A stretch of 63,881 bases of DNA, counting the filler, from Folioceros fuciformis (lineage: Eukaryota), in assembly GCA_049999805.1 (NCBI GenBank). It is 5 parts of 5 records of this genome, joined end to end, with 100 filler letters (N's around TTAATTAATTAA, not from the genome) between each part and the next. Parts side by side here need not be neighbours in the genome. Positions count along the whole stretch, not along the records: positions 17,607 to 43,131 come from JBNGIO010005948.1; 4 more parts are not named here. The stretch is one strand, 5' to 3'. The translations under genes and the position numbers were made by a program. The notes under the pieces were generated by a model that saw only the letters and a program-made list of their open reading frames with translations, ran no database searches and was not told the origin of the DNA. Of the stretch, positions 1 to 63,881 are shown in pieces (position 1 is the stretch's first letter; each line of letters begins with the position of its first letter).

Positions 1-742
1 AGTCTACCGTATCCATCTCCAAATCCGCCAGCAACATGGACTCCGTCACCGCCTCCAGCCTGCACTCCGTGTAGCGCATCGCCGCGGCCGGGTCGGCATC
101 AATGGAACCAAAATTACCATGCCCGTTAATCAAAGGTGACCTCAAAGAAAACCCCTGCGCCATCCGCACCAATGCATCATACACGGCCGTGTCCCCGTGC
201 GGGTGGTACTTCCCCAGCACCTCCCCCACCACCCTGGCGCACTTTTTGAAGGGCTTCTTTGAACTGAGCCCGAGTTCGTGCATGGCGAACAGGATCCTCC
301 TGTGCACCGGCTTCAGCCCGTCCCTCACGTCCGGCAGCGCTCGGCCGACTATCACCGACATAGCGTAGGCCACGTACGATTCGGAGGCCTCCTCGTGGAG
401 TTCCACCTGCACAACCCGCTGGTCCTGCGCCAGCAGAACCCCCGCCTCCGGCCCGGACCGCTCATCCCCGTCCTCGGAACCTTCCCCGCCTGTCCCGGTA
501 CGGGCACCAGCCGCAGCCACCGTCTGCTCCCCCCTCTGCTTCCTCGTCCTCCCGCCCGCAGCAGCGCTCCATCGCCGGCTCCCCTGCCCGCGCGGGAAGA
601 GCCTGCTGGAATGGGAGATGGAGACGCGAGAGGCGCGGGAGGAGAGGAGCCAAAGCCTGGAGGTCCTAGGTAGCGTAATTGCGCAGTCCAGGGCGGCACG
701 GGCCGAACTCGACGCCATCCCCGTACTCCCCGAGAGCGCCAT
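1..742 (-). CDS. GYRA: DNA gyrase subunit A, organellar (5' part; runs off window start)
   Basis: Minus frame reads [13 protein letters not shown] (transit-peptide-like) then [41 protein letters not shown]...[20 protein letters not shown]...[18 protein letters not shown] (catalytic Tyr motif). Alternative in-frame ATG at 823. Confidence 0.95.
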
Positions 743-992
743 CAGGCGAATGCCCTTGCTTTGCGTCCAGCAGAGACAGGACACGCCTGTTCTGCACAAG
801 AGCAGTGCGTTTTGCTGCACCATGTTGGTCGTCATCGGTACCTGCCTTGCGGCCCATTACCCGCCGAGGCTGGGCTTCCCGCCTCCCGCATTGTTACCGT
901 GCGTCCCGCTGCCCTGCCACGGCGTCCCCTGGAACCCACTCTATCCTGTCCCCTAGACTTGGTCTCATCCGAGCGAGGTAGCCTGACTACAC

Positions 993-1014
993 TGGCCCAC
1001 CTTTGGGTTTAGGG
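993..1014. promoter_or_regulatory. Site II (GGCCCA) plus telo-box-like GGGTTTAGGG upstream of GYRA
   Basis: tggcccac at ~993 next to gggtttaggg at ~1005; this pairing is typical of plant proliferation and organelle gene promoters. Confidence 0.4.
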
Positions 1015-2105
1015 CTTAACGTCGTCCAGACCGCGGCTGTGCACACATAACGACAGAATGAGCGCCACATCACTAGATTCTGTACTTCGATCCATACCTT
1101 TCTCGTCTGTCTTGGAGTGTTTTAGCTGGAGGGATTGTCCAAGTGAGGATCGATTAGCATCACAGAATGGCCGACCGTTGTATGACGGGGGAAGACAAAG
1201 ATCCAGTTGGAGAAGAGTGTCTTGGAGCTCCTGCTGTCCGTGAGAACTATCCACGGTAGCCAGCAGAGCGAGGACACACAGCATTGTGCTTTCCCACGCT
1301 TATTTGTCGTGGGATTGGATAGCAAACGGCGAATTAGCGGCGTCGATGCCCCGCCAGAAGCACCGGAACGTCAATTGGAACGGGACGTAACTTATCGGCC
1401 GCCAATGTTAAGTCGTTCAGTCGGATAGAGGCTAATTAGGAACACTGATAACTATTACTCACTGCGTCGTAGACGTTCTCACTAGAAATAATCAACGAGC
1501 CAGTAAACCAATCATTCTGCAACACACGAACGTGCGTGCCAATCGCTGGAAGAACAGGTGCTACCTCACATGGCCGAGCGCTCAATCGGAATGCGGAGGA
1601 AAAGCGGCCGGGGAGAGTCGTTGGGAGACGGCTCGTTCGCTTCTACGCTTTAGCTGCTCCTTCCCGCGCACAAGTGTAAACGATTATTGAGTACGGCGTA
1701 GTATCGCTTTCAGTCCAAGTACTACAAAACTTTCGACTCTGCTGACTGACTCTTCAATGGCCGGCAGTTCACTCCCTCGGATTGCAAAAGGAATATAGCG
1801 CTTGAAGAAGAGAAGGAAGGAGTAGGGGAATTGTAATCGTTTGAACGTTTGGCGATGGACGAGTCAGGACGAAAGAAGCATCGCAGAGCGAGTGGTTACA
1901 AGAATTCATCACTGCAGTTCAAAATGTAACATTCACCAAGGCTCCTCTCCACCAGAGCCCGCTCACGGATGCAGCTAAGCAAGAGTGTTTCTACGCAGTT
2001 CTAGTGAGCGCACAAAACCGGAGGCTGTTGGAGGGACCTTCGCACAGAAGACAGACACTGGCAGATACAAACTGATCACTTGTCTTCGATTCGCCGCATG
2101 CTGAT

Positions 2106-2725
2106 TCATTCAGCCCATTTCACATCAATGTGTCGAACTTCAGGTTTCTTCTCCTCGACCTTTGGCACGATAACAGTGAGCACGCCATTCTCCACACTTG
2201 CTGCGACCTGATGGAGCTGCACGTTCTTGGGAAGCCGAAACTTGCGCAGGAATTGGCCATAAGACCGCTCCACATGGTGCCACTTGTCTTTCTCCTGCAC
2301 TTCTTCCTTGCTGCGCTCTCCACTGATCTTTAGCACATTGCCATCCTCAACTTCCACCTTCACCTCTTCTTTCTTCAGACCTGCAAAGAGTAGCAGTCAT
2401 TCCTCGTACCACAGCCTTGACACCGACGGCGCCTCCACACCTACGTCGATCATGAAAACAAGAATATTGCGATGGCATGATTTGTGCGGTGGTAGGAGGA
2501 TCGCTATTGCTTACCAGGCAAATCTGCCTTGAACACGTGAGCAGTAGGTGTCTCCTTCCAATCAACCTTGGTGCTTGCTACAGCAGAAGCATCCCTCGCA
2601 AAAGATCGCGCGGGAGTCCGCTCCGCCTGTGTAAAGCTCTCGAAGGGGTCCAACAGCCGATCGAAACCGAGGGGCTCCCAAATACTCTCATTACCCAGGC
2701 GTGAGAAGAAAGGAGCCAACGCCAT
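2106..2725 (-). CDS. Small heat shock protein (HSP20, cytosolic class I-like), 2 exons (2725-2515, 2380-2106)
   Basis: MALAPFF...DPFE...[18 protein letters not shown] | [22 protein letters not shown]...[18 protein letters not shown]...[15 protein letters not shown] intron 2514-2381. Confidence 0.93.
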
Positions 2726-2867
2726 GTAGCCTATGTTGTTCACCGGACGACAAGGTTGCGCGAGAGGGGAAACTTGCTCAGAAAATACCACAGCTGTGAC
2801 CAGTAGAATCACCTTAAGTTCAGATGCCAAAGCAACTGCACGATGCTGAGGCCGGAGCGACGCGCAG

Positions 2868-3040
2868 TTTAAGAAGGCCAGGAAGCACGTTCTGGAGCCT
2901 TCTCGCAGTGAGTGGTCGGACAGTCTACCAGCTTCTTGAAGTTGGACGGGACCGTTATGGTTCCGTCGCGAACCTTCTTGCTTTTAATTTTTACTGTAGA
3001 AACATCAAGAATTCGCGTTCCATAGGAACGCTGGTTCTCG
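2868..3040 (-). promoter_or_regulatory. Heat shock elements and TATA-like box of the sHSP gene
   Basis: Alternating nGAAn/nTTCn units: TTCtgGAGccTTC (2890-2902), TTCttGAA (~2933), GAAccTTC (~2970), GAAacATCaaGAA (~2999); CTTAAA on the minus strand at 2873-2868. Confidence 0.7.
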
Positions 3041-3059
3041 TGACACGATAGAGCTCAAC

Positions 3060-3545
3060 CTATGATGTGCACTATCCCCGTGTGCAGTGGGTACAGAAGG
3101 TCGTTGTTGGAATGCTGTTCGGGAATCCTACAATGACGCCATACAATCCCACCAAGTCCGAATATGTAGATGAGGAGTGAAGGCGGATGTTCACGTCTTT
3201 GTAACTGCCCTTCAAGCCTGACAACGTGCCTTTGCCATCTCTGCTGCTTGCTAACTTGGAGTCTGGCGGAAGAGTGCGCTGTGACTTCGTTCACAGTTGT
3301 CATTAGTTCTTGCTTGTTTGCCTGGTGAACATGTATGCAAGAGTTGGTGAACTTAAACATGCAATCCAGCGAGGCAGTTTTTGACAACATGTCCACAAAG
3401 AATGTGGTGATATGAATACCCTGACTGCTGGGTATGCAGAATGTGGTGAAGAGAAGGATGCACGCCGGGGCTTCTTTTGACAGCATGGCAACGATGGATG
3501 CGGTGACTAGGAATGCTCGCTGATCGCTGGGTCACGGCTTGGGAC
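3060..3545 (+). pseudogene. Degenerate PLS-type PPR fragment
   Basis: Frame-shifted pieces: FKPDNV..., LVNMYARVGELKHA, AVFDNMSTKNVVI*, NTLTAGYAECGEEKDAR, FDSMATMDAVTRNA.LIAG; contains stops and shifts. Confidence 0.7.
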
Positions 3546-4479
3546 ATATTCTGTGCGGACGGAACGCCGAAGCAGGAGGGGGCAGATTAGGGCTCACCAT
3601 GTCATTTCTGCTTCGCGCTCCCCGCCCCCCTCCCCCGCTTTCTCTCAGGTATACTTCCTTCTCCTCCCTTGTTTCCGCTTCTCACAGCAACCATATTCGT
3701 GTATAGAAGGCCAAGCAGTTGCTGTCACAGGCTCTGCAACGGGAGCGGGAGACCATCAAACCCATGCCTGTTAGAGCGTGCCTGGTCGCATAATAGAAGG
3801 GAATTGCTTTCCAACGGCAACAGCAGCAGCAGCAGCAGCAGCGTTGGACCCGACTCTGAGTGTCGGGTAGTGTGGCAGCAGTGAGCTGGAGGAGTCCTCA
3901 TGTATTCAGCTTGGAAGTGACTTGGATGCCAAAACCGTGCTGCCACTCCAGGCTGCGGCTACAGAGGATGGATTTCCGGAAGAAGAAAACTTCTATTTCA
4001 GTCCACTGAGGACGAATTTGCTTCATGGGGTTGGTACTTCAGCTTCCGTCCAAGACCATCCTTCCCTTTCCGTTTCGGGACCCCATCTAAGTTGAAGTCG
4101 AAGCCGAAGCCGAAAGCGTAGGCATGCTTAATCCTGAAGCGACGTTCGTCCGCATGGGCGTAGGCTCTACCGCGTAAGGTCTACTTTGATTATATTAGTT
4201 TTATTTATGGTCATTCGAAAGAAGCAATTACCTAATCTCGATTCAACACCGAAAACAGTATCAAGGTTGTTACTACCGTAGACTACCTACCTTCCAAAAA
4301 AGTTCCAAGGGCTTATGTGTTCTATAAATAGCCGACCCTAATCTCAGTCTGGTACTGATAAGTGAAGGCCCGGGCACTCCACTAAAAGCGCGCTCTGAAT
4401 TTTCAATACGCTCCTCGAGCCTGCTGTCTTTTGATTGTTGCGAGCCCTTGAGCTTTGCTGCCGGTACCGTTGAAGCGAC

Positions 4480-4963
4480 ATGGGTCACGAAGCGGTGTGG
4501 AACTCTCACCCGAAGAAGTACGGGCCCGGCTCGCGGACCTGGTAGGCTATCTGTCGCCGAGCGCTCCGCCTCCACAGTGTCGGGGGCAACCCGAGGCTTG
4601 TGGTCCTTGGTTTCATGGATTTTATCGTTTAGGTCTAGAGAGCGGCGTGGTTCTGGTCTGGCTGACGAATCATCTGGTGTTTTTGTGTGTGTGGTGCAGC
4701 CGGGTCTGTGGCAATGGGCATGGCTTGATCAGGAAGTATGGTATCATGGCGTGCCGTCAGTGTTTCCGAATCTACGCCAAGGACATTGGCTTCGTCAAGG
4801 TGGGTGGCTCTCTGTGCGCTTATTTCGGACTTATGTCATGGTTCCTCTGGGTCTCTCAGTGGCTGGTTTTTCGGTTGGATATTTTCCTGGCGAGGGAAAG
4901 CCTTTGTTGAGGGCTCGTCGTATTCATTCTATTCTGTGGCCTTTGCTTGTGCAGTACCGTTAG
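4480..4963 (+). CDS. RPS29: 40S ribosomal protein S29 (uS14), 3 exons
   Basis: Spliced product [56 protein letters not shown]; CxxC...CxxC zinc motif; canonical GT-AG introns. Confidence 0.97.
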
Positions 4964-6658
4964 AGTCTTTGAGAAGCCTCTTTGTTGCAAGGGGAATCAA
5001 TGGCATATGGTTAGAAGAAGAATGTATCCATACATATTCAGAATGGATTGTAGAGGTTTAGGATCCAGGGTTGCAGGCTTCACCGGGTTACTGTAGTGCT
5101 ACCGCCGAAATTGAAACAATCTGACGACTGTTGCTTGTTCACGAAATTTTATTGCTGTAGAGGTCTTGAGCCGCGAAATTCCCTGAAATAAAATTGCAGA
5201 TTGTGCCAATAGATCATCCAGTCTTTGCGCCCTCTTGTTGTCATGGCTGATACCAGCTGGCCCGTATGTTCGCGATTTCGGGCCAACGATGAGCCAGGCT
5301 TGGTCTCAATTAAGAGTTGCGGGTGGGTACCTTGCTCGAAACTCACCCGGGAGAGCAACAAAGATCTGTAACATTCTCAGATTTGCTGAACGCCCTCCCC
5401 ATTCTGACGTCCAGAGAAAAAGTGTCTATCTGGCCAAGAAAAGCAATCAGGGCTACACTCTTCCCCATGATCCCAGAAAGCCACGCGATCCGAACTGCAC
5501 TAAACCACAAACCCTCGAACAGCCCAACTTCGCCCGTCAGCAAACGCCAGCAGTTGTAGTCCCAATACCCTTAGCCTCGATTCGAAGAAATTGTATCTGG
5601 GTATTCTGGAAGCTTTTTGGGCACGATTTCTTCGAGTATCATTGGATTGGTTTGTCATGGATGCGTGCTCATTGATTGTGAGGTCTTGAAGTTTCTTGCC
5701 ACGAAGTACCAAGTGCCGTACTGGTGAGTCACGGCAGCTGTCACCTGGCACGGGAAGCCAGCGCTATGCGGCCCGCCGGTGAGAGATTTGGCGCTCGTGT
5801 TGGCAACAGGTGGAGAACATTCTCTACCCGGCCTTGGCTTCAGCAGCGCAATACCTATGCTCCTTGCTACGCGTTTCACTTGCTGCATGCTAATTCTCCT
5901 CCTCTGCTGCCGTCCGAATTCGGTTGTGTTTAACAGGACTTCGCGCCCTGCACCCAATTGCTCCGCCCGCCTAGGGCTATATTCCAACACGTGGGTTGCC
6001 CTCCCTTCTGCTAATCCCATTCTGGAGCCCACAAATTAACGTGTGCGGGGATTCCACTAAGAGCTCCCGCTTGCCTCACTGTAAGGAGTGAAACTCGGGC
6101 AAACAAAACCTCCAGATGCCTCTGTGAAAGGATCCCGGCACTGCCACTTCCAAACGCGAAAAGCTCGCATTCGCCAGACTTCAGGTGTAAGGGGTCGGGC
6201 TAAGTGCTGTGATTGAACCGCAGACGTAAGTTAGCTTAGGAGCCAAAGGTTCTCCATCCGAACCCTGAAATCAATAGCCTGAACGAAGTGTGAAATTCAT
6301 TCCACCTCAGAACGGTGAAAGTCGCGCACAATCGCACGAGGAGTAGGGGGCACGCCAACCCTAAAGCACGATCGAGGCCTTCACGAACCTCAATATGAAA
6401 GGAGAATGTAAGCGAAAGTGGAATTGCAGTCGGAATTGCGGCGCTATCGGAAGGTGGGGCGGCAGCTGTACTTTCACGTGTTTAAGCAATCGCTGCTGGG
6501 TACTCGAGGGATCCAAGGCTGTGTAGGAAGGATACGGGCGCTGCGTGGTTTCCCAGGAAACGCCTGCCTCTGTTGGTGTATTGAGTACGTGAAGTACTGT
6601 GAGCGGCGGAAACTCTGTTCTCCACGGCAGGAGCGCCATCTCTCCATCTACTGCCAGC

Positions 6659-8237
6659 ATGGCGAACCGTAAGATTGCGCAAACACCAGGGTGTGGCCTG
6701 TTTCGAAAGCTGACGTAGGATTTGGGGTACCAAACTTGAACTGAGTAAAGGTCGTCATGGTTGCGCGGCTTCAATTCGCTTGTAGGGTTCTAAGGTCCAT
6801 ACTGAGTTGCTGCGTTTGCGGGTCCTGCAGGTTTGCAGTTTGAGAACAGCAGTGAGATTGGGGTGTTTTCAAAGCTCACGAACGCTTACTGTCTGGCTGC
6901 AATCGGTGGGTCTGAGAATTTCTACAGGTACGACGAGGACTAGAGTTTCTGCAAGGCTCGCTTACGGTTTTGGCGCATGTGGGTGTGTTTGGTAGGTGTG
7001 CTGACGGCGTCGGAGGTTTACTTGGTCCAGTGCCTTTGAGGCGGAGCTCGCAGACGTTATACCTGTGGTGAAAACTTCAATTGCAGGGTCCAGAATAATT
7101 GGCCGCATGTGCATAGGTTAGTTGAAGGGACGATTTATGCTCCTTCCAGCTGTTTGTAGGATGTGATTCCTGACATTATCTGGGTTGTTTTTTTTTGCGG
7201 CTTGGCAGGCAACAAGAACGGCCTTTTGTTACCCAACTCTATCACGGATCAAGGTGAAGACCTGCTACGGTTGTGTTACATGTGTGGAGTAGGAGGATGG
7301 CTTTAATGTAACTCCTTGCCTGTGGTTTGTTGTCGATTGCAGAGTTGTTACACTTGAGGAATTCCCTTCCTGACAGTGTGGTTGTTCAAAGAGTGGATGA
7401 AAGGCTTTGTGCCCTCGGGAACAATGTCTCTTGCAATGACTATGTTGCTTTGATCCATACAGACTTGGACCAGGTAAGTTCCATGTAGGTCAGCGTCAGC
7501 CTTCTTTGATGTCACCGCGGAAGCTACCTCATGCAGTCGTGTGGATGCAATGATGAACTTCTAATGCAGCGACAAGTTCAGCTACTGCTAACTTGGCTGT
7601 GCTATACTATCAGTTTGTATTCCCTGAGCATCGACATTCATTCCTGCAAAAGGTCCTTTGGAATCTGTTGTGCTCAGTTTTCAGAGGGCTGTCCACGTCT
7701 GCTGGGAGTGATCGATCCTATTAGCCAAACGGTGATGTTTTTCATATGCCCACCCTGCAGGAAACTGAGGAGCTGCTAGCAGACGTTCTCGGTGTGGAGG
7801 TTTTTCGTCACACGGTGGCTGGGAACATTCTAGTCGGTAGCTATTGCGTGTTCTCCAACAGGGGAGGGCTGGTGAGTTTTGTTTTCATGATTCGACCTCA
7901 GAGCGAGAGGGAGAGACAGGGCTTCGTCAGTGGACTCTAATGAAGCGACTTGATGTGCGTGTTCGAACCTGAAACACAGGTGCATCCCCACACATCAATC
8001 GAGGACCTGGACGAGTTGTCAACTTTGTTGCAAGTACCCTTGGTGGCTGGAACGGTGAACCGAGGCAGCGAGGTTATTGGAGCTGGCCTCGTTGCCAACG
8101 ATTGGACTGCTTTCTGTGGGTCAGACACAACAGCCACCGAAATCTCGGTGGTTGAGAGCGTCTTCAAGCTAAGGGAAGCTCAACCAACTGCCATCGTAAA
8201 TGAGATGCGGGCCTCCTTGATCGACAGCATGACATGA
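6659..8237 (+). CDS. EIF6: Eukaryotic translation initiation factor 6, 7 exons
   Basis: [25 protein letters not shown]...|[36 protein letters not shown]...|...LRNSLPD...|[16 protein letters not shown]...|[30 protein letters not shown]...LIDSMT*. Confidence 0.97.
7544..7632 (+). ncRNA. Candidate box C/D snoRNA in eIF6 intron 5
   Basis: Perfect box C ATGATGA (7550-7556), box D CTGA (7624-7627) and closing 5-bp stem GATGC/GCATC; 89 nt; lies in the longest eIF6 intron. Confidence 0.65.
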
Positions 8238-9380
8238 TTCACACCATGTAAACCCCCCTTAAAGCTTGTCGGCTGTCATTTCAGCCATGGAAAAAGTGAG
8301 TGATCCCTGGTAACAATGGGGAGGAATGAGCCCTTCCTATTGGCGACGGAAGCAGATCCCACCGAGCAAGTAGATACCGTAAAATGACCAAATTATGTAC
8401 GTACACAGCACGCCGTCAACCTCTGCCTTGTTTACGGAGTGGCCCCACCAGGAGTATATTACTCATGGACACATGCCTGGGCTTCACAGCTTTTTGGGAG
8501 TTCTGTGGGAGCTGTCAGTATTGCTTTCCCTATACCCGACAAGAGGTCTTCGAGGACTCTTTGGCTTGTGTAGTTGTCTGTGACTCATGAGGAATGCACC
8601 CTGCGAAACATTTTGTTTTTACGATACATTTATTGTACAAGTTGTTCCCACGCCGAGTGGAACGTAACGTGGGGATCCGATCTCTGCAAGGCAGCCAGCA
8701 CTGGACTGCATAATGCCCACTTGATGAGAGCCAGGCCTGGCCAAAGGCTTCGAAGACCCAATCTTGATCCCCATCCCTTGCCCCTGGTGGCGTGGTGCTG
8801 ATGACGGGGAATGTGCGGCCTCACTCTGCTCGCCTGGGCGACGACGTCCGACAGTTGGGCGAAAAGCGGATGCCGCCATCCTGTGATCAGAGGCGTTGAA
8901 TATGTTCCACGGAGCAAGGGGATTCGTCAGGGTAGTTCCCCGTGCCACTTGGGATGTGCGAGACTGGTGGAGCTTTTTCTTCCTTTTGGGTGAAAACTGA
9001 GCCGTAGAGAAAGCCTCGCCCAGCACGAACTCAGCGCCTGGTGGAGCTCCCCCCCAGATTCTCAGTACTGACAGCCGCTTCCTTTCTTTTAGGATGATAA
9101 CTCGGATTAGCAAGGAAAAGGAGAACGAGTACCGCTGGTTATGGCCACGTTACATGTATGAAGTGCGAGCTTTTAGAGAGCTGTGCAATGTGAAGGAGGG
9201 TTTAGGGTGTATGGTGAGGCTGGAATCGAGAGACTGTTGCCCTTTGTTTCTGTTCCGCGCTTCTGCTAACGCATCTGCTGCGCTTTGGATGCGATCTCCT
9301 GAGCTGCGGGAATTCTAGTTCTGGTGCCGCTCACTGGCGCTAGAGCTTGCAAGCAAGCGTGTGCGTGAGGCGTTACAGGG

Positions 9381-10175
9381 ATGGCCATGCGCGCAGCGGC
9401 TGTGAAGGCGGCGACCCTGCTGCGGGTGCGCTCCCACCCTTCGATGTACTGCGCTCCCCTCTGCCGCTCCTTCTCCAGCGGTGCGCCTCGGTCCCCGTCC
9501 TTCCTTCTCGCCGCTTTCCCGGCTTCCGTTTTGCTTTCACTTGCAGCTGTGGCAACCGCAATGCGTGGGCTGCGGGCTGCATGCAGTTCTCGACAACCTC
9601 AAGTATGCGGAGTCGCACGAGTGGGTTAAGGTGGAGGGGGACACGGCTATAGTCGGGATCACGGACCACGCGCAGGTACGAAAAAACTTGCTCAAAGCAG
9701 TGCAAGATGCAGAAGTTGTTGGCCACCAAGATTGCCGCCTTCACGCTGTGCGCTTCTTTCTTGGCTTTTAGGGCGCGTTGGGAGACGTGGTGTTCGTGGA
9801 CTTGCCGGAAGTCGGGGCCTCGGTGACACAGGGCAAGACCTTCGGCGTGATAGAGAGCGTCAAGTCTGCCAGTGACGTGTATTCTCCCGTTTCTGGAGAA
9901 GTGGTGGAAGTGAACTCCTCGTTGAAGGACGCGCCTGCTCTGGTTAGTTTGCTCGCTTTTTGCCGATGCGGAGCCTTATCTTGTTTGCCAGGGTCAGTGG
10001 CCTTGTCATTTTTTTGATTGTTTTTTGGTCACTATCTTTGATGGTCTTTCAGGTTAATGGCTTCCCCTTCACCCACGGATGGATCATAAAAGTGAAGCTG
10101 TCCAGCGCCGAGGACCTGGATTCGTTGCTGGATGCCACCAAGTACAAGGAGCTCACAGAGTCCGACAGCCACTAA
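9381..10175 (+). CDS. GDCH: Glycine cleavage system H protein, mitochondrial, 4 exons
   Basis: Presequence [17 protein letters not shown]...RSFSS, then [17 protein letters not shown]...[19 protein letters not shown]...[16 protein letters not shown] (lipoyl Lys)|[15 protein letters not shown]. Confidence 0.96.
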
Positions 10176-10703
10176 CTTCGCAGCTGTGCCACTAACCAAC
10201 TGGTGCGGGCCGCATTTTTCGGCTCGAGATGGGGTCAATTCTAGACGCCAGTTTAACATAACTGGTCACGTCTAGTATCACTGCTACCTTGACTATTTGT
10301 GCAGGCAGCATTTCACGTGATGAGCTTTGTTTGCGGCTGCTTTTGGGTAAAAGGATCATTTAGACATGATCCAGGCACAACAATGATTTGGGGTGCTCGT
10401 TCTGCACCTCGTCCTTCCATGGCTCTGCGCTCAGGGGACGAAGATCGGACAGAGCCATGTAGACGAAGACTGAGGCATGACGCTTGGGGCTATCCTCGGT
10501 GCCCAATTTGTGTCGTTGATGTCATGACGCACGAGGATAGCTGGGGTGGAAGAGTTGGTGGACTGAACTGAACGGTTGCGAAAATATTCCTGTTGGATCG
10601 AAAGGGACATAACTTAGCTTTGTCCTGTTGTAGGAATTTTGAACGCCCCTATATTTTCTTGAGGTCTTTGTCCTCAGAACATAAGGGTCAGATACATCGG
10701 AAA

Positions 10704-11873
10704 CTAAGCAGTCTGGAAGATGTTTTGGATCATCCCCATCGGGACTGAATGTGCAGCAACATCAAGCTCAGCTACCTCGTTGTCAGTGAGGCGCCAGCCG
10801 AGGGCGCCCAAATTCTCCTCCACCTGCGAGATAGACTTCACGCCAGGGATGGGGATGGTGCCCTTGCACATGCACCAGTTGACGGCAATCTGGGAACAGG
10901 TCTTGCCCCGCTTCTTGCCGATGCTCTTGAGGCAGCGCAGGAGCGGGTCGAGGCCGGGGAGGATCTGGCGGAAGAGCAGTCCGCGGGGACCGCGGGGCAG
11001 GGAGTCCCGGGAGTATTTACCAGTGAGCATGCCGAGTCCGAGGGGACTGTAGGCGATTAGCTTGATGCCGAGGTCATCGCAGATGGACTTCACCATGGTC
11101 TGCTCGATGCCGTTGCTAATGAGGGAGAACTGGATCTGCGCCGTGGCCAGCGGCACGCTCATCCTCCGAAGGTAGTTGTGGATGCGGAGCAGCTGTTGAG
11201 GCCCATAATTGCTCACGCCCACCGCCTCTACAAGCCCTGCGTCGTACATGGCCACCAGCCCGTCCCACAGCGCTTGCTCCTGGAAGGGCGCGTACCTCGC
11301 AGTAGACCAGTGCAGCTGCCCGATCCCCAGCTGCTCCACATTTAGCCTGGCGAGCGAGCCCCTACATGCTCGCACAAACTGCGTCGCGGAGAGCCGCCAG
11401 GGGTAGGAAGCGAACTTGGTGGCAATCTTCACACGCCGACGCACCCGCTCCGGATCGGCGGACTCTGCTAAGAACCTTCCTAGCAGAAGCTCGCTGCGCC
11501 CGCTCAGCTTGCCTGTGCCGTAGGAGTCTGCGGTGTCGAAGAGCGTCACTCCCCTGCGCACGGCCAGCTCGAAGCACTGCTGCAGCTGCGCGTCCATGCC
11601 CTCCTCGTAGCCCCATAGCAGCTGGTTGCCCCAGGCCCAGGTGCCCAGCCCCAGCGGAGACAGCTTCAGGGGCCCCGCTTGCACCGCGTGCCAGGGCCAG
11701 TATTGCCGCTTTTGCTCCATCTCCTCCAGCAACCCCATGCTCCGCACGCCCAGCCCCGGCGACCGCCATGGTCTCCGCCCCCGGTAGTGCGCCGGAGGAA
11801 GATGCAAGCCAAGGTTGTTACCCTGGCACTGAAGCTGAGCCTGCACTCCTGCGGCCGCCTGAGTCAGCGACAT
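10704..11873 (-). CDS. PLR1: Aldo-keto reductase, pyridoxal reductase-like (plastid), intronless
   Basis: LGLGTWAWGNQLLWGY, FDTADSYGTG, IATKF, QLHWS, VGVSNYGP, AYSPLGLGMLTGKY, C-terminal QNIFQT; first ATG at 11873 followed by a transit-like sequence. Confidence 0.85.
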   Translation of the reverse strand: MSLTQAAAGVQAQLQCQGNNLGLHLPPAHYRGRRPWRSPGLGVRSMGLLEEMEQKRQYWPWHAVQAGPLKLSPLGLGTWAWGNQLLWGYEEGMDAQLQQCFELAVRRGVTLFDTADSYGTGKLSGRSELLLGRFLAESADPERVRRRVKIATKFASYPWRLSATQFVRACRGSLARLNVEQLGIGQLHWSTARYAPFQEQALWDGLVAMYDAGLVEAVGVSNYGPQQLLRIHNYLRRMSVPLATAQIQFSLISNGIEQTMVKSICDDLGIKLIAYSPLGLGMLTGKYSRDSLPRGPRGLLFRQILPGLDPLLRCLKSIGKKRGKTCSQIAVNWCMCKGTIPIPGVKSISQVEENLGALGWRLTDNEVAELDVAAHSVPMGMIQNIFQTA

Positions 11874-12167
11874 GGAAGCTTCACTACACTGTACAAGACC
11901 GCTGTCAACAGAATTAAAGCCACCACGGTCGGCACACACTTGTCTCTCATTGGTGTAGCCAAGCCACACCTACCACTTCTCTGCTGATATCTCATCATAT
12001 ACAGTACAAAATGTCCTCAGACATTGGTGTGGTGTCTTCTCTCTCCCAGCCCTGCCCCTGGAAAGGCAAGGAATGGACGCGTCCAGCTGCGGCAGCAGTG
12101 TGCACACCAACACGCGGCACGGCACTGCGTAGAATGATAGTGTACAAGTTATTGATCTCTACTCTGT

Positions 12168-13897
12168 TTAGAAGATACTCCAGGGATCGTCCCACCCCTT
12201 CGGACCTTCCCGCTTTATAAAGGCGACCATTGCTTGGACTGCCTCGGTCACCCGATTCGACAAACCGTGGTTGCCCCATGGGATCTCAACTTTCTCTGCT
12301 CCTCCCATGGCATCGCACAACCTGTCCAAGGACATGACCCCCCAAGGTTTACACGTACATCCAAAGTTGAGATGGAGCAACAAGCAATACAACAATCGGA
12401 GGAAGCTGGAACTGAAGACGCTGCCAAGATGNNNNNNNNNNNNNNNNNNNNNNNNNNNNNNNNNNNNNNNNNNNNNNNNNNNNNNNNNNNNNNNNNNNNN
12501 NNNNNNNNNNNNNNNNNNNNNNNNNNNNNNNGAATATGACCTGACATGATGAGACAGCAGGTCCCGCTCTGTGATAAGAAAATGCATCCAAACTCCACAT
12601 GCTGGCGGGCAGAGAGGAGCGCACACGAAAACGGAGCCAACCTGGCACGGAATCATTGACATGTGACCCAGTTTCAGGCGCAGCTGAGCATCTGTTAAGT
12701 CTGAGCTGAACATGTCGTCATCGCCTAAATATCCAGCAAGGGCTCGAAATCTTTCCACAGCACGAGTAAAAATCAGTCCACAGAGTCTTATATTCCATGC
12801 ATGCAAAAAAAAACTGATGTAACACCTGTAGGCAGTGATTGGGGCATCGGGGTTAGCCTCCCGAGGCATCAACTCATTCGCTCTGCCATCCTTTATCATA
12901 CTATCAGCCAAGTCCAGAAAAGCGGCCGTCCCAGGCATGGTAGCTTGGTATTCTCTATCACTAACAGGTGCCTGCAGAGGAGCCACAGACTGCTCGGTCA
13001 CAAACAGCAACGTGCATACGTAACCCTGACCAGTAGTAGCAAAAGGAGAGCGTTGCCACCTGCAAGATGGCACCTCGAACAGCTCTTGAGCAGCTGCTAC
13101 CCAGGCGTAGATAATTCACAATGTCCTGTTTGCCCACGCAACACACACTCAGCCTACAAAAGGCACGAACTAGAGACGAAGATATCACACGAAAGCCAAC
13201 CATACATGCCTGGCAACCTGTGCTGTGGCCGACTAGCATAACGCCTTCAGACTCCTCCTCATTTATGAAGTGGCTGATCAGTTGTTCCAGCTCGGCGGCA
13301 TCCTTGAAAGAGGAGCCAGGATGAAAAGAACACCACCATCATCACACGATACGCAGCCAGCAACAAACCCCTCCACAAGTTTGAAAGAAAACCTCAAGCA
13401 TACCTGGCTCAAACTCGAGATACCATATCCAGAGTAGGAAGACGACATCAAAACCTGAACAAGTGACCACTTTTCTCCTTCCAAAGCACGGGCCAAGGGC
13501 TCCACATAGCTAGCAGATCGGGAACAGGTCCAGCCGCAGTCAAATTCAGCCACTCCGGACAGACTGCAAGCTAAACACGCCAACAGAAGTAGAGCAGACC
13601 AGGCAGGAGGAGACATACTCAGTTGCAAAGAAGCCATCGGTCAAACCCCCGATGAGAATAACCTGCCTCTTGAACTCCCCGTGACGAAAAGCAACCTAGC
13701 GCAGCATGAGAAGGGAAAATTCAGTCGCCATTCTGCCACGATGCCAGAAACTGGAAGTCGCATACAAGACGTCATCCTGTTCCACAGCACGAAATTGTGG
13801 TGCGCTGGCGCTGGCGCTGGCAGGAATGAGCACAAACCTGCACGGACTTGGGCCCGTACTTGAAGAGCACGCCCTTGAGTTGAGCTTTGGGAGCCAT
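12168..13897 (-). CDS. DUF1749/UPF0613 alpha/beta-hydrolase-fold protein, multi-exon, spans an N gap
   Basis: LKGVLFKYGPKSVQ, FIGGLTDGFFAT, LVQVLMSSSYSGYG, nucleophile elbow GHSTG, LQAPVSDREY, PITAYR, DDMFSSDL, GNHGLS, GWDDPWS. Possible upstream ATG at 14113. Confidence 0.88.
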
Positions 13898-14655
13898 GGA
13901 CTTGCTATCCTGCTCCTGCACCTGTACCTGCTCCTGCTCCGCTGAGATGGTGACCGTCTCGCAGCATGAGATGATCCACGACCGCGTCCTCCCGCTCTTG
14001 GCGATCGACAGCAGCCGGAGGGGCGCACTCCTCAACGTTTCATTCGCAGCGCCAGTGATCTGAGACGGAGCGAGAATGCGAGCTGTGGGGGACCCTGGGA
14101 CGGCGTGCAGCATCGCTTGGTGCCCCTCCCGGCGCACTGACTACTCGGCTCAAAAAAATGTTTTCATCCTGTGCCAGTCTCCACCTTGTCGAGTCGGGTC
14201 ACGACCCATTTTCTCTGCCCTCACGCATTTGTCTTTGTGTTACCTTGTCCTCGGGAACACCAGATGCAATGGTATGTATGCACTTCATGTTATAAAATAA
14301 AAAAAGCCCTACACATCATAACGAGTATCCAGGCCTTGTTGCGACTGCACATGATGGGCAGAAAGTTTGCTAGCCTTCGTTTCAGACTTTGCACGTTGAC
14401 AATTGCTTTCCTTTTAGGAAGCTAGAAGCGGCATAAATCTTACCCGAAGCTAGCTAATCCGGATCAGCAGAGCGGACGAGAAGACACAAATTTTGGACAC
14501 AGGGTTTTTTAAGGCGCAGCGAAAAGGAAATGATGCTTATGAACAACAGAGTAAAGCGAGGACAGGATTTAGTAAAGTTTCAACTGTACAATCCATGACT
14601 GTCAGTAAGCCTAGATCAGATCTGTTCTGTTGTGAAGACAAGCTTCGTCCGCTCA

Positions 14656-15237
14656 CTGGGACGGAGTTTCCACGCCTCTGCTCAACAGGCCTGTGTCTCA
14701 GTGGAGGAACTGGTCCAAATATTGGTCGATTGTGCGGTAATGCACCTCCGGGTACAGGTGTGTTGCCTCCACTTCATGAGGTGGAAACTCGAAGTTGGTC
14801 TGATCTCCCTTGACGAGGATGCTGTATATTATGGCAAGCAGAAGGTTGTTGGGAAGAGGGGTTTCTGCAAAGGCACATGAACATGCCATGTGCAGCACAG
14901 CCACAGGTTAGCTCCATAATTGAAGTCTATGAATGACGAGCTTTGACTGGGACGGAATTTCCACGCCTCTGCTCATCAGGCTTGTGTCTCAGTGGAGGAA
15001 CTGGTCCAAATATTGGTCGACTGTGCGGTAATGCACCTCCGGGTACAGGTGTGTTGCCTCCACTTCATGAGGTGGAACCTCGAAGTTGGTCTGATCTCCC
15101 TTGACGAGGACGCTGTACATTATGGCAAGCAGAAGGTTGTTGGGAAGAGGGGTTTCTGCACATGCACATGAACATGCCATGTGCAGCACAGCCACAGGTT
15201 AGCTCCATAATTGAAGTCCATGAACGACGAGCTTTGA
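14656..15237. repeat. 291-bp tandem duplication containing the last intron end, terminal exon and stop of the IFR-like gene
   Basis: Stops at 14698 and 14989 are 291 bp apart; near-identical peptides; both copies keep the TGCAG acceptor. Confidence 0.95.
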
Positions 15238-16349
15238 CAGCACAACCTAGAAGGGCTGGAGAGCAGCAGGCAAGTTTACCTTCAACCAGCTTGAGCACAT
15301 CATCATCCTCGAGTTGAATCTTGTGGAGATGGTGGCCTGACTTCTTCTCCCACAACTCCACAAGCTCCTTGTGGCTGTACGCGTTGTGTGCGGGTCTGAT
15401 GTAGAGCGTCTTGTTTTCAGCTCGGGGGTCCACTGAAGCTTTCACTGTGTATGTCCCGACGTCGTCCTCGTCCAAGAAGTATGCTGGCAGCAAGCACGTA
15501 CCGATTCGGTCACCATAATAAATTGAATTGTCAGCCCGGAACGTCTCCGGACGGTCATGGTTGTCCAGGGAAGGGAAGGGTTGCTAGCACCGCACCTTTA
15601 GCGTGACCGTACATGACAGCCTTGTCTTTGGGAGGGGAGTGCAGACCATCCTGCCCCAGCCCTGCCACGAAGTAGCCTGCGAAGCAGTTGCTGGACACCA
15701 GGGTGTAGGGGATGCCTGCAGCCTTCACCTCGTCCTGAATGTGGGTCATACCCGTGAAGAGAAACTCGACCGGAGGCAGAAAGCACGACTTCCGGGCATC
15801 ATTTCCGAACTCGGAGGGAACGAACCTCTGCCCCAGCCACATTGCCCGCGGTGAGCCCATACACCACACACCGGCAGAAGAAACTCGACACAGACGAGGA
15901 GGACCCATTCACGCCAGCCTGAGGCAGCTCACGTGCACGTACCTTGATGTGGCCCACGTGCTTAATGGCCTCAATAAGCTTGACTTGATCCTTCAGCTGC
16001 CCCCCGCCCACAGCCGATATGACAACGTCCACCTTCCCCAAAGCCTCAACCAAGCTCTTGTGGTCGTTCAAATCTCCCTGCACCCGCACCCAGCACGTGA
16101 GGAAATCACCCAACCTACCACCACAACCTCCCGCCCGCCGGGAACCAAAAAGCTCAGCACCGCCACATACATGCAGAAAAGTGATCCCGGCCTCCTTGAA
16201 CGAGTGAAGCAAGTCAGCCTTGCTGGGGTCCGTCTCCGTGCTGGGCCTGATGAGCGCGAACGTGGGGTGGCCGCCTTGGCGCTAGCCTTGGCAATGTGCT
16301 TGCCGATGTAGCCGGTTGCGCCCACCACCAAAATTCTTTCGTGCCCCAT
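14989..16349 (-). CDS. Isoflavone reductase-like / PCBER (PIP, NmrA family) reductase; apparent 1-nt frameshift at ~16271
   Basis: ILVVGATGYIG (GxxGxxG), GDLNDHKSLV, VDVVISAVG, RFVPSEFG, IPYTLVSSNCFAGYF, DEDDVGTYTV, LYPEVHYRTVDQYL; KA(G)HPTFALIR lacks one G. Confidence 0.88.
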
Positions 16350-16486
16350 ACCAGAAGCAGGAGAAACGAATGCACTGCAGATGACGGAACTGGTCACTGC
16401 TTCCACTCCCGGGTCGCTGTTGCTGCGCAAGCTGCTGCTGGGTGCAGATTTCAGTGATACAGCAATTCCGGAAGGCCAGCTTTAAG

Positions 16487-16730
16487 TACTCCGGGGAGGG
16501 GGACGCCAATACAGTGCTCCACATTCCTAGACATCGGAAAGTGCAAGGTAGGCTAGCCGGCAGCTTCCCTTGTTGAATACTCCGGGGAGGGGGACGCCAA
16601 TACAGTGCTCCACATTCCTGGACAGCTTCCCTTGTTGGATACTCCGGGAAGGGGGACGCCAATACAGTGCTCCACATTCCTAGACATCCGAAAGTGCAAG
16701 GTAGGCTACCCGGCAGCTTCCCTTGTTGAA
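16487..16730. repeat. Tandem repeat (about 91/62/91 bp units) in the IFR-like promoter
   Basis: Three copies of TACTCCGGG(G/A)AGGGGGACGCCAATACAGTGCTCCACATTCCT...CAGCTTCCCTTGTTG; the middle copy has an internal deletion. Confidence 0.9.
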
Positions 16731-16799
16731 AACAGCGAGTCCCCAGATCAATCTCTGGTTCAGTACATTAGCCTATACAGCCTTCAAGCATGACAATAC

Positions 16800-17506
16800 C
16801 TTGCTGTGGATAAACAATATCTCGACCATCGTATTATCCTATATATCCTGGGATATACTTAGAGCATTCTTAGTCTAGATGTTGTTGTTATAAAACCCTA
16901 TGGGTTTCTAACACTCCCACTTAACACATCGACGATTTAATCTTACTCAATTAACCTTAACATCTTGCTAAACTTCATATGCTTCTCTAAGGTTAGATTT
17001 TTGGTAAGAACATTAGCAAGCATATGAAGGATCATGGAAGCTACATGGTGAAGGAGGAGAAGAGGAAGCAAGGAGGAGAAGAGGAAGCAAGGAGGAGAGG
17101 AGAAAGAGAGGTCACACCCTCACATAGAGTCTCAATATGGAAGGGAGCTCAAGGGGATATTTATACCCTCTAGAAGAGCTCCTTAGGAAGCTTCCGACAG
17201 ATTAGCTTAAGCTAATATAAACTAATGGTACTTAACTAGACACTAATCTCAGACTAAACATATTAGTCTAAGCACATTGGGCTTTAATAACCCTACAACC
17301 TCCCACTTAAAGGCCAATTTACCTTCATAGGAGAGTGGTCTACCTCATGCCTATGAGTGTCCGAGCTTGTGCGAATTGCTCCGAAGAGAGCCCCTTGGTA
17401 AGAATATCTGTAGGGTTCTGACTAGTATGAACTTTGATAAGCTGCACCCTTTTGTCTTCCAACACCTCTCGAATGAAGTGATACTTTACTTCCACATGTT
17501 TGGTCT
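16800..17506 (-). mobile_element. Two stacked Ty1/copia 3' ends (RNase H end, PPT, LTR start)
   Basis: TKHVEVKYHFIRE...NPTDILTKGL (17506-17340), PPT AAGTGGGAGG then TGTAGG; a second LANVLTKNL...* (17020-16943) with PPT AAGTGGGAG then TGTTAG. Lower boundary approximate. Confidence 0.8.
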
Positions 17507-17606
17507 NNNNNNNNNNNNNNNNNNNNNNNNNNNNNNNNNNNNNNNNNNNNTTAATTAATTAANNNNNNNNNNNNNNNNNNNNNNNNNNNNNNNNNNNNNN
17601 NNNNNN
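17507..17606. other. Artificial contig linker (also 43132-43231, 56865-56964, 62148-62247)
   Basis: N44-TTAATTAATTAA-N44, a stop in all six frames, identical at four sites. Plain 100-N gaps occur at 12432, 46810 and 54814. Confidence 0.95.
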
Positions 17607-18707
17607 TAGATAGGTTCAAGCTCTCAGATGCCCGGCCTGCCCCAACACCACTTTCAGCTGGAATCAAACTCACCTCAGCTGACAGCCCCACAACTGAGGT
17701 AGAAAAGGAGGACATGGCCAAGGTCCCTTACCTTAGCGCTGTTGGCAGTCTTATCTACTTGCATGGTTGGACACGATACGACATTTCCTATGCTGCCTTT
17801 AGTGTAGCACAGTTCATGTCTAATCCTGGCAGGGCACACTGGATGTGCGTGAAGAGAATCTATCGTTATTTGAAGGGCACAACTCACCGTGGAATCACCT
17901 ACAAGAGGTCAAGTAACGGAGTGCTTAACTTTGAGGGCTGGTCTCATGCCGACTGGGCATCAGACCCTGATGCTCGTCGAAGTGTTGGGTCTGATGCTCG
18001 TCGAAGTGTTGCAGCCTATGTTTTCACGCTGGGAGGATCAGCTGTACCATGGTCAAGCAAGAAGCTTGCCACGATTTCTACACCTAGTGCTGAAAGCGAA
18101 TATGGAGCCCTATCCAAGGCCGAAAAAGAAATTGTACACTGCAAGCAGATCCTTGAAGATCTTGGCTACCCACAAGCTGACCCCACTGTTCTACACTGTG
18201 ACAGCACTGCAGCTATTGCTTTAACCAAGGGTGACAGATTTCACGCTAGAACAAAGCACGTAGAAGTTGCTTATCACTTTGTGAGGCAGCTTGTAGCGAG
18301 AGGTACTGTCAAGCTTCTATACGTTCCTACAGAGTCTAACTTAGCCGACCTCCTCACTAAGTCGCTAGGCAAAGCCAAGCATGAAGCACTCACTTCAGCC
18401 TTAGGCCTCGCGGACCTCAAGAACCTCATCTGATTCTTCATCTCTTACAAGTCTTTACAAGTCTGGATGCTAGAGCTGAGCGGGAGTAATGGAGTGAGCG
18501 GGAGTAATGGAGTGACAGTCCAAGACCCGTCACCAGCAGCTCTTCATCCAAGAGGCATCAACCAACAGACATACCTCTTCACGTAGCCCCCTGCACAGAT
18601 TAAGGACACACACGAACGCTCAACATTGTAATTATCCCGACACTCAATGAAAGCACATATCCATCTTCAATTTAAATAGCAGCGAACGCCAACTGGTTTC
18701 CTCATCA
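17607..18707 (+). mobile_element. Ty1/copia RT/RNase H 3' end with PPT and probable 3' LTR
   Basis: VPYLSAVGSL, TRYDISYA, ADWASD, WSSKK, SAESEY, LHCDSTAAI, RTKHVEVAYHFVR, NLADLLTK; purine tract GAGCGGGAG after the stop; LTR end approximate. Confidence 0.9.
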
Positions 18708-21296
18708 GCAAGATCTAACCTTCTACCAAGACTGGGCCGACAGCTTGACGCTCTACGTGAACGATTCCTTAGGTGAGACAGTGTTGCGCTTTTGCACAAA
18801 ATTTGCAGCTGGTTATCCTGCTTGTGGAAGCCTTTGCTGGTTTCTGATCATGAGAAGCTGCTTCATATTGCCATGGCCTCAGTTTTCCAGATGGACAGCG
18901 CCAACCATGACGTGACGCAGGCTTGGACAGACAGCGACCTCGCCAACTGCTCCATCGTGGACATCACGCTCTATGTTACGAACGTCGCCAGTGTTGTGCT
19001 TCTTCTCCCGTTCGTTGGCACGATTCACCTCACCAGCAAAGGGAACACCACTACCAACACTAGTTCAGACTGCGTACAGGGAATGCGCTTTGCCGCCACC
19101 GTCCTGCCCCGGAACTTGCAGCAGTTTGTGTCATATGGGGCGCTCTCCCCCGGCGGTTGTAGTGGACTATTCCCCGGCGCCCATTTATACTACAATTGAA
19201 CGGAAACGTCAGTCAGATCCCAACTATTACGAGCACATCTTCTCCTCGAATCCCATGGGCAACCCCTCTGCGATTGGTACGTGCGCCTGGCCGAGTCTGG
19301 ATTTTCTCCCTCCCAACAAGCTCGAGTTGTTGTTGGCCCTTGTGGTGTCACAGTTAGAGTACTTGTGGTGGCCTGATGAAGGACTCGCTGCCCACCTTTG
19401 TCTCACTCCACTTCAGCCTTCAACTTCACGGTGAACGAGAACAACGTCCTCTGGGTTAGCCAATCTGATTTCGACTCTTGCAACGTCTCCAGTCAGCCGC
19501 TGGGTAACTTCAGCGTGCCCAACACTGTCATTCCTCTAGGAGCACACGGGGACACGTACTATTATATTGATGGAATCGGAGATAACTGCGAGAATGGCCA
19601 CATGAAGCTGAAAGTGCAATTGCAAGTGGGTACGTTTTCTGGAAACTTCTTTCACCTCGCCTTGCCTTGCCTTGCCTCATTATTCTCCTCTGAAGTTGCA
19701 CGCTTGCAGTTGGTATGCTGAACCTCTCTGTGGCGGATGCGCCTGGGCTCTGGCAGGTGATGGCAGCCCCGAATCCGGATCCAGTCCCAGTCGCAGTCCC
19801 AGTCCCAGTCCCGGTGGGGGGGAGCAGAGAAAGAAGTTCCCATTGACCGGTAAACCCATCTTGCTTGCCGTCCATGGTTTTTCTGGACCAGTACTGAAAT
19901 ATAGCAATCTGTTCCGGTGGTTGCAGTTGTGATAGCGACCGTCGTCAGCATCATCTTCATTCTTGTGCTAGTTCTTTTAGCCATAGCTTTTCGGCACTGT
20001 CGGCGGCAGCATGGATCTATTCCCAGAGGCAGGTATCCAGAACGTCGTTTTCTGACCAGTGAAGAAGTCAGGAAGGCTCATTATGCCTCGGCTGCCATCG
20101 GCTTTTGAAGGGGCATGCTAGTGGACTCGGAGCCGCATTCACCGTCTTCACCTATGATGAGCTGAAGCGAGCAACAAAACGTTTCTCTGCAGACAACGAG
20201 GTTGGGAGAGGAGGGTTTGGCACAGTGTACAAAGGAACTCTGGATTATGGCACAACCGTAGCCATTAAAATGGCAAAGCATGCCAGTCATGTGGAGTCCT
20301 TCGTAAACGAGGTGGCCATCCTCTCACAAGTGAACAACAGGAATCTCGTCAAGCTTCTGGGTTGTTGCGTCTAGGCGGACGTGGATCCGCTTCTTGTGTA
20401 CGAGTTCATTCCCAATGGGAGTTTGCAGGATCACCTATCAATAGCACAGAAGGGCTTCCAAACCAGGCTTGACTGGAAAGCACGGTTCAAGATTGCTTTT
20501 CAAACTGCTGAGGCACTCAAGTACTTGCATGTTCAGGCAACACCACAAATCGTCCATAGTGACGTGAAGTCTGCCAACATCCTACTAGTCGACCACCTTA
20601 ATGCCAAAGTTGCGGACTTCGGGCGTCTAAGCTGGTGGATTTGGGAACCACACATGTGTCCACACTTGTGAAGGGAACTCCTGGCTATCTGGATCCGGAA
20701 TACTTCCACAACTTCCAGCTTACGGACAAGACAGATGTGTACAGCTTTGGGGTTGTGCTACTGGAGTTGATCACGTCCAAGAAGGCGATTGACCTTTCAA
20801 ATCCTGTTGGGGAGCAGAACCTTGCTGTGCGGTCAATCCCCTCCATCAAGAGTGGGCGGGTCCGTGAAATCATTGACTCGAGTGTGTCGTCGTCTCTGTC
20901 ACGAGAGGCGTTCCAAGAAGTTGAGGCAGTTGCAAGGGTGAGTCACTTAGCTGTCAGGAGACGTTCAGTTAAGCTCAGAGGAGAAAGGAAACCAACCGTC
21001 TGTGGTGGTAGGTAGCGGTGGCATGCCTGGTGTTGTCACGATCATCAAGACCGACGATGAGCCAAGTCGTGGAAATGCTGCAAAGGATCAAGGGGTCCAA
21101 CCTTAAGGCTGAGGAGTTTTACAACCAGGTGGATCTTATCCCCAGTGATTGGAGGACAAGTGAGATGCAAGCTCATGGCATCTCGTCTACAGATTCCGCG
21201 TCAACATCCACCCGAACTTCTGTCCGGGAATCGGAACTGGTGCAGAGCCGATCAGACCCAGATGACAGTTATGACCTGGGAGAATTTTCAGCTTGA
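18708..21296 (+). pseudogene. Receptor-like kinase with two phytocyanin/ENODL-like ectodomains, Pro-rich stalk, TM helix and WAK-like non-RD kinase; disrupted
   Basis: FYQDWADSLTLYVNDSL|VFQMDSANHDV...NC...DCVQGMRF; FNFTVNENNVLWVSQSDFDSC...YYYIDGIGDNCENGHMKLKV; TM VVIATVVSIIFILVLVLLAIAF-RHCRR; kinase [48 protein letters not shown]. Stops at 19197 and 20372; frameshifts at ~19210 and ~20623. Confidence 0.8.
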
Positions 21297-21959
21297 TCAG
21301 TGCCGGAAGTCAGCGCTTGCTGGATTTCAAACACCTCGCTATCGCAAATTTGAATCCCCCTCAGGCGTGCTCAACAGTTTCGAGAATCGTTTACTTTGTG
21401 ACATTCAGGCTTATCGGACTACAGGGTAATGGAGGAGTTTGGCACTCTCGATGTAATGCTGATATTTCTGCCCACCCTTGAACTCATTTTGAAGAATTGA
21501 GGTAGACCCTACATTGCAATGGTATAAGATCATGTGATTGCATACTTTCTGCAGATATTTACTTTCCCGACGAAAAGAACGGACTCGTGAGGCGGTTTCC
21601 AGGTCAGATCTGTCGGTCGGACGGCAGCGGGTGTAATTTTCAGAAGACCTGTAGCACAAAAAATCTCCTACCGCAGGATCCAGATTGCTGCGATGGCAAG
21701 TCTCAAAATAACCAAGCTGCAAGAGCTTGATAGCTTTGAAACGCAGCAATGGAGGGCGTTCGCAAACCACATCTCCCATTTGCAAACTATGGTTACTGTT
21801 GTGCACTTTCCATCTCCAACGAAGCGAGCACCCCCCCACCCCGATCTTCCGCTTCCAACTTGCGAGAGTAACAGATCTTGGGCCATCGGGCTGCATGCTC
21901 TGTGATCGAGGGAAATCGACTTAGAACAGATACGATCAGATGACAAAATCTGTTTGTGC

Positions 21960-22420
21960 ATCGACAAACCGAGGATATTGACACCTTCACTGGGCACATA
22001 GGTAAGCATATACTGTATCTCCTTCCCTGACACACCTTTCCCAGGTCACACCTGTCACGAGTGGGCGAGGGAGTGGGCCAGGAGGCCCTTCATGTGTGCA
22101 ATACACACTATGAAGGAGAAAGGCATGATGGCTGCACCTAGTGCAAGTGACACATACTGTATTTGAGCCGTCCTCCTGCAGGTAGAGTGTGGATGCGCAA
22201 ACCAGGCCGGCTATCATGGCAGTCTTATCCCCACATTTTCTTCGCCAAACACTGTCTGAGCTGAGCTTCTGTTATCTTCCAAGCTGCCATACTTTGCCTT
22301 CGTACTCAACAAACTGCTGGCCACAAGCTATCTGCCTAAAAGCTCTCGCTGTCTAATCTCTACACGAAGGTCGTACCCCTCTCCACTTGCCTGCAGGAAG
22401 CAAACAAGGAGACACCAAAT
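21960..22420. pseudogene. Scrambled PPR fragments in both orientations
   Basis: Plus strand: GQEALHV...MKEKGMMAAP. Minus strand: LVASSLLSTKAKYGSLED...TAMIA. Both resemble the PPR genes at 28-34 kb. Confidence 0.5.
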
Positions 22421-22865
22421 GGTTTGTACTAGTGCCTCCTCGTTGCACAGCATTGGAGAGATGGAGGGGTTCCTGCACCAGACCGTGCGGGGAAGCACTG
22501 CAAACAAGGCATTCCAAGTTTCACACTGTTTTGAGCAAAGTCCGTCAGAGACTCCCGAGCATTCTCCAAGCTCCCACGCTCAGTATACATGTATACAAAA
22601 CTTCTGCCCCAGAAAACATCAGCCTCAAGTGCTCGTTCCCGAACTTCAGGAAGCATGCCGATGCTTCCTCTTTTTCGAGGCTACGGTGCTCAAAATCGCA
22701 CGTGCCTGCTCAAACTGCAGGAGTGGGTGTTTCAGGTTCGCTGGGTTTCGCCTCAGGGCCACAGGTTGGGATATGTGAGAGCGTCGACGGAACAAACGTC
22801 CATGATGCCATCGGAGTGGGCTGCCATTTCAGCATCATGAAGTGGGAGCGTTTGTGCTTCCCCAT

Positions 22866-25800
22866 ATGATGCCCACGGAGAGGCAGTTAGACAAGGCACT
22901 GGTTACTCTGTTCCGAATCGACCAAGAACGATGTGTGCCCTCGGCGCTGGTGTACACGAGCTTGTGGCAAGCGGGCAAGCGCAGGAAGGCCGTTGCCGAG
23001 GCCCAGCAGGTGTACGCTCATGCGACAAACCATGGGTTGGAGTCCCACAGGCAAGTGGGCGACCTGCTGGTGTCCGCACCAGTCAGTTGTGGGGGCCCTG
23101 CAGACGGGATTCAACTGTTCCAGAGATTGTCGCACCCATCATTTGCTTCTTGGAGAGCAATCATGCCAGGGTATGGCAATGCTGGATTGTCTGGGGTGGC
23201 CTTACTGTGCTATGGAAGGATGCTACAGGAAGGATTCGAGCCAGACCCTGTTACATTCGTCAGCTTGCTTAAGGCATGTAGCAGATCGGAAGATCCGGAG
23301 GAGGGTTGGCGGATTCATGCTCAAGTTGTGGCAAGTGGGCTGGACTCGGATGGGCTCGTTGGGAGCAGCTTAGTTGACATGTACGCCAAGTGTGGGAGCA
23401 TAGGGGATGCCCGGAAGGTGTTTGACGGCCAGTACCAGCGAGACTTGGTGGCATGGAATGTGATGCTTGCAGGATACTCTCAGAAGGGACATGGGGAAAT
23501 GGCAATGAGGGCGTTTCGTGAGATGCATCAAACTGGAGTCAAGCCGGATGCACGGACGTTCGTCAGTGCCCTTCAAGGATGTGGAAGCTTAGCAGAAAAG
23601 GAGGAAATGACGTTTGTGGATGGAGAGCAGGTGAAGCTGGAAGCCTTGAAAGTGGGAAGAGAGTTACACGCTGAAGCAGTGAGAAGAGGGTATGTCTCCG
23701 ACATGTTTGTTGGCAACACACTGGTGAGTATGTATGCAAAGTGTGGGAGCTTTGCTGATGCCGAGGAAGCATTTGATGGACTTGCTCAGCGCAATGTAGT
23801 TTCATGGAATGCAATGCTGTCGGCATATGCTCAACAGGGCAGAGGGGAAAGAGCTTTGCAGATCTTCCTGCAGATGCGAGAGACGGGAATTAGTCCAAAT
23901 GCTCGAACATTTGTAAGTGCCCTCCGAGCGTGTGGTAGCATTGCAGAAAAGGAGGAGATTGCAGCTCTGAACAGCCGCAATGTGAAAGTACAGTGCCTGC
24001 GCAAGGGGAAGGAAATCCATGCCAGAGTCCGGGATGGGGGTTTTGAATCCAACAAGTTTATTGGTAGTGTCCTGGTTAGTATGTATGCAAAGTGCGGGAG
24101 CATCAACGATGCTGAGGAGGTGTTTAAAAGTTTGCACAAGCGTGATGCGGTGGCATGGAATGCCATGATACGAGGATATGCTGAGGAGGACCAAGAAGAC
24201 AAGGCTTTGCAGGCCTACAGACGGATGGTAAGGGAGGGATGCAGGCCCGATGCGCAGACATTTGTAAGTGCTCTTCATGCATGCGGGTGCCTTGCAGCAA
24301 AGGAGGAAAGCACCTCGGTACATGGGCAGGATGTCAAATTGGCATCCCTGCGAGAGGTAAGGGAATTGCATGCAGGAGCTACAGAATGGGGGTTTGATTC
24401 TGACACCTATGTTTGCAACTCTTTGCTTAGTACATATGCGAAGTGTGGGAGCATTCAGGACACAGAACTGGTGTTCGAACGAATGCCCAAACGAGGTGTG
24501 GTGTCATGGACTTCCATGATCGCAGCGTATGCCGTGCATGGCGCAGGAGGTAGGGCCCTCCAGGTGTTTAAGCAGATGCAGAAGGAGGGTGTGAGGCCGG
24601 ATGCACGAACCTTGGCCAGTGCTCTTCATGCATGTGGAGTTGCTGTTGAAAAGGAGGTGGTGTCATCTGAGGATGAGCAGAGCGTGAAGCTGAATTATCT
24701 TCAAGTGGGAAGAGACATACACGCTGAAGCTGCAAAACTGGATTTGGTTTCTGACGTTTTTGTCGCCAGCAATCTGGTGTACATGTATGCCAAGTGCGGG
24801 AGCATTAGAGACGCAGAGCAGGTGTTTGACGGAATGTCTCAGCGTGATGCTGTGTCGTGGACTGTCATGATTTCAGCGTATGCTCAGGAGCAAGGAGGAC
24901 AGGCTTTGCAGCTCTATGCCCAGATGCAAGCAGAAGGAATGAAGCCACAGGAGGCTACTTTTGTGTCAGTTCTCCAAGCGTGCAGCAGCACAGGAGCATT
25001 TGACACGTGCGTCCAGACCCACCAGGCCATTGTGGACAATGGATTGGAATACCGTCTTCCTGTTGCCACTTGCCTCATTCATGCGTACAGTAAGTGTGGG
25101 AGCATGGTGGAAGCCCAACGTGTCTTTGACTCCCTACCTGGCCCCGACGTCATCTCATGGAATGCCCTTCTGGCAGGCTATGCCCGGCTGGGCGATTGCA
25201 ACATGAGCGTCAAGTGCTACGGCCAAATGTTACAACGTGGCTTGAAGCCAGACAGAGTCACATTCCTGGGCCTCCTATCTGCTTGCAGCCATGCTGGACT
25301 AGTTCATAAGGGGCTTGAGTACTTCGAAACTATGTCCAGGGAATACAGCATCTCTGCAGACATGGAACATTACGCTTGTGTGATGGACCTCGTCGGTCGA
25401 GCCGGTCTCTTCAACAAAGCTGAAATGCTGCTCTCCCAGATGCCAATTGAACCTGGTTTGCCAGTCTGGTTGTGCCTGCTGAGCGCCTGCCGAAAACACG
25501 GTAATATTGTCATGGGAGAGCGGGCCTTTGCTGAAGCAGTAGGTGAAGATCCTGAACACGCTGCAGCCTATGTTCTCATGTCAAACATTTACCTAGATGC
25601 TGGCATGTTGGATTGTGCGAGAAAGGTAGATGAGATGAGGCAAAAAGCAGTTTCCTGGAAGAAGCCTGGCCAGAGCTGGATCTTTCATGACAAGCAGATG
25701 CAAGTATTTTTGGCGGACGATTGCAAACACCAACAAGCAGCCATACTGTATGAGATATTGGAAAATGTCGGCGTACAGCTAACTAAAGCTGGGATGACTT

Positions 25801-25928
25801 CAGCTGCATCGAGGCGAGATAAGGGTGTCGCGCAGTCTCCAGACACGTCTCCGCCCGTCCATGCTCTGGCAGTAGCAGCAGGTTCCATGGAGGTTTCCGC
25901 AAGCTTCCAAACCAAATGCATTCTGTAG
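22866..25928 (+). CDS. PLS-class PPR protein, E+ type (PG box, no deaminase core), with long inserted L motifs
   Basis: Repeated P-L-S triplets (SLVDMYAKCGS, VAWNVMLAGY, PDARTFVSALQGC); E1/E2 (HYACVMDLVGRAG, AAAYVLMSNIY); KKPGQSWI; no HxE/CxxC. True start uncertain. Confidence 0.92.
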   Translation: MMPTERQLDKALVTLFRIDQERCVPSALVYTSLWQAGKRRKAVAEAQQVYAHATNHGLESHRQVGDLLVSAPVSCGGPADGIQLFQRLSHPSFASWRAIMPGYGNAGLSGVALLCYGRMLQEGFEPDPVTFVSLLKACSRSEDPEEGWRIHAQVVASGLDSDGLVGSSLVDMYAKCGSIGDARKVFDGQYQRDLVAWNVMLAGYSQKGHGEMAMRAFREMHQTGVKPDARTFVSALQGCGSLAEKEEMTFVDGEQVKLEALKVGRELHAEAVRRGYVSDMFVGNTLVSMYAKCGSFADAEEAFDGLAQRNVVSWNAMLSAYAQQGRGERALQIFLQMRETGISPNARTFVSALRACGSIAEKEEIAALNSRNVKVQCLRKGKEIHARVRDGGFESNKFIGSVLVSMYAKCGSINDAEEVFKSLHKRDAVAWNAMIRGYAEEDQEDKALQAYRRMVREGCRPDAQTFVSALHACGCLAAKEESTSVHGQDVKLASLREVRELHAGATEWGFDSDTYVCNSLLSTYAKCGSIQDTELVFERMPKRGVVSWTSMIAAYAVHGAGGRALQVFKQMQKEGVRPDARTLASALHACGVAVEKEVVSSEDEQSVKLNYLQVGRDIHAEAAKLDLVSDVFVASNLVYMYAKCGSIRDAEQVFDGMSQRDAVSWTVMISAYAQEQGGQALQLYAQMQAEGMKPQEATFVSVLQACSSTGAFDTCVQTHQAIVDNGLEYRLPVATCLIHAYSKCGSMVEAQRVFDSLPGPDVISWNALLAGYARLGDCNMSVKCYGQMLQRGLKPDRVTFLGLLSACSHAGLVHKGLEYFETMSREYSISADMEHYACVMDLVGRAGLFNKAEMLLSQMPIEPGLPVWLCLLSACRKHGNIVMGERAFAEAVGEDPEHAAAYVLMSNIYLDAGMLDCARKVDEMRQKAVSWKKPGQSWIFHDKQMQVFLADDCKHQQAAILYEILENVGVQLTKAGMTSAASRRDKGVAQSPDTSPPVHALAVAAGSMEVSASFQTKCIL

Positions 25929-27459
25929 GATCTCGCAAAAAGACCTTTCAAGAGTCTGAGTTTTCTTCTTCAAGAGGTAAGAAGACCCGCCAGCCGTGCG
26001 CCTGTGGGCGTCCTGCTCCTTATCAGCTGCAAGTGAGATCGAAACTGCAGCACCGGGTCTGGGAATCTGCATCGCCGCTATCACCTTCATTTGTAGACAA
26101 GGATGGTGCCAGTCTGGTGGAGCTGATTCTTGCTGACCATGTTCTTCTTTGCTTATCTTCTGAACTGATGGGCCTCCGCAAGCAATGGTGTCTTGAGAAC
26201 GGATCTGATTCAGGATTCGACAGAGAAGCTCCCTTCTCCATCTGCGCCGCCTTGTCACTATTAGAAACAACAATTCCTACATTTTCCTTTTTAGAAGTCA
26301 TTCCTTTCGCACCGCAGGCAGAGTCAACCATTTCAAACCGTATCTTTTATCCAAATACTTTCCAAACGTTCCTAGTATCTGGAGCAGGAATGTATGTGTG
26401 CACAAAGCCGTAATTCAAACCCTTTAATGTCCTGCAACCTTGTCTCGACTACTGGATAGTGAGATTCTTTCAGTCTATCGATCATTAGCAATCCTTTGGT
26501 GGTAACTCTTTTGATCATGAAGAGCCCTTTCCGAGAAGCTGTTTCCCTGTCTACGTACTAGAACATTTGGTGGTAACTCTTTTGTTCATGAAGAGCCCTT
26601 TCCGAGCAGCTCTTTCATTGGCTACAGCACGAGAGGATTGCATGATGGATCCAAGACTTGCATCTTCTAACTTTGCTGAAGATTCTCGACAGTGAAAAGT
26701 AGGTTCCATCGACCATGATCTGATCTTTCTCTTTTTTTTCTTTTGCGCCAGGTTTCTTTGCCGAATTTGCTGACGGTTCTCGGACGGGGAGAACTTGTGC
26801 TTCGCATTGCCAATGCAAATGGAGCACGGCAAGGGATCATGCCTGATGGGTCTATTTCGTAATAGGACCTGTCTGGAGTGGGCCATCGTGTACGAGAGAA
26901 AACTAGTAAAACCCCCGTCACACCCTGTCGGAAGATCTCCTCCTGGCCTAACTTCAAGGAGAGAAGGGCTGGCAGTGGGACTCGGTAGTTGCAGCACCTC
27001 GGTAAGCGAGCCGGCTCGTCCAGCTGGATGTTCCGGCTGTTCTGGCTCAAACAAGCAGTGACGGATATCTTCTTGTGAAACAAGATATACCAGCCAGCTT
27101 GGGCTGATGCGCGTATGTTGGGTGGGTTGTTGCCGTGCACGTTGCATTTCTGCCGAACTCATGTCTGCCATGTCATGCTGGTAGTCTCTGTCTGGAAGAT
27201 ATGGTGCAGACCGACCGTCGTATTCCAGTTTGTCTCTTTTAAACTGTTCTGAAGAAGTGTGTGGTAAAGAGGGATCTTGTTCTGGCTAGCCAGGTCTGTG
27301 CTTTCGATCTGAGGAACGCGTGCCAATCAAACATGTACCGAGGTTTACACTTCCTGCCAATGAATGCTTCTCTGGCAGGTTGCAAGACGCAAGAGATTGT
27401 TTTACCCGGTTTCCGATGTGTTAGCCTTCACGTGGGCTGCCATCATCCCTGCGGATGTT

Positions 27460-28100
27460 AAAACATGGAGAAGACAAGCGGGCCTGGTGGTGGTGACAAA
27501 GATGTAGTGACCTGTAGGTAGTGCCATGATATTAGAGCTGATTCTGTGACGTATTTGTGTCTCCTGCAGGTGTGTGCAAGTGCGAGCACCCAGACGTTAG
27601 GAAAGGGGAAGCGTGTTCATTCACAATAGAAGGGAACGAGGATGTGAATCTGCTGTCATTGTGGCCAATATTTTGCGAAGTCAGTATCTATGAGAATTTT
27701 GGCAGCTTAGAGGATGCGCAGACAGTGTCCAATTGGCTTGGTCGGAAGGTTGTGGTGTCACGGAATGCCATGATAGCAGCGTATTCCCCAGCAGGGCATG
27801 GGCTAGGAGGTCTTCATACCCACAGGGCTATGCAAGGAGACTTGCAAAGCTGTACGTGATTCCATGATATTTGTTTGCCTCCTACAGGTTTGGGTACTGC
27901 AGCCCTCGATAAGGGAAAGCACCTGCATGCAGAATTCGGGAACGAGCCCTTGAAGCTTATGTGTTTGTAGGCAGCAGTCTTGTAAACGTGTATTCCTAGT
28001 GTGGCAGCTTGGAGGATGCTCAGAGAGTCTTTGATGGACTTGCTCAGAGCAATGTGGCAACATGGAATGCCTTGATAGCGGGGTATTCCCAGCATAATCT
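27460..28100 (+). pseudogene. Degenerate PPR fragment
   Basis: FGSLEDAQTVSNWLGRKVVVSRNAMIAAYS, GTAALDKGKHLHAE, CGSLEDAQRVFDGLAQSNVATWNALIAGYSQ, with stops and shifts. Confidence 0.8.
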
Positions 28101-28266
28101 TCGAGTTGGCATCATCCGACGGGAAGGGTCGCTAGGGGCATCGCACGTGCAGCATCGGGTGATAGATGCGCAGGCATGATGTACCAGCGATGACGGGGTT
28201 GAGGAGGTTAAGGCAAGATATTCCAATTAGAGCTCCGAATGAGCTCGGAGCTTGTATCCATTGGCC

Positions 28267-30200
28267 ATGGGTGACGGGGTAACGGATATTGCAAGCAGAG
28301 CTTTCGCTTGCCTGACTTCGAGGAAGCAACAGTTGGCGCACAACCAAGTCGGGAGGGCTTGTGCCATAGCAAACAAGCTTTCCTGTCTAGCAGAATTTCT
28401 GGTCGACGACGGATCTTCCAGGGAGGGACAGATCTCTCCTCCTGTGAACCATAGCAGGGTTCGGGGAACCGAGCAGGCCGTTACAGCTGAAACCGTGATC
28501 ACGCTGTGTCATGAGGGCCGCCTCACGGATGCTGTCGACGCCTTGGAAGCTTTGTTGCAGGCAGACTGCACCATTTCCAGGACTCTAGTAAACACAGTGC
28601 TGAAGAGACGTCTGGTGGCGAAGGATCTTGCCCTGGGGAGCCGGGTTCATGCTTTCGTGGTGAGAATGGGATACCAGACGGACACGTTCCTTTGCAATCA
28701 CATCCTGCGGACGTATGCGTCACACGGCAGGTTGCAAGATGCGATGGATGTGTTTCAAGTAGTGGCTAAACCAGATGCCTTCACTTGGTCTGCAATCATC
28801 TCAGCGCATGTCAAACTTGGACAGGACAAGCAGGCCATAGAGCTGTATTATCGGATGCGTAAGTCCAGTGTCGAGCCTGATGGGCATGTGTTTGTAGCAG
28901 CCCTGCAGTGTGTGAAGCTGGAGTGGTTTTTGCCAACAGTTTGATAAACATGTATGCAAAGTGTGGCAGCTTGGCGGATGCTCAGAAAGTGTTTGATGGA
29001 CTGGTGACGAAAGATGTCGTGACGTGGACTGCTATTATGGATGTCGTGACGTGGACTGCCTTAATAGCAGCGTACTCCCAGCAGGGCATGGGGCATGGGC
29101 ATGAAGCCCTGAGTATCTGCAGTATTATGCAAGAAGAAGGCGTGGCTATACCCAATGACGTGACATTTGTGTGCCTTCTGCAGGCATGTGCAAGTGTGGG
29201 GACCATCCAGGCGTTGGAGCCTTCGGAAGCATCTTCACAGGCAGGTTACAGAGCAAGGGCATAGCAGTAACATTTTTGTAGCCAGCAGTTTGGTGAACAT
29301 GTATGCAAAGTGTGGCAGCTTGGACGATGCACAAGAAGTGTTTGAAGGACGTGATAAGGAGAACGTTGTGACATGGAATGCAAGGATCGCAGCATACTCC
29401 CAGCAGGGCAGGGCCACGAAGCGATTCGTCTTTATAGTGCTATGCAAGCGAAAGGGATAGTCGTGCCCGATTGTGTGACATTTGTGGGTCTCCTGCAGGC
29501 ATGCGCGAACGTGGCAGCTCTTGCCTGGGAAGGCAGCTGCATGCACAGATCTTAGAACTAGGTTTTCAAGCTGATGCGTTCATAGCGGGCAGTCTTGTAA
29601 ACATGTGGGAAGTGTGGGAGCATGGTGGATGCACAACAGGTGTTCGATACGCTGCCAACAAGGAACCTTTTTGCGTGGGTGCATTGATTGCAAGCTACAC
29701 CTCTCAAGGTAATAGTGACGTGATGTTTGACTTGGTGGAGGGAATGAGAGCGGATGGCATACGGCCAGATGGCGTCACATTCCTCAGTATACTAACGGCA
29801 TGCAGCCATGCGGGTCTGGTGAAGAATGGGTGGGAGTACTTCGATGCGAAGAGCAGACCCTACAGCATCACACCTACACAGAACCACTACACTTGCATGG
29901 TGGATCTCCTGTGCCGTGCAGGGGAACTGGACGAGGCACTGGCTCTTATAGGATCAATGGTTGTGTTGCCTAATGCTCATGTTTGGCACACTCTGTTGGT
30001 GCCTGCCGAAAGTGGAGCAACGTGGAGGTGGGACGCCATGCTTTCAATGAAGCTATGAAATTAGACACGAAAGATGCGGCAGCATTATGTGCTAATGTCC
30101 AACATATACACAACCGCCCAGATGTGGGACCAGGCCCTACGGATGCAGACAAGAAAAGCGGAGAGTGCGTGGAAGCGGCCAGGTCAGAGCTGGTGGACAG
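28267..30200 (+). pseudogene. PLS-E PPR pseudogene, paralog of 31326-34025
   Basis: Same N-terminus (AHNQVG, LCHEGRLTDAVDALE, DTFLCNHILR, KPDAFTWSAIISAHVK) but split over at least five ORFs by frameshifts; E motifs and a decayed KRPGQSWW remain. Confidence 0.9.
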
Positions 30201-30787
30201 GCTAAGCTGGTTGGCGATGAGAAGCAACCCTAGAACCCTCTTGTCATGCATTGGCCCCCATCAGCTGCAAAAGCTGTGTGGATGTTGCGGCATAACTAAG
30301 AAAGACGCATGGTTACCACGTACTCAGCGAATGCACCGCATTTGGCAAAGGAAACTATACAACTTTGAGCACTTTGGACTTTTATCTAATTGCCGCAATG
30401 TGTCTAGACATACGTACGTCAATGTATCCCACATGTCGGCGTTTCTAAGCCAACAGGTAAGGCGTGTGAGAGGAAACGTCTTCCTCCTGACCATAGATGA
30501 GGCCGGCGGATCACGGAATATGACTGCTGCCTCCTGCTGACAAGGAGGTGATTAGTGAAGGAGGCTACTGGACATGCTAAGAACAGGCTTATAGAGGATC
30601 CGCTCGGAGGTCCGTTTAGGAAGCAGAGCTCGTGCTACTCTTGCTCCTTTTGGAAGTCCCTGTTCGTGGATAGAGTGCTGTAGTAAGTGGTGAGCAGAGT
30701 GCATCTCCTAAGCTGAGGATCGCCAGAATATGTACGTACGAAGGAGAAGCAGCCTCCAAGTGACCTCGGCTTTCATATTATCACAAC

Positions 30788-31050
30788 GTCGTCCTCTGCA
30801 TCTGGCTCACAAGGAGCAGCCGACCCTTGGCCTAAACCTTTTGCGGCAGCTCGCTGCATGCACCACACCGTCCTCCTCTGCATCTGGCGTACCAGGAGCA
30901 AGCCGACTCTGGCATAGACCTTTTGCAGTAGCTCGCTGCATGCACCACACCGTCCTCCTCTGCAACTGGCTCACCAGGAGCAGCCGACCTCTGGCCTAGA
31001 CCTTTTGCGGCAGCTCGGGGCATGCATCACACCGTCCTCCTCTGCATCCA
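30788..31050. repeat. ~80-bp tandem repeat, about 3.3 copies
   Basis: Recurring CCTTTTGC(G/A)G(C/T)AGCTCG..GCATGCA.CACACCGTCCTCCTCTGCA. Confidence 0.85.
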
Positions 31051-31108
31051 TCTGGAACCCTAACTCTTCATCCGCTGCCCGGAACAATGACGCGCAGCGC
31101 TACGGTGG

Positions 31109-31255
31109 CCCTTGGGGCCAGCCCTCTTCCACCTAGCCACCTCATAGTTTCCCATTCCAAGTGCATGGTGTATGGCTTATTCCCTTGGGGCCAGCCCTCT
31201 TCCACCTAGCCACCTCATAGTTTCCCATTCCAAGTGCATGGTGCATGGCTTATTC
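31109..31255. repeat. ~73-bp direct tandem duplication just 3' of the PPR stop
   Basis: CCCTTGGGGCCAGCCCTCTTCCACCTAGCCACCTCATAGTTTCCCATTCCAAGTGCATGGTG(T/C)ATGGCTTATT twice. Confidence 0.9.
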
Positions 31256-31325
31256 CATCTGTTTTTCCCATAAAGTCTCTAATCGTCTTTAGGCTCGTTC
31301 CATGGTATGCAGGTAGTTGGGACAC

Positions 31326-34025
31326 CTACTTCTCATCCCCAACCAAAAAACTGTGCAACAGGCCGTCCTTGTCTATCCACCAGCTTTGTCCTGGCTGCTT
31401 CCATGCCTTCATTCTTTGCCTACTCACCTGCATCTCCTCTGCCTGTTCCCACATCTGGGCACCGGAGTATATGTTGGACATCAACACATATGCCGCGGCG
31501 TCCTCCTCCTCTCGCTCACCTACCTGACTGAAAACATATCGCCCCACCTCCAAGTTGCCCCACTTTTGACAAGCACCCAACAGAGTGTGCCAAACCGCAG
31601 CTCTGGGCAACATTGGCATTGACGTTACGAGAGCTAGTGCCTCATCCAGTTGTCCTGCACGGCCCAGGAGGTCCACCATGCACGTGTAGTGGTCTTCAGT
31701 AGGAGTGATGCCGTAATGGGTGCTCATAGCCTCAAAGTACTCCCACCCCTTCTTCACCAGACCCTCATGACTGCATACTGTCAAAACACTGAGAAGTGTG
31801 ATGCTGTTCGGCCTTATACCCTCCTCTTCCATTCTTTGGAGCAGGCCGAAGACCATGTCACTCTTTCCTTGACAAGCGTAGCCTGCAATCAGTGCGCTCC
31901 AGACGACAACGTTTCTTTCGGACAACGCGTCAAACACCCTCTGCGCATCAACCATGCTCCCGCACTTTCCATACATGTTAATCAGACTCCCAGCTATAAC
32001 CACATGGGCTTCAAGCCCTTGCTTCAGTATCTGTGAATGCAGCTGCCTTCCCAGAGATAAAGCTGCCACATTTCCACATGCCTGGAGGAGGCATGTGAAA
32101 GTCACAGAATCGTGAACAACCATGCCTTCTTCTTGCATTGCACGGTAGACACGAAGCGCTTCCTGGCCCATACCCTGCTGGGAATATCCTGCTATCATGG
32201 CAGTCCACGCAACCACATCCTTTATACCAAGTGCATTGAACACTCTCTGAGCGTCTTCCAAGCTGCCACACTTTGCATACATGGTTAGTAAGCTGCTGGC
32301 TACGAACGCATGAGTTTCAAGTCCTCGTTCTCTAAGCTCAGCATGAAGGTGCTTACCCGTCTCCAAAGCTGGGGTACCGACCTTTGCACATGCCTGCAGG
32401 AGGCACTCGAATGTCACAGCATCAGGTGCAGTAAAGGCTTCTTGCATAGCAGGATAGAGGCGAAGGGCTTCCTGCCCCATGCCCTGCTGCGAATATCCTG
32501 CTATCATGGCATTCCATGTCACCACATTTTTCTGCGCAAGGCCATCGAACAGTCTCTGAGCATCTTCCAGGCTGCCACACTTCGCATACATGTTCAACAA
32601 ACTACTGGATACAAACACATCAGTGTCATGTCCTCGCTCTCGCATTTGCGCATGTAGTTGCCTCCCCATCTCTAGCGCTGAGGTGCCCACGCTTGCACAT
32701 GCCTGCAAAAGGCACATGAATGTCACGGAGTCGGGCACGGTAGTGCCTTCTTCTTGCATAGCAGTATAAAGGGATAGGGCTTCCTGGCCCATGCCCTGAT
32801 GGGAGTATCCTGTTATCATGGCAGTCCACACAACCAAATCTTTTCTACTAAGTCCATCGAACACTCGCTGAGCATCTTTCAGGCTGCCACACTTGACATA
32901 CATGTGCAGTAAACTACTGGCTACAAAACGATCGGCTTCGTATCCTCGTTCCCTAGCTTGAGCATGAAGATGCTTTCCCTTGTCCAACGCTGGTGTTCCC
33001 ACACTTGCACATGCCTGCAGAAGGCACACAAACGTAACAGAGTCAGGTGCTGCCATGCCTGCTTCTTGCATAGCACTGTACAGACTAAGAGCTTCCAGCC
33101 CCATGCCCTGCTGTGAATATCCTGCTATCATGGCAGTCCAAGTAACCACATTTTTATGACTGAGCCTGTTGAACACACCCTGAGCATCCGCCAAGCTGCG
33201 GCACTTTGCATACATGTCCACCAAGCAACTAGAGACAAACAAATCACGCTCCCTGCCACTGGCCAGTACATCAGCATGCACCTCCTGCCCCGTTTTCAAG
33301 TCTGCTGCCTTTGCACAAGCCTGAAGTGCTGCGACAAACACATGGCCATCTGGCTTCACACCGGATCTGCGCATCTGCTGATACAGTTGTATGGCCTGCT
33401 TGTCCTGGCCATGCTTAACATGCGCAGAAATGATGGCAGACCACGTGAAGGCATCTGGTTTGCCAACAGCTTTAAACACATCCATGGCATCACGCAGCTT
33501 GCCACGAGAAGCACAAATTCGCAAAATATGATTGCACAAAAACGTGTCTGCCCTGTAGCCCTTCTTCACCGTGCACGCGATAACGCGGCTACCCAGAACA
33601 CGATCTTTCTTTCCCACACATTTCCTCAGGACTGTGTACAGAACGGATTTGGAAACACAACGGTTCGAATGCACCAGATCTTCTAAAGCCTCTACAGCCT
33701 CTGTAAGATGGCCCTCGTAACACAGCTTGAGCACGCCTTCCTCCTCATGCGGTAAATTCCTCTTGGAGACGTAGCGACTCATGCCCACATCCAGAGAAAC
33801 CCCGAGGCTCCCTTCCTGACTGGAGAAGGAAAATCCTCGTGGAGAAGCGGACTCTGTTGCTAAAGTGGTGCACCTACCGGACCCGACTTGGTTGTGCACC
33901 AATGCTTGGGACTTGGTCACGACGCTACAGACAGGCATGGCTGTCATGAGTTTCACGGGCCGGTCATTGGGCACCACTCTGCATGCGCTGTTTTGGGGAC
34001 CCCAGGGATGCAAATCTTCCTTCAA
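31326..34025 (-). CDS. PLS-class PPR protein, E/E+ type, intact and intronless
   Basis: 899-aa ORF with regular P-L-S triplets, E1/E2 (HYTCMVDLLGRAG, DAAAYVLMSNIY), ending KQPGQSWWIDKDGLLHSFLVGDEK*; no DYW core. First ATG at ~33947. Confidence 0.95.
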   Translation of the reverse strand: MKEDLHPWGPQNSACRVVPNDRPVKLMTAMPVCSVVTKSQALVHNQVGSGRCTTLATESASPRGFSFSSQEGSLGVSLDVGMSRYVSKRNLPHEEEGVLKLCYEGHLTEAVEALEDLVHSNRCVSKSVLYTVLRKCVGKKDRVLGSRVIACTVKKGYRADTFLCNHILRICASRGKLRDAMDVFKAVGKPDAFTWSAIISAHVKHGQDKQAIQLYQQMRRSGVKPDGHVFVAALQACAKAADLKTGQEVHADVLASGRERDLFVSSCLVDMYAKCRSLADAQGVFNRLSHKNVVTWTAMIAGYSQQGMGLEALSLYSAMQEAGMAAPDSVTFVCLLQACASVGTPALDKGKHLHAQARERGYEADRFVASSLLHMYVKCGSLKDAQRVFDGLSRKDLVVWTAMITGYSHQGMGQEALSLYTAMQEEGTTVPDSVTFMCLLQACASVGTSALEMGRQLHAQMRERGHDTDVFVSSSLLNMYAKCGSLEDAQRLFDGLAQKNVVTWNAMIAGYSQQGMGQEALRLYPAMQEAFTAPDAVTFECLLQACAKVGTPALETGKHLHAELRERGLETHAFVASSLLTMYAKCGSLEDAQRVFNALGIKDVVAWTAMIAGYSQQGMGQEALRVYRAMQEEGMVVHDSVTFTCLLQACGNVAALSLGRQLHSQILKQGLEAHVVIAGSLINMYGKCGSMVDAQRVFDALSERNVVVWSALIAGYACQGKSDMVFGLLQRMEEEGIRPNSITLLSVLTVCSHEGLVKKGWEYFEAMSTHYGITPTEDHYTCMVDLLGRAGQLDEALALVTSMPMLPRAAVWHTLLGACQKWGNLEVGRYVFSQVGEREEEDAAAYVLMSNIYSGAQMWEQAEEMQVSRQRMKAWKQPGQSWWIDKDGLLHSFLVGDEK

Positions 34026-34255
34026 AGGTTCACCACATACCCTGTAGTTTTAGGACCTCCTCAAAGAAACATCTGTGGGCTGGGTCACAGTGATAATGCT
34101 GGGGTGGGTGTTGAGCTCTGCAGTTGTCTGGCGGGCCTACCCCCATCTCGTAAGTCCGACCTTGTCTCATGGCTATGCAAATCCAGTATGATGCTCTGAG
34201 AAGAAATGCATGGTATGTTTGTTAGCCACATAGCATCACTCCCATAACCAAGTTT

Positions 34256-35338
34256 ATGCCGAGCCTTTCGCTGCTGCGAGTGATGGATGGTGGCTTCACC
34301 AATAGCAGAGGGAGGGCTTCCACGAAGCAAGCGTGGGTGGGCATCTCCAGTGGATGTTCCAGCCAGATTCAGGGTGGTGGCTACGAGTGTTTGGTCAGGA
34401 GGGCGGATGGCGGATGGCGCATGGCGGATGGCGACAGGGTAGTTACGGCTGAAACTGTGAGCAAGCTATGTCTTAAGGGTCTCCTGGATCAGGCTGTTGA
34501 GGCTTTGGAGCTTGTAGTGCAGGCAGGCCATTGTAATGTCAAGTCTGTCTTATACACAATCCTCAAGAAATGTGTGGTGAAGACGGATCCAGTTCTGGGT
34601 AGCCGTGTTATTGCTTGCACAATGAAGAAGGGGTTGCGGGCAGACACTTTCCTGCGCAACCACATCCTACGAATGCATGCTTCGCAAGGCAGGTTGCATG
34701 ACGCAATGGATGTGTTTGAAGGCTTGTCCAAGCCAGACGCATTCACATGGTCTGCTATCATTTCTGCGCATGTTAAGCACGGACATGACAAGCAGGCCAT
34801 ACAACTGTATCATAGGATGCGCAGATCGGGTGTGAAGCCAGATGGGCATGTGTTTGTGGCAGCCCTTCAGGCTTGTGCAAGGGCAGCAGACCTGGAGTCA
34901 GGGCGGCAGGTCCATGCTCATGTGTTGGCCGCTGGCGTTGAGCCTGATATGTTCTTTCATGGCTGCTTGCTGGACATGTACGCAAAGTGTGGCAGCTTGG
35001 TGGATGCTCGACGTGCAATTAACGGGCTTCGTCGGAAAGACGCAGTGACATGGACTGCCATGATAGCAGGATACACCCAGCAGGGATTGGGCAGGAAGCT
35101 CTTGGGCTCTACAGAGGCAGTGAGACTAGAAGGCAACGATGCTGCACCGCATGTGTTGATATCGAACATATACACTAATGCCCAGATATGGAACCAGGCA
35201 GAGGAGATGCAAGCAAGGAGGAAACGAATTAGAGCTTGGAAGCAGCCTGGTCAGAGCTGGTGGATAGACGAGGAAGGACTGGTGCATAGTTTTTCGGTTG
35301 GGGAAGAGAATCATCCCCAGTGCCAATCACAAGCTTGA
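34256..35338 (+). CDS. Short PPR-E paralog with in-frame internal deletion (possibly a pseudogene)
   Basis: First motifs nearly identical to the divergent neighbour (ADTFL.NHILR, KPDAFTWSAIISAHVKHG), then jumps from YTQQGLG to E2 (DAAPHVLISNIY) and KQPGQSWW. Confidence 0.8.
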   Translation: MPSLSLLRVMDGGFTNSRGRASTKQAWVGISSGCSSQIQGGGYECLVRRADGGWRMADGDRVVTAETVSKLCLKGLLDQAVEALELVVQAGHCNVKSVLYTILKKCVVKTDPVLGSRVIACTMKKGLRADTFLRNHILRMHASQGRLHDAMDVFEGLSKPDAFTWSAIISAHVKHGHDKQAIQLYHRMRRSGVKPDGHVFVAALQACARAADLESGRQVHAHVLAAGVEPDMFFHGCLLDMYAKCGSLVDARRAINGLRRKDAVTWTAMIAGYTQQGLGRKLLGSTEAVRLEGNDAAPHVLISNIYTNAQIWNQAEEMQARRKRIRAWKQPGQSWWIDEEGLVHSFSVGEENHPQCQSQA

Positions 35339-36282
35339 TGAAGCACTAGTAGTCCCGATTAATAGAAGAAGGATATGAACTACAGCTGGGACTGTTGTTT
35401 TTAAGGGAAGCCTTGGGTCGCCAGATTGGTAGAGGTTGAGCGTCCGGAAGCGACTTCGACTGGCTGCATCTGTGCTACGAAGCTGTGGGTTTCTCCCTGT
35501 TTCAGGCACTTCCGGCGAAACACCCTGGAAGCCTCTCTCGATACTCGATTTCATCAGCATGCAAGCCATTGCCTGTTCCTCTGGTAACCAGCCAACTCCG
35601 AAATGACGTCCTTGTGTTCGTGGTGCAGTGATGTGCAGCTGTCTCGAACGATACATCTCCGGGGGATGCAACCATCTTCCGTCCACCACGCCTCTCGACG
35701 CAGGCAAAGGTGCCAGAGAGGTCGCGCAGGCATGCCGGGATGTACCCCTCCATGTGCCAACGCCAAGCCATGTGACTCTGCTTCACCCCGAGGCACTCGA
35801 TGTCTAGAGCTTCCTCGTGCTTCCCTAGCAGCCCCGCTGCTTGGAAGGTTTCAACAGCAGCATACATCTCGGCCTCCGCAGTCTGGTATTCTGCATTTGG
35901 AGGTGCAGCCAACAAGAGGAGCAGAACAGGACTGGGATGCCAAGGCCTGGGAACAGACTCCCAGCACACCGAACCGACAGATTCCAGAATGTGTGGCTGT
36001 GCTCAGCGTCCGTGTTTCCATCCTGGTATGATGCAATTCTTCGGCGCATTGTGATTTTGCCCTGTTTTGTTCTTTCCTTCAAACGGATTCCAGTCGCTCG
36101 TAATCACTTCCGGCCGCTTCGGCCAGAAAGTTAAATGAAGGTGGCGAGCCATACTGACGACACTCATTTCAGTTGCATTCATGCCTCGTAGGTGGTTGAA
36201 GAGCACTACATCGAAGCGAGATGGAAGGGACAGTACAACCATTGTTGACTCACAGCGGTCTTGGAATGCTGGAGCTCGACCG

Positions 36283-38879
36283 CTATCGAGTGATGATAAG
36301 TCCGATGGGGCAATGGTCGCTGCCTTGGATGTGAGGTAGCGAGAAGGAGTCATGGAGCCTGTCCGTGAGGGCTTCAGAAGCCAAGAAGTAATCCAGCCGC
36401 CATCCTGGTGGAAGCCACCACACAACAAATGTTAGAAGGTGAGGTATCCTGACAAGAAGACAACTAAGACAGAGTGTGCGTCCGCCACAGTAGCTGTTCG
36501 GGTACCGTGGTTTCGAGCTCTAGCACCAGTGCGGTAACCCCAATATGTGTATCCAACCGCATTGGGGTGCTGCCGCCGAAATGTATCCACCATGCCTTTC
36601 TTCAGATAGCTTTCCTCAAAAGAAGCCCGTTCCTCATTAGTAAAACCTGCACTCCTCCTATTTCCCTGAAGATGTTTGTCAACAGGCAACAAGGACTTAG
36701 CATGCAATCGTTGTTTACATCACTCACCTGGACTTGCGATGTTTAGGAAACATACATTGGGATCGGCAATGTCCATCTCTTGGTGGCTACAATTCAGATC
36801 TCCTGTTAGTATCACGGGCTTCTTCTCTTCCAGCTTCTGTAAACAGCTTGTGAAATGAAGAACCATCACTTGGAGTATTCACAACAAAACTAATCCATGC
36901 AAGTAAGGAGGAGAACCTACTTTAACATGATTGCTTAGTGCAGGATCCCAATCCGTGATGCGATAATCCTGCAAAAATCCGGACTGAGAAATCTGGTGCT
37001 AAGGCGTTGGCTGGAAACCAAATCTTCGAAGTGACATCGAGAGGACTGACGTCGTACCAGTCTTTTCAATCCATCCCCAGAGTTGGGAACATAGCTCGTT
37101 ACTAGGAAAAAACTTTCGTACTCGGCGGTGATGACACGTCCTTCCTTATCATGGTCTGTAATCCCAAGTCCATACGTCACGGAGAGAGGTTCCGCCTGCA
37201 CATGCATGTGGCAGAAGCATAAACATGAACGTGAGCGTCACAGGGGAAGGGTTTCAAGATCTCCAAGACAGAACTCACCCTAGATATGATTGCTGTTCCT
37301 GAGTATCCAAGCTTAGCAGTGCTGCAACTCCAATAGCTTCCTTGGTAGTCAGGTAACAGGCAGTCTTTCACTTTCTCCACATCTTTCTCCTGTGATCATC
37401 CGTCAAATGCGTGAGCCCTGGAAGCCTGACCATCGGACACCTTCAGCATCACGCACGAGTAATGCTGCTGGTGAGACCAGAATGACAAATCCATCCTGCC
37501 AGGATTACTGGAAACCTTTCGAAACTATGAAAGTGAAACGAAATGCCAAATCTGTCTTGCCCAGAGCTTGGGAATGCATACGGACCTGGAGTTTGGTCTC
37601 CTGTAAGCACAAGACATCGAAGTCTTCCCTCTCTGCAAGATCTTTGAATATTGCTGCATCATGTGTCTTCGGGTCCTTTCCCTTGAGAAGTGCTCGGATA
37701 CCATTCACATTCCAGGAAATCAATTTATGGAAGTGGCCTCTGTCTGGAGGGAATGGAGGCCGCATGGTCCTAGGATCATACGCATACCACTCCGGCTTTG
37801 GTTTCTTGTGGTTAAACGTAGCCCAAACTTCCTTCACTCGCACCGTCTCTGTGACTGCTACCTCCACATTACCCCCAACCGCATCAAGCACAACATCAGT
37901 CTTCGTGGCTTTACCTTTCTTGGACCTGTAAACCTTAACGGTGGTGCGAGGTTCTTCTCCAACCGTCGTGATAGTTGCGACAGTTTCCTCCTGCACTCCC
38001 GTCTTTTTTGTATGTGCTCTTCCTCTCTTTCTAGAATCAGCCATCAGAGGTGCCTCATTGTCTACTTCAGCAGTGTTTTTCCGAAGTGACTCCTGGTCAG
38101 CTTCCCCAACATCTCCTGAGTGAGTAGCTGCCCACATCAGGAGAGTGGGTTGGGCAGCTCTTATTCAGACTACCTAAGCACCAGCGGCAGCATGTAGCTT
38201 ACCAGGTAGCGAACTCTTCGAATCTGCCAAGATTGTTTTCAGCTCTTGAAGGAGCTCCTGCTTCTTCCTAGCTGTGGGCCTATTCCACATCCTACAGAGA
38301 CATTGATGCGAGTGACACTTCAACTGATTGCGTGTATGAACAGGGCATGACGAATGGAGCTTGCACCCCTTTGATGAATCGTTTGAATGCGAGGAAAACT
38401 CACCGCAATATTCCTTTGAGTTCTGCAACTGTCAACCCTGTCAAATTTCCAGCTTTCTGACAAGCCGTCAACCGTGTCTTCAACTGTATCTGTTCGGAAA
38501 TATCCACATCGTTTGGCTGGACCTGGACCTGGACCTGGCAAGCATGTAATCCATCCAGTTCATGTATGAACCCAGACAGTTGAGCTGCAAGGCAAAGAGA
38601 ACCTCGAGTTAGAACAATACTCACTTGAGCTGATAGACAGTGCTTGCTGTCCTTTAGGTCGGGGCCCTCATCATCACCCTGCTCGTCACTACTTCCTTGC
38701 GACTCGCTTTTGGGTTGAGAAAGGGCCACCTTGTTCCTTGTACTCGACCGCCTGGCCATCTCCTGCGCCTGCCTTGAATGTTGGCTGCTGTGTGCTACAG
38801 TCTCAAAGCCGCTCCTACGAGGAAAAGAAAAAACTCTCCGCCTGCCGTTTCTGAGGAAGCAACAAAACGAGACCAACAT
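36283..38879 (-). CDS. ARP: Apurinic endonuclease-redox protein (ExoIII/APE1 family with SAP-like domain), multi-exon
   Basis: [11 protein letters not shown] (SAP-like), [79 protein letters not shown]; start at 38879 or 38759 uncertain. Confidence 0.93.
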
Positions 38880-39580
38880 GTGACCACCCAACGGGCTAGG
38901 GATGCATTTCTTCCTCCAAAATGGATACCGGAGGTGCCGCAGTGTAGTCAACAAACAAATTGATCCACGTCGTACCTCACGAGTGAAAGCGGCAGGGCAG
39001 CAACGCAACACTGGTTGTGCAGGAAGCCACAAGTTCTGCCTGTACCTCGTTGAGATGGTGCTGGCAGTGTAGCCCAGGGACCGTGCTTCACTAATCCGTC
39101 ACTGGCCTTGCCTGATATAGAAGGACAAAGCAGACCATAGGAATTGAACAACGACAGAAATGGCGAAGCGGAACTACATGGCTGACCACTGAGCAATGGT
39201 CTGAAACGCTCTGCAGCGAGTTTTCTACCGAGACAAGCCGAGCACGCGGGCCGTGCCTGCCAGAAGAAGCCGTGAAAGGCGGAACCCAATATTCGAGAGC
39301 TACTGCTTCCAGTTGGAGTGCGGATACTGGCCCAAAGGCGGGGAGTCCACTCCAAAGAAATCATCAACGTGCTGTCTTGTTTGTTCTTTCCAGGACTGCT
39401 GCCGAGCCGAACGGCCAAGATCAGACACAACAATGCAGAAAACCGTGATTCCCTTGCGACCCAGTTGTGGTGCCGCTCATCATGAGTTCTTACCAAGAAA
39501 AACCGGAAGAGGTCGATCATCGACATTGGCGCAGCAATTACGTGATTGATGGCAACAATAGGTAGGGGGTTGGCGCCGTG

Positions 39581-39604
39581 CTAAACCCTTAAACCCTGAA
39601 CCCC
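39581..39604. promoter_or_regulatory. Triple telo-box-like array upstream of ARP
   Basis: CTAAACCCTTAAACCCTGAACCC. Confidence 0.5.
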
Positions 39605-39963
39605 GTTGCTTCTCAACGGAACTGCAACGGTGACAGGAATGTGCACTTCGAACACGGACTGGGGTCGCTGGCAGCAGCCAACGCACCATCTCAGATGCCA
39701 TCCAGGTAGGTAGGTAGGTACCCAGGGAGGATGCGGTTTCGTGGCGGCCAGAGCTGGCGCTCAGCTCAGCCTGTAAGATGAAGCATGGTATCAATGCCCT
39801 GCGACATTTGATGATCCGGGGACATGTAAGGATTATGCAGCATTCGTTGCAGGTGGCTTGCCAGCCGCGTTCCTTCAGTCGATACGAGAATTTCGTCATT
39901 CATGCAGTCGTGTTGGACATTTATAATAAATAAACTAAATAACGACCTTCTGTAGGGTGTGAA

Positions 39964-40036
39964 GGCCGCGTGGCCCAATGGATAAGGCGCTGGTCTACGA
40001 AACCAGAGATTCTGGGTTCGATCCCCAGCGTGGTCG
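39964..40036 (+). tRNA. tRNA-Arg (anticodon ACG)
   Basis: GGCCGCG/CGTGGTC acceptor stem, D arm TGGCCCAATGGATAAGGC, anticodon arm CTGGT-CTACGAA-ACCAG, T arm CTGGG-TTCGATC-CCCAG; 73 nt; AT-rich TATA-like stretch ~30-45 bp upstream. Confidence 0.97.
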
Positions 40037-41439
40037 TTTATTGTCCTGTGAGGTAGGTCCTGAGATTTTATCCAAAACTGAAATGAGTCACCTCTGAAAT
40101 TGTGGACAGTCTCAGTTTAAAGAACGAGTTAAAATTCAAATGAGGTACGTCAAATTGCATGAAAGAAGGAATGGCATGGGACAAGTGGTTGTGCTTTACG
40201 GGGTGCCTTGGGAAATTGCATCTTTTTCGTTTTCATGTGGATCCTTTGATATAATCAAGGGTGCCATTCATGTGGATCCTTTGATAATCAAGGTACCAGT
40301 ACCACCCTGTCCACGAAGGGTCTTCCATCTTTTTCGTTTTCATGTGGATCCTTTAATAATCAAGGGTACCACCATGTCCAAGAAGGGTCTTCAGGTACTG
40401 CCATGTCCAAGAAGGGTCTTCCCCTATCTATGTGGAGACTTATCAACAATAAATATGCCCACTTGATCTAAGCTAATCTTGGCTTTCAAGGAAGAACAAA
40501 AAGATCCACATCAAGTTCATTTTTTTTTATTAGGTCTTCTCAACCTTGTGGAGTCACATGGTTTAATCATAAACAATGATCTTCCTCGCTAACACAAGAC
40601 TGAGAAAATTATGCACTGTGGCTTTCAGGTGATAGCAGGACTATGTCATCAGGCAACCCTCCTTTGAGAGAATCATGCACTATCACCTTCAAACAAGAGC
40701 AGGATTGATTTTCATTGCCGAAAGGTGGCAAATTTGGGCAAATTTGCCATCTTTCTGCATAAACTTAAGGGTTTGTTGTGCCTAATTAACTTTCTATACC
40801 ACACTTACTCTTTAGAGGATGCCCAAGTTGAAAACCCTACGTTCACTCCCTCATACCTTCTCCTTGTCTTCCGATCCTTTTCAAAACTAGCTCTCTCACA
40901 AAATCAAACATGTTGGTATGCCAAGTCATGTTCTTGTTCCCAAGAGTCTCCTACTTGAACACCTCTTCCACTTCTCCCCTCCCCCAAATGAATTCATTTG
41001 TCTTGAGCTACACACTACCTCTTTGGCATATAGCTAGTCTTCTTTGTCTCCCTTACTTGCTATGCTTGAAACATATAAACAATGTCTTCTTTTTCTAGCA
41101 ATGCTCTCCTTCGAGAAATTGAGCCTTCCTCTCTATCTTCGCACCCATGTGTCCTCTTCGCACCCATGTGTCCTTTAACCTCAGCATCATTACGAGCCAT
41201 CTTGGAGTTGGGTCTCATCCTCTTACGATTGAGATAGAGGAATAGCTTCCCCCAAAGCAACCAAAGGAGACTTGAATTTGCAGGTTATGCAAAAGAGATG
41301 TTTAGACATGAAGACTTTGTGTCTCTTTTATGTTCCTGAGAGCACAACATATGCAATAGTTCAACAAAGAATTATTTTCTGTTATTTAAAAAGAGGTGGA
41401 AAATCTTAAACTCAGACCAGTTACACACGTTAGTTACTC

Positions 41440-43131
41440 TCTATGAAAGGGCATGGGATGGGACATGCGGCAGTGCTTTAAGGAGTGTGAATCGTGACGA
41501 TCACCACTGGCCCGAAAACGTTTCACGACACACAGAGGAGGAGACCTGACTCACGAGGCTTGCATGACAGTCGAGATACTTCTCCTCCCTGTCTTAAAAC
41601 ACAGGCACGGCACTGGCGACCGTCTATGCACCGGACAACAAGGATCACATGATCGGATCGAAAGAGTATGTTTTCATTGGATCGGGAGAGGGTATGTAAG
41701 AAGTGGCGCAGCACAGACGGTCACATCAGTTCGCACGTGAACGTCGCCAGTTAGTGTTATTCTAAACGGGCATTGTAACACCCCCCCTTAACACTAACTT
41801 CCTTACTGCTAACCCCTCGTACTAAGCCTAATCCTTCGCAACAAATTTCATGCTTGGGTTTTGGAAGCGCTTTGGTCAAAACGTCGGACCATTGAGCTTC
41901 CGTCGGAGTGAACACCAACTTGAGTTGCTGCTCTTCAACCTTCTGTCTCAAGAAGTGATATCCAATGTCGATGTGCTTGGAGCGGTCATGGAACCGCTGA
42001 TTCTCAGATAGAGCTATGCACGACTGATTGTCGCAATTCAGGCGAATCGGACCTGAGATCGGATGGCCAAGATTGGATAAAAGCAGCTTCAGCCAGAGCC
42101 CCTCTTTAGCTGCGGTTGCTGGAGGAATGTATTCAGCCTCTGTGGAGCTTTGAGCCACTATGGCCTGCTTCCTTGATTGCCAACTAACCGCGCCGCCAGC
42201 CAGCTTGTAAGCAAAGCCGGTGGTGGATTTGCGAGAATCAGGGTCTCCAGCCCAATCAGAATCAGACCATCCTTCAAGGCTCCCTTCCTTTGTGAGTGCT
42301 CCTTGTTCGTGAGATGAATCATGGTAGGACCATCCTTCCAGGCCTGCGCTAGCTCCCCTTCTAAACTGAACGCCTCTGGTCCTGGTAGCTTTAAGGTATC
42401 GAAGAATCCTCTTGAGGGAGGACCAGTGAGCTTCTCCAGGGTTTGCAGAGAACTGTGCAACATGGGAAGCAGCAAAATTGACGTCAGGTCTAGTGTTTTG
42501 AACCATGTTGTATGCTTCCAACTGCCTGAGAGTAGGGAACATTCTTCATGCGTTCCTTCTCATCTGGAGTTTGTGGTGACATAGCTTTTGTGAGCTTGGC
42601 TCCAGCCTGGAGTGGTGTGTCGACAGGTTTGCAATTAGACATGTTGAATTTATGTAGCAGATCGTCGATATATTTCTCTTGGCTGAGAGTGATCGTGTGA
42701 CCTGCAGGATCAAAGACCACATGTACTCCAAGACAATATGCAAGCTTGCCATTATCAGTCATGCGAAATTCGGCCATGAGTTCTGCCTTGGCTTGGTGGA
42801 GATACTGCAGGTTATTGGCTGCGATGACCAGATCATCAACATACAAGCCAACAATTATATACTTTGAGCCTTGCTTCCTCACATAGACACTAGCATCTGC
42901 ATCTGTCCTAGTGTATTCTTTAGAGAGCATAAAGGCATTGAATCTATCATACCACCCACGAGGAGATTGTTTAAGACCGTAGAGTGTCTTTAGAAGTCTG
43001 CATACTTTGCGTTCTTGGCCCTTGATTTCATAACCCTCTGGCTGATGCAGGTACAGCTCTTCCTTAAGAGTACCATTCAAGAATGCTGTTTGTACATCCA
43101 TCTGGTGGACATGCAAATCATGAAGAGCAGC
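41440..43131 (-). mobile_element. Ty1/copia RT-RNase H 3' part, PPT and 3' LTR
   Basis: QMDVQTAFLNG, LYGLKQSPRGW, YVDD, SDSDWAGD, SSTEAEY, CDNQS, SKHIDIGYHF; frameshift at ~42500; PPT AAGGGGGGG next to TGTTAC at 41780; LTR far end approximate. Confidence 0.93.
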
Positions 43132-43231
43132 NNNNNNNNNNNNNNNNNNNNNNNNNNNNNNNNNNNNNNNNNNNNTTAATTAATTAANNNNNNNNNNNNN
43201 NNNNNNNNNNNNNNNNNNNNNNNNNNNNNNN

Positions 43232-45690
43232 CAGTGGTGGAATACTCTAGGGAACTGAACAAGGATACATCTCTACAGCTATGGGAAGTGGCACCAGAAT
43301 CCAAGTACCAAGCTATCTTGTCTCCAGTAGAGGTAAACGAGCATACTGTAAGAATCTTGACTACTGGCTTACTCGTAGTGCTAGTCTTGTCTTTAACAGT
43401 TGCTATGGTTGCAGATCTAGGAGGCCTTTGAGGCTCACCAACTTTCTTCTTTCAACAATCACGAGCCCAATGGCCAGGAATGCCACACCAATTACACGTA
43501 CCTGTACGCTTGGTTGAATTGGAATTAGAGGATCTTGCATCATTTCGAGAGCTTTGATTGTGAGGTGTTGTCCTTGGCCTGCCCCCCTGCCCTGGTCTAC
43601 CATGGAAAGCAGTAAGTACTCTGTCAGCTTTGGACTTGGACCTAGACCCTGACATGAGTCTGCTAGGCTCTTCTTGGAACAGGGCACCAATCACCTCCTC
43701 TAAGGTGAGAGTTGAAGTTTTACCAGCAGCCTGAGCCTGCTGGATGGGGACATTATGCGCAGAGACAAAATTCTAATAACTAGGAGGGAGACTTGTCAAG
43801 AGCTGTCCAATGACGTCAACTTTGACCATTACAGTTCCAACAGCAGCTAGCTAGCTGTGCACGGAGATATCGGAGCTTGCTGGTGTGAGCAAGTACCTTA
43901 TCTCCTTCCCTCATTTTCAGTCCATAGAATTCCTGTCTTAATGCGCATAAGGTAAGAACATTTCTTGCTTTGTATTGGTTGGACAGCTGTTTCCATATCT
44001 CACTTGCTTTTGTGAGATACTCAATTGCAGGAATCATGTCTTCTGTAAGACCGCCTACTAGGAGCGCAATGGATATACCATAAGCATGAGCCCATCTATC
44101 CTTCTCTCCCTTTGTCTTAGAGGGATCAGGTTCAGGGATAGACCCATCCACTATGCCCCAGACACCTCTGGCTAGCAATGTAGATTTCATTCTAACTCTC
44201 CAGGCTTCATACTTATGCCCATTGAACTTGTCTTTTTCTTTCAATTTAGATGTGAAGGTTGGGCTATTGTAGCCAGGAGGAGGAGGAGGAGGAGGTGGGA
44301 TAGTTCCCATCGTTTGAAAAGAAATGGGCACTATACTTAGTGTGTTAAGTTGTTGTGCAAGGAGATCAACAAGGGGATCTTGAAGATCTATTTCTGAACT
44401 AGAGCTGCTAAGGGACAAGGTATAACCATCCTAGTGAGACGTAGAAGAATTGTCTGTCATGCGTGTGGACAAGAGCCAACAACGGGACTAGCCTACAGGC
44501 ATTCTAGATGATATTGTTCAAGTCAAAACGAAACGGTAAGTATGAAACGTTGCTCTAGTTGTTAGTTTTCTATTCATGGGTTTTGAAAGAAACCCTAACT
44601 AACCAACCCTGTGACGGTTGATGTTGGCGAAGTGTCATGGGAGCAGGAAAGGTGTATTGCCTGGAGGCACCTCTTCCTGCGAACAGCCACTGACCGCGAC
44701 GCTTGGCATCTAGGCCACCACTGGCTCTTGCTGCTGAAAATTGATCACTTTTCTGCGTCCTGCCTCGCAAGATTAGGAAGCAAAGTAGGCAAATACAATG
44801 CAACAGCAGGTTGCACAGCAGAGATTGTTGTGTCCCGACGATTCAAACTACATACAACTTCCAGCATATGAGAGAGTTCTTGGGTGAGCATTTCCAGTGG
44901 TCCGTTGGTTTCTTTTGAAAAAGAATCTATCATGTCGGTGACTTGTATGTTCAACTGTGCCGCATTCAAACCCTGTCTAGCAAGGAGTCTCAACAGGATT
45001 TCTTCAATGCTGGCAAGTCTGTCACTTAGTACTCTGTATGCTCCAAGAATCTCAGGTAATCTTGGAGAATTGTTTGGAAATAATGTTGCAATTTCTTGAT
45101 GCTCTTCTCGTCCTAGATCTGTGGGGGTGTAGATAGGGCCGCTGTCTTCCTCGAGGTCTCTGGGAGTAGACTGACGCCTATCTCTGTCATTTGCAGATCT
45201 ATTCACCCTGTCAGATCGCCCTTGAGAAGGCATTTTCCAGGAATTAGGAATTTAGGAATTGCTGTCATAATTTCCTCAGTATTTTTTATTATTATTTTCT
45301 AACAATTGTGTGCAGGAAGAGCAACCTTAGCTTCAGCAGAAACTCCCAGTCTAAATAACTGTGGGATTTTGCTGAAGTTCCTATTGCTCTTCTTGAACAC
45401 TAAACATCAGCCTTTAATAAATATGCTTTTAATTTCCTGTCATAGTTTGGTCATTGCCTTAAGATGGAAATCAAGAGTGGTGCTCTGATACCATGATCGA
45501 ATAAATCCATACTTTTATATACAAGGGAATAGAAGCATATTTCTATTCAGAATAATACATTACATTAAATGAAACAAGTGTTGGTCTTATATACTAAGTA
45601 ACCCCTAACTAAGTGCCCTTTGGATATACGAATCCTAACTGGTTATAACATAACCCTAACCCTAAGCGATGTTAAGCTTATGCCCTAACA
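43232..45690 (-). mobile_element. Ty1/copia 5' part: LTR (45690-45494), Met-tRNA PBS, extra ORF, gag with zinc knuckle
   Basis: TGTTAG...CGATCA LTR followed by TGGTATCAGAGC (45493-45482); gag KFNGHKYEAWRVRM...LARGVWGIVDG; CNWCGIPGHWARDC; protease-like WYLDSGATSH near 43300. Confidence 0.9.
44745..45233 (-). CDS. Hypothetical 162-aa ORF in the copia leader, upstream of gag
   Basis: Uninterrupted ATG-initiated ORF between PBS and gag, same sense; central amphipathic segment LSDRLASIEEILLRLLARQ. Confidence 0.5.
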   Translation of the reverse strand: MPSQGRSDRVNRSANDRDRRQSTPRDLEEDSGPIYTPTDLGREEHQEIATLFPNNSPRLPEILGAYRVLSDRLASIEEILLRLLARQGLNAAQLNIQVTDMIDSFSKETNGPLEMLTQELSHMLEVVCSLNRRDTTISAVQPAVALYLPTLLPNLARQDAEK

Positions 45691-46739
45691 TGGTTGCTTC
45701 TTCCATTGCTGCTACTCCTTCAACTTGTGCTCCGGGTGGGCCCCTTGCTTCCTCGTAGAAATCTTGGTTGTGGTTGTAGGCACAAGCTCCCCATCTTCTG
45801 GCCATTTATGAGACCCATCTTCTGGAGCCATGTCTGTTTCGACGTCTCGCATACAAGTTGCCATTGGAGCGCCTTGCTTCGGACCCCTGTCGCGCAGCAG
45901 CCGCATAGCTGCATGCCTAACTAGCCTGTCTACCAAGCTAGGTCACTAAGCTTCCGCTTGCCTGCGATCTCCTTGGCCTTCGGCCCAGGAGCAACAATCC
46001 TAGCCTTAATTTGTCCTTGACCTATGGCCAAGAGCAAGGCTACAAAAAGAGACTAGGTTTGCCTAAGAGAGGCAGACCCGGGACCCGTCAACATGGTGAA
46101 ATCAAGCTGGAAAATTCTCCCAACCTGGCAATGCAACGAACCACAAGAACCTCTAGGAGACAAAGACACAGCAGGGACGAAGTATGGCTGTCTATTGGAA
46201 CAAGACAAACATCAACAATCCGAGAATCCATGGCTGGGTGCCTACATATATAGGCAAAAACCCCCAGGAGTTCTCGATGAAGTGTCCACCCGTATCGATG
46301 GTGGGCACTTTATAATCCTACTTTCCTTGATTTATGATTTTTATGTATTTTCTAATATCTTCTAATATAAATCTGCTATCTATATATGCGGCATAGCACC
46401 GCGCCTTTCATGCACAACCATGCATATAGGTTGCATGCGCCATGACACATCACCTGCCACATGTCCACATACATCACATGTCATCCTTCATCTCCATATG
46501 CATGCATACATGGCACACATGCATATATGGCATACATGTCATGTGCAGGCCATCCATGGGCCATGCACATGACATCATCAAGCACTTCAGCATCAGGGCT
46601 TATGCCCGAGATGCTCCAGTCAGTATCTAGTCATTTCAGCATTCAGGGCTTATGCCTAGGATGCTCTAGTCAGTATCCAGTCATAGAGTCTTAGGTGCTC
46701 TGTTTCCCATACAGCAACAGCATGACACCCCCGAGATGA

Positions 46740-49700
46740 GTCAGCATGGACATTGTTCCCCTTTCTTCCCACGTGGTGCCTTTGTTGTTCGAGGGGCAGC
46801 CTTTTGGGTNNNNNNNNNNNNNNNNNNNNNNNNNNNNNNNNNNNNNNNNNNNNNNNNNNNNNNNNNNNNNNNNNNNNNNNNNNNNNNNNNNNNNNNNNNN
46901 NNNNNNNNNCGCGAGATCAAGGTTGGAGTCTGCCAAGTTGGAGCAAGTCCATCAGGATCCCGCGAAGGCGCGTGTCAAGAGGTGTTTGTTACTTGGTCGG
47001 GTGGGGGAGTTTGCTAGAACCACCAGAGCCCTTCGGCCGGAGCCAGTGGTATTGGCCTCGGAGGAGACCATCGCCGCCCTCCGTGCTTTGCATCCAGGCC
47101 TAGGTGATCCCATCCCTCATGAGGTTTTGCAGTTTGTGCCTGAGGAGCCTTTTTGCCTTGATCGGGTTGTATTTGGTCGAGCTCTCGTCACCGCACCGAG
47201 ACTTTCCTCTGCTAGCCTATCCGGGATGGTTTCTGATCACCTCTGGGACTACTTTGCTTCGAAGGACCCTTTTAGTGGCTTCTCTGAGTTTTTTTTCCTT
47301 GGTAGCTACTGTGGCGCGGGGTGAGACTCCCCCTCGAATTGCTCTGGTTCTAGGCGCAAGCAGGCTTTTGGCTTTGGAGAAACCCAGCTCGGGAGTGCGC
47401 CTTATCATGGTGGGTGATGCATTCTTGCGGCTCATTAGCCTCAACATTGCTCTCCAACTCATAGAGCAACTTCAGGCCCACTTCAGCCCCCACCAATTTG
47501 AGATTGCTACCCCAGGGGGCTGTGAGGCAGTAGCCTTCGGGGTCAGAGCGGTCTTGGACCTGCATCGAGATTGGGTTGCCTTGCAGGTTGATGTGGAGAA
47601 TGCCTTCAACACCATCTCTAGGGTCATTATTTTCAACGAGCTGAAGGTTGCTTGCGGTCATTTGGAGTCTCTTTTCCCCTTTGTCCGCTCCTTCTAATCT
47701 AATCTCTACTTGCAACACGGGCCTATGGCGGATGAGGTCTCAGTGCTCGACTCAACAACAAGTACGCACTAGGGGAATTCCCTAGGAGGGGCTCTCTTTG
47801 CTATGACTCACTTCAGAGCCCTTTCAATTACCACTTCTGCGGTAGGGGGTTGTCTCTTGCCATCTGTGGCCGATGACACCGATCTCCTGGGTCTAGGGGA
47901 TAAGGTTAAGGAAGCTTTTCAGCTTTTCTCAAAGGAGCTCTTATGTTTGGGCCTACAAGTCAAGATTTCCAAGTGTAAGATTTGGTCTCCATCTAGTATC
48001 ACTCCATCTTTACAATTTTCGGAGGGGAACTTTGATTTTCTAATCGGGATCCGCGTCCTTGAGGTCCTTGTTAGCCCCCCCTTGACTTCATCAGCGAATT
48101 TGTGGATGCAGCTTTGACGGAGGATTTGGCACATATTAAGGACCTTCATCTGCTTGGGGACCCACAAGTGGCGTACAACATCCTCTCCACTTGCTTTGCA
48201 TGACACTCCAGAGACCTCATCCGCATGGTGCCTCCATCCCCAGATGTTCTTTCAAAACTAAGGGACTTCGATAAGCAGGTATTAAAGGAATTAGGGGACA
48301 TTGTTGGCCCGGGTTCATTTGATTGTACTGTAGGTGATTTGGCTAGGAGACATGCATCCCTACCCATTGCTTCAACGACATTAGGTTACTGGCCATCGAG
48401 GCCTCGGCGCCAGCTGCTTTTCTTGGTAGTTGGGTGCTCTTTGTCCCAGCTTTGGTGACTCGGTTCTTAATCGGAAACTCGGTCATTTTGGAGGGTTTTC
48501 TCACAGGATTTGAGGAGGGGCCATTCCCCTCCATGAGTCCCTTAGGAGGGCCCGGGATCTCTTATCCTTACAAGCTCGATTGGTGATGCCTTCTTTTTTC
48601 TCCTTCCTTTGTGTGAAAATCCTAGTAGTAGGATTTGCTTCTAATCTAGCATGATTAGGATTGCATCTAATCTAGCATGATTAGGATTGCATCTAATCTA
48701 GCATGATCAAGAAGCCTAGCATGATCAAGATGTCATGCTCAGAAAGATATTTTGTGTTTTATCTGCGGAAGGTGTATACAAAGTGTGTCTTAAATAGTCT
48801 CACTAGGTGTCTCTTCCTAAGAGGCACACCCATTCGTAATTATTAAACACTATTAATTATGGTCTACGGTAACTAGCTGGTTGGCAGGGTTATCGGCAAA
48901 TTATCCATTCCGTAATACTTTGTGGGGGTATGAGGGGGCTTTAGGGCACCCTCATGGAAAAGCATTATGGGTAAGAGCTGTAGGGGCCCTCATGCTAGAT
49001 TCCTCCATTGACAAGCAGGCTTGGGCCTGCCTTCAATCTTGTTCAGGGAAGGGTGCTGGCTCTTGGCTGTTGGGCTATCCATGCATCCATGCTTTCCGAA
49101 TTGCACCATCTTCTTTCTCTACCGCGATGAGGTTCCGCCTTGGCTTGGTCTAGTCGTTGGCCTGGTCTCTCTCTTCTTGTAGCTGTAGGGTCCCCCTCGA
49201 CGACCCTGGGAGCCACCTGGCGTGTTGCTCTATTTGCGGGCAGTGCATCGCCACCCATAATGTAGTGAGAGACGTTATGTTTTCTTTGGCCAAGGAGGGT
49301 GGCTACTTCCTTAAAAGGAGCGCCCTTACACGTTGCTAAACGACATCTCCCTCATTGTAGACTTTTTTTTGACCAAGGGGGACCAGGTTTCTATAGCGGA
49401 TATGGTGGTCACAAAACCTACGCAGACCCCCCGAGTTAGGTGGCAAAAGGAAGCGCGAGAAGGAAGACTTGCAAGTACAGGCCCATATAGCAGGGTTACT
49501 TATTCATTCCTCTTGCTATTGAAACGCATGGGGCCATGGGTAAGGATTTTTCGAGGTTTTTGAAGATATGCGCGGAGGCCCATCACATCAGTAGGAGCGG
49601 CGTAGGGCTTCCCCTATCTAGCGTGGTGGCATTTTTCTGGCAACGGGTTTCGATTGCGCTACAAAAGGCCTTGGCAAACGTGAATTTTTGGATGACATCA

Positions 49701-49860
49701 AGTGCGGCGGATGCGGCTTCAATGGCCCCAGTGGTAAGTAGGCCATATCTCGTACTTGAATGTGACATCTTAGGAGCAATAGGGAGTTACAGGTTAGACG
49801 AACTAGGGGGTTAAGCCCCCATTCTTTCCTTAAGCCCCCATTCTTTCCTTTTCCCTAATG
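46740..49860 (+). mobile_element. Degenerate non-LTR retrotransposon, CRE/MoTeR-like (RT, CCHC, RLE-type C-terminus)
   Basis: RLLALEKPSSGVRLIMVGDAFLRL, HQFEIATPGGCEA, QVDVENAFNTISR, G.SLGGALF, VADD, GAGSWL...RFRLG, CSC...HLACC...THNVVRD, PLAIETHG; many stops; interrupted at ~48600-48970. Confidence 0.75.
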
Positions 49861-50300
49861 TGGGTTGTTCCCCTTGTTACAGGGTAGATGGAATTTTCAT
49901 CTTTTTTATAAAATCTTAAAATATTAATAATTATTACAAATCCATCCTCCATAAAAGAAACTCCATCCTCCGTAAAAGGTTTTGCCTAGAACATACACCT
50001 TTTTTCCAAAGACAGCAAGCAGCTTCTTCATTAGGATAGTTATAGATTTAACTTTCACCTTTTTATTTTTATTTTTTACCTTATTTCATTTGTCACTATG
50101 AAGGACAGTAGAAGAAAATGAAAGGCATCTCAACATAAACAAAATCAGCACATTATTACATTAACCGAAACTACCACACCTAACACACGTGGTTGGACTA
50201 CATTGGAGGCCAGAAACAGTGCGATTTTTGAGGCCTGGAATGGGCCGGGCCGCATGGCGGGACGGACGCGGTTAAGATTCAATCCCGCCGCGTGGAAGCA

Positions 50301-50423
50301 CCTAGAAGGAGAAGTACTCCAGTCGGCTCGGTTCCGAGCCATCCAGTCGGTTCGGGAGAGTAGGAGCACTAGGGTGGAAGAAATAGGGCTGGAGTTCCAG
50401 AGCCTTCGGCCTCCTGTTTTTAA
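50301..50423 (+). promoter_or_regulatory. Heat shock element and TATA-like box of HSP70
   Basis: TTCcaGAGccTTC (50395-50407) just before TTTTTAAG; further GAA/TTC units upstream. Confidence 0.6.
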
Positions 50424-50629
50424 GCCGTTGCAGCCGTCAGAAGCCCTTGTCTCAGCGCTTTCTTTTGCTCTCTCCCTGCTCCTGACCTCGCTCTCGCTGG
50501 TGCAGCCCCTTGCTTGCCTGCTTGTTGTAGAGTCTTTCACTGTCCCTTCCCTTTTGCGCCCTTTTCGCCTCTGTTGCTTCTCGTTCCTCTCCCTCTCCTT
50601 CTCCTCCTCTCTTCCAGCCGATCATCTCA

Positions 50630-52708
50630 ATGGCGGGGAAGGGCGAAGGCCCTGCCATAGGTATCGACTTAGGAACAACCTATTCTTGTGTTGGAGTCTG
50701 GCAGCATGACCGCGTGGAGATCATCGCCAATGATCAGGGCAACCGGACTACCCCCTCCTACGTCGCTTTCACGGAGACTGAGCGTCTTATCGGCGACGCT
50801 GCCAAGAACCAGGTGGCGATGAACCCGATCAACACTGTCTTTGGTGAGTAGTTCCCTCTGGCCCTGTTCCTCTGGTTTCTTCTTCCCCTAGCATGTGCCA
50901 TGCCGTTGTTCTTCCGGATCTGAAAGAGTTCCGTTGTCCTGACTGCTGTCCTCTACGTGCCACCTGCAGACGCTAAACGGCTGATCGGTAGGAGGTTTTC
51001 TGATCCTTCCGTGCAGAGTGACATTAAGTTGTGGCCGTTCAAGGTTTCCTCTGGGCCTGGTGAGAAGCCGATGATCCATGTCCAGTACAAAGGAGAGGAA
51101 AAGACCTTTGCCGCTGAGGAGATCTCGTCCATGGTCCTGACGAAGATGAAAGAGATCGCCGAGGCCTTCCTCGGGACAGTCGTGAAGAACGCTGTTGTCA
51201 CCGTTCCCGCCTATTTCAACGACTCTCAGAGGCAAGCCACCAAAGATGCAGGCGTGATCTCAGGACTCAACGTCATGAGAATAATTAACGAGCCGACGGC
51301 GGCCGCCATCGCCTACGGTTTGGACAAGAAGGCGGCCAGCGTAGGGGAGAAGAATGTTCTCATTTTTGACTTGGGAGGTGGTACCTTTGATGTGTCTTTG
51401 CTGACGATTGAGGAAGGTATCTTTGAGGTGAAGGCGACAGCCGGAGACACACACTTAGGAGGGGAGGACTTCGACAACCGGATGGTGAATCACTTCGTGT
51501 TGGAGTTCAAGAGGAAGTACAAAAAGGACATCAGCGGCAACCCCAGGGCCTTGAGAAGGTTGAGGACCGCTTGTGAAAGGGCGAAGAGGACCTTATCGTC
51601 TACTGCACAGACAACCATCGAGATTGACTCTCTGTATGAGGGTACTGATTTCTATTCTACAATCACCCGGGCTCGGTTCGAGGAACTGAACATGGACATG
51701 TTCAGAAAGTGCATGGAACCTGTGGAGAAGTGTTTGAGGGATGCGAAGATGGATAAAAGCTCCATCCATGACGTGGTTCTCGTCGGAGGGTCTACTCGGA
51801 TTCCGAAAGTGCAGCAACTGTTGCAAGACTTCTTCAACGGGAAGGAGCTGTGCAAGAGCATTAATCCCGATGAGGCTGTGGCGTATGGCGCTGCTGTGCA
51901 GGCAGCCATCCTCAGCGGTGAGGGAAATGAGAAGGTGCAAGACCTCTTGTTGCTTGATGTGACCCCCTTGTCCCTTGGTCTGGAGACTGCGGGAGGAGTG
52001 ATGACTGTCCTCATCCCGAGGAACACCACCATTCCCACGAAGAAGGAACAGGTCTTCTCCACTTACTCAGATAACCAGCCCGGAGTACTGATCCAAGTAT
52101 ATGAGGGTGAAAGGTCGAGGACACGAGATAACAACTTGCTCGGAAAATTTGAGTTGTCTGGCATTCCTCCTGCCCCCAGAGGTGTGCCGCAGATCAATGT
52201 GTGTTTTGACATCGATGCCAACGGTATTTTGAATGTGTCTGCGGAGGACAAGACTACTGGTCAGAAGAACAAGATCACCATCACTAATGACAAGGGCAGG
52301 CTTAGCAAGGAAGAGATTGAGAAGATGGTTCAAGATGCCGAGAAGTACAAGTCTGAGGATGAGGAACACAAGAAGAAGATTGACTCAAAGAATTCCTTGG
52401 AGAATTATGCTTACAACATGAGGAACACTATCAAGGACGATAAGATTGGCAGCAAGCTGGAGGCATCCGAGAAAAAGAAGATTGAGGATGCTGTTGAGCA
52501 GACTATCCATTGGTTGGATCAGAATCAGCTGGCGGAGGCCGACGAGTTCGATGACAAAATGAAGGAGCTGGAGAGTATCTGCAACCCCATCATCGCCAGG
52601 ATGTATGCGGGAGGAGCGGGACCTGAAGGTGGGGCTGGTGCTTACGGAGCATCTGACGATGGGAATGTGGGCGGAGGCGCTGGCCCTAAGATTGAGGAAG
52701 TAGACTAA
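50630..52708 (+). CDS. HSP70: Cytosolic HSP70/HSC70, 2 exons (intron 50844-50969)
   Basis: [10 protein letters not shown], conserved intron at [24 protein letters not shown]-terminal GPKIEEVD. Confidence 0.99.
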
Positions 52709-53268
52709 ATTGTCCATTACCGTAGGGTCCGGTAGCAAATTTTGTTCAACCCTGCAGCGTTTCGTCAGTTCTGCTGCTTTGCTGCTGTAGATTGGAGCTG
52801 GAGACAGCACGAATTTTTATTTTTGATCTCTGAGGATCAGATTTGATAAAACTGATTGACATGCTTCAGCATTGATATTCAAGCAAAGAATCGGACATAT
52901 CTCGATTTTGGCTGCCACACGTTTCTCTCTCTATCAAACATGACATAACAATACAAAGCTATCTTAACATCGTGCTTTTTGATTTTCTTTCATAATGCAG
53001 CCGTACGCTATATAGCTTTCAAAAATATCTTCTCTGTCCACTGCTTCATTCATTCTACACCTGACAATTACGAGTCATGGTGAACGTTACCATACCTGAT
53101 GATGTACCGATACGCTGGCAAAGGCCGACATGTTGGCGAAGGGAAAAATAGAAAGCATCTGTGCATACTACCTGGCAATGGCAATGAGACTGCAATACAT
53201 CCATAATGAGTACCTTGACATAGCTAGCTAGCTAGCACCAACCGGGAGCAGCGTCGAGTAGGGGAAGA

Positions 53269-55103
53269 ATGGTGAAGAGGACGAGGCGAGTGGGCATAGT
53301 GGGAGCGGGAGTGAGCGGGCTGCTGGCCTGCAAGTACGTGTTACAAGAGGCAGCCAACGCAGGATGGGAGGTGACGGTGCTGGAGGCCCGGGAATGCGTG
53401 GGCGGCGTGTGGAGCAGCAGCTACTCAACGGCCCGCCTGCAGACCTCCAAGCAGCAGTACGAAATAAGCGACTTCCCGTGGCCGGAGGAGGTGCAGGAGC
53501 AGAATCCATGGCAGGAACAGGTGCAGGGCTACCTGTACTCGTACGCCAGGGCCTTCAAGCTGCTGCCGCACATCCGCTTCGGCAGCTCGGTGCAGGCCAT
53601 AGCGGCGTGGCGGGATCCGGAAGTGGAAGACACGGGCGTCGGGTGGCAGGTCCGGCTTGCGGACGGCCAGCTCCTGCACTTCCACTTTCTCTTCCTCTGC
53701 TGCGGCCTCTTCGGCGACCTGCCCCGCCCTCTGCCCATTCTCGCTGCCCAAGCTGAGGCTGCTTCTCAGTTCGCAGGCAAAGTGCTGCACGCGCTGGACT
53801 ACTGCCGGCTAGACGAGGCGGGAGTCCGCGCGCTCGTGGCCGGGCAGCGCGTGGTGGTGCTGGGATTCCAAAAAACCGCCATCGACGTGGCCCTGGAAGT
53901 GGCTGCCGCCAATCCGACGCTGGGCTGCACCCTGCTCTTCAGACGCGCGCACTGGCTGTGCCCCCCGAACAAGCTGGTGCTGGGCTTGCTTCCCCTAGGC
54001 CACCTCTTCTCCACCCGCTTTGCCCAGTTCTGGGTACGCCAGCCCGGCCAGGGCATCCTCCAGTCCGCCCTGCAGCACATGTGTGCTCCCCTGGTGAGTG
54101 TGTGAGTGATGTCTGTCTCTTGGATCGTGCCAGGCAATACGCAGACACTGCACTGCACTGCACTGTACTATGCCTCGAACTTCGTATCAGCTGCTGAGTT
54201 GACGGAATGCCTTGCAATTGCAGCGATGGCTGGTGTTCAGGGTGGCGGAATGGGGACTGCTCCTCCACTATCCAACAGGCAAAGGCAAAGACCAATGCTC
54301 CTACAGGAAGCTGCTGCGGCCGGAGCACCCCCTGTTGGAGGACTTGGCAGGCTGCATCCTGCCGCAGCTTCCTCCCACCTTCTTCACCAGCCTGGAGAAA
54401 GGAGCCATCCGCCCCATCAAGGCGGCCTCATGGACGCTGTCCGCCACCGGCATCACGCTCTCGGACCCTCACAGCACGCACCTGGAAACCGACGTGCTCA
54501 TCATGTGCACCGGCTACGACGGCGTCGGCAAGCTCCGCGCCCTGCTCCCCCAACCTTACCGCGACCGCCTCACCGGCTCCGACAACTTGCTCCCCCTCTA
54601 CAGGTAAAGTGTTCAACTGCAGCAAGCAAAAGCAACACCCGTCGCCTTCCTCCTCCCATTGCCGACCCGGCCCGGCCCAGCCCGCTCCATTCTCACCCCA
54701 TTTCTCTGTCGTGTGCTTTGCAAGCAGGGGCCTGATCCACCCCGACATCCCAGCCATGGCGTTTCTAGGCTACCAGGAAGGGCTGTCCACGGTTCACTCG
54801 TCGGAGCTGGGGGNNNNNNNNNNNNNNNNNNNNNNNNNNNNNNNNNNNNNNNNNNNNNNNNNNNNNNNNNNNNNNNNNNNNNNNNNNNNNNNNNNNNNNN
54901 NNNNNNNNNNNNNCTGTATTTCCATCTTGCACATCAAGCATGCCGACGAGCTGTGCCGGGACATGGGCTGGAGCGCGCGCCGGAAGCTGTCTGCCTGGGC
55001 CGACTTCTTCTCGCCCTACTCCAACGCCGACTACCGAGCTCCCAATCCCTCCTCCTCCTCTCCTCCGTCATCACGCACAAACATGCTCCCTTCGCTTCCA
55101 TAG
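53269..55103 (+). CDS. Flavin-containing monooxygenase, FMO1-like clade; at least 3 exons, spans an N gap
   Basis: FAD motif GAGVSG, GGVW, ISDFPWP, FMO motif FAGKVLHALDY, NADPH motif GFQKTA, CTGY, PLYR|GLIHP, C-terminal CIS...DELCRDMGW. Confidence 0.9.
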
Positions 55104-55286
55104 CTAGCGAGCCTCTTCCTGCCATGGTCGCCGATATGCCACACTCGTTATGTACTAATTACGGATCTCCATGCCCATATACGGCACAAACAAAGTTTAT
55201 TTTGCTGCCTACTCGATATAACAAGCGCCTGAATCCTCGCACATATAGGCTGCGATTGACACGGCTTGCATCCGGCTGCGGCAGTC

Positions 55287-56844
55287 ATGTCCATCTTTCA
55301 GCCCTTCCGGGCGCTGGGCCTCGTTTCCGACGGCCGGGCCTGGGCCATCCAGCGCCGGGGTAGCGAGACGTTCGTCACCCTCACCGTGGGCCATGCTTGG
55401 CAAATTTTCAGTGTACCGTACAAGCTTTGCTCTTTCGTTTTGCGAATTTTGACTGAGTGAGCGCGCGCTCCCTGTCTGCTTGCTTTCTACTCATTTGTTT
55501 CCCGCCCTGTTTGCAGTGCGCAAAACTCCAACTCATCATCGTCGGTCAGAACAATCACAAGCAACACCTATATTTTCACCTCTGGTACTGTGCTGTGCAA
55601 AACAAGTCAGGGATCCACAGCCTGAGCACCGAATTTGTACTTTGCCTTTGCAGGGCCTCAGTTACAGCATCGCATTCTCTCGCTGGCCACCGTTCGGGAC
55701 TTCACCTATGCTGCCACGGGCCGGAAGATTGCAGTCTTCAAGCGTGCCCACCTGGTAAGTGTTTTTTTCCCCCTTTTTCTTCGGCGTCCCTGTCTGCATC
55801 AACACACTTGCCCAGTAATTGTATCGGAATACCACCTGAACAGTTTCTCTTTTTTCCACGTACAAGGTGGCAGAATGGGAGGCCCATCAAAGCAAGGTCC
55901 TACATCTTCTGGCCTTCGGCAACCACATCCTGAGTTTCGACAAACAAGGACAAGTTTTTATCTGGCCCACCTCACAGGAGCAGGCAGATGATGTGAAGCA
56001 ACCTTCTGGAGGATTTCAGCTCAGGGCTGGCTTCACTCCCACCTGTATTGTGCACCCTGACACTTACCTGAACAAGGTGAATCCTCTGCGGCACTAAACC
56101 ATTCTGTGTTTGCTTGCCTGATCAGTGTTCAAAAGAGCACATGTGGATCTGTAGTGACTGCCTCCTAAACTTGCGTTGTTTAGTCAAAACTGGAGCTTTC
56201 TCATCTTCAGCGTAGTCATCTTCAGAGCTGACAGATCTGACGTGCATCAGGTGCTTATTGGAAGTGAGGAAGGGTCTCTGCAGCTGTGGAATATCAGCAC
56301 GCAAAAGCTGATATATGAATTCAAGGGATGGGAATCGCCTGTGTGCTCCTGCGTTTCATCCCCGGCATTGGATGTTGTAGGCATTGGGTGTGCTGATGGC
56401 CGGCTTCATCTGCACAACCTGAAGTATGATGAGACAGTTGTGACGTTTACACATACAACAAGGGGCCCTGTCACTGCCATCGCTTTCAGGACTGGTTGGT
56501 GACTAGCACATTTGTTTTGATGTCGCTGCAGTCAGTTGACATGTTGAGACACGGTGCAGAAATCTAAGCAAGGGGTTCCATGTCCTGCAGCATAGACATT
56601 CACTCACAGCTGTGATCCTCCAACTGACTTTTAGTATGCTGACACAGTACATTATTGAATTTGGTCAGATGGCCAGCCCATGGTTGCAGCTGGAGGAAAT
56701 GCTGGAGTGATCACTATCTGGAATCTGGACAAACGCAAATTGCAGACAGTAATTAAAGACGCCCATGACGGAGAGGTCGCAGGTCTTCACTTTTTGGCTA
56801 GTGAGCCTGTACTCCTCAGTGTTGCAAAGGACAACTCAATGAAG
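55287..56844 (+). CDS. UTP21: U3 snoRNA-associated protein 21 / WDR36 (5' part, cut by contig end)
   Basis: MSIFQPFRALG, HPDTYLNKVLIGSEEGSLQLWN, SSPALDVVGIG, AFRTDGQP, WNLDKRKL, DNSMK; sequence ends at the linker gap. Confidence 0.92.
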
Positions 56845-56964
56845 GTCCTGTTCATGGCATTACTNNNNNNNNNNNNNNNNNNNNNNNNNNNNNNNNNNNN
56901 NNNNNNNNTTAATTAATTAANNNNNNNNNNNNNNNNNNNNNNNNNNNNNNNNNNNNNNNNNNNN

Positions 56965-59900
56965 CCATTCTTTGACGGATATTCTTGGACCTCAGCTTCG
57001 TCCTCTTCAGGTATTGGTCCAATCTGAGCCACGTACTTGACATTCTGCTCTATGGGTGTTGCTATTGGTTTGCAACGAACCATTCCATAACGTTCAAGTA
57101 TCTGATTAGCATACTTTGTCTGATGCAGGAATATGGTGCCACTTTTGCGATCTCTTTGTAGCTGCATCCCTAGACAATAGACTAACGCTCCGCCAGCTGT
57201 AATCTTGAACTCATGAGCAAGCTGGTCCTTCAGATTGAAGATCATGTGTGGAGAGTTGCTCATCACAATTATGTTGTCGACATATATAGCTAAGGCAAGA
57301 AAATCCAACCTTTCACGCTTGATGTAAACATTGCTGACATGTCCAAGAGCTTGCAAGTACTAATCTATTCTTGAGTACCAAGCCCTAGGGCTTTGCTTAA
57401 GACCATACAGGGTCTTTTGTAGCTTGCACACTAGATCAGGCAGGCTGTGTGGAATAGGCACTCCAGCTAGTACTTGCATGTATATTTCTGCCTATAAATT
57501 TCCATATAGGAATGCTGTTGTAACATCTAATTGTTCTAGCTCATAGTCATTCACTGCAGCTAGAGCCACAAACAGGCGAAGTGTTGTAAGTTTGACTACT
57601 GGACTAAATGTGTCATCGTAGTCAACTCCAGGAATCTGGGAGTAGCCCTTGGCTACAACTCTAGCCTTGTATGTGTTAATACTGCCATCAGCTCTTAGCT
57701 TTATCTTAAATACCCATTTAGATCCTACAGCTTTGCGATGTGGAGGCAAGCTTGTTAGTATCCAGGTCTGATTTTCATACAAAGAATTTAGTTCAGAGTC
57801 TATAGCCTTTTGCCATAGCTCAGCATCTGGACATGAGAGGGCATCCTTGTATGTTGGAGGCTCATAGGCCTTCGAATATGCAGCCAAGCAGTAGGAGAGA
57901 TTAGACTTGGGATGTCGATTGTCTTCAGGAACATAATAATCTGGTGGTCTGCGCATTCTAGAGGACGAGCAAGGCTCGAGGTGAGCATGCTTGTCCTTCT
58001 CTGCTGTGCAGTGGGTCTGATTTCTTCCAGCTCATCCTCATCCACATTATCTAGATTAAATGTGACATGATTGGATGGCGAATCATAGAGGCTGCGGTTG
58101 ACCACCACTCGCCCTGGGGTTCGTGCTGGAGTATGAGAACGAGGCGACTGTACCACTGTTGGTGGCCAAACTGGGACAGCTGTTCTTTGAGGCTGAACCA
58201 CTGTAGGTGCTGGAACAGCTTCTGGAGCAGGAACCTGCTGAGGTGCAGGTATAGGTACAACCATATCGCCAACATACATTTCATCCTGATCATCTGATGA
58301 AGCATCATCCTCCAGTGGCTATATGTTTGCAGGTGCTCCCACTGTCTCACCAGACTCGACACCCTCTACGAAGACTACATCTTGTGAGTGAATAACCTTG
58401 CGTGTTGGTTTATGCAAGAGTTTGTAGCCTTTGATGCCCTATGAAAATCCTACAAAGATATAGGGCTTGGACTTGGGATCGAAATTCTTACGATGATCTT
58501 TGTGTACCTGTGCATACACTATAGATCCAAAGACATGCATGTGAGCTACGCTGGGCTTCATTCCCGTCCATAGCTCATAGGGGGTCTTGTCAGGCACAGC
58601 TCGGTGCTCTATTCGGTTCTGAATATATGTGGCATATGCCACGGCCTCAGCCCAATAAATTTTTGGTAAGTTCGCATACTGCAACATACTCGATGCTGAG
58701 GTCTCTAAGTCCACATTTTTATGCTCAGCAACTCCATTCTGCTGTGGAGTATTTGGAGTAGTGAGGTGTCTAACAATGCCATGCTAAACGCAGAAGGCCA
58801 TAAACTCTCCAGAAAGATACTCGCCTCCGTTATCTGATCGCAGCATCTTGAGTTTGTGACCAGTTTGGAGTTCAGCCCACGTTTTATACTCCAGAAAACA
58901 AGCATAAGTTTCAGATTTATGGCGCAAGAAGTAGACAACGCAGAAACGGGAATAATCATCAATAAAGGTAAGAAAATATTCCTTCCCTCCAACAGAATGT
59001 GGTAAGGGTCCACAGAGGTCACTGTGTACTAATCCCAGCAGTTGTGTGGCCCGTGTAGGAGGATCATTCGGAAATGGAGTCCGTTTATGCTTGCCTAGCA
59101 CACATGACGTGCATACCCCGAAATATTGCAGCTCATCAAGAGTAAGGCCATCAACCATGCGCTTCTTATACATATGGACAAGTTTTTGAAAGTTAACATG
59201 TCCTAGGCGTAAGTGCCATAAGTATGTGTTAGATGGGCGAGAGTGATGCAAAGTGGAAGTAGCAGATCCAGGTGATAAAGATCATCAGAATCGAGGTGAC
59301 CTGTGGCAAGTAGGGCACCTTCCTTCAATTCCACTACACACTTTCCACCACCGAAGCAAATGTAGTAGCCAGATTGATCAATCTTTCGAACTGACACCAA
59401 GTTCTTCGTCAATCCTAGTAGGTACAGCACATCTGAAATCTCCACATGTTGTGCTGGATGCAGGTCAAGTTGGATAGTTCCCTGACCTTGGATGTGATGC
59501 TTGGTGTCATCGCCCAAGCACACAAACTTTGCTGGATGGTTTTCTCTCATTTCTGTAAAGTAGGCTGCATGGGGTGTCATGTGCTGAGAAGCCCCACTGA
59601 CAATGTACCATGTGCTCTCTGATTGATTTGCATAACATGATACGACGTTGCAGAAATGTTGTTGTTGTTGCTGCTGTACAGGTGGAGAATTCACTGTGGG
59701 ACTGGTGCTTGTCAAGAAAGCTCGGTTGTATCTACTCATGGTGACAGCCAAGTGGCCTGAGGGGTTACTACTCTCTCCTGCCAGCCTTTTTCAACAGGTT
59801 TCCCAAGAATGATTAGTCATTCCACAATGCGTACATGGGGACTTTGGCCTTCCACCCCCAAAGTTTTGAGGACAAAATCCTCCTCTTCCACCCCTGCCTC

Positions 59901-61562
59901 CACGACCCCTCGTGAAGGTACGCCCACGGCCTCGACCTCTGCCTGACTTGTTCAGGTACAGGGCCTTGTCACCACTAGCGCCAAGAGTGGTGTTTGCTAT
60001 CTTCCGCCGTGATTCTTCAATTAGCATAGCAGAAATAACCCTATTTACTGTGATTGTAGGGGCGTCTTGGAGCACTTGCACAATGCTGGACCAGGTATCT
60101 GGCAATGTGGTAAGTAGGATTACCGCCATCAGCTCTTCTTCAAGGTTAAAACCTGCTGAGATCACATGGCCCCTCCAGTTTCTAAAGGCCAAGACATGTT
60201 TGTCTACAGTATCACCTTCTTTCATTCTCAAGGTGCTGAACTGCTTGAGGACCAAGGTCTGTAACATGAGATCTCAAGAATCATACACCAGGAGGACTTG
60301 TTTCCACCAGGCATTGGCTATCTCCTCCGCTCCTTGGAAGATGCCAATATGTGAGCTTTTAACACTAAACTGCATAAGAGTTCGTGCAAGCTGATCATTC
60401 TCTAACCACTGCGCTAACTCATCAGGTTGTGTCGCTAGTGGTTTAGGTGTTGGCACTGGAGGGTAGCCAACACCGTGAACGTGGTCCCACAGCTTCCTAG
60501 ACTTGAAGAGTTTAGTCATCCGAAACTTCCAGACTGGAAAATTCTCTCCATCAAATTTATCCTCCTTGGGTATAGTTGTCAAAGAAGGATTGGAGATCTG
60601 CTGTTGGGCCATCGTTCGTTACAGATGTTTCTATAAAATCAGTGGCACAGAGGTAGCCTTGACATAAGGGAATTGGCCAGGCTCATAGTGCAACTTGAAG
60701 GTAACATCCAGAACCTCCACCTCATTCAGATCATACTCTTCCCTTACATAGAATAGAATATGTCTTGCAAACTGCTCTAATAAAATAGCTATTGGTTGTA
60801 CAGGTTTGCTGAGAATAAATCACGAAGGTGACCACATAATAGAGAATACACCGAGGATTTTGAGGATGGCAAATATAGATGAAAGTTGCGAACAGCGTGC
60901 AACATTTTGCTAATCAAGGTCAGTAACGTTGATGGAGCTCCAGACATACCCGTCCAGTGCGGGATACCCTTGTAGAATATTAGTCGCCATCAACTCAAGA
61001 ATAATGCTGATCCTGGCCCACACTTGTTGCCATCGTGTAGATCCAAGGGTACGCATATATCCCTCGTCCCTGGCTGCCAACCACTCCGATAGGGATTGCT
61101 GGCGTTGTGCTCTCCTCGCTAGACGTTATTGTTTCCTATGGCCAGGCATGCTGTGGTACTAACTAGGACTCTTGTGTGCATTCTTACAGGCAAGGTACCT
61201 GAAGGCATCTGCACACAAGGGACTGTCACATCCACAGCGCACCCGTCCAGAGTTGTCATGTCACACACGCTAGAACAAGGAATTTAATAAGCACAAATCG
61301 CAAGTTGAAAGAAAATTCTGCGAAAAATCCAGAAAGCCGGATTTAACACAAGGAATCCACAAACGCATACGCCGGGAGTTAGTGCGCCGTGAATCTAGAA
61401 CACAGCTCTGATACCATGATCAATAGACGCAAGCAAGCTTTGCATTGCTTAGCAAAAGATAGTTACAACGTCCACACCTTGTGAACATATATGACGGTTA
61501 AGTTATTAACCGTCAGTCCTAACCCTAAACCCGCTAATAAGTGTATAACTAACCTATATACA
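56965..61562 (-). mobile_element. Degenerate Ty1/copia element: 5' LTR (61562-61417), PBS, gag, PR, IN, RT
   Basis: TGGTATCAGAGC at 61416-61405; KFDGENFPVWKFRM; CTHCGMTNHSWETC; WYIVSGASQHM; LWHLRLGH; HSDLCGP, FIDDYSR, LRSDNGGEY; KWVFKIK, YKARVVAKG, YVDN; multiple frameshifts. Confidence 0.95.
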
Positions 61563-62147
61563 CTATCACTCTGTAGGGGTAGACAGGATGTGAGTATTGT
61601 TATCCAAATTTAGGTTCCTAATAGAGATGAGATTCCTAGTCATTTCAGGGACATAATATACATCTTTCAGTATGAGTGTGATTCCAGAAGGAACTAGAAT
61701 TTTTATTGTGCCTTTTCTTGGAGACACAAGTGATCTATCATCACCAAGGTAGACAAACTGATTATCTACTAGTCTGTATGTGACGAAAGCATTTCTGTCA
61801 AAGCATATGTGCAATGTTGCACCAGTATCAAGGTACCATTCATTAACTGGTCGACCTTGTATATTTGCAGACAAACAGGTGGGGTTAGCAAAAGGAATCG
61901 CAAACTTCCTTATCCCTATTGTCAGGGCTGAAGGTGAGGCTTGCTTTTTCACCACAACATGTGTCTGAGAAGAGGAGTTGCCCTCCTTGCGAGGTACTCC
62001 GGCCTGCTTCTTTCGACACTCATTTTCCCAATGTCTTGGAACTTGGCACCAATGGCATTTTCCAGTCCTCTTGGGTTTGTTCTGAGTTGTAGCTCGCCGT
62101 TGATGAAGTATAAAAGCGATGTTATGTTATCGACATGTTAAGTAACC
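61563..62147 (-). mobile_element. Copia protease-region remnant interrupted by the adjacent element
   Basis: EWYLDTGATLHIC...VYLGDD...LKDVYYVPEMTRNLIS, broken off at the LTR boundary. Confidence 0.8.
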
Positions 62148-62271
62148 NNNNNNNNNNNNNNNNNNNNNNNNNNNNNNNNNNNNNNNNNNNNTTAATTAAT
62201 TAANNNNNNNNNNNNNNNNNNNNNNNNNNNNNNNNNNNNNNNNNNNNGCGGGGGTGACATCTCAACAGGTT

Positions 62272-63881
62272 ATGGGCCCACACACCCAAGGGACCGTCAC
62301 TCTACAAGTTATCTCAAAGTTTGGAGGTGACAACTTCAACTTGTGGAAGTTCAAGATGCAAATGTTGTTGGCTGAAAAAGGCCTTTGGGGAATTGTGTCG
62401 GGGACCGAGGAGCGTCCAAATGAAGTGGAGAGACAGCCCAAGTGGGATGAGCTTGCAGGCAAGGCCTTTGCAAATATTTGTTTCAACTTAGAAGATGCAC
62501 AATTGATGCATGTGACCACTTGCAAATCAGCAAGAGAGGCTTGGTTGAAATTAGAGGCTTTGTATGAGAACAAGAGCCTTGTGAATCGATTGTTCTTAAG
62601 GCGTAGGTTCTTTTCCATTCAAATGGGTGAGAGTGATAGTGTGATTGAGCATGTAGACAAGGTGAGGAGTCTTTCCCAACAATTGGCAGTCATTGGAGCT
62701 CCTGTGACGGATGATGACCTTGTGATGACTCTTCTTGCAAGCTTGCCGGAGTCATATAACAATTTGATTGTTGCTCTAGAATCAAGAGTAGATGCTCTTA
62801 CATTTGAGGTTGTTGTGGGAAGACTACTCCATGAGGAGACCAAACGAAAGGAGAAGGGGAAGACATCGGAAGAATCAGCCTTTGTGACCAAGAAGATTGG
62901 CGATGGATCAGCCAACCTTGTGAAACAAACCGAGGCCTCTTCATTCACGGGGAGAAATCGTAGATCTAATCTCACTTGCAGTTACTGTGGCAAGGTTGGA
63001 CATTTTGCAAGGAATTGCTTCAAGAGAGATCGAGATGAGAAGACAAAGAGTCAAGGAAACTTCGTGGAAGAGTATGAGGAAGCTTTTGTGTGCACACATC
63101 ATCCCTCCAAGCAAGTCGAAGAATGGTACATTGATTCGGGAGCTACGGAGCACATGACCAATAGGCGTGAGTGGTTCCAATCTTTCAAGTCCATTGCTGC
63201 TACCAAGATCTATTTGGGTGATAATTCAATCCAAATGTGTGAGGGGGAAGGTGTTGTGGCAATGGATATGACCACACCTAACGGAGTAGTGCGTGGGATG
63301 TTGAAAAGGGTGCTATACGTACCAGGCTTGGGGAAGAACTTGTTTTCCGTGAGTGCAGCCACCTCTCTAGGATTGATAGTGAGATTTGAAGGATCTAATG
63401 TGTCTTTCACTAATGCGCACGGAAAAGTGAGGGCACAAGGAGAAAAGATTGGCAAGCTCTATTGCTTGAGTGGGAGCGTTGTCATGCCGAGGTCGAGCAT
63501 CGAGGAGGCAAATGTGGTACAAAAGAACACTAACAAGTTGCTCTTATGGCACCAAAGGCTAGGACATCTTGGCGTTCAAAACATCAAGCTCATGGATCGT
63601 AAGAAAATGGTGCAAGGACTCGATCTTGGTGAAGACGAAGACATTGGCGTTTGCAAAGGGTGTATTATGGGTAAGCAACACCGCCTTCCATTTCCAAAGC
63701 AAGGAAGTAGATCCAATCATTTGTTAGAGGTGGTGCATACAGACATCTGTGGTCCCATGAAGACTACATCCATAGGAGGTGCTAAGTATTTTCTTACCTT
63801 CACGGATGATAAGTCTAGATATACGAAGGTGTATTTTTTGAAATCCAAGGAGGCATGCTTCTCCAAATTCAAGGAGTACAA
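62272..63881 (+). mobile_element. Ty1/copia gag-pol, open frame running off the window
   Basis: FGGDNFNLWKFKM, CSYCGKVGHFARNC, EWYIDSGATEHM, LWHQRLGH, VHTDICGP and FTDDKSR all fall in one frame with no stop seen. Confidence 0.93.

Follow-up and report, generated by a model that had tools for sequence, protein, structure and literature searches.

The ectodomain defines the class to which a receptor kinase is assigned, and most of the classes studied to date are from seed plants. Phytocyanins and early-nodulin-like proteins (ENODLs) are stand-alone single-domain proteins, secreted or GPI-anchored, and the type-1 copper site of phytocyanins requires a Cys thiolate ligand and a second His. To our knowledge, ENODLs have been described only as GPI-anchored proteins that assist FERONIA-type receptors. 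Kinases with a phytocyanin-type ectodomain form a receptor class that is real but little described, as the earlier note on this locus had supposed. The accessible part of one preprint, covering 528 plant species, lists Cu_bind_like among unreported ectodomains of receptor-like kinases (RLKs), gives the combination one sentence and proposes metal as the signal (10.1101/2023.12.21.572927). The literature search was otherwise empty, with no dedicated study of phytocyanin-ectodomain kinases and no published name found. In the main text of a study of fern immune receptors (PMC12512272), the terms Cu_bind, plastocyanin, phytocyanin, cupredoxin and copper did not occur, and the class was not found in the standard receptor-kinase catalogues examined.

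The window, that is, the whole stretch of 63,881 nt from Folioceros fuciformis that was analyzed, filler included, carries a gene-like locus at 18680-21296 on the plus strand. It runs from two phytocyanin-like domains (D1, then D2) through a Ser/Pro stalk and a single hydrophobic span to an RLK/Pelle kinase, modeled as seven exons separated by six GT-AG introns of 70 to 140 nt. The record of the gene, JBNGIO010005948.1, starts at 17607, and window positions 17507-17606 are filler between parts. With a probability of roughly 0.75, we read the locus as a 5'-truncated, disabled copy (pseudogene) of a tandem copper-less phytocyanin-like, WAK-group single-pass receptor kinase. The features are as follows.

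17331-18433, strand unassigned: two head-to-head degenerate copia pol C-terminal fragments (open reading frame [ORF] translations; copia RNase H/pol C-terminal motif, by reading)
18680-18772, plus strand: first recognizable exon, N-terminal part of D1, W...FYQDWA...VNDSL (tblastn to the Adiantum homologues; family profile E 2.6e-5, profile positions 22-47)
18883-19103, plus strand: C-terminal part of D1, F.M..ANHDV...C...DC.QGM (family profile E 7.8e-7; groups with fern and liverwort D1)
19104-19196, plus strand: short D1-D2 linker with a +1 reading-frame change (stop of the D1 frame at 19197-19199, D2 in the next frame)
19165-19276, plus strand: N-terminal part of D2, IYTTIERKRQSDPNYYEHIF..., ending at a phase-1 GT donor (aligned to the N-terminal part of D2 in the homologues)
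19417-19625, plus strand: C-terminal part of D2, FNFTVNENNV...DSC...YYYIDGIGDNCENGHMKL (PF02298 E 9.5e-9; mavicyanin 1ws7 E 3.2e-6; umecyanin E 3.7e-4; family profile E 9.2e-13)
19696-19849, plus strand: Ser/Pro-rich stalk exon, ...GSPESGSSPSRSPSPSPGG... (GT-AG borders chosen to keep the frame)
19927-20032, plus strand: membrane-span exon, VVIATVVSIIFILVLVLLAIAF, then basic RHCRRQ (read from the sequence; weak Pfam matches of transmembrane type, E 0.02-0.9)
20122-20937, plus strand: main kinase exon, subdomains I-X (PF07714 E 3.5e-29 and PF00069 E 4.2e-26 at 20111-20620; PF00069 E 2.5e-7 at 20626-20937)
21012-21296, plus strand: last exon, kinase subdomain XI (VAVACL...RPTMSQVVEML) and a Ser/Thr-rich tail, stop TGA at 21294-21296 (translation, tblastn)

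Both cupredoxin-like repeats that the earlier note had picked out were recovered at or near their expected places, D1 with its motifs at 18680-18772 and 18883-19103 and D2 at 19417-19625, the latter including NNV..VSQSDFDSC...YYYIDG..NC.NGHMKL. The Pfam check it had proposed succeeded for D2 and for the kinase and failed for D1. The D2 piece at 19419-19625 passed PF02298, Cu_bind_like, with 35.6 bits versus a cut-off of 20.8 (E 9.5e-9), and the kinase matched PF07714; the D1 pieces gave no Pfam match at E ≤ 1 and no PDB sequence match at E ≤ 10. D1 was recognized solely with a profile built from the ectodomains of three homologues and searched against the six-frame ORFs of the window (E 7.8e-7 and 2.6e-5), and the N-terminal part of D2 alone gave no significant match in the same search. 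In a domain tree of 10 rows, D1 and D2 were split with support of 98/99, the window D1 joining the D1 domains and the window D2 the D2 domains, and each domain is orthologous across the window, liverwort and fern lineages. The two domains also share an intron position: the phase-1 GT-AG intron of D1 (18773-18882, 110 nt) and the phase-1 intron of D2 (19277-19416, 140 nt) interrupt homologous codons.

The missing Pfam match of D1 speaks in favor of a reading in which the ectodomain and the kinase are separate neighboring genes, or the cupredoxin likeness is due to chance. We regard this as barely credible: D2 was significant in two independent libraries, the two parts are bridged by a membrane-span exon of the same strand, with short introns that preserve the frame, the same order recurs in predicted proteins of three other species, and the kinase clade matches the ectodomain type. 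An ENODL-type ectodomain joined to a kinase in one collinear gene, as first proposed, is supported by the order shared with the intact homologues. The Pro-rich stalk (19696-19849) and the single span (predicted at about 19927-19992, by reading of the sequence) were likewise found between D2 and the kinase. A CCCAGT-like hexamer repeat (about 19778-19815) encodes part of the stalk, and the borders of the stalk exon are the least certain of the gene model. The last intron, 20938-21011, has 74 nt and GT-AG borders.

Intact homologues with both parts, named as the real target in the earlier note, do exist. Calypogeia fissa P0062 (737 amino acids), Adiantum nelumboides P0067 (706 amino acids) and Adiantum capillus-veneris P0066 each have two Cu_bind_like stretches (67.8 to 75.4 bits), a membrane span and a Pkinase domain. 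They were the only 3 of 120 proteins among the matches listed to carry PF02298, and none of the other matches listed had a single-domain kinase as close in identity to that of the window as theirs (59 to 63%). All homologues are predicted gene models, P0066 having an obvious foreign N-terminal fusion; in the databases P0062 is called "unnamed protein product" and P0067 and P0066 "hypothetical protein". The ectodomain of P0067 matched the sequences of umecyanin (E 1.4e-7), stellacyanin (E 4e-7) and mavicyanin (E 5.5e-6), and its D1 reached a TM score of 0.82 against an ENODL6 cluster model. An AlphaFold2 model of P0067 built from a 3-row alignment was unusable (mean pLDDT 30.4, pTM 0.23).

The ectodomain profile matched 5 of 263 proteins at E ≤ 1, three being its seeds and the others P0144 and P0256. 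The latter (517 amino acids) combines a WAK-group kinase with a single phytocyanin-like domain, which scored 19.8 bits, just below the Pfam cut-off, and E 5e-6 with the family profile. It differs from the window gene in having one such domain instead of two and a kinase in another clade, with Sphagnum-type WAKs, and it may represent an independent shuffle or an old split. Out of 3641 candidates from the protein collection, residues 20-330 of P0067 retrieved the two Adiantum proteins alone, and the ectodomain profile retrieved only its three seed proteins among 8000 scored candidates when run against longer proteins; both searches are weak guides to family size, as Pro-rich words crowd the candidate list. 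The exhaustive profile search used the full-length alignment, and its best 150 places were filled by multi-kinase chimeric models; P0144 and P0256 were the only additional proteins with the ectodomain that it yielded. A Streptophyta database cluster has 65 members, 100% of them with Pkinase and 80% with Cu_bind_like. The architecture is thus already in public databases under automatic names, and with that cluster and the Cu_bind_like entry in the preprint (10.1101/2023.12.21.572927), the suggestion that it might be unreported falls. On the sequence comparisons, the tandem phytocyanin-like receptor kinase family appears to be conserved from liverworts to ferns.

Aligned to mavicyanin, umecyanin and the homologues, both window domains keep the disulfide Cys pair (...LANC... 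and ...SSDC in D1, ...FDSC... and ...GDNC in D2), and in each of them other residues stand in place of the copper-ligand Cys and the second His, as had been noticed at the outset. The complete type-1 set of His, Cys, His and Met/Gln was not found in either domain. Window D1 keeps the first His and the Met, with Thr/Ser at the Cys position and Asp at the position of the second His. In window D2, the four ligand positions of the alignment read Asn, Asp, Asn and His/Met, the first His also being absent. Among all members seen, the Cys and second-His positions are occupied by Met/Ser/Thr and Asp in D1 and by Asp and Asn/Leu in D2. By sequence, the domains can be called ENODL-like in being without copper ligands. 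A receptor kinase that senses copper or another metal through its cupredoxin domains would fit the metal signal proposed in the preprint for Cu_bind_like RLKs (10.1101/2023.12.21.572927), and the first His and axial Met do persist in D1 of the homologues and of the window; yet every member seen has other residues at the Cys and second-His positions of D1 and D2, and window D2 has none of the four ligands. Because both domains lack the copper Cys and the second His, copper sensing by the ectodomain appears unlikely, and we give the metal-sensing explanation very little credence.

The RLK/Pelle kinase had been likened to WAK/WAKL kinases, and the tree agrees. A tree of 38 kinase rows placed the window in one clade (support 100/98) with Calypogeia P0062, both Adiantum proteins, P0144, P0179 and both kinase domains of P0005; the clade is nested in the WAK/WAKL assemblage among WAK, WAKL20-type and LRK10L-type rows. 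The root of this tree is uncertain: of 5 rows meant as the outgroup, 2 were placed within the group. The outgroup rows drawn from multi-kinase models of Paspalum turned out to be domains of WAK type. P0054, P0055 and P0056 were left out of the tree, as they gave no full-length match to the kinase. The best named kinase matches, among the matches listed, were WAK2-like and WAKL20-like.

The motifs VAIK, E, D..N and DFG are present in the window kinase and HRD reads HSD (CAT AGT GAC, 20555-20563), the substitution that had drawn attention to the locus. By reading, every catalytic motif is in place save the R of HRD. The non-RD state had been offered as a class feature with a link to immune receptors, in which case the family would be non-RD receptors of immune type and HSD an ancestral mark of a pattern-recognition class. 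Such variants do occur among WAK-group kinase domains: in a census of 446 domains by regular expression, 45 were non-RD (HGD, HSD, HLD and others) and 290 were HRD, counts that are rough since the pattern left 111 unmatched. HRD was found, however, in all five ectodomain-bearing homologues (P0062, P0066, P0067, P0144 and P0256) and in both kinase domains of P0005, and within the clade only the disabled copy was seen to be non-RD. P0005 is a Calypogeia protein, the nearest kinase-only relative. Since every ectodomain-bearing homologue has HRD, HSD is a trait of the window copy and not of the family, and an ancestral non-RD state is very improbable. HSD appears to be a change of the disabled copy or of its immediate lineage; being private to it, it carries no link to immune receptors.

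That the copy is broken, also seen at the outset, was borne out by an in-frame stop, two frame changes and an absent 5' exon. The stop, TAG at 20372-20374, lies inside an otherwise ungapped alignment to the homologues. One nucleotide is lost at 20623-20625 (DFG | LSKLV), where tblastn matches change frame at 20623/20626 with the query ungapped and the sequence is not a homopolymer. A +1 frame change separates D1 from D2 within one exon, the D1 frame ending at 19197 and D2 continuing in another; C runs adjoin this change. The only frame-compatible intron pair that could bypass it, 19128-19212 (85 nt, weak GT-AG, donor gtgtca), was rejected in favor of the frameshift, as it would delete the fern-like first strand of D2.

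At the 5' end, the first exon (18680-18772) has no Met, an in-frame stop just upstream and an AG acceptor at 18678-18679. A signal-peptide or first exon was not found: profile positions 1-21 reached no better than E 12 in the six-frame ORFs of the window, and a scan of 13000-18680 for a Y.VGG-type exon gave four matches, one inside a copia ORF and three without signal-peptide context. No complete open frame with a signal peptide was encountered in the window copy. Upstream of the gene lie copia debris and minus-strand genes, and the copia fragments abut the 5' end of the gene where the signal-peptide exon would be expected. The copia stretch contains runs of 44 N at 17507-17550 and 17563-17606, which coincide with the filler at 17507-17606 between parts, and no LTR-like repeat of it was found elsewhere in the window.

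The window copy is dead or badly assembled. A functional gene, with its stop and frame changes being draft-assembly errors and its first exon missed, would account for a kinase that has hardly decayed. Of 167 columns invariant in three reference proteins, the window kinase retains 140 (84%), much like its intact relatives (P0144 84%, P0179 82%, P0005 79%), which indicates that the lesions are recent or that some of them are assembly errors. GT-AG borders at 6 of 6 introns, catalytic motifs complete but for the R of HRD, C runs beside the first frame change and 100-N runs in the window (in positions that include filler) point the same way, as does a second gene-like stretch, PPR-like, at 28243-30537, which also changes frame several times. 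Against this stand four independent defects within about 2 kb of coding sequence, the TAG being a base substitution and the indel at 20623-20625 lying outside any homopolymer, and the failure to find a signal-peptide or first-strand exon in the 5.7 kb of window upstream (13000-18680, spanning filler). Long ORFs elsewhere in the window are intact (3120, 2721, 1782 and 1263 nt, about 8.9 kb), so the assembly is not riddled with indels. We consider a functional gene improbable, and the disabled copy remains the preferred reading: with its start and signal-peptide exon missing, its frame changed twice and a TAG cutting it short, it cannot make a receptor of this kind.

By analogy with described systems, the intact members might work as follows. 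Two glycosylated cupredoxin-fold domains with Ser/Pro-rich linkers would sit in the cell wall and, instead of a redox or copper site, would provide a module that binds a wall glycan, peptide or protein, and occupancy would be passed via the single membrane span to an RD-type kinase. More tentatively, the relatives could belong to an ancient land-plant class that predates the liverwort-fern divergence, with a tandem ENODL-type module joined covalently to a WAK-group kinase and perhaps rare or lost in seed plants, a possibility that we hold to be rather less than even. If it were true, the fusion would be a natural "Rosetta stone", indicating that copper-less phytocyanin domains are true sensor modules signaling through RLK kinases, and it would offer a cis-linked model for the partnership of ENODLs and receptor kinases in Arabidopsis pollen-tube reception. 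With a paired copper-less phytocyanin sensor common to a liverwort and to ferns, the family is a further receptor class, one for which no ligand is known. The window extends it to another lineage that formerly possessed a gene of this kind; as the copy there is broken, the interest rests with the intact relatives and not with this locus.

Set beside the closest relatives, the window copy has the order of the Calypogeia and Adiantum proteins (D1, linker, D2, membrane span, kinase) and their pattern of copper-ligand replacement. It differs from them in lacking the signal-peptide exon, in its TAG and two frame changes, and in HSD versus HRD. Its D1-D2 linker is much shorter than theirs, and its Ser/Pro-rich stretch runs from D2 to the span, while theirs lies between D1 and D2.

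With WAK/WAKL receptors, the window family shares a single-pass type-I layout and a related kinase, those kinases being 47 to 58% identical to the window over a 170-residue N-lobe query and about 47 to 54% over the whole kinase. In the tree, the kinases of the window clade stand apart from the WAKL20-type, LRK10L-type and angiosperm WAK rows. The ectodomain separates the two groups, GUB_WAK_bind with or without EGF in WAK/WAKL and a cupredoxin fold in the window family; neither GUB_WAK_bind (PF13947) nor EGF was detected in eight window pieces (E ≤ 1) or in P0062, P0066 and P0067 (E ≤ 0.01).

Phytocyanins and ENODLs (mavicyanin 1ws7, umecyanin 1x9r, stellacyanin 1jer) resemble the window domains in sequence, fold and disulfide pair, apart from an 8-residue insertion in the ligand loop of D1 relative to stellacyanin. 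Ser/Pro-rich, probably glycosylated linkers are a further shared trait, and the loss of copper ligands is ENODL-like. Members of both groups are stand-alone single domains, whereas in the window gene a tandem pair is fused to a membrane span and a kinase. The likeness to the ENODL14-FERONIA pairing would be one of analogy only, and a natural fusion of an ENODL-type module to a kinase suggests that the fold can itself be the perceiving part.

The window carries one receptor-kinase gene in pieces at 18680-21296 on the + strand. The pieces were joined by a model of seven exons, separated by six introns of 70-140 nt with GT-AG borders; the limits of the stalk exon and the acceptor at 20122 are its least certain points.

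Exons of the receptor locus (D1 and D2, first and second phytocyanin-like domains)
18680-18772, +, exon 1: N-terminal part of D1
18883-19276, +, exon 2: C-terminal part of D1, short linker, N-terminal part of D2
19417-19625, +, exon 3: C-terminal part of D2
19696-19849, +, exon 4: Ser/Pro-rich stalk, in part a CCCAGT-like hexamer repeat
19927-20032, +, exon 5: hydrophobic span of 22 residues, then RHCRRQ
20122-20937, +, exon 6: kinase subdomains I-X
21012-21296, +, exon 7: kinase subdomain XI, tail and stop

The kinase pieces matched PF07714/PF00069 (E 3.5e-29 and 2.5e-7). Of the two cupredoxin domains proposed in the earlier note, D2 was recovered by Pfam Cu_bind_like (PF02298; E 9.5e-9, 35.6 bits, cut-off 20.8) and directly by mavicyanin 1ws7 (E 3.2e-6) and umecyanin 1x9r (E 3.7e-4), but D1 on its own gave no Pfam match at E<=1 and no PDB sequence match at E<=10. 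A profile of three homologue ectodomains, run on the six-frame ORFs of the window, detected the D1 exons (E 7.8e-7 and 2.6e-5) and D2 (E 9.2e-13), the next best ORF having E 0.79. Judged by these matches, the domain likeness is beyond chance, with weaker support for D1 than for D2. A phase-1 intron lies in D1 and in D2 at the homologous codon, one residue ahead of the F.F/F.M strand, a pattern expected after tandem duplication of a unit with two exons. The hexamer microsatellite of the stalk (19778-19815) reads Pro-rich in all three frames, so stalk length may vary through repeat slippage.

Predicted proteins with both parts intact were found outside the window. With the kinase N-lobe as query, the stop read as X, PF02298 was present in only 3 among the 120 matches listed of 3644 (E<=1e-10), and these had the highest single-domain identity: P0062 of the leafy liverwort Calypogeia fissa (63%, 737 aa), P0066 of Adiantum capillus-veneris (61%) and P0067 of the polypod fern Adiantum nelumboides (59%, 706 aa). 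All three combine two Cu_bind_like stretches with a membrane span and a kinase, and in tblastn against the window each matched this single locus in the order D1, D2, kinase. Residues 1-360 of P0066 (1057 aa) are unrelated to the receptor, with a zf-C17orf113-type match that looks transposase-derived; this fusion is probably an annotation artefact. An exhaustive profile search, dominated by multi-kinase models, added P0144 (D2-like domain and kinase) and P0256 (one phytocyanin-like domain and kinase). The top feature match of P0062 in the protein atlas (0.99), which may be its own cluster, has 65 Streptophyta members, of which 100% carry Pkinase and 80% Cu_bind_like, and as sole name 'non-specific serine/threonine protein kinase'. 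D1 of P0067 matched this cluster structurally (TM 0.85 by query) and also an ENODL6 cluster (TM 0.82).

In the 38-row kinase tree, one clade (100/98) united the window, both Adiantum proteins, P0062, P0144, P0179 and both kinase domains of P0005, with the window and ferns pairing weakly (94/67). The clade was placed among WAK, WAKL20-type and LRK10L-type rows, in agreement with the WAK-like kinase first proposed; the root is unsure, as two of the five intended outgroup rows are WAK-type domains of chimeric models. Three proteins lacking a full kinase match were left out. The P0256 kinase fell outside, with Sphagnum-type WAKs. Two clade members, P0179 (kinase only) and P0005 (Calypogeia fissa, 639 aa, two kinase domains), may descend from the family as receptor-like cytoplasmic forms, or their gene models may be truncated. 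In the 10-row single-domain tree, where branches are long and the D1/D2 split (98/99) is the relevant result, window D1 fell among D1s and window D2 among D2s. Because each domain groups across species, the tandem pair predates the split of the sampled liverwort and fern lineages.

Ligand positions were taken from the family alignment and by aligning the domains with stellacyanin, mavicyanin and umecyanin, whose copper ligands are established. In D1, throughout the family and in the window, the first His (HDV) and axial Met/Gln (GM) are kept, Cys is replaced by Met/Ser/Thr and the second His by Asp, and the ligand loop carries an 8-residue insertion. In D2, the homologues keep the first His, have Asp for Cys and Asn or Leu for the second His, and carry Met (NMRL) one residue beyond the aligned position, which itself holds N; the window has Asn for the first His, Asp for Cys, Asn for the second His and His/Met as axial residue. 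With the disulfide Cys pair retained and the Cys and second His ligands replaced in both domains, the ligand state is, by sequence, ENODL-like (early nodulin-like), as previously suggested. These losses make a type-1 copper centre unlikely, and hence also the metal sensing suggested for such RLKs in a preprint (10.1101/2023.12.21.572927).

The HSD motif of the window (CAT AGT GAC, 20555-20563) had been read as making the kinase non-RD, a type enriched among immune receptors. HRD stands in its place in each of the five homologues that have the ectodomain and in both P0005 kinase domains, so non-RD is not a class trait and the link drawn to immune receptors does not follow.

The window's own copy is a relic, and we put the probability that it is a pseudogene at about 0.8. 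Exon 1 contains no Met; it begins at an AG acceptor, directly behind an in-frame stop. The first ~20 D1 positions of the family profile had no match anywhere in the window, and a motif scan of 13000-18680 gave no candidate first exon. The 1.1 kb upstream holds two degenerate copia pol C-terminal fragments, head to head at 17331-18433 (a stretch that includes record-join filler), at the exact place expected for the first exon, with no LTR and no second copy within the window. Given this position, the 5' end may have been lost to a transposon insertion or deletion. The breakage noted earlier further comprises a +1 frame change in exon 2 between D1 and D2 (19104-19196), a TAG at 20372-20374, which falls after GCCV and before the (A)DVDPLLVYEF strand at a point where homologues are ungapped, and one base lost at 20623-20625 (DFG-LSK; tblastn frame switch, query ungapped). 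After splicing, these frame changes offset each other in the model, leaving D1 and the kinase C-lobe in one frame and D2, membrane span and N-lobe in another; the mutual offset was taken as coincidence.

The window kinase speaks against heavy decay: of the 167 columns invariant in the family it retains 140 (84%), compared with 79-84% in intact relatives and 74-75% in WAKL20/WAK rows, so that either the inactivation is recent or some lesions are assembly errors. A functional gene whose lesions are all errors would fit these columns, the gaps in the assembly and a second frame-broken stretch, but is improbable beside ~8.9 kb of long uninterrupted ORFs in the same window. That second stretch, PPR repeats over three or four reading frames at 28243-30537 (+), reflects either breakage of a PPR gene or local indel errors, and bears on the trust placed in frame changes of this assembly. 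Runs of 100 N at 12432, 46810 and 54814 were read as true gaps. Paired 44-N runs, 12 bases apart, at 17507-17606, 43132-43231, 56865-56964 and 62148-62247 (the record joins) look like deliberate masks, not gaps; three of the four pairs fall in or next to matches to copia pol/reverse transcriptase, and the remaining pair is flanked by copia gag-type matches.

The relic lies in plant nuclear DNA with PLS/E-type PPR, HSP70, aldo-keto reductase, NmrA-like and FMO-like genes and several copia elements.

Neighbouring features
2-856, -, GyrA-type topoisomerase exon at the window edge
10707-11969, -, aldo-keto reductase, single ORF
22806-25925, +, PLS-type PPR ORF with E motifs, uninterrupted, 1040 codons
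31329-34049, -, PLS-type PPR ORF with E motifs, uninterrupted, 907 codons
34226-35335, PPR-E fragment
50924-52705, +, HSP70, single ORF, match beginning at profile position 64

The PPR ORFs and fragment form a small cluster adjoining the relic; the topoisomerase exon, aldo-keto reductase and HSP70 are unremarkable and show no evident connection with it.

The architecture is catalogued, yet unnamed and unstudied. The preprint (10.1101/2023.12.21.572927) counts Cu_bind_like as one of the Pfam domains found in RLKs of 528 species and 'not reported in RLK-related literatures'; our literature search found no further mention of such kinases, and the main text of a 2025 fern immune-receptor survey (PMC12512272) mentions no such class. 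New here are the tandem pair with orthologous D1 and D2, the separate kinase clade of these receptors inside the WAK group, their copper-less ectodomains and their occurrence in both a liverwort and ferns.

Intact members would be type-I receptors, in which two N-glycosylated cupredoxin-fold domains, kept clear of the membrane by linkers that are rich in Ser/Pro/Ala and probably O-glycosylated, may provide the surface to which a wall polymer, peptide or protein partner binds; a WAK-group RD kinase would then relay the signal. For the kinase part, the nearest precedent is the wall-tethered WAKs. For the fold, the nearest functional precedent is GPI-anchored ENODL14, which, according to the review PMC11593715, binds the FERONIA ectodomain.
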